IMG/VR virus record: IMGVR_UViG_3300045988_155525
Length of the DNA stretch: 64,000 nt
Reading direction: 5' to 3' (one strand)
Origin: a virus
Shown: piece by piece, positions 1-64,000 of the stretch
Layout: each line of letters opens with the position of its first letter
How positions within the stretch are numbered: position 1 is the stretch's first letter
Notes under the pieces: generated by a model
What the model was told of the DNA's origin: nothing
Databases searched by the model: none
Seen by the model: the letters and a program-made list of their open reading frames with translations, nothing else
Position numbers and translations under genes: made by a program

Positions 1-75
1 ATTTTTCTTAACAAAGAAAATGATTTTCAAGACACAAATCAAGTATTTACTAATACAGAATTTTCTGTAAAATAA
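1..75 (+). CDS. 3' end of an upstream gene (partial; product unknown, possibly a head protein by position)
   Basis: Frame 1 is open from base 1 to TAA at 73-75 (...NTEFSVK*). The start lies outside the window. Confidence 0.3.
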   Translation: MFLNKENDFQDTNQVFTNTEFSVK

Positions 76-83
76 AAAAAAAA

Positions 84-713
84 ATGGCAGATGTAACAAA
101 AAATGGGATTATAGTAAATCCTAGTAGTGGTTCAGGGGATACCACATTAAAAGTAAAAGCTCAAGTTGCAAATAGGGGTAACCGAGTAGTGCAAAAAGCT
201 ACTTTTACTGTTAGTGCCCCTGGAGCAGAAAATAAACAGTTTGTAGCAAACCACGTCCCTGCAAATGAGTTTGTCAATTTTGATAATGGTTCTTCCATGT
301 CAGTTAGTAAAAATGGGGGAACCATTACTATTACTGGTACTTCTAACTCTACAAAATTAACTTTTACTAAAGGCAGTGGAGATATAGTTACTGCTGATAT
401 CTCTTCTATTACTTACCAAGCAGCTGGAGAGAATACAGTCAATGGGGTAGCTATAAAAGGAGACCCAGGAGCAACAGCTAAGTATGCTTTTACTTTAACA
501 CTACAAGGTACAGAGAATGATACAGTAGAAGCTAGGTCCCAGCAAATCACAGTTGTTGGTGGTGGAGGTGCAGAGATTACTGCAACTATAACCCTTAATC
601 AGACAGCTGGTGATCCTACCCTGGAAGTAACACCTACTACAATAGATGTTCCTCAGAATGGTTCCGAAGTATCCGTGCAGGTTACCACAAATACTACCTT
701 TACGGTGGCTTAG
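84..713 (+). CDS. Virion protein with Ig-like/BACON-like repeats (possible head decoration protein)
   Basis: ORF track. Repeated beta-sandwich-like segments (IIVNPSSGSGDTTLKVKAQV..., LEVTPTTIDVPQNGSEVSVQVTTNTTFTV). Followed by a strong hairpin terminator, which suggests high expression. Confidence 0.4.
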   Translation: MADVTKNGIIVNPSSGSGDTTLKVKAQVANRGNRVVQKATFTVSAPGAENKQFVANHVPANEFVNFDNGSSMSVSKNGGTITITGTSNSTKLTFTKGSGDIVTADISSITYQAAGENTVNGVAIKGDPGATAKYAFTLTLQGTENDTVEARSQQITVVGGGGAEITATITLNQTAGDPTLEVTPTTIDVPQNGSEVSVQVTTNTTFTVA

Positions 714-730
714 TAAATTTAGAATATTTA

Positions 731-772
731 GGTATGGGGAGGTTGAATGTTCTTCCCCATACCTCTAATTTT
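731..772 (+). terminator. Hairpin terminator after ORF 84-713
   Basis: ggtatgggga (731-740) pairs with tccccatacc (754-763). T-rich tail follows. Confidence 0.6.
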
Positions 773-789
773 GTATAATATCTAATATT

Positions 790-1089
790 ATGGCAGACCA
801 AAATACTTTTGTAGCTATACCATGGGCAGATGGTACTACTGATTATATATATTTGAATTTTTCTAAAGTAGAATCCACTGGGATTATATCAGTATCATCC
901 GATAGTAATAATTCTGGTATGGAAAGAACTAAGATTTTTGGTTTCCAGGGGGTAATCCCTGCTAATCAAGAAGGATTCCAAGCTGTAGCTTACTTAAGGG
1001 TATTACAACAGATAGATAATTTAGTAGTAGCTACTTTTGAGAGTCAGACTTCTATATATGATGATAATAAAGCGGGGTATATACAATAA
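790..1089 (+). CDS. Hypothetical virion-module protein with a BACON-like motif
   Basis: AIPWADGTTDYIYLNF...SSDSNNSGMERTKIF has the same pattern as the N-terminus of the next ORF (ISIPWDSSGNDKLYVYM...SDENKGKERSKSLTF). Confidence 0.35.
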   Translation: MADQNTFVAIPWADGTTDYIYLNFSKVESTGIISVSSDSNNSGMERTKIFGFQGVIPANQEGFQAVAYLRVLQQIDNLVVATFESQTSIYDDNKAGYIQ

Positions 1090-1100
1090 TTTTATACTGT

Positions 1101-3758
1101 ATGGATATAAAGCTTAAATCAAATAGGGTTACAAGAGATGTACCTGATTTATCTGATTATACTAAGATAAGTATACCATGGGATAGTTCTGGTAATGATA
1201 AGCTATATGTTTATATGAAACCAGATGAACATAGTCAAAAAGTATATATTGGTTCTGATGAGAACAAAGGTAAAGAGAGGAGTAAAAGTTTAACTTTTTC
1301 TACTATCAAATCTGGGGTAAATACTGGTACTCAATCCAAAGCTACATTAAATGTAATACAAGAAAAAGCAGTTTATACTTATAGACTTATAATTAGTGTA
1401 CAAGGGGGAGCATCTAATACCATTCCAGCTAGTGGTGGTAGTATACAATTGCAAACCATATTAGAAACTTATATAGGTGATAGGTTAGAAAATTCAGCAC
1501 TTGTAAATTCAACCTATGTTAATACTTCTAGTGGAGAAGGTAGTTACTTTACAGTTAGTAGTAAAGGGTTAGTTACTGGGGTAAATAGAGGTACAACTGT
1601 AGGTAATAAAAGGAGTATTATAGTTAAAGCTACTTATACTTCTGGACTTATAAATGTAACTGATAGTTTAGCCATATATTTAGAAGCTAACAGTGCTAGT
1701 TATGGTAATGTAAGTTTAACTGTAACTTCTCCTGTAAACTTAGATGCTACTGGGGGAACTTATACCATAAATCCCACTGCTAGTCAGACAGTATCTTATA
1801 CTTCTGGTTCTACTAAAAATAATACTGCAGCTAATGGTGGTATCTCTTTATCATATACTCAAGTAAGTAGTTCTAGTGGGTTTAGTTTAAGTGGTAATAA
1901 AGTAACTTATACTAATAATAACACTACTTCTAGTAGGAGTTACCAAGTAAATGTAATAGCTACAGGAGAAGGTAGTAAAACTAATACTAAAACTATTACA
2001 TTCACCCAATCAGCTGGTCAGAAGATATATAGTAATCCAGTAATAAGTATATTTGAATATGTTAATGAGGCTGGAGTAACTGGTGGTAAAATTAAACCAA
2101 CGATATATGTAACTCAAAAATATAAATATAATAATACTGGTACTGAATATACTGTTAGTTGGGAAACCGATGATTTAGTAGCTAGTGATTTTTTTAGTGT
2201 AAGGATAGTAAGCCCAGTTACTGGTTTATCAGTAGATAATATGGCTAATGTAACTTGGGCTAGTAATACAGGTAATGATTCTTCTAGGAGTGGTACTATA
2301 GCAATAAAAGTTACTTTAAATGGTAAAACCTCGGCAGAAGTAACAGCTACCACTACCCAATCAGCCGATAGTATTATTAGTACTACATATTCTAATGATA
2401 TTGTTGGTTTTGGAGGTGATGGTAGATTTAGTGGTGTATCAGTTGCTCTATATAACAATCAACAAATAAATAGTCAATATGTATTACCAGCATCGGCAGT
2501 AACTACTTCTAACCCTATAAAGATTATGGCTGATAATCCAGCTGTAGTACAAAAAACGGTTACTTATAGTAGTGGATATAAGGAAGAATCTTTAGTACCA
2601 GCATCAGAAGCTTACCCAGGAAAGATTGTTTATATAAAGATTGGTCTGGTAGAAAGTTCTACTGGTAGAGTTAGTAGAACAGAAATTGTTACTAGTAGTA
2701 ATACTACTAACTTATTTAATGATGGTATCAATATTACCTACAATTCTTATGGTACAACCAACATAAATCAGTATAAGGCAAATGTGATATTGGGTGTATC
2801 CATAGTAAGTGCAACGGAAGCTGCTAATAGGTATAATACCAATAAAACAAATTTTGTAAACTTTAATAAATATACTTTACTACTAAGTGGTAATAAGGTA
2901 GAATCCTATGATTTAAGTACTAATACTGTTAGTTATGTAGGTTATAAAAAGACTAGCAGTGGAAGTATATTTACTGATAAAACTAACTACCCAGATGGGT
3001 TAGATTATGGAGGGTATTTTATATATGATGTGACAGTAAAAGGGAGTGAAGTATATACTTCTGGTAGTACTGTAGTAAAAGGTAAAGCTGTAATACCCAC
3101 CCTATCTTCTAAATTACCATCAGATAATGTTGCTAGTATTCAATATCCAATAGATGCTTTAGAAAACCCAGAGATACTTAGTCAGCAGGGAGATGTAAGT
3201 AATGGCAATTCAGTAACTAGGATATCAATACATGTGGTGAGGTTAAATGATAAGACTTCTAGTGAACAAGTTTATCTACAGTTTGGTGTAGGTGGAGAAT
3301 ATGGCTCTAATAATGCTTTGGCTGAATTTAGAGTTATTAAGAGTAGGAAAGCCATAGTGGTTGGTAGCATTGGTAGAACTGAAGGTAGTATTAACCTACT
3401 AACACCAAATGGTATAACAAGTACTAGTAGAAAATTTACTTTTACTATAACTGATTCCTCTGGTCAAGTTGATGGTACCACATTAACAGGAAATACTACC
3501 TGGCCAAGTGTACAGCAAATGGGTTTAGAGTTTCTATTGAAAAATTCTAATCATAAATCAAATTTGATAAATTTACTTAAAGATGTATTAAGGTCTTACG
3601 GTAATTATGCGGTTATAAGAAGTAGTAGTAGTAGTTTGCCACAATTTAATGGTACTAAATGGACCCTTACTCAAGATGAAAAATCAGAGTTATGGAGAAT
3701 ACTTTTAGTAAGATCATCAGCTGTAGCTGGTTTATACGCTATAGACTATGATAGATAA
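1101..3758 (+). CDS. Large Ser/Thr/Asn-rich fibre or adhesin-like virion protein (BACON-like N-terminus plus many Ig-like repeats)
   Basis: 885 aa. Recurring 'pasGGs/atGGtYt' beta-repeat segments. Sits in the structural module. Confidence 0.45.
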   Translation: MDIKLKSNRVTRDVPDLSDYTKISIPWDSSGNDKLYVYMKPDEHSQKVYIGSDENKGKERSKSLTFSTIKSGVNTGTQSKATLNVIQEKAVYTYRLIISVQGGASNTIPASGGSIQLQTILETYIGDRLENSALVNSTYVNTSSGEGSYFTVSSKGLVTGVNRGTTVGNKRSIIVKATYTSGLINVTDSLAIYLEANSASYGNVSLTVTSPVNLDATGGTYTINPTASQTVSYTSGSTKNNTAANGGISLSYTQVSSSSGFSLSGNKVTYTNNNTTSSRSYQVNVIATGEGSKTNTKTITFTQSAGQKIYSNPVISIFEYVNEAGVTGGKIKPTIYVTQKYKYNNTGTEYTVSWETDDLVASDFFSVRIVSPVTGLSVDNMANVTWASNTGNDSSRSGTIAIKVTLNGKTSAEVTATTTQSADSIISTTYSNDIVGFGGDGRFSGVSVALYNNQQINSQYVLPASAVTTSNPIKIMADNPAVVQKTVTYSSGYKEESLVPASEAYPGKIVYIKIGLVESSTGRVSRTEIVTSSNTTNLFNDGINITYNSYGTTNINQYKANVILGVSIVSATEAANRYNTNKTNFVNFNKYTLLLSGNKVESYDLSTNTVSYVGYKKTSSGSIFTDKTNYPDGLDYGGYFIYDVTVKGSEVYTSGSTVVKGKAVIPTLSSKLPSDNVASIQYPIDALENPEILSQQGDVSNGNSVTRISIHVVRLNDKTSSEQVYLQFGVGGEYGSNNALAEFRVIKSRKAIVVGSIGRTEGSINLLTPNGITSTSRKFTFTITDSSGQVDGTTLTGNTTWPSVQQMGLEFLLKNSNHKSNLINLLKDVLRSYGNYAVIRSSSSSLPQFNGTKWTLTQDEKSELWRILLVRSSAVAGLYAIDYDR

Positions 3759-3794
3759 TATTTTTTTAATAATACTTTAAAAAGTTTTAATACC

Positions 3795-4421
3795 ATGCCT
3801 GAATTTAAAGACATAAGCCAATTCTCAGTAGTAAAACCAGTAGGTAATGAAAAAATACAGGTATCAGCTACTCAGAGTGTTACATTACAAAGCATTGCTG
3901 ATTTAGCCCCAACTGCTGATTTATCTGATTATGCTAAGAAAACTGACTTAGATAGCTATGCTAAGAAAACTGACTTAGATAGCTATGCTAAGAAAACTGA
4001 CTTAACCAGTATCAATAATGATATTGATGATTTAACTTCCGAAGTTGGTACTAAGAAAGATAAGTACAATTTTAAAACTATTGCTATTGGTATTAATAGT
4101 AATTTTAATATATCTGGAGGAGATATATTACATATTAACAGTAGTGCACTAGTTTGTTATAATATTACTATAAAAGCATCTACTTTTACAGATACAAACC
4201 CAATAGCTTATATTATTCAACCCATATTGAATGCTGGTGGTACATTTAATACCTTCAGTTTTGTTTTTGATACTGGTAGTTTTGATATGTATCAGGTTGG
4301 ATATAAAGAACAAAGTTCAATTCAAAGTGATGGTGCTAGGTTAATTAAGTTAATAAAAACAAATTTGGGATTTGTTTTAGAATATCAATATTTAACACCC
4401 TATTATGATGAATGTCAATAG
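3795..4421 (+). CDS. Fibre-like protein with a perfect tandem nonapeptide repeat
   Basis: YAKKTDLDS x2.8 (DLSDYAKKTDLDSYAKKTDLDSYAKKTDL). Sits in the structural module. Confidence 0.35.
   Translation: MPEFKDISQFSVVKPVGNEKIQVSATQSVTLQSIADLAPTADLSDYAKKTDLDSYAKKTDLDSYAKKTDLTSINNDIDDLTSEVGTKKDKYNFKTIAIGINSNFNISGGDILHINSSALVCYNITIKASTFTDTNPIAYIIQPILNAGGTFNTFSFVFDTGSFDMYQVGYKEQSSIQSDGARLIKLIKTNLGFVLEYQYLTPYYDECQ
3930..4004 (+). repeat. Perfect 27-nt tandem repeat, about 2.8 copies
   Basis: tatgctaagaaaactgacttagatagc repeats at 3930, 3957 and 3984 (last copy partial). Confidence 0.9.
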
Positions 4422-4430
4422 TATATACTT

Positions 4431-5021
4431 ATGGCTAAGAAAGTAAATATAACTATACCCAATATAGATAATCTAGGTATAGAGGTAAAATTGTATGGAG
4501 ATTGGGTTAAAGTTGATAGTGTAGTTACTGGAGTAGCCAAGTCTATACAAAAAGGTTATGATATTTCAATTGATAGGTTTTCTAAAAGATTATTAAGGAT
4601 AGTAAAAACATCTATAGCTACTGGTATTCCTCCAAGGGGTTCAGGAGTATATTGGGAACCTCTATCTAGGGCTACCATTGATAAGTATGGGGAACACCCA
4701 ATTTACTACTTAACCGGTTTATACCACAAGTCAGTAGGATTATTTAAATATAAGTCTAGGACTTTAGTTGGTTTACCAATTGGTAAATCAAGGCTATCTA
4801 GTGGAGGAATAACTTTAAATCAGTTAGCTATAATATTGGAATATGGTACTGGAGGATATGGTAGTGGTGGGTCTTCTGGTACCATACCCCCAAGACCTCT
4901 ATGGGCTCCTTCATTAAGAGCCGTAGGTGGTAAAGAATATCTGAGGAAATTAATTTTAACTAATATACGAAAACAGTTAAGAACTGATTTCAGTATAAAA
5001 GCCAATCAAGTAAGATGGTAG
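4431..5021 (+). CDS. Head-tail joining / tail-completion protein (HK97 gp10-like)
   Basis: Lies between the fibre genes and the sheath. C-terminal 'GTIPPRPLWAPSL' resembles the ARPF/L motif of the HK97 gp10 family. Confidence 0.35.
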   Translation: MAKKVNITIPNIDNLGIEVKLYGDWVKVDSVVTGVAKSIQKGYDISIDRFSKRLLRIVKTSIATGIPPRGSGVYWEPLSRATIDKYGEHPIYYLTGLYHKSVGLFKYKSRTLVGLPIGKSRLSSGGITLNQLAIILEYGTGGYGSGGSSGTIPPRPLWAPSLRAVGGKEYLRKLILTNIRKQLRTDFSIKANQVRW

Positions 5022-5674
5022 ATTCTCAAGAGATTATAGAGAGGTCCATATATTGTTCAATACTAAATGTGGCCAAAGAATTGGGATTTACCGTAGACCC
5101 CAATGAATACTTACCTATAAATACACAAAATCAACAAAGATTTAAAGAAGATATATCTAAATTAACCAAATATATTCAAATATTTGGTACTGGTAATAAC
5201 CAATCTAAGGATATTAAACTAACTCCACGTATAGTGGTAAATGCTAAAGGATTTTATCCAGGGAATATTGGTTTACCTAGACAATTAATAGAGAAGGAAG
5301 AAGGTGTAGGCTTTACAGTTACCGAGGAACCTTATGAAACCATAGACCAATATATAGACGTTCATTTAGTAGCAAATAATCAAGATGATTTGAGGCTTTT
5401 ACATAAAATTCTGTTTTGGAGTATACCTCAAAGGGGTTATGTAAAACCATATAATCAACAGAAATTCCTATTCTCTGGTAATATATTTGTAGAGTTGGTT
5501 AATTTCTTTGATATACCGAATCTAGAACTTGGGTTAATGGAAAAAGTATATGAATTTCTTATACAAGATACTTTAGTACTTGAAAAGGCCCAAGAATCTT
5601 ATTTGGTACCCATAGTGGATATTAATTTATTATTGGCTGATTATAATGAAAATATACATGTAAATAGCAAATAA
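5015..5674 (+). CDS. Hypothetical neck/tail-terminator-position protein
   Basis: ORF overlaps the previous stop and lies just upstream of the sheath. No motif recognised. Confidence 0.3.
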   Translation: MVDSQEIIERSIYCSILNVAKELGFTVDPNEYLPINTQNQQRFKEDISKLTKYIQIFGTGNNQSKDIKLTPRIVVNAKGFYPGNIGLPRQLIEKEEGVGFTVTEEPYETIDQYIDVHLVANNQDDLRLLHKILFWSIPQRGYVKPYNQQKFLFSGNIFVELVNFFDIPNLELGLMEKVYEFLIQDTLVLEKAQESYLVPIVDINLLLADYNENIHVNSK

Positions 5675-5686
5675 AACTACATTGGT

Positions 5687-5878
5687 ATGAAGAAACAAGT
5701 TTTTATAATCTTTTTGATTGGGATTATATGTTTTGTATTAACCCTATATGCTTTTATAAGTAAAGGGCTAGGTTTTTTATTATTAATATTAGCCATAGAT
5801 TACATCTTTAGTATATATACTATTTTTTATATTGTAGCTAAAACTAATTTACTGGAAAAGTACAAAAATAACAAATAA
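5687..5878 (+). CDS. Small membrane protein (2-3 TM segments, charged C-terminus); holin candidate
   Basis: 63 aa: FIIFLIGIICFVLTLYAFI / LGFLLLILAIDYIFSIYTIFYIV, followed by LLEKYKNNK. Confidence 0.3.
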   Translation: MKKQVFIIFLIGIICFVLTLYAFISKGLGFLLLILAIDYIFSIYTIFYIVAKTNLLEKYKNNK

Positions 5879-5906
5879 TTAATTCACATTTTAAAAACAT
5901 AATACT

Positions 5907-7694
5907 ATGCCTAATACTCCAAAAGTTGAATTCAACTTTAAAAACAACAATGTTCAATCTAGTGTACCTTTATTAGGTATATCCCATGTGGTTGCTAGGA
6001 CTACTAAGGGTAATTTTAATGACCCAAGTGAAATTATCAGTTCTTATTCACAATTTCAAAGGATATATGGTGAAGAAATTGTACCAGATGGTACCATCTC
6101 TAATATAAAGAAAGCTCTGGAAATTGGTTCTAAACTTAGGGTGTCCCGAGTTGAGGGTGCTGAAGGTGTAGAATTTGGTGTAGCTAAAGAATATACTGTA
6201 GGTGGTAGTGCTGGGGGAGAAAAGCAAACAATAACTATAGTATTAACTGACCCCCAAACTACTACCAATAAAATTTCAATGGTATTAAATATTAATACCA
6301 AAGAAGCTGGTAGTCCAGTATTAGATACTACTGGTTATAATTTAAATAGAAATTTCTATTTAAGAGTAACTAATAATGGTGGTCCTATAAACAAAATATA
6401 CATAACTCAATTTACTGGATTTACCGAGGATGACCAGATAGCTTCTTCATCTATATTAGCTAATAATCTGTTATTCTCCAGTGTTGGTTCTAGTAACAAG
6501 GATATCACACCATTTGTAGAGCCTCAGGTATTCCAAGATTTTGTAAATAATGTACCCAATATTAAATTGGTATTTAAGTCAGCTTCTGCTACAGAAGAGA
6601 GTTTGGCTAATAGGATAAAAACAATAGATGATGTAATCAGTACTATAAGAGATTACCAAAACTGGTATGGTGATATCCAGGTTGGTAGTACTACTATTAA
6701 TACCAATCCAGTTTATATGATTATAAATGAGGGTAGCAATGGTGGTGATTCTGATGCTGATACCTGGATAAAAGCTTATAATGCTATAAAAGCCTATGAT
6801 GATTCTTATCAGTTAATATGTTCACACGTACACCAACACCTTCCTTTAGATTATATTGAGGTATACTCTAATATAGCTAAGGATGTTTCTAAAGTCTTTG
6901 AGGAGGTATTATACGTTGAAGTACCTAAATATACATCTTCTGGTGATATCCAGACAGTAGAAACCATTTTATCTCAACTTAAAACCATGATACCTTCTAT
7001 TGGGTATAGTAAATCAGTGGTATTTGTTGGTGGTGGTATAAAATATTATAATGACAATGGTTCATTACAAAATTGCGATGTATTGGGTACAGTAATTGGT
7101 TTAGGGGATGTATCAGCAACTAATTTTGGACCTTGGTATTCATTCTCTGGTATGAATAGGGGGGTAGTTGCTGATGCTCTTGGTCCAGTGATGGAAAATC
7201 TTGGTTCTCCTGCAAATATAGAAGAACTTCAATCCTTAGCAGAGTGGTATTTCAACCTGTTTGTAATCAAGGATACTAGAACTCAGGGTAAACGTACTAT
7301 GTTATGGCATGGGTTTACCTCTCACCCTAAGAATGATTCAGAAAAATTTCTTTCTATAGTGAGGTTGAATCTTTATATTAAAAAGAATTTGAGACCCATA
7401 TTAGAAAGTTATTTAGAAGAACCTAATACCTGGTCTACCTGGAAGAATATTTATTATGAGGGTAAAGAGATTATGGATGACTTGGTAACTAACAATGCCA
7501 TTTCTTCCTATGAATGGCTTGGAGACCAGGATGCTACATCTTACCAAGACCTTCAAGTAAATAATGAAGCTGATGTAAGAGCAGGTAAATATAAGATTGT
7601 ACTTAAGTACAAGGATATTGTACCTTTACAGGATATTCTTATTGATATAATCATAGATTCTGTAAATGGTAGTATTGATATATCTAATGAATAA
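5907..7694 (+). CDS. Contractile tail sheath protein
   Basis: 595 aa, immediately upstream of a 155-aa tube-sized ORF, a chaperone and a tape measure (the canonical myovirus order). Confidence 0.7.
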   Translation: MPNTPKVEFNFKNNNVQSSVPLLGISHVVARTTKGNFNDPSEIISSYSQFQRIYGEEIVPDGTISNIKKALEIGSKLRVSRVEGAEGVEFGVAKEYTVGGSAGGEKQTITIVLTDPQTTTNKISMVLNINTKEAGSPVLDTTGYNLNRNFYLRVTNNGGPINKIYITQFTGFTEDDQIASSSILANNLLFSSVGSSNKDITPFVEPQVFQDFVNNVPNIKLVFKSASATEESLANRIKTIDDVISTIRDYQNWYGDIQVGSTTINTNPVYMIINEGSNGGDSDADTWIKAYNAIKAYDDSYQLICSHVHQHLPLDYIEVYSNIAKDVSKVFEEVLYVEVPKYTSSGDIQTVETILSQLKTMIPSIGYSKSVVFVGGGIKYYNDNGSLQNCDVLGTVIGLGDVSATNFGPWYSFSGMNRGVVADALGPVMENLGSPANIEELQSLAEWYFNLFVIKDTRTQGKRTMLWHGFTSHPKNDSEKFLSIVRLNLYIKKNLRPILESYLEEPNTWSTWKNIYYEGKEIMDDLVTNNAISSYEWLGDQDATSYQDLQVNNEADVRAGKYKIVLKYKDIVPLQDILIDIIIDSVNGSIDISNE

Positions 7695-7720
7695 TTAACT
7701 ACGTAAAAACATTAATAAAG

Positions 7721-8188
7721 ATGGCTACTGCAAAAGTAAAGAACCCACGAAAAAGATTTCTGTGGCAAATAGTATTTGTAAAGCACCCTATAAATGCTTA
7801 TTTATTTCAGAGTGTAACTATTCCTGAGATTACCATAGAACAAGTATCTCATGGTGATATAAACAGGGATGTAAAAACTGGTGGTAGGATTTCAGTTGGT
7901 AATTTAACAGCTACTAAATTGGAAACTACATCTGGTTCCGATACTTGGTTATGGGATTGGTTAATGTCAGTACAAGATTTATTATTAGGTGGAGGATTAA
8001 CTCCTTCAGAATATTGGGAAACTGTATTGATAAATGAATTAGCTGAAGATGGGGTATCAATTCTAAACAGTTGGACTTGTACCGAAGTTTGGCCTACTAG
8101 AGTAAATGGTCAGGAATTAGATAGGATGAGTTCTGATAATACTATAGAAGAGATAGAGTTCTCCGTAGGTACTTGCGAAAAACTGTAA
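7721..8188 (+). CDS. Tail tube protein
   Basis: 155 aa, between sheath and chaperone. Followed by a strong terminator. Confidence 0.65.
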   Translation: MATAKVKNPRKRFLWQIVFVKHPINAYLFQSVTIPEITIEQVSHGDINRDVKTGGRISVGNLTATKLETTSGSDTWLWDWLMSVQDLLLGGGLTPSEYWETVLINELAEDGVSILNSWTCTEVWPTRVNGQELDRMSSDNTIEEIEFSVGTCEKL

Positions 8189-8204
8189 TTATACTATTTC
8201 AAAA

Positions 8205-8236
8205 GGGAGAGCTCAATTAAGAACTCTCCCTTTTTT
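8205..8236 (+). terminator. Rho-independent terminator after the tail tube gene
   Basis: gggagag (8205-8211) pairs with ctctccc (8224-8230), followed by tttttt. Confidence 0.75.
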
Positions 8237-8271
8237 ACTTTAAAAAATCAACTCAACAAAAGGTTAACATT

Positions 8272-9057
8272 ATGGACGCTATTTTAGAAGGACACAAATT
8301 AGAATTTACTGCTCCCTCTGGTTATAAATATACAATAAGGGAGCAAAATGGTGCAGATGATGATATATTATCTAACCCAGTGGAAGCTCAGCAATTAATG
8401 AATATTTCTAGATTTATTGCTGGTATAGTAGTATCTACTGATTTTATGGGTAAAACAAATGGGCGACTTACCCCAGAAGAAGTTCATAATCTCATGCCTG
8501 CTTTGGATAGGTACTGCATATTGATGCAATCTAGGATATTTTCTATTGGGAAAGAATTAGATTTTGAGCATGATTGGGGCAAAAATAATGGGGGAATAGT
8601 GAATTATTCTCAGGATTTAGAAGAATTCCTTTTTGATTATTCTAAAATGCCCACTAATGAAGAATTGGAAGCTAAGCCTAATGCTATTCCATACTACCCC
8701 CAACAAAAAATAACCAAAGATATAACCTTTACAATAGGTTCTGGTAAAGAATTGATGTTTGATTTACTTACTGCACAAGGGGAATCTTATGTAGTTAATC
8801 TACCATTAGAAAAAGGTACAAAGAACCAAAATCTGGTAGCTAGAAATCTTAGGGTAAAGGTAGATGGTAAATGGGAAAAAGTAACCTCTTTTCATATTTT
8901 TTCTGTAAAAGATATGATAGAGATAAGGTCTAATGTATTAGGCTTAGACCCTATATTCAATGGTATAACTACTATTGAAAACCCCAATGTACCAGGTATG
9001 AGTGAACAAATAAGTGTAGTAGCTATAAAAGGTTTTTTCTATCCGGGGGAGATTTAG
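8272..9057 (+). CDS. Tail assembly chaperone (gpG/gpE-like, zero-frame product)
   Basis: Immediately upstream of the tape measure. Ends 6 codons after a T_TTT_TTC slippery heptamer. Confidence 0.6.
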   Translation: MDAILEGHKLEFTAPSGYKYTIREQNGADDDILSNPVEAQQLMNISRFIAGIVVSTDFMGKTNGRLTPEEVHNLMPALDRYCILMQSRIFSIGKELDFEHDWGKNNGGIVNYSQDLEEFLFDYSKMPTNEELEAKPNAIPYYPQQKITKDITFTIGSGKELMFDLLTAQGESYVVNLPLEKGTKNQNLVARNLRVKVDGKWEKVTSFHIFSVKDMIEIRSNVLGLDPIFNGITTIENPNVPGMSEQISVVAIKGFFYPGEI

Positions 9058-9200
9058 AGGATGATTTTGTATATCTACAACATGCTGAGATATATATAGA
9101 TTATATTACTCTAGCTAATTTACCAATTAGGCGCCGACTTAAGTTACTTGAGTCGGCTTCTGAGTATTATAAAGCTCTAAAATCTAAACTCCCCAAATAA
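8272..9200 (+). CDS. Frameshift-extended chaperone (G-T-like fusion; 53 extra residues)
   Basis: Hand translation of the -1 frame after the slip gives LSGGDLEDDFVYLQHAEIYIDYITLANLPIRRRLKLLESASEYYKALKSKLPK*. This fills the otherwise unassigned gap 9058-9200. Confidence 0.55.
9033..9039 (+). promoter_or_regulatory. -1 programmed ribosomal frameshift slippery heptamer T_TTT_TTC
   Basis: Zero-frame codons are GGT TTT TTC (9031-9039). The -1 frame is open from 9033 to TAA at 9198-9200. Confidence 0.6.
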
Positions 9201-9211
9201 ATATATAGGTT

Positions 9212-11281
9212 ATGGCAAGTTATACAAGTGGTAGTCCAGGTGCTGGACAATTAGAAATAGGCATAGCATTAGTTTTACAAGATAGGTTTTCTAACCAAGC
9301 TAGAGAAGCATCTGGTGTAATAAAGAAGTTACATAATGATGCTAAAATGGCAGTGAATGCTAATGCTATTGCTTTACAAGGTATTGCAAATGGAGTTAGT
9401 AGTTTTGCAATAGGTATGGCTGGTACACTCTCGGATGTTGTAATTGAGGGTGCAGAATTTGTTGATACCATGACCACTGTATCAGCCATAACTGAAGCTA
9501 CTGATGCTCAATTAAAGAAGCTAAGTGATACAGCTCAAACATTAGGTTTACAAACTATGTTTGACTCAAAGGAAATAGCTTCTGGTATGAAATATCTAGC
9601 CATGGCAGGTAACTCTGCCAAGGAGATAGATGATATGATTAAAGGGGCTGCTTTTGTGGCTGGTGCTACTGGTATGGAACTTGGTGGTAAAGGAGGTACT
9701 GCTGACTTAATCACCAATATTATGAGAACCTTTAAAATAGAAGCTTCAGAAGCTGCAGGTGTTGTAGGAGACCAACTTACAAAAGCAGCCTTATCTTCTA
9801 ACATATCAATGATGGATTTAGCTGAATCCATTAAATATGCTGCAGCAGATATGGTAACTTTAAAACAAGAGTTACCACAAGTAGCTGCTATGATTGGTAC
9901 TTTAGGTAATGCTGGTATACAAGGTTCTATGGCTGGTACTGCATTATCTAATATGGTTAGGTATTTAAATAAGTCTATATCTCAACCTTCATTTAAAGGG
10001 GGTGAAGCTTTAGCTAGATTAGGTTTATCTAAACAGGATTTTGTTGATGCTAAAGGTGATTTATTGGATTTTTCAATAATATTAGAAAAATTACAAAAAG
10101 CCACGGCTAATTTAACCTCTACTGAACAAAATGCTGTATTCTTGGATATCTTTGGTGTAAGGGGTAATAGAGCAGCAGTAGCTCTTATGAGAGACCTGGA
10201 TGGTTATAGAGAACTTCTAGGTAAAATAGTAAATGATTCTCAAGGTTTTGCTGAAAGTGTAGTTGAGAAAAGGATGAATACCATAGCTGGTTCTCTGGAT
10301 ATTATGAGGTCTAGTTTGGAAAACCTAAGAACTACATTTACAGAAGCTGTAGAACCATTTCTATCACCCATATTTAAAGGTATAGGTATAGTAGTTGGAT
10401 GGTTAAGGGATATATTGGCTACACCAGTATTAGGTACTTTGATATCATCCGTAATTACTATAGGTACTGCATTATTAACTGTAGGCTCTGCTTTAACTAT
10501 CATAAGGACTAAATGGGTATTATTGAAAAATGATTCTCAGATTACTAGTAGAGGAATGTTTTCAGTACTTATAGGTGGTTGGAATGGAGCTACTTTAAGT
10601 GCTAAACGATACCTTGATATGGAGAGAGCAATTATTGCTCAAAGGAAAGCTGGTATATTATCCAATACAACTGCTAGTGTAATGCAAGCTACTGGTGTAC
10701 CGATTGGAGGGATAAGGTATAATAAAGCTGGTATACCAATAGATGCTAAAACTGGTAGATTTGTTAATAGGAAAGTGGCTAGTGATACTATAAGAAATAC
10801 TAGTGCTAGTACCTTAACTAGAAGTATTATGGGTGGTACCATAGCAGCTACAGCTGGTAGAGGTTTAGTTAGAAATATTGCTGCTAATGGTCTTGGTAAA
10901 GTATTACTTGGTTTTGGTTCTAAATTATTAGGCTTTTTAGGAGGTCCTATTGGAATAGCCATTATGGGGGTATCTACTATACTACCAATGATTTTGAGTG
11001 GGTTAAGGAAAAATTCTGAATCCTTAGAAGAAAATACTACTTCAGCCTATACCTTAGCTGATAGATATAAATCAGAATCTGATAAACAGAAAAATGGTAA
11101 AGATTTAACACTTACTCAAGAGGTAAGGATGTTATATAATGCTATGATGTATTGGGCTGAACAATTACCAAAAATAAAGCCAACTTCTCATGTTACTATA
11201 AATGTAGATGGTAAAAAAGGAGTAAGGGAGATAATTACTGAAGATAATGAGGATATAAACCTTAGTTTAGCTACCAAATAA
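9212..11281 (+). CDS. Tail tape measure protein
   Basis: 689 aa. TP901-type core (FDSKEIASGMKYLAMAGNSAKEI), Gly/Ala-rich TM-like segments, position after the chaperone. Confidence 0.85.
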   Translation: MASYTSGSPGAGQLEIGIALVLQDRFSNQAREASGVIKKLHNDAKMAVNANAIALQGIANGVSSFAIGMAGTLSDVVIEGAEFVDTMTTVSAITEATDAQLKKLSDTAQTLGLQTMFDSKEIASGMKYLAMAGNSAKEIDDMIKGAAFVAGATGMELGGKGGTADLITNIMRTFKIEASEAAGVVGDQLTKAALSSNISMMDLAESIKYAAADMVTLKQELPQVAAMIGTLGNAGIQGSMAGTALSNMVRYLNKSISQPSFKGGEALARLGLSKQDFVDAKGDLLDFSIILEKLQKATANLTSTEQNAVFLDIFGVRGNRAAVALMRDLDGYRELLGKIVNDSQGFAESVVEKRMNTIAGSLDIMRSSLENLRTTFTEAVEPFLSPIFKGIGIVVGWLRDILATPVLGTLISSVITIGTALLTVGSALTIIRTKWVLLKNDSQITSRGMFSVLIGGWNGATLSAKRYLDMERAIIAQRKAGILSNTTASVMQATGVPIGGIRYNKAGIPIDAKTGRFVNRKVASDTIRNTSASTLTRSIMGGTIAATAGRGLVRNIAANGLGKVLLGFGSKLLGFLGGPIGIAIMGVSTILPMILSGLRKNSESLEENTTSAYTLADRYKSESDKQKNGKDLTLTQEVRMLYNAMMYWAEQLPKIKPTSHVTINVDGKKGVREIITEDNEDINLSLATK

Positions 11282-11291
11282 TTAACTAATC

Positions 11292-12218
11292 ATGGCAAGT
11301 ATCATAGGTAAAGGCATAGGGTCCATAACTAATAAATTAGTGGATTTAGAGTCGGGGAGGGTATTTACCTCCCCTCTAAATAAACTTTGGAGGACTAAGA
11401 TTTTATTAAATAGGGCTACTTCTCCGATGCCCAAGGATAATTCTATTTCAACGTCTGGTGATTTTATAAACCATCATTATGCTAGAGAAAATTCTTTATC
11501 TATAGCTGAATCTTCAAACAAATGGTCTTCTAGTAGGAGGGTAGCTATGTCTACTGGTAAGAGCCCAATTATATCTACTGATTACACAAAAATCAACCAT
11601 TCAAATTCTCAAGAAATAAATAATCAGATTATAATTATAAATAAGAATGTATCCCCCCCTATATCTATTGTAATACAGAATAGACCAAATGAATTATCAG
11701 TAAACCCACAATCATATTGGGTAAGTGTTAAATCGATGGGTAGAAATAACCCATTCATGATGTATACTGGGGGTGAGGATACAATATCTTTTGATATTTC
11801 TTGGTATGTAAGTGACCCTAATAACCGAGAAGAGGTAATTGCAAAATGTAAATTATTAGAGTCTTGGACTAAAGCCAATGGTTATTTATATGCACCACCA
11901 ACTTTAAATATTCTTTGGGGTACTTCTGGTTTATTTGATAACGATTTATTTATATTAGAGTCAGCCCCTTATACACTAACACATTTTCAAAATGCTGTTA
12001 AAACATCTCCTTATAAACACACCCAATATGGTCAAAGGGTGTCGGATGCAGATTATAGTGTTACTGATTTAAAACTATTACCTAATTTTGCTACTCAAAG
12101 TTTAACCTTTAAAAGGGTAAGTTCTAGTAATAGGACTCATTTAGATATTATACCAGAAGAATTATTAAAGAAAACCAAAGGTATCAGTTTTCAAACTGAT
12201 ACTGGTAATAATATTTAA
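11292..12218 (+). CDS. Tail/baseplate protein (in the position of Mu gp43 'DNA circulation' protein)
   Basis: Called on synteny only. Confidence 0.3.
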   Translation: MASIIGKGIGSITNKLVDLESGRVFTSPLNKLWRTKILLNRATSPMPKDNSISTSGDFINHHYARENSLSIAESSNKWSSSRRVAMSTGKSPIISTDYTKINHSNSQEINNQIIIINKNVSPPISIVIQNRPNELSVNPQSYWVSVKSMGRNNPFMMYTGGEDTISFDISWYVSDPNNREEVIAKCKLLESWTKANGYLYAPPTLNILWGTSGLFDNDLFILESAPYTLTHFQNAVKTSPYKHTQYGQRVSDADYSVTDLKLLPNFATQSLTFKRVSSSNRTHLDIIPEELLKKTKGISFQTDTGNNI

Positions 12219-12221
12219 ATC

Positions 12222-12485
12222 ATGGCTTCAAATAATATAAGTCCATATAGTAATGCTCGAGTTATCAAATATGATAATGGAGACATTACTTTAGAAAGAA
12301 TTCCATATGATATAACTTTAGGCCCAGATACTAGAGTACATACAGTATTAGAAGGGGAAACAATTCAAAACATAGCCTATAAATACTATGGTGATTCTGG
12401 TTTATGGGGTAAGATAGCTGATGCAAATTCTATATATAATCCATTCACTGAATTAGAAGCAGGGATGGAAATTATAATTCCTTGA
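12222..12485 (+). CDS. LysM-domain tail protein (P2 gpX-like)
   Basis: HTVLEGETIQNIAYKYYGDSGLWGKIADANSIYNPFTELEAGMEIIIP is a LysM motif. 87 aa, as for gpX. Confidence 0.7.
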   Translation: MASNNISPYSNARVIKYDNGDITLERIPYDITLGPDTRVHTVLEGETIQNIAYKYYGDSGLWGKIADANSIYNPFTELEAGMEIIIP

Positions 12486-12488
12486 TAT

Positions 12489-13061
12489 ATGGCTTCAGAA
12501 ATACAACAAGATAGTAAACCAATATTACAGGATGGTACGGGTACTCCCTATTTGGCCATATTTGATGGTAGTGGTAATGCTATTATTGACCCATTGAGTA
12601 ATTTACCCATTGGAGTTTTTTGTACTGATTTCGAATATTCTTATGATGAAGATAAAGAGGATACTGGGTATATTATATTAGAAACTAATAACCCAGATTT
12701 AATCTCAATCCCACAACTAAGGTATCAGATGCCCATTAAATTACAGTGGGGATGGATATATCCTTCAGAAAAACCTAAATGTGGTCAAGTAAGAACGGTA
12801 ATAATAATAGGTCATGAGGTAGAATTTCAACAAGAAGGTACTCATATTACTATAAACTTTGCTGATTCTTCAATTTTATTGAAGAATACTCCATCATCTT
12901 ATTACCCTCAATCAGATGGGTTTTTTGATTATGTAAAAAACTTGTTAAATGGTAGTCCAGTTGGTGTGCAATTAGTAGATTATAATCCTTCTGCTACTGT
13001 TGCTGAAAAGGTTATTGCAAAAAGAGTGATAAAAAGTGAGGATTTGCAAAGATTAAAATAA
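12489..13061 (+). CDS. Hypothetical baseplate-module protein
   Basis: Called on synteny only. Confidence 0.3.
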   Translation: MASEIQQDSKPILQDGTGTPYLAIFDGSGNAIIDPLSNLPIGVFCTDFEYSYDEDKEDTGYIILETNNPDLISIPQLRYQMPIKLQWGWIYPSEKPKCGQVRTVIIIGHEVEFQQEGTHITINFADSSILLKNTPSSYYPQSDGFFDYVKNLLNGSPVGVQLVDYNPSATVAEKVIAKRVIKSEDLQRLK

Positions 13062-13068
13062 TTTTGTT

Positions 13069-14841
13069 ATGTCATCTCCAAAAATAGATGTAGAAGCTCT
13101 AAGGAGTAGTAATTTTAACCCCTATGAGGTACTTCAAGAGCCAGATAAAAATGACCCAGATTGTGTGGGTATAAAAATTCTAGAATATACCCCTGAGAAT
13201 CAAGAGTTAACTGAAAGGTTCCCAAATGATTTTAAAGAGATTATACATAAGCATGATAGAGCCACTAATATAATAATAAGTGGTTGTTCTAAGAATTTAC
13301 GTGGGCAATTAGAACAAATAGCCAGGAATATACCTGGTGGTCCATGGAGTCTAGATGGTAGAGATGGTACATTAAATATCCATAATCAGAAAAAATTAAG
13401 ACCTATTACTAAAGTATATACTTATGCTGGTGGTAATGGTGAATTACTAAGGTTTCAAGTAAAATCTAAATTTGTAAAGTCTTCTGTTGAAATATCTAAA
13501 GCAGCTGATATAGACCCAGATACTAAAGATTTAGATGTAACCACCGCTCAAACTTTAGTAGATATAAATGGTGATAATGTAGATGGATTTATACATTGGT
13601 CAGGTAGACAATGGTTAGATACAAGCCCTGACTTTGGCAATAATCCAGACCCCAATGCAGGGGACCCAAGGACCAGGTTATCTAATAGACCTTTGTATGA
13701 TGAGTATGCTATCTGGGACCCACAGGTATTAGAGAATACTAGAAAAAGGCAAGAAGTATCTAGGCAAGAGATACAAAGAGCTAAAGAAGAATATGATAGT
13801 TTACCTGAATTTTCTAGTATATCAGATGCTCAAAAAGCTATATCAGCAGACCCACAATTAACTTCAGAAGAAGTTAATGCTTTTATGGAACAACTGAGGG
13901 GTAGGTTCGAATCTTTAAAAGACCCACAAACTTATTCCACTCTAGATAAGGCTATTCATGATACCAATGTATTGGGTAACTTTACTATAGAACGTAAAAT
14001 TAAATTAAGAGAAACTATAGACCCTACTAGATATGACCCTAACCCACCTAATTCTTTAAGTAATGCTGGTATGGGTAGAGCTTATATACACCCAAGTCAA
14101 GTATATGCTGAAAGACAAAGTTCTTGGGATAGGGGTTACAACCATTTAAAAAAGCAAGGTAATATAGAAATTATATCCAGAAATCAATCTGGATTAAAAA
14201 CTGATTATGGTACACCAATAGGTTGTTATGATACCATCACCATAGTTAGGGAAGCTACAGTTACTGTACCAATAAATGGTGCCAGAGTTTTAAGTTCTGA
14301 TGTGACACCTAATTCTGGAGTTTCTATGGGTAATGATATAGAAGAAGTGGTTAAAAATCAGGTTACTGCTACTGCTTTGGTTGTAGGGGACCCAAGTATA
14401 GAATCATCTATGAATATACAAATACAAAATGTATCTTCTAAGTATTCAGGTTCTTGGTATACTAAAAAGGTAACCCATAAATTCAATAGTGGTAGTGGAT
14501 ATACTTGTGATATAGAATTTATACAAAGAGATATTCCAGTATCTAAGAATGTAATAAAGGCAAATTTAGTGGTTCAAAAGGCTATGGCAGATATTAATGG
14601 TATAGCTAAAGAGTCATTAAAAACTGGTGCTTATGATAGAATACCAGTATTACAGAATACTCTTTTGGAATATAAAGAAAAGTTCCCTGGTTATTCATTT
14701 TTAGCCATAGAAGAAGGTCCAGGTACATATGCTATATATAAAGCAGATAAGGACTTTAATGTAGACTATATTGAACAAGGAGGTAAAATTGATTATTCCA
14801 ATATAGTTAGAGTAGATACAGTTACTTTTGAGAAAAATTAA
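13069..14841 (+). CDS. Baseplate hub protein (P2 gpD / Mu gp44-like)
   Basis: 590 aa upstream of the spike. The C-terminal region (YSGSWYTKKVTHKFNSGSGYTCDIEF) resembles the gpD-family end. Confidence 0.5.
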   Translation: MSSPKIDVEALRSSNFNPYEVLQEPDKNDPDCVGIKILEYTPENQELTERFPNDFKEIIHKHDRATNIIISGCSKNLRGQLEQIARNIPGGPWSLDGRDGTLNIHNQKKLRPITKVYTYAGGNGELLRFQVKSKFVKSSVEISKAADIDPDTKDLDVTTAQTLVDINGDNVDGFIHWSGRQWLDTSPDFGNNPDPNAGDPRTRLSNRPLYDEYAIWDPQVLENTRKRQEVSRQEIQRAKEEYDSLPEFSSISDAQKAISADPQLTSEEVNAFMEQLRGRFESLKDPQTYSTLDKAIHDTNVLGNFTIERKIKLRETIDPTRYDPNPPNSLSNAGMGRAYIHPSQVYAERQSSWDRGYNHLKKQGNIEIISRNQSGLKTDYGTPIGCYDTITIVREATVTVPINGARVLSSDVTPNSGVSMGNDIEEVVKNQVTATALVVGDPSIESSMNIQIQNVSSKYSGSWYTKKVTHKFNSGSGYTCDIEFIQRDIPVSKNVIKANLVVQKAMADINGIAKESLKTGAYDRIPVLQNTLLEYKEKFPGYSFLAIEEGPGTYAIYKADKDFNVDYIEQGGKIDYSNIVRVDTVTFEKN

Positions 14842-14845
14842 TACC

Positions 14846-15520
14846 ATGACAGTAGGTGAATTAATTCAAAAATATGGTATAGAATACATCGGTAGATTTT
14901 ATTCAATATATCGTGGAGTAGTATTGGATAATCAGGATTCTGATAATATTGGTAAATTACTTATTATAATACCTTCTATACATGATGGTGTTAAAGTATG
15001 GGCAAGACCATATAATAATCCAGGTAGTATAAATTCAGGGGTAAAGTGGTTAATCCCTAGAGTTGGAGATATAGTTTGGGTACAATTTGAAATGGGTGAC
15101 CCAATGAGACCAATATGGTCTTATCATAGTTGGGGAATAGGAGAGGTACCAGAAGAATTACAAAGTAATGATACAGTTGGTTTAGTGACTCCAACTGGTA
15201 ATAAGATTTATATAAGTGAAGTGGATGGTTCCTTAACCATTATATTAAATCAAAAAGTAACCATACAAGTAATTGATGGTAGTTCGATAACTATTGATGG
15301 TAGTTCGATAACTATTGATGGTGGAGATAAATTGACCATCAATTCTAGTGATACAATTTTAAATGGGGGTAGTAATGGAGGGTTGGTTAATGTGGATTCT
15401 CTAAGAAATTTAGTCACCTCCATACAAACTGATTTGGCTACTGTTGGTTCCGGTACTCAGGTAACAGCTTGGATGGTAGATGGGATGGTTAATATTGAAG
15501 ATACTAAAGTAAAACATTAA
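14846..15520 (+). CDS. Baseplate central spike (gpV / gp5-OB / VgrG-like)
   Basis: YRGVVLDNQDSDNIGKLLIIIPS...VWARP...PRVGDIVWVQFEMGDPMRPIW is an OB-fold spike motif. A beta-helical repeat follows. Start moved from the TTG at 14828 to the ATG at 14846, just after the previous stop. Confidence 0.65.
   Translation: MTVGELIQKYGIEYIGRFYSIYRGVVLDNQDSDNIGKLLIIIPSIHDGVKVWARPYNNPGSINSGVKWLIPRVGDIVWVQFEMGDPMRPIWSYHSWGIGEVPEELQSNDTVGLVTPTGNKIYISEVDGSLTIILNQKVTIQVIDGSSITIDGSSITIDGGDKLTINSSDTILNGGSNGGLVNVDSLRNLVTSIQTDLATVGSGTQVTAWMVDGMVNIEDTKVKH
15275..15322 (+). repeat. Perfect 21-nt tandem repeat (2.3 copies) in the spike beta-helix
   Basis: gatggtagttcgataactatt occurs twice, then gatggt. It encodes DGSSITI DGSSITI DG. 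Confidence 0.9.
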
Positions 15521-15531
15521 AAAATATAGCC

Positions 15532-16005
15532 ATGAACTTAAAACAACTCAACTCAATTGGTTCTGGTGCATATTTTCCCATAGAATTAACTACTATAATG
15601 GGGGAAGATGGTAAACCAGAGAAAGTAACATTACCAGATGGTACTCAAGTAAATAAAGTCTCATGGAGAGTAATATCTGGGGATGTAAGGTTAATAAATC
15701 AGAATATAAAAGCCATCTTAACCTTTCAACTAGGTCAAAGATTTAGACAAGAAAACTTTGGTTCTAGAACTTGGGAATGTATAGAAGAACCCAACACCCA
15801 AGCTTTATCGTTCCTAGTAAGGGATTTTATAAAGGATGGTATATCAGCTTGGGAACCAAGAGTAAAGGCTATAGATGTACAAACAACCAGAGATAACGAA
15901 AAGATACATATATATTTAAGATATATGGTAAACAACTCTCAATCAGTGGAAGAACTTAATTTTGAATATAACCCTTTAAATAACACTACTACTTATGGCA
16001 ACTAA
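15532..16005 (+). CDS. Baseplate wedge protein gpW / T4 gp25-like
   Basis: Size, position, and 'FIKDGISAWEPRVKAIDV', typical of the GPW_gp25 family. Confidence 0.7.
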   Translation: MNLKQLNSIGSGAYFPIELTTIMGEDGKPEKVTLPDGTQVNKVSWRVISGDVRLINQNIKAILTFQLGQRFRQENFGSRTWECIEEPNTQALSFLVRDFIKDGISAWEPRVKAIDVQTTRDNEKIHIYLRYMVNNSQSVEELNFEYNPLNNTTTYGN

Positions 16006-17716
16006 TAATCCTTGGTTAACACCATATCAAAGGTCTTATAATGATATTAAGGCTAAACTGATTAGTGAATTAAGAAATAGAGTACCAGAAATAACTGATT
16101 TTAGTGAAGGTAATATATTTATATTAATAATTTCTATTTTTGCTGCTATAGCAGAAGTTATCCATTACTATATTGATAATATGGCAAGGGAAACTTTTTT
16201 CCCTACTGCTAGGAGATATTCTTCTCTATATAAGCATAGTAAATTGGTAGATTACCATATAAAGAGTGCTATCCCAGCTTCAGTGGATTTGACTTTATAT
16301 AAGAGTAATAATAAACCCACTTCTACTGATATAACCATACCAGTAAATACAGTATTCAATTCCATTGATGGTAAACAATGGTTAGTATCCAAAACAGTAC
16401 TTTGGGAAAAAGGTACTTATTCTATAAAAGTACCAGTAGTACAAAAAGAGAAAGTAGGTGACCCCAATAGGATTCAATTAGGGAATATTACTTCTAATAA
16501 CCCTATTATATATTTAGGCGATTTACCAGCTGATAAAAAATACATGGAAGGTTCAATGGTTTTATATATAGATAATGAACCTTGGATTTTAGTGGACACC
16601 TTTGCATATTCCTCTTCAATTGATAAAACTTATAAAGTGGAGTTAGACCAAAATTTAAAACCTTATATAATTTTTGGGGATGGTTCTTTTGGTATGAAAC
16701 CCAATTTAAACGGTAAAGTAGAGGGAGTATATTATTTGACTTATGGTTCTTTGGGCAATATAGAAGAAAATTCTTTTAATACTGTACCAAGTAGCATATT
16801 GGATATAGAGTCAGATATTAAAGTGATAAATACTAATCCTGCATCTGGAGGTTCTGATTACGAAGATTTTGATATGTTGAAGCACCATGTACCCCTTTCT
16901 ATAAAAACTTTGGGAGTAGCTATAACTAAGGAGGATTTTGAGGCTATAACTAAGATGGCTCCCGGAGTAGATAAAGCCTACGTAAATTATATATGTGGGA
17001 AATATGTTGATATATACATTACACCAGATGGTGGTGGAGAAGCTTCTTTGGCTTTAAGAGAGAGTACTTTAGATTATGTATCCAAGTCAAAAATTATAAC
17101 TACAAATCTATCTGTATCATCAACACATAGAGCATTGATATATATTGATGCTGATATATATGGTAGAAGGTCATTTACAAAAACTGATATAAGTGACCAG
17201 GTAAAGAAAGCTTTAATAGAAGCCTATAGTTATAATACTTCAGATATAAATAAAGTAGTTAGGCTATCTGATATATATGCTTTAATTGATAATCAAAGCA
17301 TGGTGGATTATTTAAATCTGAATAAATTGTATTTATTAGGGTACCCAACTCCTATAGATAATCCAAATACTTCACCAGAATTAAATATTAGTAGTTTTGT
17401 TCAGAATTACTTTAATGGTGTGGGGGGTTCCATTAGTGAAACCATGGTTATTACTATATTAGAGAATGGTTACAAGATAACTGATACCAGTCAAAAAACC
17501 CACAATGGTCAATTTGGTCAGAATCTAACAGTAAACAATGACAATGTGGGATTTACAATTACTATTGGGGATAGTACTAGTGGTTTAAGGTACAATGTAG
17601 GGGATAGGTATAACCTATTTATCCAGAAGATGAACATGGATTTGGTACCTATGAATTATAATATCCCAATATTTAAATCAGAAACCATAAACCTTACTAT
17701 TCATGAAGTCGTTTAA
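15995..17716 (+). CDS. Baseplate protein J-like (P2 gpJ / T4 gp6 family)
   Basis: 573 aa directly after gpW. N-terminal 'SYNDIKAKLISELRNRVPEITDFSEGN' is typical of the J family. Confidence 0.65.
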   Translation: MATNNPWLTPYQRSYNDIKAKLISELRNRVPEITDFSEGNIFILIISIFAAIAEVIHYYIDNMARETFFPTARRYSSLYKHSKLVDYHIKSAIPASVDLTLYKSNNKPTSTDITIPVNTVFNSIDGKQWLVSKTVLWEKGTYSIKVPVVQKEKVGDPNRIQLGNITSNNPIIYLGDLPADKKYMEGSMVLYIDNEPWILVDTFAYSSSIDKTYKVELDQNLKPYIIFGDGSFGMKPNLNGKVEGVYYLTYGSLGNIEENSFNTVPSSILDIESDIKVINTNPASGGSDYEDFDMLKHHVPLSIKTLGVAITKEDFEAITKMAPGVDKAYVNYICGKYVDIYITPDGGGEASLALRESTLDYVSKSKIITTNLSVSSTHRALIYIDADIYGRRSFTKTDISDQVKKALIEAYSYNTSDINKVVRLSDIYALIDNQSMVDYLNLNKLYLLGYPTPIDNPNTSPELNISSFVQNYFNGVGGSISETMVITILENGYKITDTSQKTHNGQFGQNLTVNNDNVGFTITIGDSTSGLRYNVGDRYNLFIQKMNMDLVPMNYNIPIFKSETINLTIHEVV

Positions 17717-18929
17717 AAGTTTCAAAGATTATATCTTTACTCACCTTTTCCCATATGAATATAAGGTAGAAGATACTTATAAAGATATAAATGGGAAAGG
17801 TATATTAGAGAGATTTATAGATATATGTTCTGAGTATTTTGATAAAGAAGTTATACCAGAGATAGATAATTTCACAGACATAATTGATATAGATAAAACA
17901 CCCGGTATATTTCTAAACTATATTTGGGAATATTTTGGGTATATCCCATATGCTTATGGCGTATTGGTAGGTGATTCAAGTTATTCTAAAGAAAATGTTT
18001 ATAAATGGTTAAATGACCCAAGGAGTTTTCCTAAGGCTGATACTAGAAGAATATTAAAATATGCCATATCATTATATAAGATAAGGTGTACAGAGGATTT
18101 CTATACAGTATTGGGAAGATTCTATGGAGTAAGATTTGAATTAAAAGAAGTAGGTAGTTCTTCTGGTAATGGAGATGTAAGTACCATAGATTTGATTATA
18201 GCTAGTTATAATAATGTATACAGTACTTACGATGAAATAAAAGCTGGTTGGAGATATGGAGATTGTTGGTCATGTATACATATGATAGCCAATATCTATA
18301 TTCCTAAAGGAATGTATGATTTATTGGTGGAAATGGGTACACTAGATGATGCTAAAAAAGCTCTTATTGAGATATTGAATAAGTATTTACCTATACATGT
18401 AAAGTTTTTTGAGGATGAAGATGTTACTTTGATACCTGATATTCCTACTATATTGATTAGTGCACCTCCTGAAATACCCTTAAACTTAACTTCAGCTACT
18501 ATTAGGATATCTGGCCAAGGTGAGGATAATCCAGATGAGCCAGGAGATATTGATTTATCTCAATTTAAATTGGAAGTACAAAATACTTCTCCTTATTTAA
18601 ATACTGAATATGTATATAACATTTTTATACATGATTGGGATGGGTCATATAGTGATATAGTAGTACTGGAAATAGGACCTTCAGTTACTTGTGATTGTAT
18701 TTCTATAACCAGACCAGAAGCTGGACAAACTAGGTTACATGGGTTATATGAATTTAGTGATTATCCCAGTAGTGGTAGTTTATATTTAACTGCTTTGTTA
18801 GAAGTAGAAGGTAAGGAGTACAGAGTAAATTCAGCTTTAATGACCCCAATAGATAGACCTTCAGAATTGGTAGTTAGTATATATGATGATATTTATAGTA
18901 GTTATGAAGAAATAAAGTCTGGATATTAA
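17703..18929 (+). CDS. Baseplate/tail protein in the gpI position
   Basis: Synteny after gpJ. N-terminal 'LFPYEYKVEDTYKD...LERFIDICSEYFD' resembles P2 gpI-like proteins. Confidence 0.4.
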   Translation: MKSFKSFKDYIFTHLFPYEYKVEDTYKDINGKGILERFIDICSEYFDKEVIPEIDNFTDIIDIDKTPGIFLNYIWEYFGYIPYAYGVLVGDSSYSKENVYKWLNDPRSFPKADTRRILKYAISLYKIRCTEDFYTVLGRFYGVRFELKEVGSSSGNGDVSTIDLIIASYNNVYSTYDEIKAGWRYGDCWSCIHMIANIYIPKGMYDLLVEMGTLDDAKKALIEILNKYLPIHVKFFEDEDVTLIPDIPTILISAPPEIPLNLTSATIRISGQGEDNPDEPGDIDLSQFKLEVQNTSPYLNTEYVYNIFIHDWDGSYSDIVVLEIGPSVTCDCISITRPEAGQTRLHGLYEFSDYPSSGSLYLTALLEVEGKEYRVNSALMTPIDRPSELVVSIYDDIYSSYEEIKSGY

Positions 18930-18942
18930 GTAGAGTAAAGAT

Positions 18943-19578
18943 ATGATAATGTTCCTAAAACCATTGGTAATCCAACAAGAAAATAAAATGTTAGATGAAG
19001 CAGTAGACCAAATTACAGAGTCATCCATTAAGTTAGCTGAAGCTACTGCTAATTATGGTGCTCTAAAGATTGTATTTAGCATCTTTATAGTGTTTATGAT
19101 TTTGATAGTTATATTATTCATCTATCAAATTATAACATTTACTAAGAAAATAGATACAATACATACTGCTGCAACTAGAACTCAAGAATATTTTGAAGGA
19201 GTATCAGATAGTAGTATAGGTGATAATGAAGCTCAGGTTATAATTAGACGTAGTATGAATAGCCTATGTCAAAGTATAAAATATTATATACTAAGGATAA
19301 GGCTAGAAAACCATATAGAAAATAAAATTTTAATCGAAGATAAGGTTGATAGAGTAGTAAAAAATGAATTTTCAGAATTAACTAATTTCTTAGGTAATTT
19401 TATAAATAATGAAAAACAACTTTCTGGAGTTGTAAATACAGAAGATATAGATGTTATAAAACAGTTTGTATTAGAACAAGTATATATACCTAAATCAGAG
19501 TTTACTATCTCTAATATGGACCAATCCACCTCTATATTGATAAATGGTTTAAAATTGAATTATATAAAGAATCTGTAG
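18943..19578 (+). CDS. Membrane-anchored protein of unknown function (adjacent to the endolysin)
   Basis: Single TM segment ALKIVFSIFIVFMILIVILFIYQIITF. The stop abuts the amidase start. Confidence 0.35.
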   Translation: MIMFLKPLVIQQENKMLDEAVDQITESSIKLAEATANYGALKIVFSIFIVFMILIVILFIYQIITFTKKIDTIHTAATRTQEYFEGVSDSSIGDNEAQVIIRRSMNSLCQSIKYYILRIRLENHIENKILIEDKVDRVVKNEFSELTNFLGNFINNEKQLSGVVNTEDIDVIKQFVLEQVYIPKSEFTISNMDQSTSILINGLKLNYIKNL

Positions 19579-19579
19579 T

Positions 19580-20170
19580 ATGAGGAATTTAGTTATAATA
19601 TTAGACCCAGCCCATGGTTCAGATGTAGCTGGTAAATCCTCCCCTGATGGTACACATAAAGAATATATGTGGAGTAGAAATATATGTAATTCATTAGCTA
19701 AACAGTTGGAAGATTTAGATTTCAGAGTGGAATTTACAAATACTTCTGAATTAGAGATAGGATTATCTAAGAGGAAGCAAATAGCTAACAATATAAAGAT
19801 AGAACCTAACCAAAGTAAATTATTACTAACTCTACACAATAATGCAGCAGGTATGGGTAATAATTGGTGTAATGCTAGGGGCTATGAAGTATTTACATCC
19901 TGGGGTAATACCAATACCAAATCCAATGTATTTGGGAAAATTCTTGTAGATAATTTAAAATCTTCATTCCCCACCTATAAGTATAGAGGTCTTAAAGAAT
20001 CCAATTTTACAGTACTTATGGGTGATTACTATGCTTTATACATCGAGTGGTTATTTCAGGATAACAAAGAAGATGTACGATTATTAAAAAATGATTTAGT
20101 AAATGATAGGTTGGTAGTTACTCTGGTAAAAGCTATAGTAGAAATGGATAATATTAATAACCAATCATAG
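19580..20170 (+). CDS. N-acetylmuramoyl-L-alanine amidase (Amidase_3-type endolysin)
   Basis: VIILDPAHGSDVAGKSSPDG, TLHNNAAG and ESNFTVL are amidase_3 Zn-ligand and catalytic-context motifs. Confidence 0.75.
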   Translation: MRNLVIILDPAHGSDVAGKSSPDGTHKEYMWSRNICNSLAKQLEDLDFRVEFTNTSELEIGLSKRKQIANNIKIEPNQSKLLLTLHNNAAGMGNNWCNARGYEVFTSWGNTNTKSNVFGKILVDNLKSSFPTYKYRGLKESNFTVLMGDYYALYIEWLFQDNKEDVRLLKNDLVNDRLVVTLVKAIVEMDNINNQS

Positions 20171-20195
20171 TAACCATAGTTGAGTTGGTTAATGT

Positions 20196-20244
20196 GGGGA
20201 GTATAGGGAAGACATTATATATGTCCAACTATACTCCCTTTTTT
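20196..20244. terminator. Bidirectional hairpin terminator between convergent genes
   Basis: ggggagtatag (20196-20206) pairs with ctatactccc (20229-20238), followed by tttttt. It lies between the + amidase and the - ORF 20246-20899. Confidence 0.75.
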
Positions 20245-20245
20245 G

Positions 20246-20899
20246 TTAAAAATGAAAATCATCTTTAGCATTTATTAATACTGCCTTTATATGTTTTCTC
20301 ATCTGTGAAATTAAGTCATGTGATTTTTTATCCTTAGGTAATTCAAAAAATTCTATCAAATGTTCAATGGATAGTTTACCATGAGCTTTTTCTACCCTTT
20401 TTTGAAAAAATATAGGTGGGTCTAACTGTGTTACAAATAATAGATATTCATCTGGAGATAGGTGTTCTTTCATATATTCATGAAATTTTAGTGATTTATT
20501 TTCTTTATTCAATACCTCCTCTGAATCATCTAGTAATTCTTTATTATTATCAAACAAAGTTTCAAGAGAAACTAATTCTTGATTAAATTCTGAAGATTTA
20601 GAATAAGCATTTCTTAAAAGTTTATTTTTATAAGTCATTAGAGAACTTAATAGGGTAGCTTTTAATCTCTCATCTTCATAATCATCCTGGTATTTGTTAT
20701 ATACATATAAAAATTTATCCCAAAAGTAAGATTGAATAATGTCTGGTGATACATTATATCTTCTGTAATCTATACCCTTAGTAAGGTTTCTAATCAAAGG
20801 TTTACAGAGTTTATAAAATTTTTCAAACCTATCTTTATCATAATGTGTAAATTCTTTTATCCTATGAATTTCACACCCATAATTAACATTGTTGGCCAT
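20246..20899 (-). CDS. Sigma-70/ECF-like transcription factor (putative)
   Basis: Region-2-like FEKFYKLCKPLIRNL...SPDIIQSYFWDKF. Region-4-like C-terminus LSPDEYLLFVTQL...SIEHLIEFFELPKD..LISQMRKHIKAVL. Driven by a minus-strand copy of the TATATTTGCA promoter. Confidence 0.4.
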   Translation of the reverse strand: MANNVNYGCEIHRIKEFTHYDKDRFEKFYKLCKPLIRNLTKGIDYRRYNVSPDIIQSYFWDKFLYVYNKYQDDYEDERLKATLLSSLMTYKNKLLRNAYSKSSEFNQELVSLETLFDNNKELLDDSEEVLNKENKSLKFHEYMKEHLSPDEYLLFVTQLDPPIFFQKRVEKAHGKLSIEHLIEFFELPKDKKSHDLISQMRKHIKAVLINAKDDFHF

Positions 20900-20933
20900 A
20901 CCATAATATTTTTTAAAGTAATTTTTGTTTATG

Positions 20934-20941
20934 CAAATATA
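20934..20941 (-). promoter_or_regulatory. -7 promoter box TATATTTG (minus strand) for the sigma-like gene
   Basis: Reverse complement of 20905-20960 reads gataatatttatatatttgcataaacaaaaatt...attatggtatggcc. Confidence 0.6.
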
Positions 20942-21089
20942 TAAATATTATCTATTCTTGAGAAAAATTTATTTAATAATTTCACTCTGTATGTAAATAC
21001 TGTTTATGAAGTGTGTTATATGAGAACTAACTTCTGATATGAGAAGTTCTATTATTAACTATAATTTATTATAATTTTTTTACTTAAAA

Positions 21090-22538
21090 ATGAAAAAGAA
21101 GACAGGGTCTTTGGATAAGTTTAGTTTTTCCATAGAGTTTCAATTAGAAGTATTAAGATTTTTTATACAAAGTAAAGAATCTTTAATGGTTATATCAAAA
21201 ATAAAACCTGGATATTTTACCCTTATAGAACATGCCCTTATAATGGAAGGTTTGTTGAGATTTTATAAGAAATATCATAAAATACCGGGAGAACCATTAT
21301 TGATAGAATCTTGTAAAAACTTATTAGAAGGTAAGGATTATGTTAATTTAATTACCAAGGATGATATACCTAATCTAAATAAGATTATTAAGAACTTATA
21401 TGAATTCCCCTTGAAAGATGAGTCAATTATCCAAGAGAATATTTATAAGTTTTCTGCTTATATAGAGATGAAGTCCCTTAATGAAACCATGGATTTTTCA
21501 GATTTTAATCTCTATGAAGCTTATCAAAATAAAGTAGCTAAGATTATCCATAATTCAAAACCCATAAAAGATGAAGAACCATTGATGATGGTTAATGGTA
21601 CAGTTAGAAGGCAATTAATGAGAAAAATTGACCCAGATATAGTACCTACTCCATATTGGCAATTAAATAAATTATCTAATGCTAATGGTTATTCTAGAGG
21701 TAGTATATTCGTATTATTGGATAAACCGAAGGCTAAGAAAACCTTTGCTTTAATAAATATAGCAAGGGGATATCTTGCTATGAAAAAGAATGTACTGTAT
21801 ATAGATACAGAAAATGGTAAAAACCAGATAATGGAGAGGATGATTCAATCCACTCTAAATAAAACCAAAAAGGATATAATGTCTGGGGAGTTTGATAAGA
21901 TGGAACAGAAACATATGAGAAAATATAAGAGGTTGGGAGTAGAATTTATAGTAGAAAGATTACCAGCCTTAGTATCAGATGCAAATTCCATTAAGTTTTT
22001 GGTACAAAAATTAGAGAGTGAATTAGGTATAAAGGTAAATATATTAGTTATAGATTATGCAGCTAAATTGGCTTCAATAGCCAAGGATAAGGAAGATATA
22101 TCCCGTATAAATAATGTATATATAGAATTGGATAACTTGGGTTCAGAATTAAAATTAGATGCTATATGGACAGCCCAACATATAACTAGAGAGGGGGCAA
22201 GACATAAACCTACTAAGTATGAAGATAATGATATAGCTTCCTCCATATCCATAGTTAGGAATGCTCAATGTATATTAGGTTTGAATTCTACAGAAGAAGA
22301 GGAAGAACATAATATACAAAGATTAGAGGTAGTTGTTCAGAGGGATGGTAGACCAAGTGGTAGGTGTTTATTTAACATAGATGCAGATAGGCAAAGATGG
22401 AAAGAATTTTCTAAAGAAGCCAGAAGTAAGTATGATGAAACTCAAGGTAAAGTAGTTGATAGTTTAATTAAGAAGCATAGTAAATCTAACCCAGTTGCTG
22501 ATAAGAGTAAAGCTGGGAATAAAAGTGGTGATATATAA
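21090..22538 (+). CDS. DnaB-like replicative DNA helicase
   Basis: RecA-like C-terminal domain with Walker A LLDKPKAKKTFAL and Walker B ILVIDYAAKL. DnaB-like N-terminus FSIEFQLEVLRFF. Confidence 0.7.
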   Translation: MKKKTGSLDKFSFSIEFQLEVLRFFIQSKESLMVISKIKPGYFTLIEHALIMEGLLRFYKKYHKIPGEPLLIESCKNLLEGKDYVNLITKDDIPNLNKIIKNLYEFPLKDESIIQENIYKFSAYIEMKSLNETMDFSDFNLYEAYQNKVAKIIHNSKPIKDEEPLMMVNGTVRRQLMRKIDPDIVPTPYWQLNKLSNANGYSRGSIFVLLDKPKAKKTFALINIARGYLAMKKNVLYIDTENGKNQIMERMIQSTLNKTKKDIMSGEFDKMEQKHMRKYKRLGVEFIVERLPALVSDANSIKFLVQKLESELGIKVNILVIDYAAKLASIAKDKEDISRINNVYIELDNLGSELKLDAIWTAQHITREGARHKPTKYEDNDIASSISIVRNAQCILGLNSTEEEEEHNIQRLEVVVQRDGRPSGRCLFNIDADRQRWKEFSKEARSKYDETQGKVVDSLIKKHSKSNPVADKSKAGNKSGDI

Positions 22539-22541
22539 CAT

Positions 22542-23501
22542 ATGGCTACAAAATTAACTAATAACTTCAAAGGTAAGTTACATCAATATTTCATTCTAAA
22601 GATAAAGGCTTATGATTATAGGAATGGGTGGATGAAGTCTAAATGCCCATATTGTGGTAGAGAAGGTAAATTTGGTATAAATTTGTTCATGAATAGAACT
22701 AATTGTTTTGTGTGTGGTAATCACCCATCCCCTATGCAATTAGTTATGTATTTAGAAAATGTTGACACATATAATGAAGTAATAAATATACTAAATTCTT
22801 CTAAATATGAGGGCTTTATATTTAAAGAAGAGAAAATAGAGTTACATGAACAAAAAGAGATATTCTTACCAGATGGTTTCAAATCTTTATTGGTAGGTAA
22901 TTCTATATTAGCAAAATCAGCCAGAAATTATGTTAAGAATAGAGGTTTTGATATAAGTAAAGTTGCTATGGCTGGTTGGGGGTATGGAACTAAAGGTAAA
23001 TATTTTGGCTACTTAATTATACCTTTTTATGAACATGGAAAACTTATATATTACAATGCTAGATTATTTATAGGTAATGGTCCAAAATATAATAATCCAG
23101 AAGTTTCTAATACCGGGTTAGGAAAATCCTTTATTATATATAATAAAGACGCTCTTTATATTTACAGGACAGTTTATATATGTGAAGGAGCTATAAATGC
23201 TGAAACTATAGGAGAGAGAGGGATAGCTTCTGGAGGTAAAGCTATATCTAGGTATCAGATTAATGAAATCATAAAATCCCCAGTTGAGAGAGTTATAATT
23301 CTATTTGACCCAGATGCTAAAGATAGGGCTATAGATTTAGCTTTTAAACTCATTAATTTCAAAAAAGTAAAGGTTATATTTTTACCAGAGGGTAAAGATG
23401 TAAATGATATTGGTAGAAAAGAAACCATGAAATTAGTATATAATTCACATTATCTCACCTATTCACAACTATTAAAATTAAAGACAGATTTGAAATTGTA
23501 A
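22542..23501 (+). CDS. DNA primase (zinc ribbon + Toprim)
   Basis: CPYCGREGKF...CFVCGNH. Toprim motifs YICEGAINAETI and ILFDPDAKDRA. Confidence 0.75.
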   Translation: MATKLTNNFKGKLHQYFILKIKAYDYRNGWMKSKCPYCGREGKFGINLFMNRTNCFVCGNHPSPMQLVMYLENVDTYNEVINILNSSKYEGFIFKEEKIELHEQKEIFLPDGFKSLLVGNSILAKSARNYVKNRGFDISKVAMAGWGYGTKGKYFGYLIIPFYEHGKLIYYNARLFIGNGPKYNNPEVSNTGLGKSFIIYNKDALYIYRTVYICEGAINAETIGERGIASGGKAISRYQINEIIKSPVERVIILFDPDAKDRAIDLAFKLINFKKVKVIFLPEGKDVNDIGRKETMKLVYNSHYLTYSQLLKLKTDLKL

Positions 23502-23502
23502 G

Positions 23503-24345
23503 ATGAGATTACCAGGGATACATATAAGTATAGATACTTTTAAAGAGATAATTAATAAATTGGATATCAATATATCTGATAAACAGATTATGGATATATT
23601 TAAGATGGCTAGGGGGTATTCCTTTGACCATCGTTCTGTTATAATTAATCAAAATAAGAAACTTACTAACCAGGTAGTAAGTAGGGTAAAATCTTCTACT
23701 AGAGATGCTAACCTATTAGCTGATATAATATATTCAGTTAGGACAAAAATGAAACATGTGGGGGTATTTAAAATAAAACAAACAGATACACAGTGGACTC
23801 ATATAAAAGAGTTGGTACCCATTATAAATGATTTTTGTAATAAATATGATTTGAATAAACGGGAGGGGTATATATGTTTTGTTGAAACTGGTCTAAAACT
23901 TTTAGCTTCTACCAAAAGAGCTAATTTTAATTTTTGTGTTAGTTGGATGTTACAAAAGGTGGATTGGATTTTAAAGGTGTATGACATAGAAAATTTAATA
24001 GCTAAGGATAAATATCCTCAAGAAACTAGGGAGGTACATGATATATATGTAAATAGGATATTAGAAATGACTGGTATCCCTAATAATTATATTAATAATT
24101 CTTCGGATTATTTTAATTTCCTGAAGGCTAGAGAATTGGCAGATAAATTAGGTGTGGATTATGAAACTTTTATAGAATCTCAATTTGAAGCCTTAGCTTT
24201 TTGTAATGGAATCCCTAATATATCTGATTTATGGGGAGATAAGGCATCCCAAAGATTGTCTCAATATGTATTTAAAAATGGTTTAACTTTGACACCTGAA
24301 TCCAAGAAGGTAACTAAGGATATTTGGGAAGATTTTAAAAAGTAG
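23503..24345 (+). CDS. Hypothetical protein (replication module)
   Basis: ORF track, tightly packed. No motif recognised. Confidence 0.45.
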   Translation: MRLPGIHISIDTFKEIINKLDINISDKQIMDIFKMARGYSFDHRSVIINQNKKLTNQVVSRVKSSTRDANLLADIIYSVRTKMKHVGVFKIKQTDTQWTHIKELVPIINDFCNKYDLNKREGYICFVETGLKLLASTKRANFNFCVSWMLQKVDWILKVYDIENLIAKDKYPQETREVHDIYVNRILEMTGIPNNYINNSSDYFNFLKARELADKLGVDYETFIESQFEALAFCNGIPNISDLWGDKASQRLSQYVFKNGLTLTPESKKVTKDIWEDFKK

Positions 24346-24350
24346 AAAAA

Positions 24351-24527
24351 ATGATTACCCTATCAAAAAAAGAATTAATAGGTTTACTTGAAGATTTTCT
24401 AGTTGAGAATAATTTGTGGGATGAATTTTATGATTTTTGTGTATACAGAAAGAATATTGATTTTGATTCCACAGGGTTGGTTGAACCCATAAAAATTAGT
24501 TTACCATATGATGATAATAACAATTAA
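24351..24527 (+). CDS. Small hypothetical protein (58 aa, below the track threshold)
   Basis: Hand translation gives MITLSKKELIGLLEDFLVENNLWDEFYDFCVYRKNIDFDSTGLVEPIKISLPYDDNNN*. It fills an otherwise empty gap. Confidence 0.35.
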   Translation: MITLSKKELIGLLEDFLVENNLWDEFYDFCVYRKNIDFDSTGLVEPIKISLPYDDNNN

Positions 24528-26004
24528 GAATGCTAATCAATGTGAAGTTGATGGGCCATTAAAAGTAGTCCATAAACTGTATAATGAGTTTAAGATAAAA
24601 CATCCAAATGCTTGGCATATACAAATGTATCAAAGGGGTAATAATAAATGGGATGGTTATATAAAGTACATAAATGATTATGGTATATTTAGGATTGGAT
24701 TATTACCTAAAGTATATGAAACTTTAATATCCTGGGGTGAAGAAGTTAAAATAATTGATAGAAGACCTAAATTGAGTATAGAGCCAAATATACCTAAATC
24801 TCTTGGTTCTATAGATTTATACCCAAGACAGATTGAAGCCTTGAATAATTTATTGAATAATAAAGTTGGAGGTACCCCATTTTTAATATGTGTAGGAGAT
24901 TACGCAGTAGGTTTTGGTAAATCTTTACTATTCTGTGCTATCCATGAATCATTTCATAGACAAATTCCAACTATATTGTTATTAAACGATTCTGATTTAT
25001 TTGACCAGTTTAAAAGAGAGATTCCACCATTACTACCCAATGAGAATATTGCTTTCATAAGAGGAGGTAAAGTATCTAGTTGGGGTAATTTTAATGTAGC
25101 TATGGTTCAATCTGTATCTCAGAATTTAAATAAGTATGCCTATGAGTTAAGTAAAATTGGTATAGTTTTAATTGATGAAGCCGATATTATAGATAATAAA
25201 ACTTATAAATCAGTAATAGAACACTTATATAATACCAAGGTAAGAATAGGATTAAGTGGTACCATATATATGGATAATTCCAAGAAAAATATGGTACATA
25301 ATATGAATATAATGCAGTTTATAGGCAATAAAGTAGACCAAGTAAAGTTATCAGACCAGATAAAAAATAAGAAAGCTACCCCTGTAGTAGTAAAGATGGT
25401 TGTTTCTCATATAGAACCTAAAAAGAAAGTAACTACATATTTAGAAGAATATGAGAGTATTATTAGTAATAATATTGAAGCGTATAAGATTAGTTTTACT
25501 AGGACACAATATAATATTAAGTATGGTAGACTTCCAGCATTAATTGTTACTAAGCATATAAATCATTGTGAAAACCTTTATAAATATTATAAAGAAAGGA
25601 GTGATGAATTGGGACTGGGATTTAGTATAGCTTATGTACATCATAAAACACCTAATAGAGAAAAAATATTAAATGATTTTAGAAATGGTAATATAGATAT
25701 ACTTATATCCACAACCATAATTTCTAGAGGGAAGAATTTCCCAGATTTAAGATATCTACAAAATACTGCTTGTATGGATTCCAATGAAAAATCTATACAA
25801 ATATTGGGTAGGTTAGTAAGACAATCTTCATCTAAAAACAAAGCTTATCTTGACGATATAGTATTCCCAGGTCACTATTTATTAAGACATAGCAAACATA
25901 GAAAGATATACTATCAAAGAGAGAATCTAAAGGTTATTTTAGTTGATGGTATAAAGAATAGGAAAACTAAGTCATTTAATAAAGTAGAAAGCCATGAAAA
26001 ATAA
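24508..26004 (+). CDS. SF2 (DEAD/DEAH-like) DNA helicase, UvsW-like
   Basis: Motif I GDYAVGFGKS, motif II VLIDEADII, LSGT, motif VI QILGRLVRQ. Confidence 0.7.
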   Translation: MMIITIKNANQCEVDGPLKVVHKLYNEFKIKHPNAWHIQMYQRGNNKWDGYIKYINDYGIFRIGLLPKVYETLISWGEEVKIIDRRPKLSIEPNIPKSLGSIDLYPRQIEALNNLLNNKVGGTPFLICVGDYAVGFGKSLLFCAIHESFHRQIPTILLLNDSDLFDQFKREIPPLLPNENIAFIRGGKVSSWGNFNVAMVQSVSQNLNKYAYELSKIGIVLIDEADIIDNKTYKSVIEHLYNTKVRIGLSGTIYMDNSKKNMVHNMNIMQFIGNKVDQVKLSDQIKNKKATPVVVKMVVSHIEPKKKVTTYLEEYESIISNNIEAYKISFTRTQYNIKYGRLPALIVTKHINHCENLYKYYKERSDELGLGFSIAYVHHKTPNREKILNDFRNGNIDILISTTIISRGKNFPDLRYLQNTACMDSNEKSIQILGRLVRQSSSKNKAYLDDIVFPGHYLLRHSKHRKIYYQRENLKVILVDGIKNRKTKSFNKVESHEK

Positions 26005-26161
26005 AAGGGTTAAAAAATCAGACAATAAGGAGAAGATGTTTAAACAAGGGAAATCTAATGCTTGGCATTATACCGATAGGTACTTTGACCCAGAAGATTA
26101 TAAAGAATTTGAGGAAAAGTATGGGGTACTAAGTCATTTCTCACTTCCTTTAAAAAAGTAA
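25994..26161 (+). CDS. Small basic hypothetical protein (55 aa)
   Basis: Hand translation gives MKNKRVKKSDNKEKMFKQGKSNAWHYTDRYFDPEDYKEFEEKYGVLSHFSLPLKK*. The ATG overlaps the helicase stop. Confidence 0.3.
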   Translation: MKNKRVKKSDNKEKMFKQGKSNAWHYTDRYFDPEDYKEFEEKYGVLSHFSLPLKK

Positions 26162-26229
26162 GTTTAGAGTGATTAATGTACATAATAAATAAAGAATATA
26201 CAATTTATTATCAATAAATTGAAGTTGAT

Positions 26230-26628
26230 ATGCCTCGTAAAAAACAAGAATTACCTGATTTAAGTAAAACTAATATACTTAAACCAATTACATTAGATAT
26301 GATAGGTTCTAATGGTGACCCATGTTTTGGTAAGAATTATGATTTATCTACCGAAGAATGTAAAATATGTGGAGATTCAGAATTATGTTGTATTAAGTTT
26401 TCTAATTCTCTTGGTAAAACTAGAAAGGAGTTAGAGAAAGAGAATATCTATAAAGATTTAGATATCTTAATAGATAAAACTGCAGCTAAAAAAATGTTTA
26501 GAACTTTAAAACGTAAAGGTGAGGATAAAAAATCTATAATAGATAAATTACAAAAGAAATTTGAGTTAACCAGACAAGAAACTAGGCTTTTATATAAAGA
26601 ATTTTCAAATAAAAGTACCACTAAATAA
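26230..26628 (+). CDS. Hypothetical Cys-cluster protein
   Basis: DPCFGKNYDLSTEECKICGDSELCC suggests a possible zinc-binding element. Confidence 0.4.
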   Translation: MPRKKQELPDLSKTNILKPITLDMIGSNGDPCFGKNYDLSTEECKICGDSELCCIKFSNSLGKTRKELEKENIYKDLDILIDKTAAKKMFRTLKRKGEDKKSIIDKLQKKFELTRQETRLLYKEFSNKSTTK

Positions 26629-26638
26629 TATATCCATT

Positions 26639-27160
26639 ATGTCAAATTTATTATTTACAAAAGTAAGGAATGTTAAGGCTCCAGAAAGAGCCCATATAGA
26701 GGATGCTGGTATAGATTTTTTTGTACCAGAATTTGATTATAACTTTCTTAAGGATTTTGAAAATAAGAACAGATTAACTACTAAATCGGGTATTATAAAT
26801 TCTACTGAGATTTTGGTAGCTCCCCATGATAGAGTATTGATACCTAGTGGTATAAGGGTAATACTACATCCAGGTTCGGCTTTAGTTGCCTTAAATAAAT
26901 CTGGGGTAGCCACTAAAAAGGGTTTGTTGGTAACTGCACAGTTAATAGACCCACAATATACTGGGGAAGTACATATAGGGGTATATAACTCAGGTGATGA
27001 TAGTCAGATTATAAATTGTGGAGAAAAATTAGTACAGTTTATCCATATACCAATTTTTAGTTCAATACCCGAAGAGTTAGGTTTTGAAATATATGAACAA
27101 TATATTTCAAAAATGGGTTCGGATAGAGGAGATAATGGGTTTGGTTCAACTAATAAATAA
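26639..27160 (+). CDS. dut: Trimeric dUTP pyrophosphatase
   Basis: AGIDFF, SGIRVIL, GLLVTAQLIDPQYTGEVHIGVYN and DRGDNGFGST are the classic dUTPase motifs. Confidence 0.85.
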   Translation: MSNLLFTKVRNVKAPERAHIEDAGIDFFVPEFDYNFLKDFENKNRLTTKSGIINSTEILVAPHDRVLIPSGIRVILHPGSALVALNKSGVATKKGLLVTAQLIDPQYTGEVHIGVYNSGDDSQIINCGEKLVQFIHIPIFSSIPEELGFEIYEQYISKMGSDRGDNGFGSTNK

Positions 27161-27170
27161 AGTATAACAT

Positions 27171-28109
27171 ATGGATTCTAGAGATATAAAAGAGGAACCT
27201 AAACCAATTGCTGATTCCAAATATTTAGAAACTTTATATGGTTTACAAAAAGAACTTTTGGATAATTATATAAAGATTGAGGGGTTACCCATGTATCCAT
27301 TGGATATAAATACCAAAAAGTCTCAAATAATATTAAAGGATTTTGTGGGTAGGGTAATTGAGGAATTAGCTGAAGGTTATGAATCCCTATTAGCCGTAGA
27401 TGAGTTAACTCAAAAAAATGAGTTATGGGTAAATGAGATAAATGAAGTAGATTATATACAGACTTTAAATCATTTACAGAATGCAGGTGAAGAGATTGCT
27501 GATTCTCTTCATTTTATGTTAGAGTTACTGATATACTCTAATATCCAACCTAAGGACATAGATGATTTCATAGAAAAATACATTAAATATCAACACCACC
27601 CTATTACTACTAATGGTAGTGAAGTAAAAGAGTATTGGTATCAACTTTCAGAACAAAATATCTTAAGGAAGGCTATAGTAGTTGGTACCAATATGATGTA
27701 TGATAAGTTACCCATAGACTTAGAAAGTAACTTAAAGAAAACAGTAGATTTGGTACAAGATATAATTGATGATTATGAGGATTCCTATGAATTTATACAT
27801 AAGCATGTATTAGATATAAGGTATCTAAGTTGCGGTAGATATTATAGTCATGAGTTATATTACTCCTATAAGTATATGTTATGGGAAGTAACATATTGGT
27901 TGAATATAGCTAGGAACTTCTTAAAAAATAAGCCATGGAAACAATCTCAAATGATGACTAATGAATCTGGATATCAAGAAGCTATAATTATGGCCTTCTT
28001 AAGTATGATGGGATTATTCTTTAATTTAGGCTTAGTAGATTCTGATATATATTTCTTGTATTGGAAGAAAAATAAGGTAAATCAGTTCAGGATAAAATCT
28101 AATTATTAA
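27171..28109 (+). CDS. All-alpha NTP pyrophosphohydrolase (MazG / dimeric dUTPase / T4 gp56 dCTPase-like)
   Basis: LQKELLDNY..., acidic metal-binding helices RVIEELAEGYE and GEEIADSLHFMLELLIY, then NKPWKQSQ (the K-x-W-K signature region of dimeric dUTPases). Confidence 0.5.
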   Translation: MDSRDIKEEPKPIADSKYLETLYGLQKELLDNYIKIEGLPMYPLDINTKKSQIILKDFVGRVIEELAEGYESLLAVDELTQKNELWVNEINEVDYIQTLNHLQNAGEEIADSLHFMLELLIYSNIQPKDIDDFIEKYIKYQHHPITTNGSEVKEYWYQLSEQNILRKAIVVGTNMMYDKLPIDLESNLKKTVDLVQDIIDDYEDSYEFIHKHVLDIRYLSCGRYYSHELYYSYKYMLWEVTYWLNIARNFLKNKPWKQSQMMTNESGYQEAIIMAFLSMMGLFFNLGLVDSDIYFLYWKKNKVNQFRIKSNY

Positions 28110-28112
28110 TAG

Positions 28113-29081
28113 GTGATGGAGCAGTATTTAAATTTATTAGATAAGGTAACTAACCATGGTTATTATAAACCTTCTGCCAGGAAAGGTATGCCAGGTACTT
28201 ATGAAGTATTTGGTGAAATGTTAAGGTTTGATTTAACTGAAAATTTCCCCATATTAACAACTAAAAAAGTATACTTTAAAGGAGTAGTAGCTGAGTTACT
28301 TTGGTTTTTAAAGGGTAAAACTAATATCCATTACCTTTTAAAAAATAATGTACACATATGGGATGATGATGCCTATAAATATTATCTAAGGTTATGTAAA
28401 TACCGAGGTATAGAAGAAGAATATTCTAAAGAAAGGTTTATTAAGATGATAGAATCCTGTGATATTTGTATAACAGGATTAACAGGATTAGAAACTAATA
28501 TACCATTAATTGATGGTTCTTTTTACCATTATGGGGATTTAGGTTTTTCATATGGGCATCAATGGACTTATTGGGAACATAGCTTAAATCAGTTAGAACA
28601 GTTAATAGATGGTCTTATCGAAAGACCTAATTCTAGGTATCATGTAGTAACAGCTTGGAACCCTAATCAAATATTTCCCCTAGAAGTAGCAGTACCCCCA
28701 TGTCATATACTATTCCAATGTAATGTACGTAATAATAAGTATTTGGACTTAATAGTAACTCAACGTTCCTGTGATATATTTTTAGGGCTTCCATTTAATA
28801 TATCCTCTTATGCTTTATTAAACCATCTTATTTGTAGGCTTACTGGATATGAGCCAGGGGAATTAATATGGGTGGGTAACTCCATACATTTATATGAGAA
28901 TCATATAGAGGCTGCAAAAGAGCAACTAAAAAGGAAACCACTTAATAATACGGCTATAGTTAAACTTAAAGAAGAAACCTGTAAATACAAAAATTTATGG
29001 GATTTTGAAGTAAGTGATATCATACTAGAAGGATACCAATCCTTAGAATCAATTAAAGCTCCTTTATCGGTGGGTATTTAA
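28113..29081 (+). CDS. thyA: Thymidylate synthase (ThyA)
   Basis: Collinear with E. coli ThyA as recalled: MEQYLNLLDKV, FPILTTKK, AELLWFLKG.TN, GDLGFSYGHQW, PPCHILFQ, TQRSCDIFLGLPFNISSYALL, HLYENH. Confidence 0.85.
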   Translation: MMEQYLNLLDKVTNHGYYKPSARKGMPGTYEVFGEMLRFDLTENFPILTTKKVYFKGVVAELLWFLKGKTNIHYLLKNNVHIWDDDAYKYYLRLCKYRGIEEEYSKERFIKMIESCDICITGLTGLETNIPLIDGSFYHYGDLGFSYGHQWTYWEHSLNQLEQLIDGLIERPNSRYHVVTAWNPNQIFPLEVAVPPCHILFQCNVRNNKYLDLIVTQRSCDIFLGLPFNISSYALLNHLICRLTGYEPGELIWVGNSIHLYENHIEAAKEQLKRKPLNNTAIVKLKEETCKYKNLWDFEVSDIILEGYQSLESIKAPLSVGI

Positions 29082-29087
29082 TAAGGT

Positions 29088-29849
29088 ATGAGAAAGAAGA
29101 TTTTTAATGATTCCTTAGAAGCCTGGGAGAAAATAAATGAGGCTTTTATAAAAGGAGAAAAAGGTTGGGATATTATTATAAAAAATAAGGCTCTGTATTT
29201 ATATGATTTAGTAATTGAGGTAGCTAATCCAAGGCTACCTCAAAATTTTGATTTTGGAAGACATTTTAACTATACCATATCCAAATGGAATAATCTAATA
29301 GGTAATTATATTAATAAACCAGATTTACAAAAAGTAAAATCCTGGGTATCTAAAGAAGAAGAGAAAAATAATAAGGTATATAATATACCATTATCATTTG
29401 ATAATAAACATGGTCATGGTAAGAGTTGTTTATTATCTATGGTATTTTCTAGAAGAATGGGTGATGTATTACCTTCAGTAGTGGTATTTTTGAGAGCTTC
29501 TGAAATTACTAAAAGATTGATATGTGACTTATTATTATTTCAAAGGGTAGGTGAATATATTTATGGAGAAGATGATTTTAAATTAGTTATCCATTTCAAC
29601 CAGGTATTTAATGATGATACTGTATTATTAATGTATGATGTACATCGTGATATCAAGAGTATATTGGGTTCAGTAACTAACAGTGATAGAAAAAGGTATC
29701 TATTAGAAAGGTTAGAATATTTAAAGAGTTGTAATCCAGATGATATTAAGTATAAGGTACATAAAAGAGCTCTTAAAGTATTGAGACCAGATTTATTTAA
29801 ATACCCAAAGACACTAGTTAGAGATTGTAAGTTACATATTACAGAATAG
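29088..29849 (+). CDS. Hypothetical protein, possibly a very divergent ThyA-fold paralogue
   Basis: Weak pattern only: GKSCLLSMVFSRR...VVVFLRASEITKRLICDLLLFQRVGEYI...LVIHFNQVF, compared with PC..QF...QRS.D...N...L...H.Y. Confidence 0.3.
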   Translation: MRKKIFNDSLEAWEKINEAFIKGEKGWDIIIKNKALYLYDLVIEVANPRLPQNFDFGRHFNYTISKWNNLIGNYINKPDLQKVKSWVSKEEEKNNKVYNIPLSFDNKHGHGKSCLLSMVFSRRMGDVLPSVVVFLRASEITKRLICDLLLFQRVGEYIYGEDDFKLVIHFNQVFNDDTVLLMYDVHRDIKSILGSVTNSDRKRYLLERLEYLKSCNPDDIKYKVHKRALKVLRPDLFKYPKTLVRDCKLHITE

Positions 29850-29897
29850 ATAAATATACTAACTTTTTTTTATTAAAACCATTAAACATTTAAAAAC

Positions 29898-30686
29898 ATG
29901 AGGATTTATTCAAATGGGTATGAGTTAATATCCGAAACTGGTCGTAATTTATGGGAAATGGGTTCCGAAGTAAAGCCAAAAACTTATCAAAATAAAGTTA
30001 TAGCTGGTAATGATGATTTTATTACTAAAGAACTTATTTGTGAACAATATTGTTTAACAAAATTGGAAGATGAAGATATCTTATTTGTATTTACAAATTG
30101 TAAAGATTGGGCTATAGCTGAATTTAAAGAAAGGATTGATTCCAGGAGAATTAACCCTGGTGAGGCTTATAAATTGAGGTGGGAAATTTGGAATGATTTT
30201 TTGACCAATATAGATACTCATGAAATAGGTAGTGATGTATATAGTGTACCTAAATTTGATTATACATATTCCGAAAGGATTAATACAGAAGTAGATTACA
30301 AGGGATTAAAGTATCCTAAATTAGAAGCTATAATTAGGTTGTTAGAAGAAGACCCAGATACTAGGAAAGCAGTATTGAATATATTTGGAACTATAGATTC
30401 TAACTATTATGATGGTTATCATAGGATACCATGTTCTATGTATTATGATTTTCTAATCAGAGAGAACCCAAGAGGAGAAAAGCAATTGAACTTATGTTAT
30501 CATCAAAGGAGTTCTGATTTTATAACTCATTTTGGAAATGATGTATGGTTAGCTTGGCAATTAAAGGATTATGTTGCAAATAGGTTAGGAATTAAGCCTG
30601 GGTACTTATACCATACTATTGATTCTTTACATGTGTACAAAAAGGATTGGGTGAAATTAAAAACTTCCCTCAATAGTATGGTATAA
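29898..30686 (+). CDS. ThyA-superfamily pyrimidine C5-transferase, closest in pattern to T4 gp42 dCMP hydroxymethylase
   Basis: EEDPDTRKAVLNIF, RIPCSMYYDFLIR, LNLCYHQRSSDFITHFGNDVWLAWQL, IDSLHVYKKDW. Asp sits at the ThyA-Asn177-equivalent position. Confidence 0.6.
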   Translation: MRIYSNGYELISETGRNLWEMGSEVKPKTYQNKVIAGNDDFITKELICEQYCLTKLEDEDILFVFTNCKDWAIAEFKERIDSRRINPGEAYKLRWEIWNDFLTNIDTHEIGSDVYSVPKFDYTYSERINTEVDYKGLKYPKLEAIIRLLEEDPDTRKAVLNIFGTIDSNYYDGYHRIPCSMYYDFLIRENPRGEKQLNLCYHQRSSDFITHFGNDVWLAWQLKDYVANRLGIKPGYLYHTIDSLHVYKKDWVKLKTSLNSMV

Positions 30687-30766
30687 ACACGATTGATAAT
30701 AATAACAAGGAAATCTATAAATAAATGTGCATTCCATAATATATTAGAGGTTAATTAATGAAGGAT

Positions 30767-30841
30767 TGAGCTATAGTATAATGGTTAGTACAGGGGATTT
30801 TGATTCCTCTAGTCCTGGTTCAACTCCAGGTAGCTCAACCA
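30767..30841 (+). tRNA. tRNA-Gln (anticodon UUG), CCA encoded
   Basis: Hand-folded cloverleaf. Acceptor tgagcta/tagctca, D stem gtat/gtac, anticodon stem gggga/tcctc with loop ttTTGat, T arm cctgg-ttcaact-ccagg. Confidence 0.85.
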
Positions 30842-30846
30842 AAAAT

Positions 30847-30932
30847 GCTCGGATGGTGGAATAGGTAGACACGTGGGACTTAAAATCCCATGGACAGCGA
30901 TGTTCGTACGGGTTCGATTCCCGTTCCGAGTA
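30847..30932 (+). tRNA. tRNA-Leu (anticodon UAA), class II with long variable arm
   Basis: Acceptor gctcgga/tccgagt, anticodon stem tggga/tccca with loop ctTAAaa, long variable arm, T arm acggg-ttcgatt-cccgt. Confidence 0.85.
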
Positions 30933-30955
30933 CTACAATTTAAATAATTATTATA

Positions 30956-33223
30956 ATGGTAACCAGATATCATATAATAAGAACCTTTAGTGAATTAAAA
31001 CAATTAATAGAAGCATGCTCAAAAACTGGGTATGCTTCTGTTGACTTTGAAACTAATGCTAAAGGTATCTATACAGATGAATTTAAACCAACCATATTAT
31101 CAGTATCCTTTCAAGTTGGTTCAGGTGTAAGTATCCCATTACAACATTTTGATGAATCAGTTTCTTTTTTACAAAAAAATGATTTATGGTTATCATGGTT
31201 ACAATATTTCGGTAGGAAAGTAATAGAAAATCCAAACATAGTAAAGGTAGGTTGGAATTGGAAATTTGATAATCAGATATTTGTAAAGTATGGTATATAT
31301 GCTAGGGGTACTGTAATTGACGGTATGTTAGCAAAATATCTCTTAAATGAAGAAAGACCTAATGGTCTGAAAGATATGGTTAGGAGATATTTGCCAGAAT
31401 TTGGTGATTATGAAAAGTATGATAAATTCGATAATATACCATGGGATAAAAAACCATTAGAACCATTATGTAGATACGGTTGCATGGATGTAGATTTTAC
31501 CCTACGTTTATCTATATTTTTGGAGGCTAAATTAATAGAGAAAGGTTTTTATAGTTTATATAGGCATCTAATAATGCCTGCAAGTAAAGTATTGCAATCA
31601 GCTGAATGTCATGGTTTACCTCTAGATAAAGAGTTGAATGAATCTTTGCAGGTAAAATATAATAACTTAATAGAAACCTTTACTAATAAGCTTTATTCAA
31701 TTCCACAAGTAATAAAATATGAAAAATATACTAAAAAGGAGAGAAAAGATAAGTATATTAATAAACTAAGGGAAGAAATTGAAGAATTAAGTAGTCAAAC
31801 TGGGAAAGAGAGGCAAATAAAAACCAGAGAACAAAAAATATCCCGGGTTTTGGTTGGGGAATATGTTACTAAAGAAGAAAAAGCCTTAGATAATCCAGTA
31901 AACTTTAAATCAACCAAACAGATGATTGATTTATTGTTTATATCTCCCAAAGGGTTCAAATTTCCAATATTAGCTTATACCAAAGATGAGAAGACCAAAA
32001 GGGATACTTCCAACCCTAGTACTTCAGAGGATGTTTTGGTCAAGCTAAAGGCTTATGATAAATCTAGTTTTATAGATACTTTATTGGAATTGAGGGGTGT
32101 ATCAACTATAAATTCCACTTTTATAGTAGGATTAGGTAACCTTATTCAAAGTGATGGTTGTGTACACCCAACATTTCTAATACATGGTACAACTTCTGGA
32201 AGGTTATCATCTAGGGAACCCAATGGTCAAAATATACCCAAGACTATGGTTAACCCCGATGTAAAACTTCAATTTATAACTCCCCCAAATAAGTTATTTT
32301 TAACTTATGACTACTCTCAAGCAGAATTACGAATATTAGCCCATTTGGCTAAAGAAGATACCATGCTAGAGTGGTTTAGAACTGGTAAGGATATTCACTT
32401 AGCATCCGCTTGTAAAAAATATCATGAAGATTACGATAAGATAATAAAAATCTATGAAGATGAACAACATCCAGAACATAAACTTTGGAAAAAAAGAAGG
32501 AAACAAGCTAAAACCATAAACTTCGGTATAGTATATGAACAGTCTGCTCCTAAATTAGCAGAATCTCTTTCAACTCCAGAAGAAGTAGTATCAGCAGAAG
32601 AAGGTCAAGAATTTCTGGATGATTATTTTTGTACTTTTCCAAAGATTAAGAAATTCATGGAAAAGCAACATAAATTTATGGAGAAAAATGGATATTGTGT
32701 ATCTTTATTTGGTAGGAGGAGAAGATGTCCACAAGTGTACTCTGAAAAGTATGGGGAATATTTAGAGGCTTTGAGACAGAGCACAAACATGCCATGCCAA
32801 TCTGCAGCATCAGATATGGCTTTATTTGCATCTGTTATAGTTTATGAAAAGGTAAAAAAAGGAGAATTACCCCCAATGGATGAAGTAGATACTGTACATG
32901 ACTCAGTATATCAATTCATTGAACCCAAGTATTTAACTCCAGATACTATATATGGTATATGGGATATTTGTCGTAATCCATCTACTAAAAAGTATTTTGG
33001 ATTTAGTATAGATGATGTTGATATGTCCATGGATTTTACTGTGGGTAGGAATATGGCGGAAGAGTTACCCTATATACCAGGTTATGATTATTCAAAACTT
33101 TTAAGAGAAGATTTTGATATAAATGAATATTATGAGGAACATAAAAAGACCCGGGATATAGCCATTAAAGAGTATCCTAATATATTTAAAGAAGACTTTT
33201 CTATGTCATGGAGAAAAAGATAA
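30956..33223 (+). CDS. Family A DNA polymerase with 3'-5' exonuclease domain
   Basis: Exo I SVDFETN. Pol motif A DYSQAELRILAHL, motif B RRKQAKTINFGIVYEQS, motif C TVHDSV. Confidence 0.9.
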   Translation: MVTRYHIIRTFSELKQLIEACSKTGYASVDFETNAKGIYTDEFKPTILSVSFQVGSGVSIPLQHFDESVSFLQKNDLWLSWLQYFGRKVIENPNIVKVGWNWKFDNQIFVKYGIYARGTVIDGMLAKYLLNEERPNGLKDMVRRYLPEFGDYEKYDKFDNIPWDKKPLEPLCRYGCMDVDFTLRLSIFLEAKLIEKGFYSLYRHLIMPASKVLQSAECHGLPLDKELNESLQVKYNNLIETFTNKLYSIPQVIKYEKYTKKERKDKYINKLREEIEELSSQTGKERQIKTREQKISRVLVGEYVTKEEKALDNPVNFKSTKQMIDLLFISPKGFKFPILAYTKDEKTKRDTSNPSTSEDVLVKLKAYDKSSFIDTLLELRGVSTINSTFIVGLGNLIQSDGCVHPTFLIHGTTSGRLSSREPNGQNIPKTMVNPDVKLQFITPPNKLFLTYDYSQAELRILAHLAKEDTMLEWFRTGKDIHLASACKKYHEDYDKIIKIYEDEQHPEHKLWKKRRKQAKTINFGIVYEQSAPKLAESLSTPEEVVSAEEGQEFLDDYFCTFPKIKKFMEKQHKFMEKNGYCVSLFGRRRRCPQVYSEKYGEYLEALRQSTNMPCQSAASDMALFASVIVYEKVKKGELPPMDEVDTVHDSVYQFIEPKYLTPDTIYGIWDICRNPSTKKYFGFSIDDVDMSMDFTVGRNMAEELPYIPGYDYSKLLREDFDINEYYEEHKKTRDIAIKEYPNIFKEDFSMSWRKR

Positions 33224-33642
33224 GTGAAATAAAAGATGATTGCATATCCATAAGATATCAAGGTAAAATATATACTATAAATATATCAGAAGAACTTTCT
33301 ATAAATGAGAATATATTAAATACTCAATTAAAAAACCATCCTTCTAATTATGCTTTCCTTTGTTTAATCAGGGATAAATATATTAGAAAAAGGGATAGGT
33401 TGGAAAAAGAGAAAGACATTGCATACAGTAAAGCTTGGCTATTTTATAAAGAGTCAGATAGTAGGTTAAACAATGATACCGTATCCCACAAAGCATTAAC
33501 TAATAATAAATATATAACTTTAGAGAAACAGTTTTTAAAGATATCAGATAAAGCAAATAGGTTAATAAGTATATGTAAGGCATATGAAGCCAGGGAAAGG
33601 ATATTACAAACATTAGCAGCTAACTTAAGAAAACAACAATAA
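33208..33642 (+). CDS. Hypothetical coiled-coil protein
   Basis: ORF track. Overlaps the polymerase stop. Confidence 0.4.
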   Translation: MEKKISEIKDDCISIRYQGKIYTINISEELSINENILNTQLKNHPSNYAFLCLIRDKYIRKRDRLEKEKDIAYSKAWLFYKESDSRLNNDTVSHKALTNNKYITLEKQFLKISDKANRLISICKAYEARERILQTLAANLRKQQ

Positions 33643-33656
33643 AAGTTTACAAAAAA

Positions 33657-34040
33657 ATGATTAAAGGTATAAACATCCCATTACCCACTAAAGACATTGC
33701 TATAAAATTAAATCTTTCAGTATTGGGTGAACCCACTGAAAATAGGGTATTGATAATCCATCCAAATGATAATGAATATACCACAAAAAGTGGATTATAC
33801 GTATCGAACCCAGATTCTAATGAGTTGCCTAAAAAAGGTGTAATAATAAAATTGGGACCTATTACTGAGGGGTATAAGACTTATATTAACCAATTGATGG
33901 TAGGTAGTATAGTTACTTATGGTATGTATGCTGGTAAAGAAATTGAACCTAATTTTACTGATTCAGAATTAAATTTAGGTAATGATTATAAATATACTGT
34001 TCTTTCATTAAATGAGCTTATTTACATTGAAAATCAATAA
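33657..34040 (+). CDS. GroES/Cpn10-like co-chaperonin (T4 gp31 analogue), putative
   Basis: NRVLIIHP...TKSGLYVSNP...KKGVIIKLGP...VGSIVTYGMYAGKEIE...YTVLSLNELIYIE follows the Cpn10 pattern. Confidence 0.4.
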   Translation: MIKGINIPLPTKDIAIKLNLSVLGEPTENRVLIIHPNDNEYTTKSGLYVSNPDSNELPKKGVIIKLGPITEGYKTYINQLMVGSIVTYGMYAGKEIEPNFTDSELNLGNDYKYTVLSLNELIYIENQ

Positions 34041-34045
34041 ATATT

Positions 34046-34834
34046 ATGGAAAAGAATCCGAAAAAAACTAAATCAGTCAAAAAATCCACTGAGGGTAGTG
34101 GTAAAAAAGTAATAATGAGTACCAGAGAGAGGATGATTCAACGTAAAAAGGAACTCTTGGAAAGAGGTAGTGGTAGTGGATTACTCTTTCCCAAAGATGG
34201 TACTATGAGAGTAAGGTTAATGAACCAAGGTCCTGATAAAGAATTGGGGATGGAGATTATTCAATTCTACTTAGGACAAAAGATGGGAGCTATAATTTCT
34301 CCTGCTACTTTTGATGAACCCTGTCCATTTATGGAGAAATATCAAGAATTGAAAGATTCTAATGATGAGGATGACCAGGAATTGGCAGGTAAAATAGCAC
34401 CTCGTAGAAGGTATATTGTTGGTGGTACTGTATACAAGGATGAGAAAGGTAAAGAAGTAGACCCCGATAAGGTTTGTAAACCCATCCTTATCCCCCGCTC
34501 TGTATACCAGGATATTATAGACTTATACCTTGATGAGGATGATTGGGGAGATATGACTGATACTGATGAGGGTTATGATATAAAGATAAATCGTACTGGG
34601 AAAGGAATGACTGATACTAATTATACAGTAACAGCTTGTCCTGGTAGGAAACCTCTAAATCCTAAATATGTAAAAGAGATGGATTTAGAAGAGGTTGTAA
34701 GGAATATTATAAAACCTTATGATGAACTAGAAACCCTCCTTTCAAAATACTTAAATTCAACAGAAGAAGAGGAAGAAGAGGAAACTCCCAAAAAGAAAAA
34801 GGTAGTAAAGAAAAAGAGAAATGGGGATATTTAA
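34046..34834 (+). CDS. gp32-like single-stranded DNA-binding protein (putative)
   Basis: Architecture parallels T4 gp32 as recalled (RVRLMNQGP..., CPFMEKY, RRRYIVGGTVYKDEKGKEV, GYDIKINRTGKG). Acidic run EEEEEEE near the C-terminus. Confidence 0.5.
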   Translation: MEKNPKKTKSVKKSTEGSGKKVIMSTRERMIQRKKELLERGSGSGLLFPKDGTMRVRLMNQGPDKELGMEIIQFYLGQKMGAIISPATFDEPCPFMEKYQELKDSNDEDDQELAGKIAPRRRYIVGGTVYKDEKGKEVDPDKVCKPILIPRSVYQDIIDLYLDEDDWGDMTDTDEGYDIKINRTGKGMTDTNYTVTACPGRKPLNPKYVKEMDLEEVVRNIIKPYDELETLLSKYLNSTEEEEEEETPKKKKVVKKKRNGDI

Positions 34835-34872
34835 TTAAACATCTGGGTAAATAAACATATCATCAAGAATTA

Positions 34873-34905
34873 AACCTTAGTTATTATAACTAAGGTTTTC
34901 TTATT
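34873..34905 (+). terminator. Hairpin terminator
   Basis: aaccttagtta (34873-34883) pairs with taactaaggtt (34887-34897), followed by ttcttatt. Confidence 0.65.
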
Positions 34906-34920
34906 AATACAGAGAAAATT

Positions 34921-35274
34921 ATGGATAATATTAAGGTAGATAACAATCAGATAGAAGAAGATATTTCTATAAATGAGATAATTAATAATGATTATTTTAA
35001 AAAATCTCTGGAAAATAAAATTTTTCAATATAATATTAGACCTTTACTTGAATCAGGGTATAAATATAAGAGAACACCATATGATAATCTAAAAGATAAG
35101 GGATTATTCAATGTATTTGACCTAACTAGGTTATTTGTTCATATAGTGAATAATGATAAGGTGGATAATTCCAAATCTGAGAGAGATGCTATTGTAAGTT
35201 TATGTTTGAAATGTGCTGGTTATACCTATAAATACTTAAAGGGTCATGGCAAAGAAAAAGAAAGTAGGAGTTAA
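34921..35274 (+). CDS. Hypothetical protein
   Basis: ORF track. Confidence 0.4.
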   Translation: MDNIKVDNNQIEEDISINEIINNDYFKKSLENKIFQYNIRPLLESGYKYKRTPYDNLKDKGLFNVFDLTRLFVHIVNNDKVDNSKSERDAIVSLCLKCAGYTYKYLKGHGKEKESRS

Positions 35275-36403
35275 AGTACCCACTATAAATGAAATAACCA
35301 AAAGATATGGTTCTTCTTTAAAGATATCAGCATCAGAAGAAGAAGATTTAGGTTTATGGATACCTTCTACATTTTTTTCTTTAAACCATTTAATGGGTGG
35401 AGGATGTCCATGGGGTAGGATTATTGAAATGATGGGTATGGAGAGTTCAGGTAAAACTCTATGTGCTTTGAATTTTGCTTATGCTACCCAACAATTAGGA
35501 GGTCATGTAATATGGGTAGATGCTGAACAAGCTTGGACTAATGATTGGGCTATCCAAAATGGGGTAAATCCTGATAATGTAACCATATTGAATGATACCC
35601 AGGTAGAAGTAATATCAGATGCCATAGCTGATTTAGCTATATATTATAGGTCAAAGTTAACTAATAATGAACCTATATTAGTAGTGGTGGATTCTATGGC
35701 AGCTTTGGATTGTGCAGAGAATATAAACTCTAAAATGATTGATTCTAAAGCTGACATGGGGAATAGAGCTAAGGCAATTTATAAAATGTTCAGGATACGT
35801 AATGAATTGTTATATAAACTAGGAGTTACCCAAATTTATATAAACCAATTACGTAAGAAATTAAATGCGGGCTTTGGTCAAGATGATAATACTACACCTG
35901 GGGGACAAGCTTTACAATTTTATGCTTCGATAAGATTAGCTTTCTTTGGAGGTAAAACCATAACCATAAAATCTAAGGGTAAGGAGAGGAAGGTAGGTAG
36001 ATATGTAACCATAAGAGTTATAAAAAATAAAGTAGCTCCTCCAAGGTCTACTATATCTAAAGCCCCTCTATACTTCAACCCAGATTATCATACTGTAGGT
36101 TTTGATAGGTACTTTGGTTTGGAAGATGTATTCTTTGAAAATTCAGTGATAGATAAGAATAGTGCCGGTACTTATTCATTTAATGGTTCCAATTTATGTA
36201 GAGGAGAAGAGAAATTTAGAACTCTATTAGAAAGTGATGATGGTTTAAGAAGAAAATTATTGAGATTAGCCAATATCAATACCATCAGTACAACTAAAAA
36301 GAAGTTGAAAAAGCTAGAAAATAACCTATTCCCAGTAGATGGAGATATAGAATATGAATCTCAACAAGATATAGAAGAGGAGGAAGAAGATAATGAGTAC
36401 TGA
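35246..36403 (+). CDS. RecA/UvsX-family recombinase
   Basis: Walker A GMESSGKT, Walker B LVVVDSMAAL, NQLRKKL...GGQALQFYASIRL. Acidic tail. Confidence 0.8.
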   Translation: MAKKKKVGVKVPTINEITKRYGSSLKISASEEEDLGLWIPSTFFSLNHLMGGGCPWGRIIEMMGMESSGKTLCALNFAYATQQLGGHVIWVDAEQAWTNDWAIQNGVNPDNVTILNDTQVEVISDAIADLAIYYRSKLTNNEPILVVVDSMAALDCAENINSKMIDSKADMGNRAKAIYKMFRIRNELLYKLGVTQIYINQLRKKLNAGFGQDDNTTPGGQALQFYASIRLAFFGGKTITIKSKGKERKVGRYVTIRVIKNKVAPPRSTISKAPLYFNPDYHTVGFDRYFGLEDVFFENSVIDKNSAGTYSFNGSNLCRGEEKFRTLLESDDGLRRKLLRLANINTISTTKKKLKKLENNLFPVDGDIEYESQQDIEEEEEDNEY

Positions 36404-37307
36404 TAAGTTATTATTATTGATAGATGGTTCTAATCTAGCATATAGGGCTTTTCAAAAATTTGAATTGTTGAAGGCTAGGGATGGTAGAAAAACCGGGTTA
36501 ATATATGGATTTATGAGATTACTTAATTCATATATTACTAGGTTCAGACCTACTTATGTTATAGTGACTTTTGATACCAAGAAAAGTAAATCATCAAATT
36601 TTAGAAACGGTTTACTTGGAGGTTATAAAATACACCGAAAAAATAACCTGTCTATGGATTATGAAGAATTCAATAGACAGGTTAGGTCGGTTAAAAAAAT
36701 GTTAAAATACCTTAATATCCCTGTAGTATGGGATTCAAAGGGGTTAGGTCATGAGTCCGATGATTATATAGGTTACTATGCTTTAAAACACAAAGGTAAA
36801 GTAATTATAATATCTTCAGATAAAGACTTTTGTCAGTTAATCAGTAAGAATATAAAGATATATAACCCTTTCAAGGAAACCATAATTCAGGAAAAGACTT
36901 GTATGGATGTAATGGGGTATAACCCCAATGAGTGTGTGGATTACCTATGTTTAATTGGTGATAAATCTGATGATATACCTGGATATATAGGGATGGGTCC
37001 AGTAAAAACTAGGTCATTTTTAAATGAATTTGGTTCCATAGAAAATTTCCTTAGTGATGATACTAAAGAATTTAAGGGAATAGATAGAGAAGGACTAAAA
37101 GACCTTTATGAAAGGAATAAGACTCTTATAGATATAAGAATAGCTTTAGAAAAATACCCATTGAAAAATATACCTATAATATATTCAAAGGTAAACAAAA
37201 TTCAGAGAGGTAAATTAAGAGAAGAATTTAAGAAATACACTTTAAGTTCTTTTATGACAGACAGCTTTTTAAAACCCTTTTTAAAATTAAGACCATGGAG
37301 AAAATAA
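36393..37307 (+). CDS. 5'-3' exonuclease / flap endonuclease (T4 RNase H-like)
   Basis: LLLIDGSNLAYRAF, IISSDKDFCQL, LIGDKSDDIPG. Confidence 0.8.
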   Translation: MSTDKLLLLIDGSNLAYRAFQKFELLKARDGRKTGLIYGFMRLLNSYITRFRPTYVIVTFDTKKSKSSNFRNGLLGGYKIHRKNNLSMDYEEFNRQVRSVKKMLKYLNIPVVWDSKGLGHESDDYIGYYALKHKGKVIIISSDKDFCQLISKNIKIYNPFKETIIQEKTCMDVMGYNPNECVDYLCLIGDKSDDIPGYIGMGPVKTRSFLNEFGSIENFLSDDTKEFKGIDREGLKDLYERNKTLIDIRIALEKYPLKNIPIIYSKVNKIQRGKLREEFKKYTLSSFMTDSFLKPFLKLRPWRK

Positions 37308-37951
37308 AAGTAACCTTAACTGGACCTAGTGGAGTAGGTAAAACCACTTTAGCAAAAGAAATATCTAATATGTTTACCATACCTTTTATATCTGGTTCTT
37401 ATTCTGATTTAGTACCAGAAACTAGAAATGAAAGGCATGAGGATATGATTAATAAAGAACCTAAAATTATCTTTGAGCAAGATATGCAGGTTCTTTGTAA
37501 AAGGAGGAATGCTTTTAATGTTACGGATACATTCGTATCTGATAGGAGTTATATCGATTCTGCAGCCTACATTATAAATAAATTATCTCATAGATACCCA
37601 GAGTGTGAAATAGATAGTTTTTGTAATTTATGTAAAGCATTAACTAAACAAACCACTCATATTATATTTATCCCATTTTCCAAAAACTTTATGAACCATT
37701 GGGAGATGGAGGATAATAATAAAAGGGTATTGAATAGGTATTATCAATTTGAGGTATCTCAAGTTATATTTGGGTTACTTGATTTATGGGGATACCGTAA
37801 TAAATGGTCATATTGTACCAATACTGTATCAGATGCTGGGATAATAACTATAGAAGATAAGGAAATACCTATATTAATTCTTGATGAATTAGACTTCAAT
37901 AATAGAGTTTCTATTGTTAGAAGGTTCTTAAAATCTACAGAAAATTTATGA
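37295..37951 (+). CDS. P-loop nucleoside/nucleotide kinase (dNMP kinase-like)
   Basis: P-loop LTGPSGVGKTTLAKE. SDRSYIDSAAY resembles dNK/TMPK lid-region patterns. Confidence 0.55.
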   Translation: MEKIKVTLTGPSGVGKTTLAKEISNMFTIPFISGSYSDLVPETRNERHEDMINKEPKIIFEQDMQVLCKRRNAFNVTDTFVSDRSYIDSAAYIINKLSHRYPECEIDSFCNLCKALTKQTTHIIFIPFSKNFMNHWEMEDNNKRVLNRYYQFEVSQVIFGLLDLWGYRNKWSYCTNTVSDAGIITIEDKEIPILILDELDFNNRVSIVRRFLKSTENL

Positions 37952-38910
37952 AGAAAGTCTTAGCTATAGCTTTTTCTGACTTACACATAAATGATTTTAC
38001 CAAATTTAATAAAAATAATGAAAGAACCCTAAATCATTTTAGGGTTCTTTTTTTAATTAAGGGTTTGTGTAAAAAGTATAAGTGCCCAGCAATATTTTGT
38101 GGAGATTTATTTCATAAGCCAGAAATAATTTCAAATGATTTGTTAAATACAACTATAGATAACTTTTCCAAACTAGATAGTGATTTCAAGATATATGCAA
38201 TATCTGGTAACCATGATATGAATAAATCTAATACCTTTGACAATAAATCATCAAGTTGGTTAAAAACTTTGTCAAAGGTATATAAATTCCTGGAGTGTAT
38301 TGATTATACTTCTATATCACTAAAAGGGTTTACTATTCATGGGGTACCGTATATAGACCACAATATAGGTTTAAATACATACTTAAAAAAATTAAAATTG
38401 AGTAATGATAAACCTAATATATTAGTATTACATACAGATTATCCAGGTGCTAAGGATACCGATGGTACTGAAGTAAATACAGTAGAGAATCTAAATACCA
38501 ATATACTTAGTAGATTTGATTTGGTATTAATGGGCCATATACACAAACCTCAAAGGTTATCTAAAAAAGTGTATATGATTGGGGCTCCATTACAACAACG
38601 TAGGACTGATAGGGATTGTAAATTGGGTTATTGGATAATATATGAAGATTTAACCTTAAAATTTATACCATTTGACAACTTCCCTAGATTTATAGATGTA
38701 AGTAGTGAGAATGAAATAGTAGAAGATGGTAATTATTACACAGTGATTCAAAATTATACACCATCTAATAATGCCACTGAAGTGAATAAAATCACTAGAA
38801 ATATATCCAAAAAAAGGGTAGTAAGGAGATACCTAAAAGAAAAGGGTATCAATGATGTTAAAAAAAGAGATTTGCTTTATAGTATAATAAAAGAAGTAGA
38901 CAATGATTGA
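37948..38910 (+). CDS. Mre11/SbcD-like nuclease (T4 gp47 analogue)
   Basis: Calcineurin-like phosphoesterase motifs AFSDLHIND, CGDLFH, ISGNHDM, MGHIHKPQ. Confidence 0.8.
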   Translation: MKKVLAIAFSDLHINDFTKFNKNNERTLNHFRVLFLIKGLCKKYKCPAIFCGDLFHKPEIISNDLLNTTIDNFSKLDSDFKIYAISGNHDMNKSNTFDNKSSSWLKTLSKVYKFLECIDYTSISLKGFTIHGVPYIDHNIGLNTYLKKLKLSNDKPNILVLHTDYPGAKDTDGTEVNTVENLNTNILSRFDLVLMGHIHKPQRLSKKVYMIGAPLQQRRTDRDCKLGYWIIYEDLTLKFIPFDNFPRFIDVSSENEIVEDGNYYTVIQNYTPSNNATEVNKITRNISKKRVVRRYLKEKGINDVKKRDLLYSIIKEVDND

Positions 38911-40618
38911 ATTCACAAAAATTGATATAGAAGGTTTTTGTAGTATTCCTAATCTAGAATTATCACTCAATGAAAAAAGGGTTATAATTTTAAGAGGTCC
39001 TAATGGCTTTGGGAAAACCAATGTATTTTCTGCTATAGTATGGGCCATATATGGTAAAAATATAAAAGGTATATCAGATGTTAATACCTGGAATAAAATA
39101 AGACCTAAGGGTTATAAAGGTACTAAAGTATCTCTTTTTTTTAAAAAAGACCAACATATATATCAGATAATAAGATGTCAGAATTATACTGATGTAGTAG
39201 AAGGTGCTAAGGGGGGTAATAGGTTAATTTACCTTATAGATGCTGAAGTGGTAAAAGAAAAAGGTAAGTTACAAATACAATCCCTTATAGAGCGTGATAT
39301 TGAGATGTCCTATAACCTTTTTATAAATTCTATAATGTTTGGTCAAGGTATGAAAAGGTTAATCCAGGAATCAGGTGTTGATAAGAAAAATCTTTTTGAG
39401 GAGATTTTTGATTTAAAATACCTTACAGAAGCTAGGAAGTTTTCTCAGGAAAGATATAATGAATATGATTCAGAAGTATTTAAAATAAGTCAGGAATTAA
39501 ATTCAGTAAAGGCTAATTTGGATATAATAAAAACTACTGTAGAAGAGGTAAAATTAGAGAAAACCTCTTTCAAAGAAAAACTTATATCTGAAATTAAGTC
39601 TTTAGAAGATGATAAAAACCTAGCTACTAAGGAAGTAAATAAATTAGCCCTTATAGCTAATCAAAATTCCTATGATTCATATAATGATACCATTAAAGAT
39701 ATTAAATCAAAGATTTCTTTGATTAAAACTAAGTTAACTAACTCCAAAAATAATATAAATAATATCACTATTGAGGAATTAGTAAATAATTTGGTGATAT
39801 TATTACAAGAGGGTAAATACAAGGAATCTTTGAATACCCTCTTGTCCATAAAAGATGATATAGTTAATATAGATAAGTATACAAATAATATATCTAAATA
39901 TACAGAAAGGTTAAACAAGGTAATTCAAGAAAGGGATAAAATTAAGAGTATATTAAATAAGGTAGAACAACTTAAACATAGGATAAGTTCTCTGGATAGG
40001 CAGATTAAATCCTTGGAAAAACAAAGTCCTGATTTTGAACATATACTAAAATCCAACAAACACAAAATAAAAACATATACAGAAAAACTAAATAGGTTAT
40101 CCAAAGAGTTAAATATCAATACCGAAAAAAGGGATTTATATAAATGGGCATACCAAGACCCATTTGGTAACAATGGGATAAAGAACTACTTATTTGAATC
40201 ATCACTAACTTACCTAAATGATACTCTAAAATCCTATTCTGAAACCTTAGGTTTTCATATTCAATTTAGAGTAGACTTAGATTCTACCAAAAAGGATTTT
40301 GTTACCCTTATAAATATGGGTGGTATAGATGTTTTTTATGAAGAGTTATCAGGGGGTCAAAAACAATTGGTAAACTTAGCCATGGCTTTTGCTATGAATG
40401 AGGTAATGACTGAATCTAAAGGAGTAAATATAGCTTTTTTGGATGAGATATTTGAATCTTTGAGTTCAGATAATATTGAGGTAGTAATAAATCTGATTAA
40501 AAAGATATATAATAATAGGACATTATTCTTAATAACCCACCAGGAGTCATTACCTATATCAAATGCTAAAACTCTTTTGGTACGAAAAAATAATGGGCTA
40601 TCCTCCTATACTTTTTGA
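38903..40618 (+). CDS. Rad50/SbcC-like ATPase (T4 gp46 analogue)
   Basis: Walker A LRGPNGFGKTNVFSAI, long coiled coil, signature LSGGQKQLVNLAMAFA, Walker B IAFLDEIFESL. Confidence 0.8.
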   Translation: MIEFTKIDIEGFCSIPNLELSLNEKRVIILRGPNGFGKTNVFSAIVWAIYGKNIKGISDVNTWNKIRPKGYKGTKVSLFFKKDQHIYQIIRCQNYTDVVEGAKGGNRLIYLIDAEVVKEKGKLQIQSLIERDIEMSYNLFINSIMFGQGMKRLIQESGVDKKNLFEEIFDLKYLTEARKFSQERYNEYDSEVFKISQELNSVKANLDIIKTTVEEVKLEKTSFKEKLISEIKSLEDDKNLATKEVNKLALIANQNSYDSYNDTIKDIKSKISLIKTKLTNSKNNINNITIEELVNNLVILLQEGKYKESLNTLLSIKDDIVNIDKYTNNISKYTERLNKVIQERDKIKSILNKVEQLKHRISSLDRQIKSLEKQSPDFEHILKSNKHKIKTYTEKLNRLSKELNINTEKRDLYKWAYQDPFGNNGIKNYLFESSLTYLNDTLKSYSETLGFHIQFRVDLDSTKKDFVTLINMGGIDVFYEELSGGQKQLVNLAMAFAMNEVMTESKGVNIAFLDEIFESLSSDNIEVVINLIKKIYNNRTLFLITHQESLPISNAKTLLVRKNNGLSSYTF

Positions 40619-40650
40619 TAACTATACTATATTGTATAAATTATTTAACC

Positions 40651-41187
40651 ATGGCTAAGAACAGTAAAAATAAAGGTAGTAGATTTGAGAGAGTTGTTGC
40701 TAAGTTTTGGCAGGATTGGACTGGTTATACTTTTTCTAGGACTCCTGGTTCTGGTGGTTGGGCTAAAGCCAAGGATTCTTTTGGTGATTTAGTATGTACG
40801 GATTCACGACACTCAAGAAGGTTTCCTTTTAGTATAGAATGTAAATCATACCAAGATATTAGATTTGAACACTTACTGTTAGGTAACAAATCATGTAAGA
40901 TATTATCATTCTGGGAACAGGCTACCTATGATGCCAAAAGGGCTAATAAAATACCAATCCTGATTATGAAATATAATAATATGCCCAAAGAAGAAGCCTT
41001 TTTCCTCATAGAAAGTAATATTTCAAATATCATATTTGAAACACAAGAACAACTTTTAAAAAAACCTAATATGGTTTTAAATATCAATAAGGATATACAT
41101 TTATCAGTATATATGCTCTCGGATATAAAAAATCTATCCTATCAAGGTATATATAAATTAGCCAAGAAAGTATTAAAAAACCAATAA
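40651..41187 (+). CDS. PD-(D/E)XK nuclease, Holliday-junction-resolvase-like
   Basis: KGSRFERVVAKFW...GSGG...FGDLV...SIECKS. Start moved to the ATG at 40651; the track start is an upstream non-ATG codon. Confidence 0.5.
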   Translation: MAKNSKNKGSRFERVVAKFWQDWTGYTFSRTPGSGGWAKAKDSFGDLVCTDSRHSRRFPFSIECKSYQDIRFEHLLLGNKSCKILSFWEQATYDAKRANKIPILIMKYNNMPKEEAFFLIESNISNIIFETQEQLLKKPNMVLNINKDIHLSVYMLSDIKNLSYQGIYKLAKKVLKNQ

Positions 41188-41202
41188 TACATCATACAGA
41201 TT

Positions 41203-41886
41203 ATGAAAGATACCTCCTATGTATATTGTATATGTAGAATAGATAGAAAAAATTGGAAATATATAAACCAAGATTTGTTGAGTAGGGGGTATAATGATAT
41301 TAAGGCTTATATACCCACTGTAAAAATTCTAAAAAAGGTAAAAGGTAACACTAATGTATTTGAAGAAATACCATTATTATTTAATTATGGTTTTATAAAG
41401 ATGAGAACTGATAAGGCTTTTGATAGGCAATTTCTATTGAAGTTAAAAAAAGAAATACCTGGGATAATGAATTGGCTTAAATCATTAGAAACCATATTTC
41501 CTAAAAAGAAAAAAGCCAGGATAGATAACTATGAAGATTTTGATGATTTTTCTATAGTTGCTACAGTATCCAAGAAAGAATATTTATACTACAAAAAGTT
41601 ATCAAAAAGAAATACCATATATTCTTCTAATGATATTGTAAACTTAACTGTAGGTTCTTATGTTATATTAAGGGGGTACCCTTTTGAGGGTATACCAGCT
41701 AAGGTTTTGGAAGTAAACCTTTTATCAAAAAAAGTAAATGTTGCTCTATACCCAGATAGAGGTTCATTAGAAATACAAATATCCTTTGACAATATTCTAT
41801 ATTCTATATATAATGATTATGATGAAGATAATCTACTATGTTCAGATACTGAAGTGGATTTTTCAAAAATATCAGATAATACTTAG
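41203..41886 (+). CDS. NusG/UpxY-like transcription elongation/antitermination factor (putative)
   Basis: NGN-like N-terminus (VYCICRIDRKNWKYINQDL...IPLLFNYGFIKM) and KOW-like GSYVILRGYPFEGIPAKVLEVNLLSKKVNV. Confidence 0.5.
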   Translation: MKDTSYVYCICRIDRKNWKYINQDLLSRGYNDIKAYIPTVKILKKVKGNTNVFEEIPLLFNYGFIKMRTDKAFDRQFLLKLKKEIPGIMNWLKSLETIFPKKKKARIDNYEDFDDFSIVATVSKKEYLYYKKLSKRNTIYSSNDIVNLTVGSYVILRGYPFEGIPAKVLEVNLLSKKVNVALYPDRGSLEIQISFDNILYSIYNDYDEDNLLCSDTEVDFSKISDNT

Positions 41887-41894
41887 AAAAGAGT

Positions 41895-42845
41895 ATGGAA
41901 AGGTATCAAGAAATAGCTTGGGATTGTTTAACTGAACAGGAACAGGAATGTCTGTTTTTAAGTATTTCAAATGGTTTATCTGGATGGAAGACTGGAGAAA
42001 TATTAGGTATTACTCATTATAAACTTTTAGAACTTAAAGCTAGGTCCGAGAAATTTTTTAAACTTTTCTCGGATTATTTTCAGTTATACCCAACCTTAAT
42101 AAGACCAAAGGCCCCCTTAGATAGTAGGTTTAGAGATTACATTTATGGTTCAATTGTAAAAAGGTTACCTAAAGAAGAGGCTATTGTATATGCAGGGGAT
42201 TCCTCTTGGTTATTAGTTCCTATAAGGAACCCTCGGATTATAAAAAATATGGAACGATTAAGAGAATCTGAGGATAAGTGGGATAAAGATTTATATGCTT
42301 TAATTATGGAGTTTGATAGGTGGAATAATTGGCGTATATTACCTCGTATATTACAAGCTCCTTCAGCCTATAAAAGAAGAACCACAAAAAAAGATAAGGT
42401 TTATCTCAGATATTTACATAGGATACCTGATTTTAAGATACGGGCAATGGTTGATATGTATTGGAGAGCAGGTAAACCAGGTTATAGGTATTTTGTAGCA
42501 TTTATAAGTACTACTTTTCCAGAGGGGTATGTAGTAGTACCCATAAAAAAAGACAAGGCTACAGTTGATGCTATAACCAAGATGAAGATATACATTTTTG
42601 AGAATCAGATTGATGCAGATGAGTGGGGTCTAATGGTAAAAAACTTCTTTGTAAATACCTGTAATCCTAGAGCAGGATTAAATTTTTGGAAAAGGTATAG
42701 AGAATTAACTGAAACTGCTATAAACTACAAATATATCAGTAATATGGATTTTACCTGTAATAACTTAGATATGGCTTACAATTTAAAGAAAAAATCCATA
42801 TATCAGATAACTCAAGAAAGAAAACAAAAGAATACTAATAAATGA
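41895..42845 (+). CDS. Putative transcription regulator with sigma-region-4/LuxR-like HTH
   Basis: LTEQEQECLFLSISNGLSGWKTGEILGITHYKLLELKARSEKFF. Confidence 0.35.
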   Translation: MERYQEIAWDCLTEQEQECLFLSISNGLSGWKTGEILGITHYKLLELKARSEKFFKLFSDYFQLYPTLIRPKAPLDSRFRDYIYGSIVKRLPKEEAIVYAGDSSWLLVPIRNPRIIKNMERLRESEDKWDKDLYALIMEFDRWNNWRILPRILQAPSAYKRRTTKKDKVYLRYLHRIPDFKIRAMVDMYWRAGKPGYRYFVAFISTTFPEGYVVVPIKKDKATVDAITKMKIYIFENQIDADEWGLMVKNFFVNTCNPRAGLNFWKRYRELTETAINYKYISNMDFTCNNLDMAYNLKKKSIYQITQERKQKNTNK

Positions 42846-42894
42846 ACCTCTGGAATTTAAAAGAAAATTTCTAGAAACTTTCAAGAATTATTAA

Positions 42895-42902
42895 TATATT
42901 TG
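42895..42902 (+). promoter_or_regulatory. -7 promoter box TATATTTG (cassette copy F)
   Basis: attattaatatatttgcaatgtaaacaaaaaggaatttaatattaat, upstream of the ATG at 42950. Confidence 0.6.
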
Positions 42903-42949
42903 CAATGTAAACAAAAAGGAATTTAATATTAATTATATATATATATATT

Positions 42950-43588
42950 ATGGCAAAGAAGAAAATAAACCGAGACCACCATATAAAAGGAGGCAAAGAA
43001 AAAAACCAGATTCTATCTGGTGGTTTGGAAAATATGACTTACAGGGATTGTAAAAGGAGAGCAGTAGCCCTTGGTATGCCTTTCCCAGATGCTTGTTCAG
43101 CAGATTTTAATAAGTTACATTCATGGATAGTTAATAGTGATGGTAAACCAGATACATCCCTCATAGATAAATATGATGACTGGATGGATAAGATTTTAGA
43201 AGAAAGGGGGTATGAAAAAGATGACCCAATGAGGTCTTATCAGTTAAGGTTAGGATATATAGGGGAAGATAACGTAACTAAACAACGAAAACCAAAAAGA
43301 GTAAAGGGTTTACCAAAGGTTAAGGAGAAAAAACCTAAAAAAGAGAAAGATAGTAATGGTTTATGGAAAGGAACAAAAAAATCCTACACTTTTGAATTAA
43401 CAGATAAAGGGTATTCATTAGAACGTATTACTAGAAGAGTTATTAAAAAATTTCCAGATGCTAATCCCAAATCTATTCAACAGTGGTATAGGATATCCTT
43501 AAGGAATAAAGGTATAGATTATAAAACTTTAGAAAAAGATGGGCATAAAGAAAACAAGAACAAGAGCACAGATAATAAAGGAATATAA
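42950..43588 (+). CDS. Basic Lys-rich hypothetical protein
   Basis: ORF track. KQRKPKRVKGLPKVKEKKPKKEKD. Confidence 0.45.
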   Translation: MAKKKINRDHHIKGGKEKNQILSGGLENMTYRDCKRRAVALGMPFPDACSADFNKLHSWIVNSDGKPDTSLIDKYDDWMDKILEERGYEKDDPMRSYQLRLGYIGEDNVTKQRKPKRVKGLPKVKEKKPKKEKDSNGLWKGTKKSYTFELTDKGYSLERITRRVIKKFPDANPKSIQQWYRISLRNKGIDYKTLEKDGHKENKNKSTDNKGI

Positions 43589-44210
43589 GGCTGCAGTTAA
43601 AAAGAATCCCAAATATGGGGGTCATATAGTTATTGACCTTTTACCAGAACATTTAAGGGATTATGCCAAAGAAGTATTAAAAAAACGTAAAGAACAATAT
43701 AGAAAGACTAGGGTAATAGGAAAACTTGATAAAAAGGTATATCTATATAAATATTATCCCTGGTGTTATAGAGATTATAAACCTACACTGGTCTTACAAG
43801 GTTGGTATAGTGTAAAAGCAGCAAAAGAGAAATACCTCCAATTCTATGGACCTCATGCTCTCAAATATGTCAAATTTATAAGAGGTAAGGATGCTGTAGA
43901 AAAAGAATTTAGTATAGGTAAAACATTATATATAAATGGCATGTGGGTTCATGTTAGAAATAGGGTATTTGCTCCCAAAGCCATAATATATAACCGTAAT
44001 AAAGAAAGTTATAAAGCTGAACTTAAAAAAGAAATACTAAAATCCAAAGCCAGAACTTCTCCTCAGAAAGATGAAAAAATGGTAAAGGAATTACAATATA
44101 AGCACTATGAATACCAATATGTACCAACTCTTAAACCAAAAGAGAGACTTAGGGTACAGAACGTACAACAGATTAAAGCCGAACGAAAAAAAGATTTATA
44201 TGAAGAGTGA
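43539..44210 (+). CDS. Basic Lys-rich hypothetical protein
   Basis: ORF track. 50-nt overlap with the previous ORF. Confidence 0.4.
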   Translation: MGIKKTRTRAQIIKEYKAAVKKNPKYGGHIVIDLLPEHLRDYAKEVLKKRKEQYRKTRVIGKLDKKVYLYKYYPWCYRDYKPTLVLQGWYSVKAAKEKYLQFYGPHALKYVKFIRGKDAVEKEFSIGKTLYINGMWVHVRNRVFAPKAIIYNRNKESYKAELKKEILKSKARTSPQKDEKMVKELQYKHYEYQYVPTLKPKERLRVQNVQQIKAERKKDLYEE

Positions 44211-44631
44211 CCTATATCCTAATGTAAAAGGATTAGCTTTAAAATATAAATCCATAACTAAGAAACCTATAGAAAAATGTCTTAGGTGGGCAAAAAGAAA
44301 TTATAAAAAATATATACATTATCTAAATTATGAAGACCATTATAGAAAGTATGAAACCGAGGATAAATATATTTTTAAGGAACTCATTTTCCAAGGTTTT
44401 GTATTAGAAGAAGATTTTAAAAGATTACCAGGATTTCACTATATTGTAATCAATAGAAGGATTTTAGGTAAGAAACTAATATACCCATTACATTGTGCCT
44501 ATGATTCAAAAAAGTTAAATAAGGGTTACCCTTGGATATATGAGATATTAGGTTATGTTGGATTGCCTGGGTATACAATGGTAGATATAAAGAATACCAT
44601 ATTACCTGGACCTAGAAATAAAAAACGATGA
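44200..44631 (+). CDS. Basic hypothetical protein
   Basis: Start moved from the track start (44107) to the ATG at 44200, which overlaps the previous stop (tATGAagagTGA). Confidence 0.4.
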   Translation: MKSDLYPNVKGLALKYKSITKKPIEKCLRWAKRNYKKYIHYLNYEDHYRKYETEDKYIFKELIFQGFVLEEDFKRLPGFHYIVINRRILGKKLIYPLHCAYDSKKLNKGYPWIYEILGYVGLPGYTMVDIKNTILPGPRNKKR

Positions 44632-44888
44632 TTAGTGATAATATCTTTAGGAGAGAAGAAAATCTTTCTTGGAAGGACAAAAATAAAGAATTCGCAATAC
44701 AATCTCAAACTATAAATAGGTATAGTGGAGAAATTATAGAAACTACTACTCAAAATATAGGTATTGAGGATGTTTTTGAATTTCAAAAAATCTCCTCAGA
44801 GATTTATAAAAGTAATGAAAAAAGTAGAAGACTATCAGAAGAACTTGAATTACCATTTTTTACGGAAAAGAAATTGATTAGTCTATAA
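44628..44888 (+). CDS. Hypothetical protein
   Basis: ORF track. ATGA overlap with the previous gene. Confidence 0.4.
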   Translation: MISDNIFRREENLSWKDKNKEFAIQSQTINRYSGEIIETTTQNIGIEDVFEFQKISSEIYKSNEKSRRLSEELELPFFTEKKLISL

Positions 44889-44925
44889 TCAACCAAAACA
44901 AATTTTAATTTTTTCACAACCTTTA

Positions 44926-44967
44926 AAAAACACAAAATTATGGCAACTAAGAAAGCAAACAAGAAAG
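44926..44967 (+). repeat. 42-nt direct repeat copy 1 (leader + first 9 codons)
   Basis: aaaaacacaaaattatggcaactaagaaagcaaacaagaaag is identical to 45574-45615. Confidence 0.9.
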
Positions 44968-45410
44968 TTGAGAAAAAGGAAGTATCTCGTAAAACTCTTA
45001 GCAATGGGTTTACTGTAATAACCTATGATGATGGTTCTATGGAATTCCTTTTCCCCTCGGTTATCCTCAATGCAGAAGAAGTGAATGAACTTTTTGGTAA
45101 GGAAGAAGAGGAGGAAGAAGAAGAGGAAGAAGAGGAAGAAGAAGAGGAAGAAGAGGAAGAAGAAGAGGAAGAAGAGGAAGAAGAGGAAGAAGAAGAGGAA
45201 GAAGAAGAAGAGCTCACAGGGGAAGCCCTTGCTGAAATGGATTTCGAAGAATTGGAGGATGTATGCGATGACAAAGATTTGGATACAGACCCCGATGATT
45301 ATGAAGAGGAGGATATTGAAAAATTCCGTAAATCCATAGCTAAAGAATTGGGCATTACTTTGCCTAAAGCCAAAGAAACTAAGAAAGCTGGTAAAGGTAA
45401 GAAAAAGTAA
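44940..45410 (+). CDS. Hyper-acidic protein with 37 consecutive Glu (MATKKANKK family)
   Basis: Basic N-terminus MATKKANKK, an E37 run (45102-45212), an acidic DxD/E segment, then a basic tail KETKKAGKGKKK. Confidence 0.6.
   Translation: MATKKANKKVEKKEVSRKTLSNGFTVITYDDGSMEFLFPSVILNAEEVNELFGKEEEEEEEEEEEEEEEEEEEEEEEEEEEEEEEEEEEEELTGEALAEMDFEELEDVCDDKDLDTDPDDYEEEDIEKFRKSIAKELGITLPKAKETKKAGKGKKK
45099..45212 (+). repeat. 114-nt perfect homopurine (GAA/GAG)n tract
   Basis: No pyrimidine on the + strand between t45098 and c45213. Confidence 0.9.
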
Positions 45411-45431
45411 AAAATAACTATTAAGAAAAGT

Positions 45432-45546
45432 AAGGAAAGGGAAGTGAAGAGTAAATCATCATATTATATCCTCAATATTAATACGGAGGAAGTCTTTATC
45501 CATTGCCTTTGAGAAGGTATTACTTAGTAACTCCCTTTCCTTTTCA
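45432..45546 (+). terminator. Long-range hairpin / complex terminator after the poly-Glu gene
   Basis: aaggaaaggga (45432-45442) pairs perfectly with tccctttcctt (45532-45542), followed by ttttc. An inner tcctc/gagga stem is also present. Confidence 0.4.
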
Positions 45547-45573
45547 AACTAGAAAGAATATAAACTTTCCAAT

Positions 45574-45615
45574 AAAAACACAAAATTATGGCAACTAAGA
45601 AAGCAAACAAGAAAG
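45574..45615 (+). repeat. 42-nt direct repeat copy 2
   Basis: Identical to 44926-44967. Confidence 0.9.
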
Positions 45616-46013
45616 AAGAAACCAAGGCTAAAGACAACAAGAAAGCCAAGAAACAACTTACTCCTGAGGAACGTAAGGCTAAGGCAGAAGCTCGTAAAGA
45701 AAGACTCCGTAACCTTCCCGAAGGTCAGAGGACTAATTCCAAACAAGTAGATGTAATTGAATTAGACAATGGTAAGGTAGTTACCTATGCTAATGTAGTA
45801 AGGAAGTTTGGGGTAGTTCTCCAAAACATTGCCCTGGATAAGAATGGTAATGTAGTATCTACTTCTATCACTACTCTCCCTGGTTTTAGGGTTAAAGTAA
45901 AGAAAGGTCATGGAATTCTGGTTCCTGGAACCCCTGGAGTAGGTAAAAAAGGTAGGGGTAACGATGATGATATTCCTGAATCTGTAGAAGAAGAGGAGGA
46001 AGAGGAAGATTAA
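45588..46013 (+). CDS. MATKKANKK-family paralogue with basic N-terminal half and acidic tail
   Basis: Shares its leader and first 9 codons with ORF 44940. Ends ...SVEEEEEEED. Confidence 0.55.
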   Translation: MATKKANKKEETKAKDNKKAKKQLTPEERKAKAEARKERLRNLPEGQRTNSKQVDVIELDNGKVVTYANVVRKFGVVLQNIALDKNGNVVSTSITTLPGFRVKVKKGHGILVPGTPGVGKKGRGNDDDIPESVEEEEEEED

Positions 46014-46048
46014 TCCTTCATGGTTTTTTACGATAATTTTTATGGTAG

Positions 46049-46084
46049 CCAGTATATAATCTAATTTATATACTGGTTTTTTTT
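46049..46084 (+). terminator. Rho-independent terminator
   Basis: ccagtatata (46049-46058) pairs with tatatactgg (46067-46076), followed by tttttttt. Confidence 0.75.
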
Positions 46085-46099
46085 GTCTTAAGACAAAAA

Positions 46100-46246
46100 A
46101 TGGAAGAAGTAGATATTCTATTATCAGCAATATGTAATACTTTAGAAAATGAAAAAGATAATGGGGGAGTGTACCTATATATTAGATATTTCATTAGAAG
46201 AGGAAGACTAATTAACAATAGGTGGAAAATAAAGAAAAACCAATAA
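46100..46246 (+). CDS. Small hypothetical protein (48 aa, below the track threshold)
   Basis: Hand translation gives MEEVDILLSAICNTLENEKDNGGVYLYIRYFIRRGRLINNRWKIKKNQ*. Confidence 0.3.
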   Translation: MEEVDILLSAICNTLENEKDNGGVYLYIRYFIRRGRLINNRWKIKKNQ

Positions 46247-46258
46247 TACTAGACTTTT

Positions 46259-46624
46259 ATGAAAAGAAATATAAAACCATATTTCATAAGATTTCAAGAT
46301 ACTTTAAAATATATAGAAGACCTAGATAACAAAATAGCCTTAACTAACTCTCCTGGAAAAAAAGCCTCATATCTAAAGTTAAAGGCTATGAAGGTTTCAG
46401 AGATTAAATCCATAACTAATAAAGTTAATCAAATCATCAATGGTAGTATATTAAAGGTAACATTCAAAAATTCTAAAAATGAGATTTGGCAAAGATTGTA
46501 TACTAATATAACTACTATGGATGTAGTAGACCATTTGGAAATTTTAGGTTTAATTAATCAAGAAAAATATATCATCCTAGAAATTGAAGAGGTAAATGCC
46601 AAGGATAGTTTAATTAAACTATAG
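46259..46624 (+). CDS. Hypothetical protein
   Basis: ORF track. Confidence 0.45.
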   Translation: MKRNIKPYFIRFQDTLKYIEDLDNKIALTNSPGKKASYLKLKAMKVSEIKSITNKVNQIINGSILKVTFKNSKNEIWQRLYTNITTMDVVDHLEILGLINQEKYIILEIEEVNAKDSLIKL

Positions 46625-46660
46625 AAACATATAATCATCAACTTTAAAAAAAGAAAAACT

Positions 46661-47227
46661 ATGGTTACTATTAAAAACACCAAAAGAGAATCCATTAAAA
46701 AAGGGATTCAAGCAAACAAAGAATTGGTCAAATATCTTAAGGACAATAACCTTGACCCTACTAAGGATTGGACTAAGGATAAAAAACATGGTAAAAAAAT
46801 ATCCGAGTTAGTTAGGTTATCTAATTTAGCCGAAAAAAAGGCTGCTGATAAGACTGGTAGTAAACCTGATAAACCCAAGAAATTAAAAAAACCCGAAACT
46901 AAGCCCAGTGTAAAAAAGGTTACTAAGGCCCCCAACATCTATGATTATCCAGAGGTAGATGGTCAACCCATGTCCCCTGAACTTAAAAAGAAGTTTAGAA
47001 CCAAAATGAGGAGCCTTCTTAAATCCAATATGGAACCTAAAACTGCTTCCAAAAAGGCTCTAGAATTCATTATGGAGGGTATGGATAAGGTAGTTTCTAA
47101 AGAGACTACAACTAAAGATAAGGTTAAAGATAAGAAGGAAGTTAAATCTACTAAATCTACAGAAAAATCCAAAGTGGAAAAGAAAGTAGATAAAAAGATT
47201 GGAGATAAGAAGAAGAAAAAGAAATAG
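46661..47227 (+). CDS. Lys-rich, histone-H1-like low-complexity protein
   Basis: KKAADKTGSKPDKPKKLKKPETKPSVKKVTKAP ... KVDKKIGDKKKKKK. Confidence 0.45.
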   Translation: MVTIKNTKRESIKKGIQANKELVKYLKDNNLDPTKDWTKDKKHGKKISELVRLSNLAEKKAADKTGSKPDKPKKLKKPETKPSVKKVTKAPNIYDYPEVDGQPMSPELKKKFRTKMRSLLKSNMEPKTASKKALEFIMEGMDKVVSKETTTKDKVKDKKEVKSTKSTEKSKVEKKVDKKIGDKKKKKK

Positions 47228-47251
47228 ATTATATATTTTCACAGATGATTG

Positions 47252-47297
47252 AGAAGGTATTGGGGTTTTTAAAAAGACTTTAATACCTTCTTTTTTT
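47252..47297 (+). terminator. Rho-independent terminator
   Basis: agaaggtatt (47252-47261) pairs with aataccttct (47282-47291), followed by a T run. Confidence 0.7.
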
Positions 47298-47366
47298 ATT
47301 CCTATCTCAAGTACGTACAGAAAAGACTTAAGAAAAACATATTATTATTTAAAGAAAAATTATTTA

Positions 47367-47374
47367 TATATTTG
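47367..47374 (+). promoter_or_regulatory. -7 promoter box TATATTTG (cassette copy E)
   Basis: aaaaattatttatatatttgcataaacaaaaagaaATG. Confidence 0.6.
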
Positions 47375-47389
47375 CATAAACAAAAAGAA

Positions 47390-47854
47390 ATGGGAGAATT
47401 GGGATTTATAACCAAAGTTAACTACATCAAAAAACCACTCTCTATGTATGAAATATTAGATATGGTTTTATCAGTTAATATAGAAGCTATTGAGGAAACT
47501 TTAAGAGAAGGTTCAGTAGATAAATGGGGTTTTCTTTTAGAAAATTATCAAAGTTCTATTGATGAAGTAAAGAATAATGCCAATAGGATTAAAGGGGTTT
47601 ATATGGATATAAGGGATGATATTCAAGGTAATAATTATTTAAATATTACTAAAGCTTTGAGTAACATCCCTTTAAAATGGTTAAACACTTTAAAATACAC
47701 CTTATATCTAATAGAACCAGACCTTTTGTTTCAAAAATCTCATTCAGGAGTTTGGGATTTGTGGGATTTGTTCTTTTCTGTAGAAGAGAATTCAGGTATG
47801 AATTATGTTAAACCTTTAAATATCAAAAAAGTATGGGCAACGAGATTAAAATAG
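47390..47854 (+). CDS. Hypothetical protein
   Basis: The track start (TTG at 47372) lies inside the -7 box, so the start was moved to the ATG at 47390 (MGELGF...). Confidence 0.45.
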   Translation: MGELGFITKVNYIKKPLSMYEILDMVLSVNIEAIEETLREGSVDKWGFLLENYQSSIDEVKNNANRIKGVYMDIRDDIQGNNYLNITKALSNIPLKWLNTLKYTLYLIEPDLLFQKSHSGVWDLWDLFFSVEENSGMNYVKPLNIKKVWATRLK

Positions 47855-48087
47855 AAGGTGACCTCCAGACTATCGATATCGATAATTCTAGTAGGATTAA
47901 CAGGATAGGGTATTTAGCAAAGAAACAGGAATTGTATATAACTTTTTCAAAAGGAACCATATATAAATACTTTGATGTACCAGTTGAAGTATTTATGGAT
48001 TTTGTAGAAACATATAAAAAAGGAGAATCTGTAGGAAAATATTTTGAAAAACATATAAGGTTTGAATATGATTTTCAGAAAATATAA
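47833..48087 (+). CDS. KTSC-domain protein
   Basis: SSRINRIGYLAKKQELYITFSKGTIYKYFDVPVEVFMDFVETYKKGESVGKYFEKHIR fits the KTSC pattern. Confidence 0.55.
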   Translation: MGNEIKIEGDLQTIDIDNSSRINRIGYLAKKQELYITFSKGTIYKYFDVPVEVFMDFVETYKKGESVGKYFEKHIRFEYDFQKI

Positions 48088-48101
48088 ATACAATTAATGG
48101 T

Positions 48102-48485
48102 ATGATAAAAGAAGTATTTAGAATAGCCACAAAAATTTTATATGCCATAGTTGGCACTTGGCTTTTTTTCTTTATACTAACACAAATTAGTGATTGTACT
48201 AACCAAAAAGAAAAACCAGTAGGTTCCTATTGGACCAATATTGATGAAGATAGGCCATTAACAGATATAAAGCATTTTAATATCCAAGAAAAGACGGTAG
48301 AATATAGGGAACCTAACCTTCATAGAAATATTCCAAGTTATATGGGTAGTAATAATGAGGGTGGGGTAATTATAACCTCTGGAAACGTAACTATAAAAAC
48401 TGATTTAAGTGCTGAAGAAATCATAGAACAATTGGATATAGAGTATGAAGATATCATGGATTATATGGGTTCAGAATTAAGGTAA
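48102..48485 (+). CDS. Membrane-anchored hypothetical protein
   Basis: N-terminal TM segment ILYAIVGTWLFFFILTQI. Confidence 0.4.
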   Translation: MIKEVFRIATKILYAIVGTWLFFFILTQISDCTNQKEKPVGSYWTNIDEDRPLTDIKHFNIQEKTVEYREPNLHRNIPSYMGSNNEGGVIITSGNVTIKTDLSAEEIIEQLDIEYEDIMDYMGSELR

Positions 48486-48491
48486 TTAGAT

Positions 48492-48902
48492 ATGAGTAAA
48501 GATATAAACAGTATAGAATTTTCTGACAGAGAGCAATTAATTACTAACCTTATCTTCAGATTAGCCGATGTATTATATATAATACTGGATGATAATTTGA
48601 AAGAGATGCACAAAAAAGGCTTGGATTTAAGACATGAAGCAAAATACAGATTTAAAAAGGTTATAGAAACTTCTGAGGCTTCTAAAAAAGCTTATCTTAC
48701 ATTCACTAAAGATATCCAAGGATTAAACGATTCTCAAATAGAACAATTTATCATAGATTCCAACATACTGAGGCAATTTATATTGCTACTATCTGATAGG
48801 ATAGTAGGTAATAAAAAAAATATACAATTAGCTTGGGACTACCTTTTTTCTTTACCTTCCAATAATATTCTAAACATTAATAAAGACGACATAGAGTTAT
48901 GA
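48492..48902 (+). CDS. Hypothetical protein
   Basis: ORF track. Confidence 0.4.
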   Translation: MSKDINSIEFSDREQLITNLIFRLADVLYIILDDNLKEMHKKGLDLRHEAKYRFKKVIETSEASKKAYLTFTKDIQGLNDSQIEQFIIDSNILRQFILLLSDRIVGNKKNIQLAWDYLFSLPSNNILNINKDDIEL

Positions 48903-49237
48903 AAATCATATATAATAAATGGTTTCCTTTTAATGGTTATTCCACTATCAATTTATTTGGTATTATAATTACTAAAGAGAAAAAACCTATTAACAGAATT
49001 ACCTTAAACCACGAATTAATCCATACCGCTCAAATGAAAGAAATGCTATACATCTTCTTTTATCTATGGTATGGGGTAGAATATATTATTGTTAGATTTT
49101 TTCATAAAAAACAAGTAGATGCTTATAGAGATGTAAGCTTTGAAGAAGAGGCTGCTAAAAACGAAGATAATTTGGATTATCTTACCAATAGAAAACACTA
49201 TTCATGGTTCAAATTTACCAAAATAAACAAATTATGA
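48899..49237 (+). CDS. Small HExxH-motif protein (possible minimal metallopeptidase)
   Basis: TLNHELIHTAQMKE. Confidence 0.35.
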   Translation: MKIIYNKWFPFNGYSTINLFGIIITKEKKPINRITLNHELIHTAQMKEMLYIFFYLWYGVEYIIVRFFHKKQVDAYRDVSFEEEAAKNEDNLDYLTNRKHYSWFKFTKINKL

Positions 49238-49656
49238 AAAAGGTTATATTATTTGTGATGCTATTATTGATGAGTCAAAACATCACACCTAATAACAGGT
49301 ATCAGGATTTTAACAAATACCTAGAGGATTACAAAACCCAGCTACAAAATGAAAATTGGGAAAGGTTCCTTAAAGCCTTAATATTAGTAGAATCAAATGG
49401 TAACCCAAAAGCTATAGGTAAAACAAATGATGTGGGTATATTACAAATAACCCCCATATATGTAAAAGAAGCCAACAGACTATCTGGAAAAAATTTCACT
49501 TTGGATGATAGGTATTCTGTAGAAAAATCTTTAGAAATGTTCTCTATCATCCAAAACCATTACAATCCAGATAAGGATATATATATGGCTATAAAATTAC
49601 ATAACCCAAAAGCTGGGGATTGGTATAAGAATAGGATACTTTCATTTATGAAATAG
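49234..49656 (+). CDS. Secreted lytic transglycosylase (SLT/lysozyme-like domain)
   Basis: Signal-peptide-like MKKVILFVMLLLMSQNI. Catalytic region LKALILVESNGNPKAIGKTNDVGILQITP. ATGA overlap with the previous stop supports a start at 49234. Confidence 0.6.
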   Translation: MKKVILFVMLLLMSQNITPNNRYQDFNKYLEDYKTQLQNENWERFLKALILVESNGNPKAIGKTNDVGILQITPIYVKEANRLSGKNFTLDDRYSVEKSLEMFSIIQNHYNPDKDIYMAIKLHNPKAGDWYKNRILSFMK

Positions 49657-49658
49657 GT

Positions 49659-49841
49659 ATGAGTATTATAGAATTTAAGGATGCTTGTAAAATCCATAGA
49701 GAACTTTGCCCTTATAAATCTACTCCAATGACTACTTGTGGTAAAGGTATAAGAATACAAGATGGAAAATGCCCCAAGGATGAAGAAGAATGTTATTATA
49801 TGAAGGCTTTTAAAGAAGCTTTAAGGAAGGTGGCCAAATAA
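49659..49841 (+). CDS. Small Cys-rich hypothetical protein
   Basis: ORF track, 60 aa. Confidence 0.35.
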   Translation: MSIIEFKDACKIHRELCPYKSTPMTTCGKGIRIQDGKCPKDEEECYYMKAFKEALRKVAK

Positions 49842-49861
49842 AAATAACCTTACCTCAGTGA

Positions 49862-49989
49862 TTACACTAGAAACAAATTATAAAACTTCCTTTTTGTAAG
49901 AAAAATTATTAATATATTTGCAATGTAAACCAAAAAGGAAATTTAATATTAATCACTAAACCTCTTTAAAAATCTTTTTATTATGGAAA
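49862..49989 (+). repeat. Promoter-leader cassette copy A (-7 box at 49913-49920)
   Basis: The first 49 nt are identical to 50411-50459. The rest is a variant leader ending in ATGGAAA. Confidence 0.85.
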
Positions 49990-50432
49990 CGAATGCAACC
50001 AAGTTAAATGTATCCTTACCCAAAGTTAAATACATGGATATGGCAATGAATGCTCTTTTCACGGGACAATCCTTTGCCTTCTGTTTAATAGAAGATTTAC
50101 TGGATTATGGAGAAATGAAATTGGAGGAGTTAAGAGGTAAACTATCTGTTACCCAGATATTTACAGATACTTCAGATAGAGAAGTATTTTTGCAATGGTC
50201 TGACTATAAGTTTAGATTTTCTAGAAGTGGTGGTATAGATGATAATTTGGTACATTCCATGGAAGACGTAATTCTTGCTTCATTATCTGAATATGAAGAG
50301 GGTATAAATGAAGTATTATCGCTCAAGGTGCCACTTAGTATACCTCTTAACCCTAATATTCATTACCACAACAGTAATGAGATATCATTCACCATACTTC
50401 TCCCTAATAGTTACACTAGAAACAAATTATAA
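49983..50432 (+). CDS. Hypothetical protein (flanked by cassette copies A and B)
   Basis: ORF track. The last 7 codons lie inside repeat copy B. Confidence 0.45.
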   Translation: METNATKLNVSLPKVKYMDMAMNALFTGQSFAFCLIEDLLDYGEMKLEELRGKLSVTQIFTDTSDREVFLQWSDYKFRFSRSGGIDDNLVHSMEDVILASLSEYEEGINEVLSLKVPLSIPLNPNIHYHNSNEISFTILLPNSYTRNKL

Positions 50433-50522
50433 AACTTCCTTTTTGTAAGAAAAATTATTTATATATTTGCATAAACAAAAGGGAATTTAATTAATCACTA
50501 AACCTCTTTAAAATTATGGAAA
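50411..50522 (+). repeat. Promoter-leader cassette copy B (-7 box at 50462-50469)
   Basis: 50447-50522 is a 76-nt perfect match to 53495-53570. Confidence 0.9.
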
Positions 50523-50902
50523 ATGCAAATGTAAAGGCAAATGAAACTAAGGTAGTTAAGGTTGCCAAGGTAAAAAAACAGAGTAAACCTATTACCAAGG
50601 GTAATGAATCTAAAAAGGTAATTCCTAATAAAGAAAAAGTAGTTGCCAAGGTAAAAAAACAGGCCGAAGTAAATCTTATCCAGGAAGTAATAACCAAAAG
50701 GGAAGTTAAATACATATATCCTGAAGGATGTGATAACACCTTGGATAGGAAAAAACATAGGCAGTCAGTAAGAAATACCCTCCACCGATTGGAGTTGGAA
50801 ATGCACAGAATAGAAGATAAGTCTTCTAAGGAGTTTAAAGCAAAAGAAAAAGAATATAAGGCCTTTAGAGCCAAGAATCTTAAGGAGGGGGCCGTTGCAT
50901 AA
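50516..50902 (+). CDS. Basic hypothetical protein with internal VAKVKKQ duplication
   Basis: ORF track. The 21-nt repeat gttgccaaggtaaaaaaacag occurs at about 50561 and about 50642. Confidence 0.5.
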   Translation: MENANVKANETKVVKVAKVKKQSKPITKGNESKKVIPNKEKVVAKVKKQAEVNLIQEVITKREVKYIYPEGCDNTLDRKKHRQSVRNTLHRLELEMHRIEDKSSKEFKAKEKEYKAFRAKNLKEGAVA

Positions 50903-50916
50903 TTATAGGTAGAAGA

Positions 50917-50964
50917 GGAAAAAGGGATAATATGGTAAATCTTTATACCACTCCCTTTTTCCTT
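50917..50964 (+). terminator. Hairpin terminator
   Basis: ggaaaaaggga (50917-50927) pairs with tccctttttcc (50952-50962). Confidence 0.6.
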
Positions 50965-50996
50965 AATTAATCATTTATTTAATAACCAAATGGATT

Positions 50997-51254
50997 ATGT
51001 ATGGCTTACCAAAGAGTGTAATTATAAAAACCAAGAAAGAGTTATTAGAGTTACACAAAAGATGTATAGTAAGTTATTTAACCTCAAGAGGTTTAAAGCA
51101 TAGTAAACAAAAACAATTCTTTAAGGTATATGATGTATATGTTTCTTATAAAAACATAGATAATTACTTTCATAGACCTATAAAATTGTTTGTATATGCT
51201 TTAATTACTGATAGGTTAAAAGAGATAACTTATTATGTTACAAAAAAAAAATAA
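50997..51254 (+). CDS. Hypothetical protein
   Basis: ORF track. Confidence 0.4.
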   Translation: MYGLPKSVIIKTKKELLELHKRCIVSYLTSRGLKHSKQKQFFKVYDVYVSYKNIDNYFHRPIKLFVYALITDRLKEITYYVTKKK

Positions 51255-51261
51255 ATAATAT

Positions 51262-51696
51262 ATGTATCCAGAATTAGTTAAAAATCTACCCATTAAAAAA
51301 GATATCCTAAGTATGAACCTATATCAAGTTGATGAAACCTTTGATATAGTAAATACACGTTCATTAGAGGAAGAGGATGTTTTAGTAGAAGATATATTTG
51401 AACCATTATCTAATACTCATGCACCATATTTACCAGATTATGCTGTTTTAGGATATTTTAAACATGAGAATAGGTATATGGAAAGGTCATTTTATATAGA
51501 CCAGGGTGGGGATAGTATATTATATATCACTGGGGTACCAAAAAGAACAGTAAAAAAGGATTTGACATCAAATGTAGATAAGAAATTTAGGTTTTCCGAA
51601 AATATCCTAAAATGGGTATCATATTGGGAAGATAATAAAGTAGGGTATTTATTTCAAGTAATTTCAAAAAAAATTAAAGGTTATGAAAACTTCTGA
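51262..51696 (+). CDS. Hypothetical protein
   Basis: ORF track. Confidence 0.4.
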   Translation: MYPELVKNLPIKKDILSMNLYQVDETFDIVNTRSLEEEDVLVEDIFEPLSNTHAPYLPDYAVLGYFKHENRYMERSFYIDQGGDSILYITGVPKRTVKKDLTSNVDKKFRFSENILKWVSYWEDNKVGYLFQVISKKIKGYENF

Positions 51697-52114
51697 TTAC
51701 ATTAAGAAATTTAATTTGGACCAAGAGGATGGGAATTTCAATAAAGAAGAATTCCTTAAAGATTTAGAAAAAGAATTTCTAGAGAGAATCCAAATTACCA
51801 AAATTGCTAGAGAATCTACTGCCTATAATTTTAGGTACCATGACTTTCAAATTTTGGTAAAGGAATTGCAGGATAAATTCTGGGCTATTTCTAATAAGAA
51901 AAAAGGTAAACCTTTTTCTGATGGCTTTTTCTCAGCAATGTATGCTATAGTTATAGTTAAGGCCAGAGAAAAGTATTTCCCTGAAGAACAGGAAAGAATT
52001 ACTCAGAATAGAATAAAAAAACAGATGATAGAAGCAAAGAAAAAGGAAATTATGGAATGTACTGGCCATTCCCATCCATTTATGGGAAGGTTCCCATATG
52101 AGGAAGAATTTTAA
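51683..52114 (+). CDS. Hypothetical protein
   Basis: ORF track. Confidence 0.4.
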   Translation: MKTSDYIKKFNLDQEDGNFNKEEFLKDLEKEFLERIQITKIARESTAYNFRYHDFQILVKELQDKFWAISNKKKGKPFSDGFFSAMYAIVIVKAREKYFPEEQERITQNRIKKQMIEAKKKEIMECTGHSHPFMGRFPYEEEF

Positions 52115-52145
52115 TCTGCTTAAAAAAAATTCAGGGGTTAAACTA

Positions 52146-52181
52146 AGGTACCTTAAAAAACGAGACTCTTTTAAGGTACCT
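52146..52181. promoter_or_regulatory. Hairpin / paired AGGTACCT palindromes
   Basis: aggtaccttaaaa (52146-52158) pairs with ttttaaggtacct (52169-52181). The loop is aacgagactc. Confidence 0.6.
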
Positions 52182-52197
52182 ATAAATTAATAAAGGT

Positions 52198-52440
52198 ATG
52201 TTAGAATTAATTGATTTTCTAAGGTCATATGATAAAAGTAGTGGTAAACTATCCATTACATATAATACTAAGAAGATTGAAATTAGGTGGGATTTTGAAG
52301 AACCAGACCAAATATCTACAATTAAAGAAGATATTGATTCCCTTATAGAAGGCCTTCAAGAACAAGTAGAAAATGAGGATATAGATAATTATAAAGTTCT
52401 AGAAAATAATGGGTATGTTTATATTGTAGTATACCTTTAG
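52198..52440 (+). CDS. Hypothetical acidic protein
   Basis: ORF track. Confidence 0.4.
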   Translation: MLELIDFLRSYDKSSGKLSITYNTKKIEIRWDFEEPDQISTIKEDIDSLIEGLQEQVENEDIDNYKVLENNGYVYIVVYL

Positions 52441-52483
52441 GGTAATAAACTTATAACTCATTATAATTTAGGACTAAAAAAGA

Positions 52484-52513
52484 AAAAGGGGAGGAGACAT
52501 CTTCCCCTTTTTT
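52484..52513 (+). terminator. Rho-independent terminator
   Basis: aaaagggga pairs with tcccctttt, followed by a T run. Confidence 0.7.
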
Positions 52514-52560
52514 AAAGTTAAATGAATTCATCTAACTATATAACTTCAAAGTATGATTAA

Positions 52561-53412
52561 ATGAATAATTCTATGGATAATAAAATTAGGTTTCCAAGAC
52601 CACTCGGTATAACTCAATTAATGGTAGAATATCATGGTAATAACGATATATCATTATTAGATAAGGTAAAAACATACATAATACAACAGTGGTTAATATC
52701 TAATGGAACTATTTGTGGTAAAAGTTATTCTATATTAGAGTTGAGTTCTTTTATAGGCTGTGACCCAGAACTTATAAGGACCCATATGAAAGAACAGGTT
52801 TTATCCACTAAGATTTGGGATAAGGAAAATCAAGAAGAGTTAGTTAATTCAATGGTGGGTCAAATGGTAGTCTGGGCCTTAGAAGATAGGATGGAAGTTA
52901 ATCAACAAGTAAATGTTCTAAGGAACTCACAAGGTAATAGCTATAGACCATATATAAGTGCAGAATTAAATAAAGCCTTAGACTTAAAACTAAAATCCTC
53001 TTCTAGTTTACAATCCATAGTATCTAAACTAAGTGGTAGTGGCTCAGTAAATATATTTAATCAATACAACCAACAAAATAACCAAATCAATCAGGGGGTA
53101 AATGTAGAAGAAGCCATACAAATAATCCAACAAGAGAACTCTAAACTTATAGATACTACTAAAGAGGTAATGTATATAGAAGCCAATTATCCTACTGAAG
53201 AATTCCCTGAAGTAGTAGCAACTAAACAAACTGGAATAGATACATCTAAAGAGGGTCTTACTATAAGTAAAGGTGAATTAAACAGTATAGTAGATAACTA
53301 TACTTTCACTAAAAATGAATTTGAAAAAGAGCATCACAATATAAGAAGAGAAATAGAATTGGGGATAGATATGGAGGAAGAAGACCCAGAATTATCCATC
53401 TATCCTTCTTAA
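52561..53412 (+). CDS. Hypothetical protein
   Basis: ORF track, 283 aa. Gln/Asn-rich linker. Confidence 0.45.
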   Translation: MNNSMDNKIRFPRPLGITQLMVEYHGNNDISLLDKVKTYIIQQWLISNGTICGKSYSILELSSFIGCDPELIRTHMKEQVLSTKIWDKENQEELVNSMVGQMVVWALEDRMEVNQQVNVLRNSQGNSYRPYISAELNKALDLKLKSSSSLQSIVSKLSGSGSVNIFNQYNQQNNQINQGVNVEEAIQIIQQENSKLIDTTKEVMYIEANYPTEEFPEVVATKQTGIDTSKEGLTISKGELNSIVDNYTFTKNEFEKEHHNIRREIELGIDMEEEDPELSIYPS

Positions 53413-53437
53413 ATCTTTCCCCTAATTCAATAATAAC

Positions 53438-53475
53438 AGAGGTCTAACATAGTTACAGACCTCTTATTTTTTTTT
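53438..53475 (+). terminator. Rho-independent terminator
   Basis: agaggtct (53438-53445) pairs with agacctct (53457-53464), followed by tattttttttt. Confidence 0.75.
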
Positions 53476-53494
53476 GTGTTATCTCATAAAAAGA

Positions 53495-53570
53495 AAGAAA
53501 AATTATTTATATATTTGCATAAACAAAAGGGAATTTAATTAATCACTAAACCTCTTTAAAATTATGGAAA
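53495..53570 (+). repeat. Promoter-leader cassette copy C (-7 box at 53510-53517)
   Basis: 76-nt perfect match to 50447-50522, including ATGGAAA. Confidence 0.9.
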
Positions 53571-54286
53571 CTGTATTCACTCAAACACATTCTCTCATCC
53601 AATATGATGGTAATACCTACATTGCAGAAAGAGGATTATATAATCTGATAAGTAAACTCTCTTCAGATTTTTATATACCAAATTACAAATTATTTAGCAA
53701 AGTTCATAGTATATACATAAAAGAACCTTGGTTGTATGACAATAAAACAGGGTATTATATATTGTATGCTAAAACAATATATGAAGCATTAGAAATGGCA
53801 CCCAACACCAATAGTAGGGTGGAAATCAACGAGGGTTCCATTTTGGAAATCCCAGGACGTGTATACAATATATGGGATGTATATCATGAATATATATCTC
53901 CATTATGTGAACCACTTGATACTCTAGAATTTGAAGATTATACATCATACCACCAGTATGTTGAATCTCAAGTATGGGATTATGTTGTATCTAAAGTATT
54001 ACCTCTGTTTCCAAATAGAGAGGATATACTGAAAGATACCAATAAGATACTCACTACCTATATGAGATTTCTATGGGCAGGGAAATTCTTTTCATCAAAC
54101 ATGTTCATAGAAAGAGGTAGGGATAATTTGGATATACAGAGATTCTATTATGAGACATTTGAAAATGAATACTATGGATTAGTAGATGAATTTCTAGTTA
54201 GCATATTGCTCGGAAAAGACCTCATACCCCAGGTAGAAATCTCAAAATTAAAAGAGATAGTAGAAGATATAGAATTTGATATGTAA
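53564..54286 (+). CDS. Hypothetical protein
   Basis: ORF track. Confidence 0.45.
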   Translation: METVFTQTHSLIQYDGNTYIAERGLYNLISKLSSDFYIPNYKLFSKVHSIYIKEPWLYDNKTGYYILYAKTIYEALEMAPNTNSRVEINEGSILEIPGRVYNIWDVYHEYISPLCEPLDTLEFEDYTSYHQYVESQVWDYVVSKVLPLFPNREDILKDTNKILTTYMRFLWAGKFFSSNMFIERGRDNLDIQRFYYETFENEYYGLVDEFLVSILLGKDLIPQVEISKLKEIVEDIEFDM

Positions 54287-54289
54287 AAG

Positions 54290-54628
54290 ATGAGAATATA
54301 TAACAAAGGGGAAATACCCCCTACTACCTACAAAAGTTTAAAGAACCTTATAACTGACTTTAAACCATGGTTCAATCAAATATCTAACAGAATATGTGTA
54401 CCTATTACTCAAATAAGAGTAATAGGTACTTCACAATTCGAATTAGTATTTGCTATGTTAGATTTTAATGCTTACCAAAAAAGATTAGAATCTGATATCC
54501 CTCTAAATAAGATATCTAGTTTCATTGAACAAGAATTGGATGAACTATCAGAACATACCATTAAAATGGTTAAATTCTATTCCCCAAATATAAACCAATT
54601 TATTGTAACATGTAACATAACCATATAG
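54290..54628 (+). CDS. Hypothetical protein
   Basis: ORF track. Confidence 0.4.
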   Translation: MRIYNKGEIPPTTYKSLKNLITDFKPWFNQISNRICVPITQIRVIGTSQFELVFAMLDFNAYQKRLESDIPLNKISSFIEQELDELSEHTIKMVKFYSPNINQFIVTCNITI

Positions 54629-54680
54629 AGCACCATAAAAACCAATATTAATCATTAGAGTAAATATAATCATTAATAAT

Positions 54681-54688
54681 TATATTTG
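54681..54688 (+). promoter_or_regulatory. -7 promoter box TATATTTG (cassette copy G)
   Basis: aattatatttgcataaacaaaaaggaaag. Confidence 0.55.
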
Positions 54689-54770
54689 CATAAACAAAAA
54701 GGAAAGAAAAAATGAGATTAAATAAGAGGGTGTATCTAACAACAAACAAACATTAAAAAAATTCAGTACT

Positions 54771-55106
54771 ATGGAACAAAATCAAGAAAACAAAAGGGAA
54801 TTTCAAAAGTGGGTACTTAAATGTATCCTAATAATAGTGGGAACAATTACCCTTGGTATATTAATCACTATGCCAGATAAGAAACCCATTAGAACTCCAC
54901 CAGCAAGTTTTGATGAAAGACCTCCTAAGTGGGACCCAGTAAAGGATGGACCATTCATATTCAATGGTATGATTATTACTGATACCACTTTGATAGAGGA
55001 AATCAGGTCTATCCAAAGAACCTTTGAAAACCTCGACAAATATCAAAGAGTAGGTACTCTAGAGTTTGATGAAGAGGGTAACTCTACCTTCACACCAAGT
55101 AAGTAA
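54771..55106 (+). CDS. Membrane-anchored hypothetical protein
   Basis: TM segment WVLKCILIIVGTITLGILITM. Flanked by a 13-nt inverted repeat. Confidence 0.45.
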   Translation: MEQNQENKREFQKWVLKCILIIVGTITLGILITMPDKKPIRTPPASFDERPPKWDPVKDGPFIFNGMIITDTTLIEEIRSIQRTFENLDKYQRVGTLEFDEEGNSTFTPSK

Positions 55107-55147
55107 CCAATAAAAGGATACACCCTCTTCTTATCCTTAAAATTTAA

Positions 55148-55441
55148 ACCATAACTAAGTTAGAATCAGAACAGAAGATAAAGGAACTCTATAGGGAAAT
55201 AAAGAACCTTAAAAATCAAAAAGAATCCATAAACCAAATTATCCAGAATGAAATCCAAAATACCTTCTACACCCAATGGTTAAAACTAAACCGACAACTC
55301 CTAGAAAAGTATTTATCACAAAACCTAAGGATAGAAATAAATACTGGATATCAGGGATACTTTGAAATCAACCCATACCTGGGTGAAAATATCCTAACTT
55401 GGGCTGATGGTTATATTGACCAAGAACCCAATCTCTTATAA
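55148..55441 (+). pseudogene. 97-codon open frame with no ATG/GTG/TTG start (non-canonical start or decayed gene)
   Basis: Hand translation gives TITKLESEQKIKELYREIKNLKNQKESINQIIQNEIQNTFYTQWLKLNRQLLEKYLSQNLRIEINTGYQGYFEINPYLGENILTWADGYIDQEPNLL*. In-frame TAA at 55145-55147. The only start-like codon is ATA at 55151. Confidence 0.35.
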
Positions 55442-55487
55442 TCTTAAAGAACCACCAAACATAAAAAAACCAAATAAAAAATAATAA

Positions 55488-55515
55488 AGGTACCTAATAT
55501 ACTAAATAGGTACCT
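55488..55515. promoter_or_regulatory. Pair of AGGTACCT palindromes, 20 bp centre to centre
   Basis: aggtacct at 55488-55495 and 55508-55515. Confidence 0.6.
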
Positions 55516-55730
55516 TAAATTTGTGATAATAAATATAAAGTATATAAATATAGGATTAATATAAAGAGGGGATAAAGGATAGGATATTATATAATAAGGA
55601 TAAAAGGTAAAAAATCAGTTTTTTATATTTCATTCATTTTTAAGACCTTGATACCTAAAAATTAGGGGTTGCAATTTTGATAAATTCTTGTTTTTTACAA
55701 GGTTTTTATATTGTTTTTATATTGAAGTTA

Positions 55731-55880
55731 GATGTCAGAGCCTCCGGAAAAACACCGGGGAGGTTTCGGATTAATAGGGGGGTAACTATGTTCGTACACT
55801 ATAGCCACATAGCTAGAAAGCTCATCTGTTGACTTTTTAAGGCCCTCCATCCGACAGCCTTTTTGGCCATCCTGGCTCAA
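55731..55880. other. GC-rich island (about 49% G+C by hand count) in ORF-free AT-rich DNA; candidate structured RNA or protein-recognition site
   Basis: Nested helices are possible: gtca/gagc (55734-55741) with gctc/tgac (55820-55833), and cuccgg (55742-55747) with ccgggg (55755-55760). No ORF of 60 aa or more on either strand. Confidence 0.4.
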
Positions 55881-56129
55881 TAAAATCTTCTAGGATTATA
55901 CTTATCAAATTTTAAAAAGTATCAACAAACCATATATAACATATATCTAACTTATACTTTTCTCATTTCCTAGAGATTACTAAGTTATCGCCCCTCTTAA
56001 TTATACTAAAACTTAAAAATAATCTCTAGAAGGCATATTTAAATAACCCAATTTTTAGGCCTATTTTAATCAAAAAACCTAAAAATAAACCTAAAGAAAA
56101 AAGATAGGAAAAAATCCTCGGTACCTAAA

Positions 56130-56990
56130 CCTTACTTTATATTTATTATATATATATATAAGTAATATATTGAAAAAATTTAGGTATTCAAATATACTCA
56201 TTTGTTGGGTGGTTTTTCAAAATAGGAGTATTTTTCTTATAGTATATATTATATATAATATAAATGAAATTTTTGAAGGTATGGTTTTATTAGTAGTTTT
56301 GAGTATGTTTTACATTTTGGGTATTTTTGTTTTAGTATATATTATATAAGAATTGGGAGAATTTTTGAAACTTGAGTGACTTTAAGTATATTTTTAAGAG
56401 TTGGCTTTTTATAGATTTTAGTATTCCCTATATATTATATATAATAGGGTAGGTTGGCTTTTGGGGTTGGTATATTAGGTACCTTTATTATTTTAGGTTT
56501 CATGTTCCTTGGTTATTTTTTGTTTTTAGTAAATACCTAAGCCTTAGTACATTAGTACTCTATATCAATTATTATAAAGGCCTAAAGTCCTAAAGACCGA
56601 TTAGGCTTAATATCTCCAAGGCCTATTAGGATATTCCTACCTTACCTTTACTTTATATTTATTATATATATATAATAAGGACTAAAAAAATTCTAAACTC
56701 TAAAAACCCAGCTACAATTGGAGTTTTCAAAAATGGCCTTATATAGGCCTATATAGAATATATTATATATAGGTATATAATTTATCTTACCTTTAATTCT
56801 ACTCTCTTATATAAATACCCATATATTAATCTTTATATACCTTTATACCCATATCCTTATATTATTATATTTAGTGAATATCCCATACTTCAAGGATTAT
56901 CAAAAAAAACCTGGCTACAATATGAGTTGGTTTTTTGAGCCTTATGTAGGCCGATATGGAATATATTATAAAGGGGTATGTAATAAAAAC
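56130..56990. repeat. Array of about 7 degenerate ~90-100-bp direct repeats, each carrying a TATATATTATATA-type AT core
   Basis: Cores at about 56147, 56246, 56337, 56430, 56661, 56759 and 56962. A 27-nt exact repeat ttactttatatttattatatatatata occurs at 56132 and 56648. Units of about 85 nt at 56696-56790 and 56903-56985 align at roughly 75% identity. Confidence 0.7.
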
Positions 56991-57075
56991 TCTATAAATT
57001 TAATTTATCCGAACCTTTATGGTTTATAAAAAAATGCAATATCGAAAATCTCAAAAAAATTTGCAGGGGAGCAAT

Positions 57076-57124
57076 ATTATTTATATATTTGCATAAACAA
57101 AAGGGAATTTAATTAATCACTAAA
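57076..57124 (+). repeat. Promoter-leader cassette copy D (-7 box at 57084-57091)
   Basis: 49 nt identical to copies B and C. TTTG at 57060-57063 lies 20 nt upstream of the -7 box. Confidence 0.85.
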
Positions 57125-57134
57125 AATTATCACT

Positions 57135-57353
57135 ATGGAAAACAAAAACATTTTTAAAAAACTTTTTGATTACATATATATGGGAAAGGACAATATTTTT
57201 AAAAAAATATGTCGCTATATATATTGGATTGGTCTTTGTATAAAACATTACACAAAGAAATTCTTTATTTATTGGATACCAAATATTTTTCATTTAAAAA
57301 GGGCATGGAAAAATAATTGGATATTTGATGCCGAAAATGATTTTATTCGGTAA
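57135..57353 (+). CDS. Small basic Trp-rich hypothetical protein
   Basis: ORF track. Driven by cassette copy D. Confidence 0.45.
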   Translation: MENKNIFKKLFDYIYMGKDNIFKKICRYIYWIGLCIKHYTKKFFIYWIPNIFHLKRAWKNNWIFDAENDFIR

Positions 57354-57363
57354 AAAAACTATG

Positions 57364-57395
57364 GGGGAGATTCAAAAAAATCTCCCCATTTATTT
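57364..57395 (+). terminator. Hairpin terminator
   Basis: ggggaga (57364-57370) pairs with tctcccc (57381-57387), followed by atttattt. Confidence 0.65.
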
Positions 57396-57416
57396 GCAAA
57401 TAACTCAAATCTCCCT

Positions 57417-57424
57417 TATATTTG
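57417..57424 (+). promoter_or_regulatory. -7 promoter box TATATTTG (cassette copy H)
   Basis: ctcccttatatttgcataacaaacaaaaaggaaat. Confidence 0.55.
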
Positions 57425-57515
57425 CATAACAAACAAAAAGGAAATAGAAAGGGTTAAAGAAATCCATAAAAATCTCCTTCCTATATTCCCTCCTAATAAA
57501 TAATAAAGGATTTTT

Positions 57516-57962
57516 ATGGTATATGCTATGGAAGAAATGGTTAAGGAAATGGTAAAAACCAATGAAGAGGTAAAAACCAATGCAAATGCCAAAAAGGCAA
57601 GGACAACTACCAAAAAAACCAATGCCAAACCTTCAGTATCGGATATCCTTAAAATAGGGAATACCATTTTAACATCCGAAAAGAATTCCAAACAAGGTAT
57701 ATATAAAAGGGAATTATTCTTGGATTGCAAGGATGATAAAGAAAAGAAAAGTTTACGTATCAAACTTAGACGTAAATTGAAAAACTTTTTGGGTGCATTC
57801 CTTCAAAATGAAAAGAATCCTGAAAAAATATCCGAAATCAAAAAGGAATGGCAAAACTATGCCAAACAGGTATATAATAATGTAGAAATTATTATGGATG
57901 GTAATACAAGCAATGATAATGCAGAACTTTGCAAAAGGTTTTTGAAGGCAATGAGTAAATAG
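57516..57962 (+). CDS. Basic hypothetical protein
   Basis: ORF track. Preferred over the antisense ORF 57416-57763 because of the promoter/terminator context. Confidence 0.45.
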   Translation: MVYAMEEMVKEMVKTNEEVKTNANAKKARTTTKKTNAKPSVSDILKIGNTILTSEKNSKQGIYKRELFLDCKDDKEKKSLRIKLRRKLKNFLGAFLQNEKNPEKISEIKKEWQNYAKQVYNNVEIIMDGNTSNDNAELCKRFLKAMSK

Positions 57963-57980
57963 GTAAGTAAAAGTTAAATA

Positions 57981-58024
57981 ATAGGGGATAGGTCTAGGTT
58001 TTAGATTTGTCCCCTATTTTTATT
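57981..58024 (+). terminator. Rho-independent terminator
   Basis: atagggga (57981-57988) pairs with tcccctat (58010-58017), followed by ttttatttt. Confidence 0.7.
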
Positions 58025-58376
58025 TTGAAAGGTTAAATAAAAGGGGATACCGTTCCCCCCTTTAAATACGTAGCCTTTTTTATCCCTAAGGGAGCCCCCT
58101 TTTTTTCCTTATATATCCTTTTTTTATAATTCCTATTAATCCTATCCTTATCTTTTTTAGTTCCCTTATTAAAAATCCTTCTTCTTATCATTGGGTAGTG
58201 ATTTTTTTTAATTTATAGGATTAACCTATTGAAGAGTATATTATAATAATCCTTATCCTTTTTTTATAAGGTAATTTATATTGTACTTTTATTATTGAAT
58301 AAATACCTCTTTTTATATATTTATTTTATTTGGTTTTTTTTGTGTTTGGGGTGGGTATGGGTATACACAAAAAAAT

Positions 58377-58404
58377 AGGTACCGAATTTCTCAATCAGGT
58401 ACCT
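58377..58404. promoter_or_regulatory. Pair of AGGTACC(G/T) palindromes, 20 bp centre to centre
   Basis: aggtaccg at 58377-58384 and aggtacct at 58397-58404. Same spacing as the pair at 55488-55515. Confidence 0.6.
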
Positions 58405-58485
58405 ATCCAAACTCATAAATTTTAAATCACTAATGCTATGGAACAAAGGATTGTTGTTACATATCCAAAGTAAAATAGTTGAATA

Positions 58486-58683
58486 TTATTTTTTTCTATT
58501 TACTAAAGCTAGGATGGCAGTTATTATTAATCCCAATATACCTATTGGAGATATTACCCATATACCAAACATAGTCATAGCATATCTGGTTTTATTTAGG
58601 GCTGAATCTTTCCTAACTACACTACTTACCCATAGAGTAAATAAAAAACCCAAAGAATATATTATTAGTAATGTTAAATACAT
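58486..58683 (-). CDS. Small two-TM membrane protein
   Basis: YLTLLIIYSLGFLFTLWVSSVV / FGIWVISPIGILGLIITAILALV, with a positive loop and tail. Last gene of a tightly packed minus-strand trio. Confidence 0.45.
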   Translation of the reverse strand: MYLTLLIIYSLGFLFTLWVSSVVRKDSALNKTRYAMTMFGIWVISPIGILGLIITAILALVNRKK

Positions 58684-58862
58684 AATAAAGTTATTATGAA
58701 GGTTAATATTAATAATTTTACTAGAAATTTACTAGACTCCTTTTTATATTGCTCTTTATCTTCTTCTTTTAATAAGTTATGAAGGCAAAATAAATCACCA
58801 ACACAATTTATTATTTTAGTCCAAAAGGCTGTATTTATTAAAAATCCCAATTTACCCCACAT
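58674..58862 (-). CDS. Small protein with a C-terminal TM segment
   Basis: FLVKLLILTFIITLLCI at the C-terminus. Its start abuts the stop of the upstream minus-strand gene. Confidence 0.4.
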   Translation of the reverse strand: MWGKLGFLINTAFWTKIINCVGDLFCLHNLLKEEDKEQYKKESSKFLVKLLILTFIITLLCI

Positions 58863-58863
58863 A

Positions 58864-59178
58864 TCATGATATCTTTTTGATTAGTTTATCTAATTTATGG
58901 TAAATAAGTAAGGTACTTTCTTTAGAACAAATCTTATACATGTTCTGGATTTTATTTAAAAGTTTGGGTATATTGGACTTGGCTAATAAAAAATCATATA
59001 ATTCCTGTGAAAATGGGGTTATGGTTACTGAATTACTGTTAATTGGTTTCAAATCTCTGTTCATTTTGATTTGGTTATCCAAATAATATACTTTATTTTC
59101 TACCTTAGTTATCTTACACCTTTCAAAATGGGCATAACCTGTTACAATAAATTCATCACCTACGTTTAATTTAGCCAT
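58864..59178 (-). CDS. Hypothetical soluble protein (first gene of the minus-strand cassette)
   Basis: ORF track. Divergent from the methyltransferase-like gene. Confidence 0.45.
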   Translation of the reverse strand: MAKLNVGDEFIVTGYAHFERCKITKVENKVYYLDNQIKMNRDLKPINSNSVTITPFSQELYDFLLAKSNIPKLLNKIQNMYKICSKESTLLIYHKLDKLIKKIS

Positions 59179-59264
59179 ATTTCTGTTGATTTATATTAAA
59201 ATTATCATAAGAATATAGAACTTTGCAATACCAGTTTGTATATTAATATATAAATTCTTATTCT

Positions 59265-60275
59265 ATGAAGACAAAATTGAGTGTATTAGGAGTATGTGGA
59301 GCTCAAGGAGCTTTATTATTCCCCTTTAGGAAACAATTGTTGGCTAATATTGAGCCAAGACCCATTTTTCATACTAAAAATGAAGAACAATGGAAGCTTA
59401 ATTTTAAAGATATTCCATTTTTAAGGAGTTTAGAACAGTATAATGGTCCTAATCCTGACATAATTTTGGGTTCTCCCTCCTGTGGACATAGTAGTGTATT
59501 CAGTTATTCAAGGAAAAAGAGGTTAGGAAACCCAAAAGAAGATAAAACCCTGAATTTGTTTGTGGAATCCATCCTAAAATTTAAGCCCAAAGTGTTTTTA
59601 TTAGAGAATTTACCCAAATTAATGGATGTTATACCTCAAAAAGATTGGGAAAAAACCTTACCTGGTTATAATATAATTACACATTGCCATTCGGTAATAG
59701 ATTTTGGTAACTCCCAAAAATCAAGAAAAAGATTAATTTTAATAGGGGCCAGAATTAATTCTAGAATATCAATAGAGAATTTTTTAAATATATTCCAAGT
59801 AACTACTCCACGATTAGTTTCTGAAATTCTAGAAAAGGTTAGAAATGATTATAATTTTAGAGAAGAACCAAATAAAGTTCTTAGTATGTATCATTATGCT
59901 GATAAAAGTAAGACTAACTTATCAGTTGAACAAGTTCAAAATTTATGGAATACAGAATTTAAAAATGAGTATAGGTGGCCAATGAAAAATCATAAGATGG
60001 TAACCTTACCAGGAGTATATAGAAATCAACTTAATAGTTACCCTTTAACCATAAGACCTGCTAATAGGCAATTTAATCCAGATGGTTCAATCATAGGTTT
60101 AGAGGACACTAGAATTATAATGGGTTTCCCTAAAAAATTTAAAGTGTATTTTGACCCAAATAATAGGACCTATTGGTTAAATAAAGGAAGAAATACTTTG
60201 GCAAAAGGTTCGGTATATGAGGTAGGGGTTTGGTTTAAAAAATGCCTTAGGATGGCAACCAAAACTAGGGCCTAG
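59265..60275 (+). CDS. DNA (cytosine-5)-methyltransferase-like protein, no cognate nuclease seen
   Basis: Motif I-like LGVCGAQGA, motif IV-like GSPSCGHSSVFS, motif VI LENLPKL, motif VIII QKSRKRLILIG, motif IX/X-like TRIIMGFPKKF and LAKGSVYEV. Confidence 0.55.
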   Translation: MKTKLSVLGVCGAQGALLFPFRKQLLANIEPRPIFHTKNEEQWKLNFKDIPFLRSLEQYNGPNPDIILGSPSCGHSSVFSYSRKKRLGNPKEDKTLNLFVESILKFKPKVFLLENLPKLMDVIPQKDWEKTLPGYNIITHCHSVIDFGNSQKSRKRLILIGARINSRISIENFLNIFQVTTPRLVSEILEKVRNDYNFREEPNKVLSMYHYADKSKTNLSVEQVQNLWNTEFKNEYRWPMKNHKMVTLPGVYRNQLNSYPLTIRPANRQFNPDGSIIGLEDTRIIMGFPKKFKVYFDPNNRTYWLNKGRNTLAKGSVYEVGVWFKKCLRMATKTRA

Positions 60276-60294
60276 AATCAATAAAAATACATAG

Positions 60295-60318
60295 TTATAT
60301 ATATTATAATATATATAA
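60295..60318. repeat. 24-bp perfect AT palindrome
   Basis: ttatatatattataatatatataa equals its own reverse complement (checked by hand). Confidence 0.9.
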
Positions 60319-60375
60319 AAAAAATTCACCAAATCCTAATCAAGTATATATACTATGTATATATAAAAAGTTCCC

Positions 60376-60387
60376 CGCGTATACGCG
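60376..60387. repeat. 12-bp perfect GC-flanked palindrome CGCGTATACGCG within ccccgcgtatacgcgcgcc
   Basis: Read directly. A conspicuous CG-rich oligomer in an AT-rich spacer. Confidence 0.9.
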
Positions 60388-60391
60388 CGCC

Positions 60392-60444
60392 AAATTACTT
60401 ATTTCCCCATAAAGGAAAAATAAGTAATTTCCTTTTATGGGAGG
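60392..60444 (+). other. Interleaved A-B-A'-B' complementary segments (pseudoknot-like or alternative hairpins)
   Basis: A aaattacttattt (60392-60404) pairs with A' aaataagtaattt (60418-60430). B ccccataaagg (60405-60415) pairs with B' ccttttatggg (60431-60441) with one bulged T. Confidence 0.6.
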
Positions 60445-60476
60445 AAAATAATAACAAATAAAGAAAGAAAAAAACT

Positions 60477-61160
60477 ATGAAAAACCAAATTAAAAATTTT
60501 TTAATAATCGGTACCTTAGCAATCTTAGGTATCCTAGTTTTTTTGTTAATAACTCAATCCAAAAAAATTGAGGATTTAAAAACCAAAAACAAATACCTTT
60601 CAAATACTACCGATACTGTGTATATTGAAAAACCTTTAAAGGTAGAACCTGAATATGTGTATATTGAAAAACCGAAATATATAACCAAATACCTAGAATC
60701 AGAACCAAAAGAAATAAAAGAAATTCAAATCATACATGATACTGTTAGAGTGTATACTGATAAGTTTACTTCATTTGATATATCTTCAGAATTCTTAACT
60801 AGATACCCAAATACCGATAGGTTAATACAATTACTATTTACTGATGATAATCTACAATTAAGCTTGTTAGATGTCAAAGGTAATGTATTCTCTAAAACTT
60901 ATGATATAAACACTGAACTATATTCATACAACTATGTTAACAATCAATTAAGTTGGAAAAGAAAACCATTCATTAAAAGATTTTCTCCAACATTGGGAAT
61001 AACCTATAGACCTATCAACAGTATGTATGATTTAAGTTTAGGCTTAAAATACAATACTAGAAAAATTAATTATGAAGTAGGTTTGAATTCCTTCTATTAC
61101 CCAAAATTTAAATCAGAATTAGGACTTGATGTATATTTGAGAATTAGTTACAACTTTTAG
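60477..61160 (+). CDS. Membrane/envelope protein with N-terminal anchor and beta-rich C-terminal half ending in Phe (OMP-like)
   Basis: N-terminal FLIIGTLAILGILVFLLI. Alternating-polarity strands ...LGITYRPINSMYDLSLGLKYNTRKINYEVGLNSFYY...LGLDVYLRISYNF*. Confidence 0.35.
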   Translation: MKNQIKNFLIIGTLAILGILVFLLITQSKKIEDLKTKNKYLSNTTDTVYIEKPLKVEPEYVYIEKPKYITKYLESEPKEIKEIQIIHDTVRVYTDKFTSFDISSEFLTRYPNTDRLIQLLFTDDNLQLSLLDVKGNVFSKTYDINTELYSYNYVNNQLSWKRKPFIKRFSPTLGITYRPINSMYDLSLGLKYNTRKINYEVGLNSFYYPKFKSELGLDVYLRISYNF

Positions 61161-61166
61161 TAAGCC

Positions 61167-63662
61167 ATGCCAAGAAAGGATAAGATAAAAGAACAGAAAT
61201 ATCTTAATCAGGAACAACTAAAGACTTTAGCAAAGGTAAGTAAAGATGTATTTTTCTTTTCTACCTTTTGTTATGTTGTAAATCCTGTAACTGGTATGGT
61301 TAAATTTGATTTATACCCATATCAAAAATCAGTATTGTATCAGTTTTTGAAAGAGAGGTTCAATATAATCCTTAAGTTCAGACAAGCTGGTATAACTGAA
61401 TTGATTGCTATGTATTGTTTATGGTTAACCATGTATCACCCAAATAAAAAGGTTAACATTATTTCAATCAAGGATACAGTAGCAAAGAAAGTTCTTAAAA
61501 AAATCAAGTTCATGTATAAAAATCTACCTTGGTATTTACAAACACCAATTACCAATGGTAGATTTGGAGAATATGGTTCAGCATCTACAATTGAATTTTC
61601 AAATGGGTCAATAATAGAATCCATACCTACCTCTGACCAAGCTGGTCGTTCTGAATCTCTTTCTTTATTGGTTATTGATGAAGCAGCTATAGTTAGGTGG
61701 GCTTCTACTATATGGGCTTCTGCATTCCCAACCCTTTCAACTGGTGGTTCAGCTATTGTAAATTCTTGTATCACTGGAGATACTCAGATAATCGGCAAAG
61801 ATGGTTCCTTTAGGGTTGATTCTATATGTCCAAAGACTTTTGGTAAGATGGACATATCTCATCTTGGGCTAAAAGTATTATCACATACAGGTAAGTGGCA
61901 GAGAGTACTTGGTTCCGTAAATAAAGGTGTACTGAAAACTTGGGAAGTTCATAATGAACAAGGTAAAGTTATTAAGTGTACTCCAAAACATAAGCTATAT
62001 ACCATAGAGGGTTGGTTACCTGTTTCAGAAATAATCAAACGAGATATACCAGCTATATTTTATCATACTGGTATAGGTGACCTGGAGCAGAATCCAGTAA
62101 CTATAAAACCCAAGAAAGAAATATGTAAACCTATACCAGGCTATCCAAACTATGAAGTATCCAACTGGGGGAGAATATTCATTATAAAAAATGGGACAAG
62201 GATAGAGAAGCTACCAAGACCATGTTCAGGTAGGGAACGATATCTTAATATTCAGCTTTGGAATCAAGGTCAAAAGAAAAAGATATGTGTCCACAATTTG
62301 GTGGCTAAAGTATTCTTAGGAGAAATTCCAGAAGGGTATGTAGTTGACCACATTAACAACAATCCTTCTGATAACTATGTAACCAACTTACAGATAGTTA
62401 CAGTAGCTGAGAATGGTAAAAAAGCTGCAAAACATTCTTATGGAATGAGGCTTGGGTCTAAATTGAAAGGTGGATTCAACTACGATTTAAGAGTGGTAGC
62501 TTACATAAGATATCGTTATCAGGAACTTGGTTACTATTATGGAGTATTAGAGAAGATATCCCAGGAGGTTGAGAATAAGTTCGGAGTTAAGCTGAGTAAA
62601 CCTTATATTCAATGTGTTGTATCTGGTAAACGTGGTACTAGTATATACCTTTCTAAGCTAAAAGTAGTTAGGGAGTATTATGATACCATTTATGATATTT
62701 GTGTTGAAAATGATGAATCTTACCTCATAAATGAAGACTATGTGTCTCATAACACGCCTTACGGTATAGGTAATTTCTTTCATGGTACTTGGGTAGATGC
62801 TTTATCTGGTGGTAACCCATTTAACCCAATAAGGTTATATTGGCAAATGCACCCAGAAAGAGATGAAAAATGGTATCTAGAAATGTCAAGTGCTCTTGGT
62901 CCTAAAAGAACTGCACAAGAAATAGATGGTGACTTTTTATCTTCAGGTAATACAGTATTTGATTTAGTTGATATAAAAGCCATAGAAGATACTCTTAGTG
63001 AATATACTCCAATTAAAACTAGGTTAGGAGGACAATACCGAGAATTTAACGAACCAATAGATGGTACAGATTACTATATAGGAGCAGACTGTGCAACTGG
63101 TAGAGGTACAGACTACTCCTCTTTTACTTGTATGGATTCCAAAGGAGAAGAACAAGTAATATACAAAGGTAAGATACCACTAAACCAGTATGCTAAACTT
63201 CTAGGAGATACTGGAGAAAAGTTTAATTTTGCCAAAATTGCTCCAGAAACCAATGATATTGGTATGGCAGTAACTTTACAACTTCAAGATGAAGGTTATC
63301 CTAACTTATACTTCTCTACAAAACTTCTGAAAAATAAAAAAGGAGGTAGACCAGAAGAAGAAAAAGTACCTGGATGGTTAACTACTCAGAAAAATAGGAG
63401 CCTAATTATTGAAAGCTTAGAGAAAGACATAAGAGAAGATTTGTTAATAATCAAAGACCCATTTTTTGTACAAGAAGCCTATACATTCATATATGATGGT
63501 TTAGGTAGACCAGTTGCTAGGGGTAAACATAAGTCATTAAATTCTTCAATTGATATAGATTTAGAAGCTCAGGCTTATTCTGATGATGATATATTTGGCA
63601 AAGCTATATGTAACCATATAAGAAAATCCCCCAGAAATGATACCATTGTTTTACCTCTGTAA
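61167..63662 (+). CDS. terL: Terminase large subunit, interrupted by an in-frame intein
   Basis: ATPase motifs KFRQAGITE and LLVIDEAA. The extein junction reads ...GGSAIVNS|TPYGIGNFFHG. C-terminal nuclease half. Confidence 0.85.
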   Translation: MPRKDKIKEQKYLNQEQLKTLAKVSKDVFFFSTFCYVVNPVTGMVKFDLYPYQKSVLYQFLKERFNIILKFRQAGITELIAMYCLWLTMYHPNKKVNIISIKDTVAKKVLKKIKFMYKNLPWYLQTPITNGRFGEYGSASTIEFSNGSIIESIPTSDQAGRSESLSLLVIDEAAIVRWASTIWASAFPTLSTGGSAIVNSCITGDTQIIGKDGSFRVDSICPKTFGKMDISHLGLKVLSHTGKWQRVLGSVNKGVLKTWEVHNEQGKVIKCTPKHKLYTIEGWLPVSEIIKRDIPAIFYHTGIGDLEQNPVTIKPKKEICKPIPGYPNYEVSNWGRIFIIKNGTRIEKLPRPCSGRERYLNIQLWNQGQKKKICVHNLVAKVFLGEIPEGYVVDHINNNPSDNYVTNLQIVTVAENGKKAAKHSYGMRLGSKLKGGFNYDLRVVAYIRYRYQELGYYYGVLEKISQEVENKFGVKLSKPYIQCVVSGKRGTSIYLSKLKVVREYYDTIYDICVENDESYLINEDYVSHNTPYGIGNFFHGTWVDALSGGNPFNPIRLYWQMHPERDEKWYLEMSSALGPKRTAQEIDGDFLSSGNTVFDLVDIKAIEDTLSEYTPIKTRLGGQYREFNEPIDGTDYYIGADCATGRGTDYSSFTCMDSKGEEQVIYKGKIPLNQYAKLLGDTGEKFNFAKIAPETNDIGMAVTLQLQDEGYPNLYFSTKLLKNKKGGRPEEEKVPGWLTTQKNRSLIIESLEKDIREDLLIIKDPFFVQEAYTFIYDGLGRPVARGKHKSLNSSIDIDLEAQAYSDDDIFGKAICNHIRKSPRNDTIVLPL
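61767..62753 (+). mobile_element. Class 1 intein (329 aa) carrying a NUMOD4 + HNH-type homing endonuclease
   Basis: N-terminal CITGDTQIIGKDG (block A) and CTPKHKLYT (TxxH, block B). HNH region PGYPNYEVSNWGRIF...VHNLVAKVF...VVDHINNNPSDNYVTNLQIVT (about 62130-62430). C-terminal YDICVENDESYLINEDYVSHN|T. Confidence 0.8.
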
Positions 63663-63680
63663 ATCAAATTTCAAAATCAT

Positions 63681-64000
63681 ATGCCTAAATTAAATTGGAA
63701 AATTTTTAGTAGGAAACCAGTTGAGAAGGATATCCCTACTAAAATCAGTCAGAAAGAAGATGAGAAAAGTGATGGTACTATTTCCCCCGGTAGAGTATCA
63801 GTTCCTGATAATAGTGGTATAATCTCTACTTTAAAAAATCTTACCAATCTGGTAGAACCATCCTTTAGGAAAGAGTTAATACCATTAATAAGAGACCTTT
63901 ATAAGGTAAATCCAGATGTAAGTATATCTTTACAGGATATGTTTAAATTGGCTAATACTGGCCATACTATATCATTTCCAAAAGATACCTCAGAGAACTC
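63681..64000 (+). CDS. Probable portal protein (5' part; runs off the window)
   Basis: ATG at 63681. The frame is open to the end of the window (MPKLNWKIFSRKPVEKD...). Lies directly after terL. Confidence 0.45.
   Translation, partial: MPKLNWKIFSRKPVEKDIPTKISQKEDEKSDGTISPGRVSVPDNSGIISTLKNLTNLVEPSFRKELIPLIRDLYKVNPDVSISLQDMFKLANTGHTISFPKDTSEN

Follow-up and report, generated by a model that had tools for sequence, protein, structure and literature searches.

The hmC pathway of the T-even phages comprises, in T4, the dCTPase/dUTPase gp56, the dCMP hydroxymethylase gp42, the dNMP kinase gp1, td, and cd; a beta-glucosyltransferase, a DNA-decorating enzyme, is annotated immediately adjoining gene 42. 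Other enzymes with the fold of thymidylate synthase (TS, ThyA) also act on cytosine nucleotides. The 5-hydroxy-dCMP synthases RB69 gp48, DLP3 gp80, and HY126 AfhB are flavin-dependent ThyA homologs that carry Asp at position 177 and act on dCMP (PMC13326640). MilA, from mildiomycin biosynthesis, owes its cytosine-nucleotide specificity to Asp at 177 (PMC13326640); its name and pathway mark it as a bacterial enzyme of antibiotic biosynthesis that works on a ribonucleotide, CMP. Replacing Asn177 with Asp turns TS into a dCMP enzyme (PMC13326640 and the available part of PMC8670742), and Asp or Glu at the Leu143 position correlates with hydroxymethylation (PMC13326640). According to the available part of the MetaGPA study (PMC8670742), Asp177 TS homologs mark contigs shown experimentally to be C modified, where they co-occur with all-alpha NTP pyrophosphatases (NTP-PPases) and dCMP deaminases.

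Here we compare with these systems a gene cluster in a 64,000-nucleotide (nt) viral sequence (IMG/VR record IMGVR_UViG_3300045988_155525), referred to below as the window. From its layout, we infer that the window is a member of the candidate family "Flandersviridae" of Bacteroides phages (Benler et al. 2021, PMC8008677), with which it shares a structural block with baseplate genes, followed by DnaB, DnaG, and PolA, and then by ∼20 kb of unknown genes. The likeness extends to contigs of ∼75 to 87 kb from the human gut and to an optional ispD-plus-licD insertion in the replication module (PMC8008677). Genes for ispD and licD family transferases directly follow the ORF5 homolog (see below) in 13 of 81 relatives; Benler et al. 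read ispD/licD as isoprenoid or teichoic acid functions, and the words thymidylate, dUTPase, hydroxymethyl, and modification are absent from their main text (PMC8008677). The available part of the MetaGPA paper does not cover these phages. An earlier note on this sequence knew of no described example of such pyrimidine modification in this kind of Bacteroidota-type myovirus, and our literature search found none for the phage group.

The gene cluster and its conserved core

Five ORFs lie in tandem on the plus strand, separated by gaps of 10, 3, 6, and 48 nt, exactly where the earlier note had placed five consecutive genes. The order dUTPase-PPase-(ORF4 paralog and/or ThyA)-ORF4-ORF5-PolA is repeated in 81 related loci, on about 80 "Flandersviridae"-like gut phage contigs. 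The trio of PPase, ORF4, and ORF5 is also found in cultured Clostridium perfringens phages, including P21 and CPD4, and in unrelated, distant phages of ∼45 kb; its usual neighbor is a DNA polymerase gene. Because the order recurs in the 81 related loci and PPase-ORF4-ThyA-like clusters recur in distant phages, the arrangement is not due to chance. The conserved core, which the earlier note missed, is PPase plus ORF4 plus ORF5; canonical ThyA is a rare extra, found in only 4 of the 81 loci.

ORF1 (positions 26639 to 27160; 173 aa) is a trimeric dUTPase, as had been claimed. It matches PF00692 (E = 1.4e-11), phrog_135 (E = 7e-26), and TIGR00576 (E = 7e-19), its translation shows the motifs AGIDF, IDPQYTGE, and RGDNGFGST, and it is kept in relatives. 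By family assignment, its role would be to supply dUMP and to exclude uracil from DNA.

ORF2 (27171 to 28109; 312 aa) had been described as a second, all-alpha MazG/dimeric-dUTPase-like pyrophosphatase, and its family matches bear this out. It scores 29.6 bits against PF08761 (dUTPase_2; cutoff, 22.9 bits) and matches phrog_12184, a nucleotide pyrophosphohydrolase family, with an E value of 7.6e-15. T4 gp56 matches PF08761 over the same C-terminal region and aligns with ORF2 at an E value of 0.001; in contrast, the MetaGPA contigs use PF01503-type pyrophosphohydrolases (PMC8670742, available part). The acidic residues E64, E65, E68, E107, E108, and D111 are invariant, and the AlphaFold (AF2) model is all-helical (pLDDT, 86). 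In distant phages, the PF08761 gene lies upstream of, and adjoins, the ORF4 family gene. ORF2 is thus predicted to be a member of the dimeric-dUTPase/gp56 family and a dCTPase, converting dCTP to dCMP.

ORF3 (28113 to 29081; 322 aa) is the canonical ThyA that the earlier note had reported. It matches PF00303 over the full profile (E = 6.5e-86) and scores 283.9 bits, above the cutoff, against TIGR03284. It carries an insertion of about 50 aa; in the alignment, Cys146, Asn177, and the C-terminal tail are present, and Val stands in place of Leu143. Its family points to conversion of dUMP to dTMP.

ORF5 and ORF4, two divergent ThyA homologs

ORF5 (29898 to 30686; 262 aa) is a tail-less ThyA homolog of a distinct clade (PF00303, E = 5e-16). 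When it is aligned to E. coli ThyA and T4 gp42, Cys146, Arg166, Ser167, Asp169, Tyr94, and Trp80 are kept, and there are four changes: Asn177 to Asp, Leu143 to Arg, His147 to Ser, and Gly173 to His. Among 121 homologs, Asp177, Cys146, Arg166, Asp169, Tyr94, Trp80, and the Arg at the Leu143 position are invariant, and His173 is present in 112. Partner genes of distant ORF4 homologs bear the same residue signature. The diagnostic positions in the MetaGPA study are 177 and 147 (PMC8670742, available part), which in ORF5 are Asp and Ser.

The description of ORF5 as gp42-like holds in part. It is a ThyA homolog that, like gp42, has Asp at the Asn177 position, keeps Asp169, and lacks the TS C-terminal tail, although the missing tail is not diagnostic, since the best NCBIfam match is a short (201-position) methanogen-type TS model. 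However, ORF5 shares only 23% identity with gp42, which is not its nearest relative; its best PDB sequence matches are ordinary TS, the HY126 hydroxylase AfhB, and MilA, and the T4 enzyme is not among them at E < 0.01. In addition, ORF5 has His at Gly173, and at the Leu143 position it has Arg, where gp42 has Asp, as does MilA (PMC13326640). This Arg, as aligned, fits neither known methylases nor known hydroxymethylases; without the Asp or Glu typical of hydroxymethylases, the product is uncertain. The retained Trp80 and Asp169 are consistent with folate use and set ORF5 apart from the 5-hydroxy-dCMP synthases, whose diagnostic D169N is missing here (Asp in ORF5, Glu in ORF4). We predict that ORF5 is a folate-dependent dCMP C5-modifying enzyme.

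ORF4 (29088 to 29849; 253 aa) matched nothing in Pfam or NCBIfam. Its AF2 model (pLDDT, 93.3) has as its best PDB matches in Foldseek the CMP hydroxymethylase MilA (top match; 5jnh and 5b6d; 10 to 12% identical), the phage HY126 dCMP hydroxylase, and the T4 dCMP hydroxymethylase, all with a probability of 1.0 and TM scores of about 0.5. Among the PDB matches listed, HY126 AfhB (9iqu) has the highest target-normalized TM score, 0.60. Against BFVD, the best matches are uncharacterized phage proteins, followed by Acj9 gp42. Because the PDB matches are ThyA-fold enzymes, the "faint ThyA-core pattern" that had been seen in ORF4 is real, and with ORF3 and ORF5 assigned by PF00303, the suggested count of up to three ThyA-fold enzymes in tandem stands. 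The Foldseek check that the earlier note had proposed was less informative for ORF2, whose model had no structural match in the PDB.

By hhalign, C114, R136, E139, and D147 of ORF4 correspond to C146, R166, D169, and N177 of ThyA homologs. In the 219 family members compared, C114 and D147 are invariant, R136 is found in 218, and E139 is found in 213; the family is small, with only 233 cluster representatives in 1.84e9 proteins. As aligned, ORF4 represents an uncharacterized, highly divergent ThyA-fold family that keeps the catalytic Cys and, at the Asn177 position, a cytosine-type Asp. The available part of the MetaGPA paper mentions no such family, and T4 has no counterpart of this extra, obligatory ThyA-fold partner.

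ThyA enzymes form obligate dimers in which the subunits share active sites. ORF4 might accordingly be a noncatalytic structural or regulatory pseudo-enzyme subunit, with ORF5 a plain T4-style dCMP hydroxymethylase in an ordinary hmC pathway. In the related loci, ORF4 always lies next to or near ORF5, and the hhalign region is confined to the core near the Cys and helix J, with the equivalents of Arg126/127, Glu58, and Trp80 not located within it. However, the near-absolute conservation of the Cys, Arg166, and Asp177 equivalents across diverse members is the pattern of an active enzyme, many genomes have two ORF4 paralogs, and in one distant phage ORF4 adjoins the PPase gene yet is 5 kb away from the ThyA-like gene. 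We consider a pseudo-enzyme unlikely.

Public annotations of ORF5 homologs read "thymidylate synthase" and, as noted, the Pfam family of ORF2 is named for dUTPase. Taken at face value, ORF5 and ORF4 would be redundant or degenerate TS paralogs and ORF2 a second dUTPase, all serving dTMP synthesis only. That is highly improbable: every one of the 121 ORF5 and 219 ORF4 homologs has the dCMP-switching Asp, active-site residues are strongly conserved without decay, and the trio is kept even in very distant phages. Moreover, the cluster includes a true ThyA and a true dUTPase, so exact duplicates would be pointless.

Putative kinase, DNA methyltransferase-like gene, and genome composition

The earlier note had assigned a P-loop nucleotide kinase to positions 37295 to 37951 (plus strand; 218 aa). 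The ORF and its P-loop are there, but the kinase call is weak. It matches PF13521 (AAA_28; 39 bits), phrog_2107 ("thymidylate kinase," its best specific match; E = 1e-8), and phrog_1815 ("guanylate kinase"; E = 2e-6); dNK and cytidylate kinase families appear only below threshold, and the PDB matches are to generic Walker A motifs. The gene is kept downstream in some relatives. Possibly, though the matches are weak, it is a (d)NMP kinase that rephosphorylates modified dCMP.

Outside the nucleotide cluster, and bearing on the content of unmodified C, is a C5-cytosine DNA methyltransferase-like gene (59265 to 60275, plus strand; 336 aa; PF00145, E = 2.5e-12; TIGR00675, E = 1.8e-11; phrog_116), which T4 lacks. 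The PSC catalytic, ENL, and QxRxR motifs are visible, and the N-terminal SAM motif is atypical. The gene is kept in 58 related viral contigs at 48 to 72% identity, two of which (..171840 and ..139049) also have the ORF4 locus. If every C were C5 substituted, such an enzyme would be without substrate. There are 2 GATC sites where 175 are expected, and no ATGCAT or CCTAGG sites; thus, the phage still depends on site avoidance. The conserved methyltransferase-like gene and the near-total avoidance of GATC both oppose the complete, broadly protective replacement of C that had been entertained. The lack of a recognizable sugar transferase in the window and the weak kinase assignment also count against it. 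CpG depletion, presumably the support for C modification to which the earlier note referred, is real, but crAss001 shows a likewise extreme value (0.03), so that the depletion is not specific to the module and offers no evidence for the pathway.

The genome is 30.6% G+C, and the cluster could serve to manage nucleotide pools only, turning dCTP and dUTP into thymidylate precursors for a 70% A+T genome while virion DNA stays canonical. The dCMP made by ORF2 would be methylated or hydroxymethylated by ORF5, ORF4, or both, and a host or phage deaminase would turn the product into dTMP or an analog; alternatively, the enzymes would simply starve the host of dCTP. The methyltransferase-like gene and site avoidance fit DNA that still holds ordinary cytosine, and because most relatives lack canonical ThyA, another route to dTMP could be useful. 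A dCMP deaminase gene adjoins the ORF5-type gene in distant phages, but none was recognized in the window, and such deaminases also accompany Asp177 TS homologs on the C-modified MetaGPA contigs (PMC8670742, available part). Our literature search gave no dTMP route via 5-methyl-dCMP, and salvage would not call for as many as two or three ThyA-fold enzymes of the cytosine type in each genome. On balance, we regard pool management alone as unlikely.

A candidate pathway for cytosine modification

The reading that we favor, with a probability of roughly 55%, is that the cluster encodes prereplicative, T4-like C5 modification of dCMP by a different, uncharacterized enzyme lineage. The T4-like logic proposed earlier is upheld by the PF08761 family common to ORF2 and gp56, Asp177 of ORF5, the ThyA fold of ORF4, and the dUTPase and ThyA alongside. 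As in T4, the genes sit in the replication module with a separate true TS; unlike in T4, there is a separate trimeric dUTPase, and no glucosyltransferase was found in the window. Nor were TET or other DNA-decorating enzymes recognized there. The short gaps on one strand and the synteny of the trio in relatives and in distant phages also speak for this reading, as do the ispD and licD family genes directly behind the ORF5 homolog in 13 of the 81 relatives, given that T4 has its beta-glucosyltransferase gene beside gene 42. The combination of domain families is that of the MetaGPA clusters, although the characterized MetaGPA case has a carbamoyltransferase (PMC8670742, available part), unlike this one.

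In the proposed pathway, ORF2 would hydrolyze dCTP to dCMP, removing normal dCTP and feeding ORF5; its family is established, and the substrate is predicted. ORF5 would then place a one-carbon unit on C5 of dCMP, its cytosine specificity following from a well-established determinant, with 5-hydroxymethyl-dCMP the likeliest candidate product. ORF4 would act on the same nucleotide pool, either as a hetero-oligomeric partner of ORF5 or as a second catalytic step in which addition of the Cys to C6 exchanges or elaborates the C5 substituent. A kinase, possibly the P-loop protein, and host NDP kinase may rebuild the triphosphate, which the adjacent PolA would incorporate. In parallel, the dUTPase and ThyA, both assigned by family, would make dTMP and exclude uracil.

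If this is true, a C5-substituted cytosine would take the place of some or all of the cytosine in virion DNA, perhaps as an anti-restriction or anti-CRISPR measure. An abundant type of human gut phage would then carry, in a tight cluster, a modification pathway that draws on two hitherto uncharacterized enzyme families.

Gene cluster and flanking genes

The five consecutive genes described in the earlier note were all found, on the plus strand, exactly where it placed them, separated, in order, by 10, 3, 6, and 48 nt. The first, ORF1 (26639-27160, +), encodes a trimeric dUTPase (PF00692, E = 1.4e-11; phrog_135, E = 7e-26). The third, ORF3 (28113-29081, +), had been called a canonical ThyA, and this call held. 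It matched PF00303 over its full length (E = 6.5e-86; 288 bits; profile positions 1 to 266) and TIGR03284 with 283.9 bits (curated cutoff, 108). Its alignment showed PPCH (which holds Cys146; positions 143 through 177 are in E. coli ThyA numbering), PFNISSY (which holds Asn177), the hydrophobic residue Val at position 143, and the ThyA tail, with the C terminus IKAPLSVGI. By its profile match and by its diagnostic residues alike, ORF3 is a thymidylate synthase (TS) of the ThyA type (EC 2.1.1.45).

Upstream of ORF1 is a Cys-rich ORF of 132 amino acids (26230-26628, +; CFGKNYDLSTEECKICGDSELCC) with no Pfam family; in every related locus that reaches that far upstream, it is kept, at 52 to 99% identity, with the helicase gene on one side and the dUTPase gene on the other. 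Downstream, genes for tRNA-Gln(UUG) (30767-30841, +) and tRNA-Leu(UAA) (30847-30933, +) lie between ORF5 and the gene for a family A DNA polymerase, PolA (30956-33223). This tRNA pair occupies the slot in which some relatives have IspD and LicD genes or other small ORFs. PolA in many relatives appeared as two matching pieces about 0.8 to 1.3 kb apart (11895-15146 in GenBank MT121964, our locus L001; also, e.g., loci L005, L009, L021, and L066), a split that may reflect insertion of an intron, an intein, or a homing endonuclease; the PolA of the window has none. A scan of the cluster for promoters and terminators, with a tool that has no Bacteroidota promoter model, gave nothing above the expectation from shuffled sequence.

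The pyrophosphatase and the two divergent ThyA-fold proteins

ORF2 (27171-28109, +) had been proposed to be a second, all-alpha, dimeric dUTPase-like pyrophosphatase, and both its family match and its model agree with that proposal. It matched PF08761 with 29.6 bits (gathering cutoff, 22.9) and phrog_12184, "nucleotide pyrophosphohydrolase," with E = 7.6e-15. In the same C-terminal part, gp56, the dCTPase/dUTPase of T4, also matched PF08761 (25.4 bits), and there the two proteins aligned with E = 0.001. Among the matches listed, 111 of 120 ORF2 homologues carried PF08761. The model of ORF2 was all helical (pLDDT, 86), and the acidic residues that were invariant across 22 homologues (E64, E65, E68, E107, E108, and D111) were on helices H49-82 and H92-122. 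We take this to be the usual pattern of all-alpha NTP pyrophosphatases, with the acidic residues presumably acting as metal ligands. Foldseek gave no match between the model and the PDB with E < 0.09, and searching PDB sequences with a profile likewise gave nothing significant; the assignment to the PF08761 family comes from Pfam and PHROG. The separate trimeric dUTPase that adjoins ORF2 makes a second dUTPase role for it unlikely, and we predict that its substrate is dCTP.

ORF5 (29898-30686, +) matched PF00303 with E = 5e-16. An alignment of the protein with E. coli ThyA, T4 gp42, and the ThyA of the window showed that it retains Cys146, Arg166, Ser167, Asp169, Tyr94, Trp80, His207, and Tyr209 and carries four substitutions: Asn177 to Asp, Leu143 to Arg, His147 to Ser, and Gly173 to His. 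Its residues C179 and D215 aligned with Cys146 and Asn177, respectively, and with C148 and D179 of gp42, and the Asp residues of the two phage proteins share the same "ND" context. All 121 ORF5 homologues had Arg143, Asp169, and Asp177, and 112 of the 121 had His173. The protein ends about 15 residues past His207/Tyr209 and lacks the folate-closing tail of ThyA. With its invariant Asp177 and missing tail, ORF5 does not fit the pattern of a thymidylate synthase ThyA. The missing tail was also considered as an argument for hydroxymethylation, which we dropped because the best NCBIfam match of ORF5 was a short (201-position) model of methanogen-type TS.

A study of 5-hydroxy-dCMP synthases (PMC13326640) ties the N177D change to a shift of substrate from dUMP to dCMP, hydrophobic residues at position 143 to methyl products, Asp or Glu at that position to hydroxymethyl products, and D169N to the flavin-dependent 5-hydroxy-dCMP synthases. 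According to the MetaGPA paper (PMC8670742), positions 177 and 147 best separate the TS homologues on metagenomic contigs that were experimentally found to be C-modified from those on unmodified contigs. The residues of ORF5 at these diagnostic positions lead to the prediction that it acts on dCMP and uses a folate cofactor. Its Arg143/His173 pair fits none of the product classes that these papers describe.

The earlier note had called ORF5 gp42-like. With gp42-type dCMP hydroxymethylases it shares the ThyA fold, the catalytic Cys, and the Asp at position 177; however, the hydroxymethylase-type Asp or Glu at position 143 is Arg in ORF5, in 121 of 121 homologues, and in all of the distant partners described below, and ORF5 and T4 gp42 are only 23% identical. 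The matches of ORF5 to PDB sequences with E < 0.01 were to ordinary TS, AfhB of phage HY126, and MilA; T4 dCMP hydroxymethylase was absent. Thus, membership in the ThyA superfamily and the cytosine-type Asp177 stood, but orthologues of gp42 are not its nearest relatives. ORF5 also differs from the 5-hydroxy-dCMP synthases RB69 gp48 and HY126 AfhB, which have Asn169 where it has Asp (121/121).

For ORF4 (29088-29849, +), in which a faint ThyA-core pattern had been noticed, the evidence is mainly structural. The sequence had no match in Pfam, NCBIfam, or the PDB (the last search gave only noise), and its sole family match was to phrog_34294, of unknown function (E = 5e-5). An AlphaFold model built from 40 homologues had a pLDDT of 93.3 and a pTM of 0.91. 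Every Foldseek match of this model to the PDB at E ≤ 1e-3 was in the thymidylate synthase superfamily (probability, 1.0; TM, ∼0.5), with the CMP hydroxymethylase MilA, the dCMP hydroxylase AfhB of phage HY126, and T4 dCMP hydroxymethylase at the top. Among the predicted viral structures of BFVD, the best matches were to uncharacterized proteins, from gut myoviruses and Pseudomonas phage PMBT14, with gp42 of Acj9 next. The faint pattern therefore reflects a ThyA fold.

Profile-profile alignment (hhalign) of ORF4 with ThyA homologues was weak, and two runs agreed (E = 0.085 and E = 0.0034, 66 columns). The register, which is weakly aligned outside the core, places C114 at Cys146, R136 at Arg166, E139 at Asp169, and D147 at residue 177; ORF4 also has Arg at the position of Gly173. 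The family is small; among 1.84 billion cluster representatives, a profile search picked out 233 members at E ≤ 1e-3. Across the 219 full-length members, very distant ones included, the Cys and the Asp were each kept in all 219, the Arg in 218, and the Glu in 213, as is characteristic of an active enzyme and not of a decayed paralogue. The Glu (213/219) distinguishes ORF4 from the flavin-dependent 5-hydroxy-dCMP synthases (RB69 gp48 and HY126 AfhB), with their Asn169. Judged by its modeled fold and its core residues, ORF4 belongs to the ThyA-fold superfamily; by sequence it is outside PF00303.

Conservation of the genes across phages

We compared 81 related loci, consisting of 80 IMG/VR viral contigs and GenBank MT121964. 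The gene order was dUTPase-PPase-ORF4b-ORF4-ORF5-PolA in 55 loci (PPase being the ORF2 pyrophosphatase) and dUTPase-PPase-ORF4b-ORF4-ORF5-IspD/LicD-PolA in 13. Three loci had neither ORF4b nor ThyA, three had both, one (L004, the near-identical twin of the window) had ThyA without ORF4b, which is the arrangement of the window, and six were truncated. ORF4b is a paralogue of ORF4 (30 to 38% identity; about 305 to 330 amino acids) that keeps the same Cys, Arg, Glu, and Asp; it directly follows the PPase gene in 74 of the 81 loci (7000-7989 in MT121964 and the equivalent position elsewhere). The window and its twin lack ORF4b and have the canonical ThyA in its slot. By these gene orders, the canonical ThyA is an uncommon extra.

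The trio of PPase, ORF4, and ORF5 was also found in tandem in cultured siphoviruses of Clostridium perfringens, and its carriers include phages P21, CPD4, CP3, and Clo-PEP-1; in phage P21, ORF5 was 40% identical to that of the window, and ORF4 and the PPase were recognizably homologous. Among more distant ORF4 homologues, a PF08761 gene was just upstream in four independent contigs that reach that far. Four contexts had a short ThyA-like gene ≤1 kb downstream, and a fifth had one at a distance of 5 kb. All of these distant ThyA-like partners had the Arg143/Asp169/His173/Asp177 signature, and they were often accompanied by a dCMP deaminase and a PolA fused to UDG. That the trio persists on unrelated phage backbones indicates that PPase, ORF4, and ORF5 are the conserved unit and form one functional module.

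One distant phage (L093; also L094) encodes a TS homologue of 214 amino acids (6454-7098 in L093) that has Asn177 but Asp at the position of Leu143, and the published rule predicts that it is a dUMP hydroxymethylase. Besides a trio of the PPase-ORF4-ORF5 type, this phage has genes for a dCMP deaminase and for a PolA fused to UDG. Because the predicted dUMP hydroxymethylase and the trio occur together, the phage may modify both pyrimidines.

The nearest GenBank records to the window were unannotated phage contigs from human feces (67% identity for ORF5), and homologues were located on contigs of 72 to 87 kb. The layout of the window (baseplate J and V genes, amidase, DnaB-type helicase, Toprim primase, and PolA, followed by some 20 kb of ORFs without families) matches that of the candidate family "Flandersviridae," phages of Bacteroides and Parabacteroides. 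In its main text, the founding paper (Benler et al. 2021, PMC8008677) does not contain the terms thymidylate, dUTPase, hydroxymethyl, or modification, and our literature search found no description of the module for Flandersviridae or for C. perfringens phages.

In 13 of the 81 related loci, genes for an IspD-family cytidylyltransferase and a LicD-family phosphotransferase lie directly between the ORF5 homologue and PolA (10154-10909 and 10902-11774 in MT121964; PF01128, E = 1e-26, and PF04991, E = 8e-39); the window has neither. The founding paper reports this insertion for some members and reads it as having isoprenoid or teichoic acid functions (PMC8008677). Their location beside a cytosine-type ThyA homologue suggests that the two enzymes might have a different role, the attachment of a phospho-alcohol, taken from a CDP-activated donor, to modified DNA.

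Other genes, base composition, and the proposed pathway

The P-loop nucleotide kinase of the earlier note was upheld in part: a P-loop ORF is present at 37295-37951, but it is only generically P-loop, and the indications of kinase specificity were weak. It matched phrog_2107, "thymidylate kinase," over residues 1 to 165 (E = 1e-8) and phrog_139, dNMP kinase, with an E of only 0.006; the Pfam dNK and cytidylate kinase families scored below their cutoffs, and its PDB matches were of the AAA+ Walker A type. A P-loop ORF also precedes the module in C. perfringens phage P21, and comparison showed that the two ORFs are unrelated.

The window also has a C5-cytosine DNA methyltransferase-like gene (59265-60275, +; PF00145, E = 2.5e-12, 47.3 bits versus a cutoff of 22). 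The motifs SPSCG (the catalytic Pro-Cys), LENL, and QKSRKR (QxRxR) are visible in the protein; the profile gave no match to the N-terminal FxGxG motif for SAM, which seems to be atypical. The gene is kept, at 48 to 72% identity, in 58 related viral contigs, 2 of which also carry the ORF4 locus. If every C were substituted at C5, a C5-methyltransferase would have no substrate; therefore, either replacement is incomplete or the protein does something else. A nearby ORF of 831 amino acids (61167-63662, +), with NUMOD4 and HNH_3 matches and an intein-splicing match below the Pfam cutoff, probably represents an intein that contains a homing endonuclease and lies within a host gene.

Some restriction sites are nearly absent from the window. 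GATC occurred 2 times versus about 175 to 180 expected, and ATGCAT and CCTAGG each occurred 0 times versus 5.8 expected; thus, the phage still evades some restriction systems through site loss. GATC ranged from 0 to 66 per 12- to 19-kb locus in relatives and was also absent from crAss001 (0 versus 158 expected), a pattern that suggests host-specific restriction avoidance.

CpG is strongly depleted in the window (observed/expected, 0.19; 0.24, 0.12, and 0.25 at the three codon junctions and 0.29 in a gene-poor segment), and CC/GG is overrepresented (1.68). We rejected this depletion as evidence for modification of C because crAss001 is more depleted (0.03), while T4, whose C is fully hydroxymethylated, is not depleted (0.94). 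The corresponding values were 0.27 for a temperate C. perfringens phage, 1.16 for Bacteroides phage B40-8, and 0.06 to 0.90 for the related loci; the depletion does not track with the ThyA-like module.

We searched for DNA-decorating enzymes with Pfam in 39 ORFs of the window and with PHROGs in 18 of those, and among them no glycosyltransferase or sugar transferase, TET/JBP, dioxygenase, or other such enzyme was recognized. Most ORFs at 41 to 55 kb have no family.

Starting from the enzyme families found, we infer the following pathway. ORF2 would remove dCTP and yield dCMP, and ORF5 would transfer the one-carbon unit of methylene-tetrahydrofolate to C5 of dCMP. The hydrophilic, open active site of ORF5 would favor capture of the exocyclic methylene by water, giving a hydroxymethyl group; the Arg and His near C5 may bring in another nucleophile or lead to another outcome. 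ORF4 would either pair with ORF5 or, by addition of its Cys at C6, re-activate the C5 substituent for exchange or elaboration. A kinase and the host NDP kinase would make the triphosphate, which the phage PolA would incorporate. ORF1 and ORF3 would form the ordinary branch from dUTP through dUMP to dTMP.

T4-like modification logic, as the earlier note proposed, is the best explanation of the cluster, with a probability of about 0.55, but the genes are not a set of gp42 orthologues. The system is a separate, uncharacterized lineage, marked out by the pairing of two ThyA-fold enzymes, predicted to be of the cytosine type, with a gp56-family pyrophosphatase. A bolder reading, which we consider unlikely, is that the PPase, the ORF4 family, and the ORF5 clade make up a hitherto unrecognized three-enzyme pathway to a new C5-substituted deoxycytidylate that is none of the 5-methyl, 5-hydroxymethyl, and 5-hydroxy forms. 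ORF5, with its Arg143, His173, and Asp177, would then make an exocyclic-methylene or hydroxymethyl intermediate, and in the relatives with IspD and LicD, the phospho-alcohol transfer would add a further decoration to the base on the DNA.

Phage DNA with modified bases is resistant to restriction enzymes and to CRISPR nucleases. The thymidylate synthase superfamily recently gave unexpected chemistry, flavin-dependent cytosine hydroxylation, and here two uncharacterized branches of it are locked to a gp56-type pyrophosphatase. The prevalence of the phage group in human guts is reportedly similar to that of the crAss-like phages, and the pathway to a new base, if it exists, runs in one of the commonest groups of human gut phages and in phages of C. 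perfringens. Because the trio is present in cultured C. perfringens phages, the prediction is directly testable on isolates. If confirmed, it would bring to light a new family of enzymes, perhaps along with a new DNA base, and it would change how gut virome data and the conflicts between Bacteroides phages and their hosts are read.

Follow-up and report, generated by a model that had tools for sequence, protein, structure and literature searches.

Thymidylate synthase (TS) homologues provide the starting chemistry for most phage pyrimidine DNA modifications. The choice of base depends on an Asn/Asp determinant at position 177 of E. coli ThyA, which was established by mutagenesis (Liu & Santi 1992; Hardy & Nalivaika 1992; Graves 1992). 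An Asp at this position serves as a predictor in PMC8670742, PMC13326640 and bioRxiv 10.1101/2024.12.05.627091, and the position of ThyA His147 is a second one that separates modified from unmodified contigs (PMC8670742). An Arg/Ser pair is the signature of enzymes of the deoxyribose type (PMC5175136). Hydroxymethylases carry an acidic residue at position Cys-3 together with a Ser-x-Tyr motif; the acidic residue serves in water activation, and its exchange in D145N abolishes the activity of the T4 dCMP hydroxymethylase (dCH), while in methylation the C-terminal tail seals the active site (PMC6400193). The 5-hydroxy-dCMP synthases use flavin and O2 and are diagnosed by an Asn at ThyA position 169 (D169N), and MilA is reported to have an Asp at Cys-3 (PMC13326640). 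This flavin-dependent 5-hydroxylase branch came to light recently, with structures released in 2025 and a paper in 2026.

An Asp-type enzyme with the thymidylate synthase fold

In the window, by which we mean the whole stretch of 64,000 nucleotides of gut phage DNA that was analysed, the open reading frame (ORF) at 29898-30686 on the + strand (ATG at 29898, stop codon included at 30686) encodes a TS-fold protein of 262 amino acids. We call it TS-D: an Asp-type enzyme of the TS superfamily and a predicted dCMP C5 one-carbon transferase. It matches Pfam PF00303 with E=5e-16 and 59.1 bits, against a curated cut-off of 24.3, and PHROG 160 'thymidylate synthase' with 4.5e-25; the strings RIPCSMYYDFLIR, LNLCYHQRSSDFITHFGNDVWLAWQL and IDSLHVYKKDW, quoted earlier as its core, are present in the translation. 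The first-pass annotation had proposed an AlphaFold model as a check, and the AlphaFold2 model (pLDDT 94.6) agrees with the assignment, as the best 50 PDB matches listed are all members of the TS superfamily. MilA is the best Foldseek match (E=4.9e-15, TM ~0.7), joined at the top by the HY126 dCMP hydroxylase and followed by thymidylate synthases; the TM values against the 5-hydroxy-dCMP synthase structures (9IQU/9IQC) are 0.67-0.80.

The protein belongs to a large clade. A word-index search found homologues in over 1200 clusters when grouped at 90% identity; with grouping at 50% identity, 292 clusters have E<=1e-10. Conservation was scored over 126 full-length representatives of the 50%-identity clusters. 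The clade profile gives 119-283 bits to true members, 64 bits to the TS homologue of Xanthomonas phage Xp12 and 52-54 bits to ThyA or T4 gp42. Its members are spread over abundant phages of the human gut, Clostridium perfringens phages that serve in biocontrol, and numerous phages of Gordonia and Streptomyces. No assayed member was reported in the literature searched, the motif R[IV]PC[ST] is absent from those supplements searched for the MetaGPA and 5-hydroxycytosine studies, and the literature on C. perfringens phages and on the named distant phages held nothing on DNA modification.

The claim that had been made by eye, that an Asp occupies the place of ThyA Asn177 and gp42 Asp179, holds in formal alignments. 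Against PDB thymidylate synthases phmmer places hqrssdfithfgnd over yqrsadmglgvpfn with zero gaps, and MAFFT with E. coli ThyA, T4 gp42, Xp12 TS and SPO1 gp29 gives the identical register: R204-S205-x-D207-(7 residues)-D215 in TS-D against R166-S167-x-D169-(7 residues)-N177 in E. coli ThyA. The reference strings given for that claim, the E. coli ThyA core and NMRSNDVVFGFRNDYAWQKY for T4 gp42, were also right. A codon check puts RIPC at 30423-30434 and RSSDFITHFGNDV at 30507-30545 on the + strand. Asp215 (codon 30540-30542) is Asp in 126/126 representatives, and Cys179 (codon 30432-30434), the catalytic nucleophile that corresponds to E. coli Cys146 and T4 Cys148 and lies in the IPCS motif named earlier, is likewise Cys in every one of the 126. 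Asp215 is thus a fixed family trait and not a chance substitution.

Around these two residues much of the ThyA active site is kept. TS-D retains Glu75 (E58 in ThyA), Trp98 (W80), Tyr124 (Y94), Arg156 (R126'), Arg204/Ser205, Asp207 and His245/Tyr247. Among the 126 representatives Arg204 and Ser205 are invariant, and 125 have Arg156 and 125 have Asp207 (codon 30516-30518, +), which corresponds to the pterin-binding Asp169 of ThyA. Since Arg156 and Ser205 form the deoxyribose signature, dCMP is favoured over CMP, and a CMP-specific enzyme was rejected as a candidate. The near-invariance of Asp215, Cys179, Arg204/Ser205 and Asp207, taken together with this deoxyribose type, makes it well supported on sequence grounds that TS-D is a folate-type enzyme that modifies dCMP at C5. 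Cytosine-type specificity is supported in the same way.

Other features are the clade's own. At Cys-3 ThyA has Leu143, T4 gp42 has Asp145, SPO1 gp29 also has an Asp, and Xp12 TS has an Asn; in TS-D the residue is Arg176 (codon 30423-30425, +), an Arg in 126/126 representatives, which by this alignment is the clade-defining departure from every characterised class. TS-D has Tyr122-Thr123-Tyr124 where T4 gp42 has Ser94-x-Tyr96: the Tyr is kept, Tyr122 is invariant, and Thr123 could be the structural equivalent of the T4 signature Ser. The position of ThyA His147 is Ser or Thr in the clade. Arg176 and Tyr122 belong to a set of invariant or near-invariant polar residues special to the clade, with His211 (112/126), Tyr183, Tyr201 and Arg127. 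Past the conserved His the tail is short, 17 residues in TS-D and a median of 12 (range 7-24) in the clade, against 57 in E. coli ThyA, 63 in the ThyA of the window and 30 in T4 gp42.

Might the protein simply be a thymidylate synthase that has become redundant or has degenerated but continues to use dUMP, or else a paralogue that has lost its activity? In the public records the homologues in related phages do go under plain 'thymidylate synthase', yet the specificity residue is an invariant Asp and not Asn, His147 is replaced by Ser/Thr, and the scores with the NCBIfam thymidylate synthase equivalogs, 51.7 (cut-off 174.6) and 19.2 (cut-off 108.4), fall far short. The strict conservation of the catalytic residues over more than 120 divergent clusters argues against inactivity, and on this ground a pseudoenzyme was rejected. 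We regard this explanation as very improbable.

Gene order and a cryptic partner

The gene lies in a module whose recurring order is NTP pyrophosphatase, cryptic partner, Asp-type enzyme and DNA polymerase I. This order is found in phages of Clostridium, Gordonia, Streptomyces and Brevundimonas, four distant lineages, and the module is also conserved in 80 related loci, the close relatives from a scan with the close Asp-type family (A2).

Upstream, at 26639-27160 (+), lies a trimeric dUTPase (PF00692 1.4e-11, PHROG 135, NCBIfam dut) that is present in 77/80 relatives. It is followed at 27171-28109 (+) by an all-alpha NTP pyrophosphatase of the dimeric-dUTPase/MazG-like type (PF08761 1e-6, PHROG 12184 7.6e-15), kept in 79 of the 80, with homologues upstream of the partner gene in C. 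perfringens phage P21 and Gordonia phage Cozz. It has zero sequence matches in the PDB; its C-terminus aligns with that of T4 gp56 (E=1e-3), and it is a candidate dCTPase that would supply dCMP in the role of gp56. Next, at 28113-29081 (+), comes a canonical ThyA of the long L. casei-like form (322 aa; PF00303 6.5e-86; 284 bits against TIGR03284, cut-off 108). Its specificity position reads ...GLPFN..., so that the ThyA-type Asn ascribed to this neighbour is indeed there. A blastn search of E. coli genomes with this gene returned zero matches.

TS-D had been described as the second superfamily member at the locus. That count has to be corrected, as the ORF at 29088-29849 (+), between ThyA and TS-D, encodes a third, cryptic TS-fold protein of 253 aa, which we call X. 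It has zero Pfam or NCBIfam matches. Its AlphaFold2 model (pLDDT 93.5) matches, at E<=0.001, only TS-superfamily structures in the PDB, with MilA the best (3.6e-6) followed by 9iqu and T4 dCH; in BFVD, uncharacterised phage proteins come first and then TS and dCH. Cys114, Arg136 and Asp147 of the partner are invariant and stand in register with ThyA C146, R166 and N177. When the profile of the partner family (A1) is compared with that of the close Asp-type family (A2), the match taken alone is non-significant (E=0.2, probability 0.3%); the register is backed by the structural matches and by the actinophage partner family, which compares with the Asp-type family at E=3.6e-4. The A1 HMM scores the upstream proteins of the actinophages and Brevundimonas phage weakly (3.6-8.5 bits), and after an extra homologue search hhalign relates the partner to the actinophage upstream proteins at E=5e-5 with 67% probability.

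In all 80 related loci a partner homologue adjoins the Asp-type gene, and most gut relatives have two partner paralogues; canonical ThyA is found within the fetched flanks in 3/80. The conserved companion of TS-D is X and not ThyA. The partner might act on the same nucleotide in a further catalytic step, or might serve as a subunit.

The downstream end of the module is a family A DNA polymerase (PolA) at 30956-33223 (+), which has tblastn matches to PolA in relatives as well as in distant phages; a PolA, annotated or marked by Pfam, also follows the TS gene in loci L086-L088 and L097-L099. Further on, at 37295-37951 (+), there is a P-loop protein resembling nucleoside monophosphate kinases (PHROG thymidylate kinase 1e-8, guanylate kinase 1.8e-6; Pfam AAA_28, with weak dNK and cytidylate kinase matches), a candidate kinase for modified dCMP. 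A homologue of C5-cytosine DNA methyltransferases lies at 59265-60275, with zero sequence matches in the PDB, and one is also encoded by a relative. In the actinophage members a gene of the dCMP deaminase family follows the Asp-type gene. In the 64-kb window itself tblastn detected nothing significant for dihydrofolate reductase (DHFR; Xp12 query), for dCMP deaminase (Xp12, Gordonia and Streptomyces phage queries), for T4 beta-glucosyltransferase or for the Xp12 HAD hydrolase, and no glycosyltransferase or other hydroxymethyl-acting enzyme was seen among the window ORFs scanned.

Could the product serve some end other than DNA? The module might reshape nucleotide pools, for example by draining dCTP or, to serve an AT-rich genome, by making thymidylate from cytosine nucleotides. 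The G+C content of 27-35% would suit this, as would the 77 of 80 relatives that keep the module and lack ThyA in their fetched flanks, the deaminase genes beside distant members, and the methyltransferase homologue, which implies unmodified C in the phage DNA. However, ThyA and a dUTPase are already encoded in the window, so that a second route to thymidylate would be redundant, three deaminase queries gave no deaminase in the window, and the module is tightly linked to the phage's own DNA polymerase. Such linkage is typical of base-replacement systems. Overall we consider pool reshaping improbable.

The predicted modified nucleotide and its possible fate

With dCMP as the predicted substrate, the question becomes what is placed on C5. 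In the reading we prefer, to which we give about an even chance, TS-D is an active, folate-type member of the ThyA/dCMP hydroxymethylase superfamily that binds dCMP and makes a hydroxymethyl-type product for phage DNA. Cys179 would attack C6, and the one-carbon unit of methylene-tetrahydrofolate would be passed to C5. Before replication, the gp56-like pyrophosphatase would convert dCTP to dCMP, TS-D would convert dCMP to C5-substituted dCMP, the P-loop kinase together with host enzymes would raise it to the modified triphosphate, and the phage DNA polymerase I would build the modified nucleotide into phage DNA; canonical ThyA would make dTMP in parallel, as T4 td does beside gene 42. Indirect experimental support for cytosine modification may be drawn from the MetaGPA studies, in which Asp-177 TS homologues and a neighbourhood of TS, PRA-PH/MazG and PolA are associated with cytosine-modified phage DNA (PMC8670742, bioRxiv 10.1101/2024.12.05.627091).

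The most likely product, judging from the active site, is 5-hydroxymethyl-dCMP or a derivative, since TS-D lacks the C-terminal tail that would close the site off for hydride transfer, and a charged residue stands at the place of ThyA Leu143. Several observations weaken this. The invariant residue at Cys-3 is Arg where gp42 and gp29 have Asp, Tyr-Thr-Tyr replaces Ser-x-Tyr, and the window ORFs scanned hold no enzyme that acts on hydroxymethyl groups. If all cytosines carried a C5 substituent, the C5 DNA methyltransferase homologue would be left without a substrate. Moreover, a preprint ties the arrangement seen in actinophages, with a deaminase-family gene after the Asp-type gene, to producers of 5-methyl-dCMP.

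This last point leads to a less likely alternative, a dCMP methyltransferase that makes 5-methyl-dCMP as in Xp12, either to exchange C for 5mC in phage DNA or to supply dTTP after deamination. The N177D exchange alone turns thymidylate synthase into a dCMP methylase (Liu & Santi 1992), and 5mdCMP was the product of five out of seven Asp-177 TS homologues with a linked deaminase that were assayed (bioRxiv 10.1101/2024.12.05.627091); the neighbourhood of those enzymes, with TS, deaminase, PRA-PH/MazG and PolA, is that of the distant clade members. TS-D lacks an acidic, water-activating residue at Cys-3, has Phe for ThyA Trp83, so that this position stays hydrophobic, and no glycosyltransferase was found among the window ORFs scanned. 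Against methylation, the clade is without the C-terminal tail of ~55 residues common to ThyA and the Xp12 enzyme, which seals the site (PMC6400193). We infer that a ThyA-like tail can stand as a proxy for competence in hydride transfer, which the clade may then lack. The clade profile puts Xp12 TS no closer than ThyA or gp42, tblastn finds neither DHFR nor dCMP deaminase in the window, and the C5 DNA methyltransferase homologue of the same genome would be redundant.

The first-pass annotation had inferred action on dCMP by either hydroxymethylation or methylation. Asp215 and Arg156/Ser205 support the substrate; the product may be that of either reaction or one of a new kind. In the alignment comparison TS-D matches none of the signatures that mark the four characterised product classes. 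Retention of Asp207 makes 5-hydroxylation unlikely, and we rejected it. A further idea, which we hold to be rather unlikely, is that TS-D and its cryptic partner make an undescribed C5-modified dCMP, neither 5-methyl-, 5-hydroxymethyl- nor 5-hydroxy-. The exocyclic-methylene intermediate could be trapped by a different nucleophile in place of water or hydride, with Arg176 binding an anionic co-substrate, or the partner could add a second covalent step to the first product. The failed signatures would fit, and the clade's polar invariants listed above are absent from the characterised classes compared; the partner keeps its Cys, Arg and Asp, stands beside the enzyme in gut, Clostridium and actinobacterial phages, and is duplicated in most gut relatives. 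Yet this argument consists of sequence and context, no genes that make a co-substrate were identified, the Arg at Cys-3 could merely reshape the water network, and the actinophage partner homology is a moderate profile match.

TS-D may give rise to a modified DNA cytosine. If so, there would be effects on how these phages evade restriction and CRISPR, on the sequencing and cloning of their DNA, on efforts to engineer host range, and on the repertoire of new enzymes for nucleotide modification. Were the undescribed-product idea true, abundant human-gut, clostridial and actinobacterial phages would hold a new DNA base, and the TS fold would gain a new catalytic branch in the partner. The clade is in any case large and widespread, with an active-site signature outside the characterised product classes and an unannotated partner of the same fold, and its conserved residues yield directly testable predictions.

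Comparison with characterised systems

Canonical ThyA shares with TS-D the fold and the residues Cys, Glu58, Trp80, Tyr94, Arg126', Arg166, Ser167, Asp169, His207 and Tyr209. The two differ at Asn177 (Asp in TS-D), Leu143 (Arg), His147 (Ser) and Gly173 (His) and in the C-terminal tail, which TS-D lacks, and their identity is ~17%. SPO1 gp29, a dUMP hydroxymethylase, is likewise a phage enzyme of the TS superfamily that makes a modified pyrimidine nucleotide before replication; unlike TS-D, it keeps the specificity Asn for uracil, has Asp at Cys-3 and carries a long C-terminal extension.

Among the cytosine-specific enzymes, the CMP 5-hydroxymethylases MilA and BcmA (PDB 5JNH, 5B6D) have the specificity Asp in common with TS-D. 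MilA differs by Lys133'/Ala176 for ribose and by the Asp reported at Cys-3, where TS-D has Arg156/Ser205 and Arg, and it works in an antibiotic pathway and not in a phage. The 5-hydroxy-dCMP synthases (RB69 gp48, DLP3 gp80 and HY126 AfhB; 9IQU/9IQC), for which a literature search found no primary paper on these PDB entries or on AfhB, are similar in their short length, specificity Asp and short C-terminus, but at ThyA positions 169 and 143 they carry Asn and Glu, where TS-D has Asp (125/126) and Arg. The Xp12 5-methyl-dCMP synthase resembles TS-D in its specificity Asp, catalytic Cys, R-S-S-D motif and non-hydrophobic residue at Cys-3, an Asn; in contrast to TS-D, it has a long ThyA-like tail and DHFR and dCMP deaminase as neighbours, neither of which tblastn finds in the window.

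T4 gp42 (EC 2.1.2.8; PDB 1B5D, 6A9A) shares the fold, the catalytic Cys, the specificity Asp at identical R-S-x-D spacing, the pterin-site Asp (D171 in gp42, D207 in TS-D), a Ser/Thr after the Cys, an Asn before the specificity Asp and a short C-terminus, and T4, too, encodes a canonical thymidylate synthase apart from its Asp-type enzyme, along with a kinase and a gp56-type pyrophosphatase. The differences are equally clear: the identity is ~20%, and the clade profile gives gp42 52.5 bits against the 119-283 of clade members; the essential Asp145 is an invariant Arg in TS-D, Ser94-x-Tyr96 is Tyr-Thr-Tyr and Gly175 is His; the tail of TS-D is even shorter; no glucosyltransferase was found in the window; and the clade has a conserved cryptic TS-fold partner gene beside the Asp-type enzyme.

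The Asp-type enzyme and its family

The gene at 29898-30686 (+) encodes a 262-aa member of the thymidylate synthase (TS) superfamily, which matches Pfam Thymidylat_synt (PF00303; E=5e-16, 59 bits, cut-off 24) as well as PHROG 160. Its AlphaFold2 model (pLDDT 94.6) finds structural matches in the TS superfamily only (top 50 PDB entries listed), led by MilA, which is cytosine-specific, and by the HY126 dCMP hydroxylase. Asp at the position of E. coli ThyA residue 177 is a mark of cytosine specificity, and the annotation had placed one here by eye; the strings it quoted are present in the translation, and the E. coli ThyA and T4 gp42 strings it used for comparison agree with the database sequences. 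The register holds: HQRSSDFITHFGND pairs gap-free with YQRSADMGLGVPFN of PDB chains in phmmer, MAFFT gives the same register for this protein with E. coli ThyA, the window ThyA, T4 gp42, Xp12 TS and SPO1 gp29, and the key residues were confirmed directly at codon level. In the alignment Cys179 corresponds to ThyA Cys146, Arg204-Ser205 to Arg166-Ser167, Asp207 to Asp169, and Asp215 to ThyA Asn177 and gp42 Asp179.

A word-index search gave 1243 clusters of Asp-type homologues, and an exhaustive representative search 292 clusters at E<=1e-10. Across 126 full-length representatives, with identity down to about 31%, Cys179, Asp215, Arg204, Ser205, Arg176, Tyr122 and Tyr124 are each kept in every one and Asp207 and Arg156 in 125, so that Asp is fixed at the specificity position throughout this large family. 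The residues of folate-dependent one-carbon transfer are retained (Glu75, Trp98, Tyr124 and Asp207, equivalent to ThyA E58, W80, Y94 and D169). His211, found in 112 of the 126 members where the other classes compared have Gly173, is accompanied by further invariant polar residues peculiar to the clade. The clade profile gives 119-283 bits for distant members of the clade and only 52-64 bits for Xp12 TS, E. coli ThyA, T4 gp42 and the window ThyA; on these scores the clade is a separate branch, about equally distant from each characterised class. Arg156 and Ser205 form a deoxyribose-type pair, whereas the CMP enzyme MilA has Lys and Ala, which makes dCMP the best-supported predicted substrate.

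The cryptic partner and its module

The enzyme had been described as the second superfamily member beside the ThyA at 28113-29081 (+). It does belong to the ThyA fold family, but between the two genes lies a third, cryptic TS-fold gene (29088-29849, +), whose 253-aa product has no match in Pfam or NCBIfam searches. AlphaFold2 models it with confidence (pLDDT 93.5), and all significant PDB matches (E<=0.001) are TS-superfamily proteins, among them MilA (3.6e-6), HY126 AfhB, T4 dCMP hydroxymethylase (dCH) and viral TS, with TM 0.45-0.53; in BFVD it comes closest to phage proteins labelled "uncharacterized", and TS/dCH rank next. The partner's invariant Cys114, Arg136 and Asp147 fall in the register of Cys146, Arg166 and Asn177. 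A ThyA-like pterin contact seems doubtful, because gut phages have Glu, and actinophages Tyr, at the Asp169 position. The gut partner family matches the family encoded upstream in actinophages (hhalign E=5e-5, probability 67%, 230 columns), and the latter matches the Asp-type family more weakly (E=3.6e-4), in the same Cys/Arg/Asp register.

We compared 80 IMG/VR loci from the gut-phage group to which the window belongs, taking 6 kb to the left and right of the Asp-type gene. In these stretches the partner is always present, in most as two tandem paralogues (e.g. L007, 4204-4959 and 5201-5926), along with a gp56/MazG-like pyrophosphatase (79/80), dUTPase (77/80) and PolA (76/80). The pyrophosphatase C-terminus aligns with that of T4 gp56 dCTPase (E=1e-3). 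Within the same stretches canonical ThyA occurs in three loci only, the window's own contig, L057 (3936-4910) and L070 (3665-4624), and was not found in the first 57 kb of a related 75.5-kb record. The window ThyA, whose ...GLPFN... motif includes the PFN that the annotation had read, is by length and best NCBIfam model the long Firmicutes-like form (322 aa, insert of about 50 aa), and fills the slot held by the first partner paralogue in most relatives.

The order pyrophosphatase, partner, Asp-type TS, PolA recurs in C. perfringens phage P21, Streptomyces phage KimJongPhill, Gordonia phage Cozz, Brevundimonas phage Strzyga and further metagenomic contigs; in the loci from actinophages and metagenomes, the TS gene and PolA are separated by a dCMP-deaminase-family gene. 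In the searched literature we found no description of the Arg-type, tail-less clade, of an obligate-looking TS-fold partner, or of the module's spread over phages of Firmicutes, Actinobacteria and Proteobacteria.

In the actinophage-like metagenomic loci L097/L098 (8344-10920) and L099 (7479-10022), PolA has a uracil-DNA-glycosylase-family domain (PF03167) at its N-terminus and follows a MafB19-type deaminase gene. In several relatives (MT121964, 10895-14146; L007, L015 and others) the PolA match either falls into two segments with about 0.9 kb between them or begins 2-3 kb downstream from the TS gene, a pattern that suggests mobile insertions (an intron, an intein or a homing endonuclease) within or ahead of the polymerase gene. 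A small Cys-rich ORF (26230-26628, +; 132 aa, CFGK...CKICGDSELCC) directly upstream of dUTPase is kept in 78 of the 80 relatives. Between the Asp-type and polymerase genes lie tRNA-Gln(TTG) (30767-30841, +) and tRNA-Leu(TAA) (30847-30933, +); the minus-strand ORF 30809-30973 that overlaps both is probably spurious.

The phage and its genome

The window covers most of the genome of a contractile-tailed phage; genes for sheath, tape measure, baseplate and endolysin are all present. The phage comes from the human gut, since its closest GenBank phage records are faecal phage contigs (about 67% protein identity) and the IMG/VR contig L006 holds an identical copy of the Asp-type gene. MAG bins with relatives are mostly Clostridia; for the Firmicute host that these suggest, it is unusual that region 29850-29900 has no recognisable Shine-Dalgarno sequence ahead of the Asp-type ATG (…ttaaaaacATG). 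In the 831-aa terminase large subunit (61167-63662, +), an in-frame HNH endonuclease domain (aa 253-493) separates the N- and C-terminal terminase parts; it may be an intein, or a homing endonuclease fused to the protein.

The window also encodes a homologue of C5-cytosine DNA methyltransferases (59265-60275, +; PF00145, 2.5e-12; TIGR00675), with the unusual motifs PSCG and ENL and 64% identity to a methyltransferase annotated in MT121964. It would be difficult to reconcile this gene with phage DNA in which a C5-substituted base had taken the place of every cytosine. Scans that covered a subset of the window ORFs found no glycosyltransferase, TET-like enzyme, DHFR or deaminase; the full genome may extend beyond the window, to roughly 72 kb or more.

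The product and a possible pathway

The first-pass annotation had the enzyme act on dCMP by hydroxymethylation or methylation; dCMP stands as the predicted substrate, and the signatures of both reactions are absent. Hydroxymethylases carry Asp or Glu three residues before the catalytic Cys, with an accompanying Ser-x-Tyr motif, and D145N inactivates T4 dCH (PMC6400193). We verified this Asp by alignment in T4 gp42 and SPO1 gp29, and it is reported for MilA (PMC13326640); the window clade has invariant Arg176 and Tyr122-Thr123-Tyr124. The long C-terminal tail shared by Xp12 5-methyl-dCMP synthase and ThyA is likewise missing: 17 residues follow the conserved His (clade median 12, range 7-24), against 57 in E. 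coli ThyA, 63 in the window ThyA and 30 in T4 gp42. Membership of the 5-hydroxy-dCMP synthases, which have Asn at position 169 (PMC13326640), is unlikely because that position is Asp207 here.

The product that we think most likely is hydroxymethyl-dCMP or a compound derived from it, given the absent tail, the charge at position 143 and nearest structures that are of hydroxymethylase or hydroxylase type; because the acidic residue is lacking, the odds for this reading are about even at best. That cytosine is modified has indirect support from experiments: in MetaGPA, Asp-177 TS homologues (PMC8670742) and the neighbourhood TS, deaminase, PRA-PH and PolA (bioRxiv 10.1101/2024.12.05.627091) are enriched in cytosine-modified contigs, and five of seven such enzymes tested, which may or may not belong to the window clade, made 5mdCMP (bioRxiv 10.1101/2024.12.05.627091). 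That enzyme and partner together make a cytosine modification not yet described seems rather unlikely.

By analogy with T4 (gp56, gp42, gp1, td), dCTP would be hydrolysed to dCMP, the Asp-type enzyme would put a one-carbon unit on C5 through a Cys179-C6 adduct, and the modified product would be phosphorylated and become a substrate for the phage PolA, while ThyA, where present, would supply dTMP in parallel. A P-loop NMP-kinase-like protein is encoded in the window at 37295. The window phage resembles T4 in having ThyA plus a predicted dCMP-modifying paralogue.
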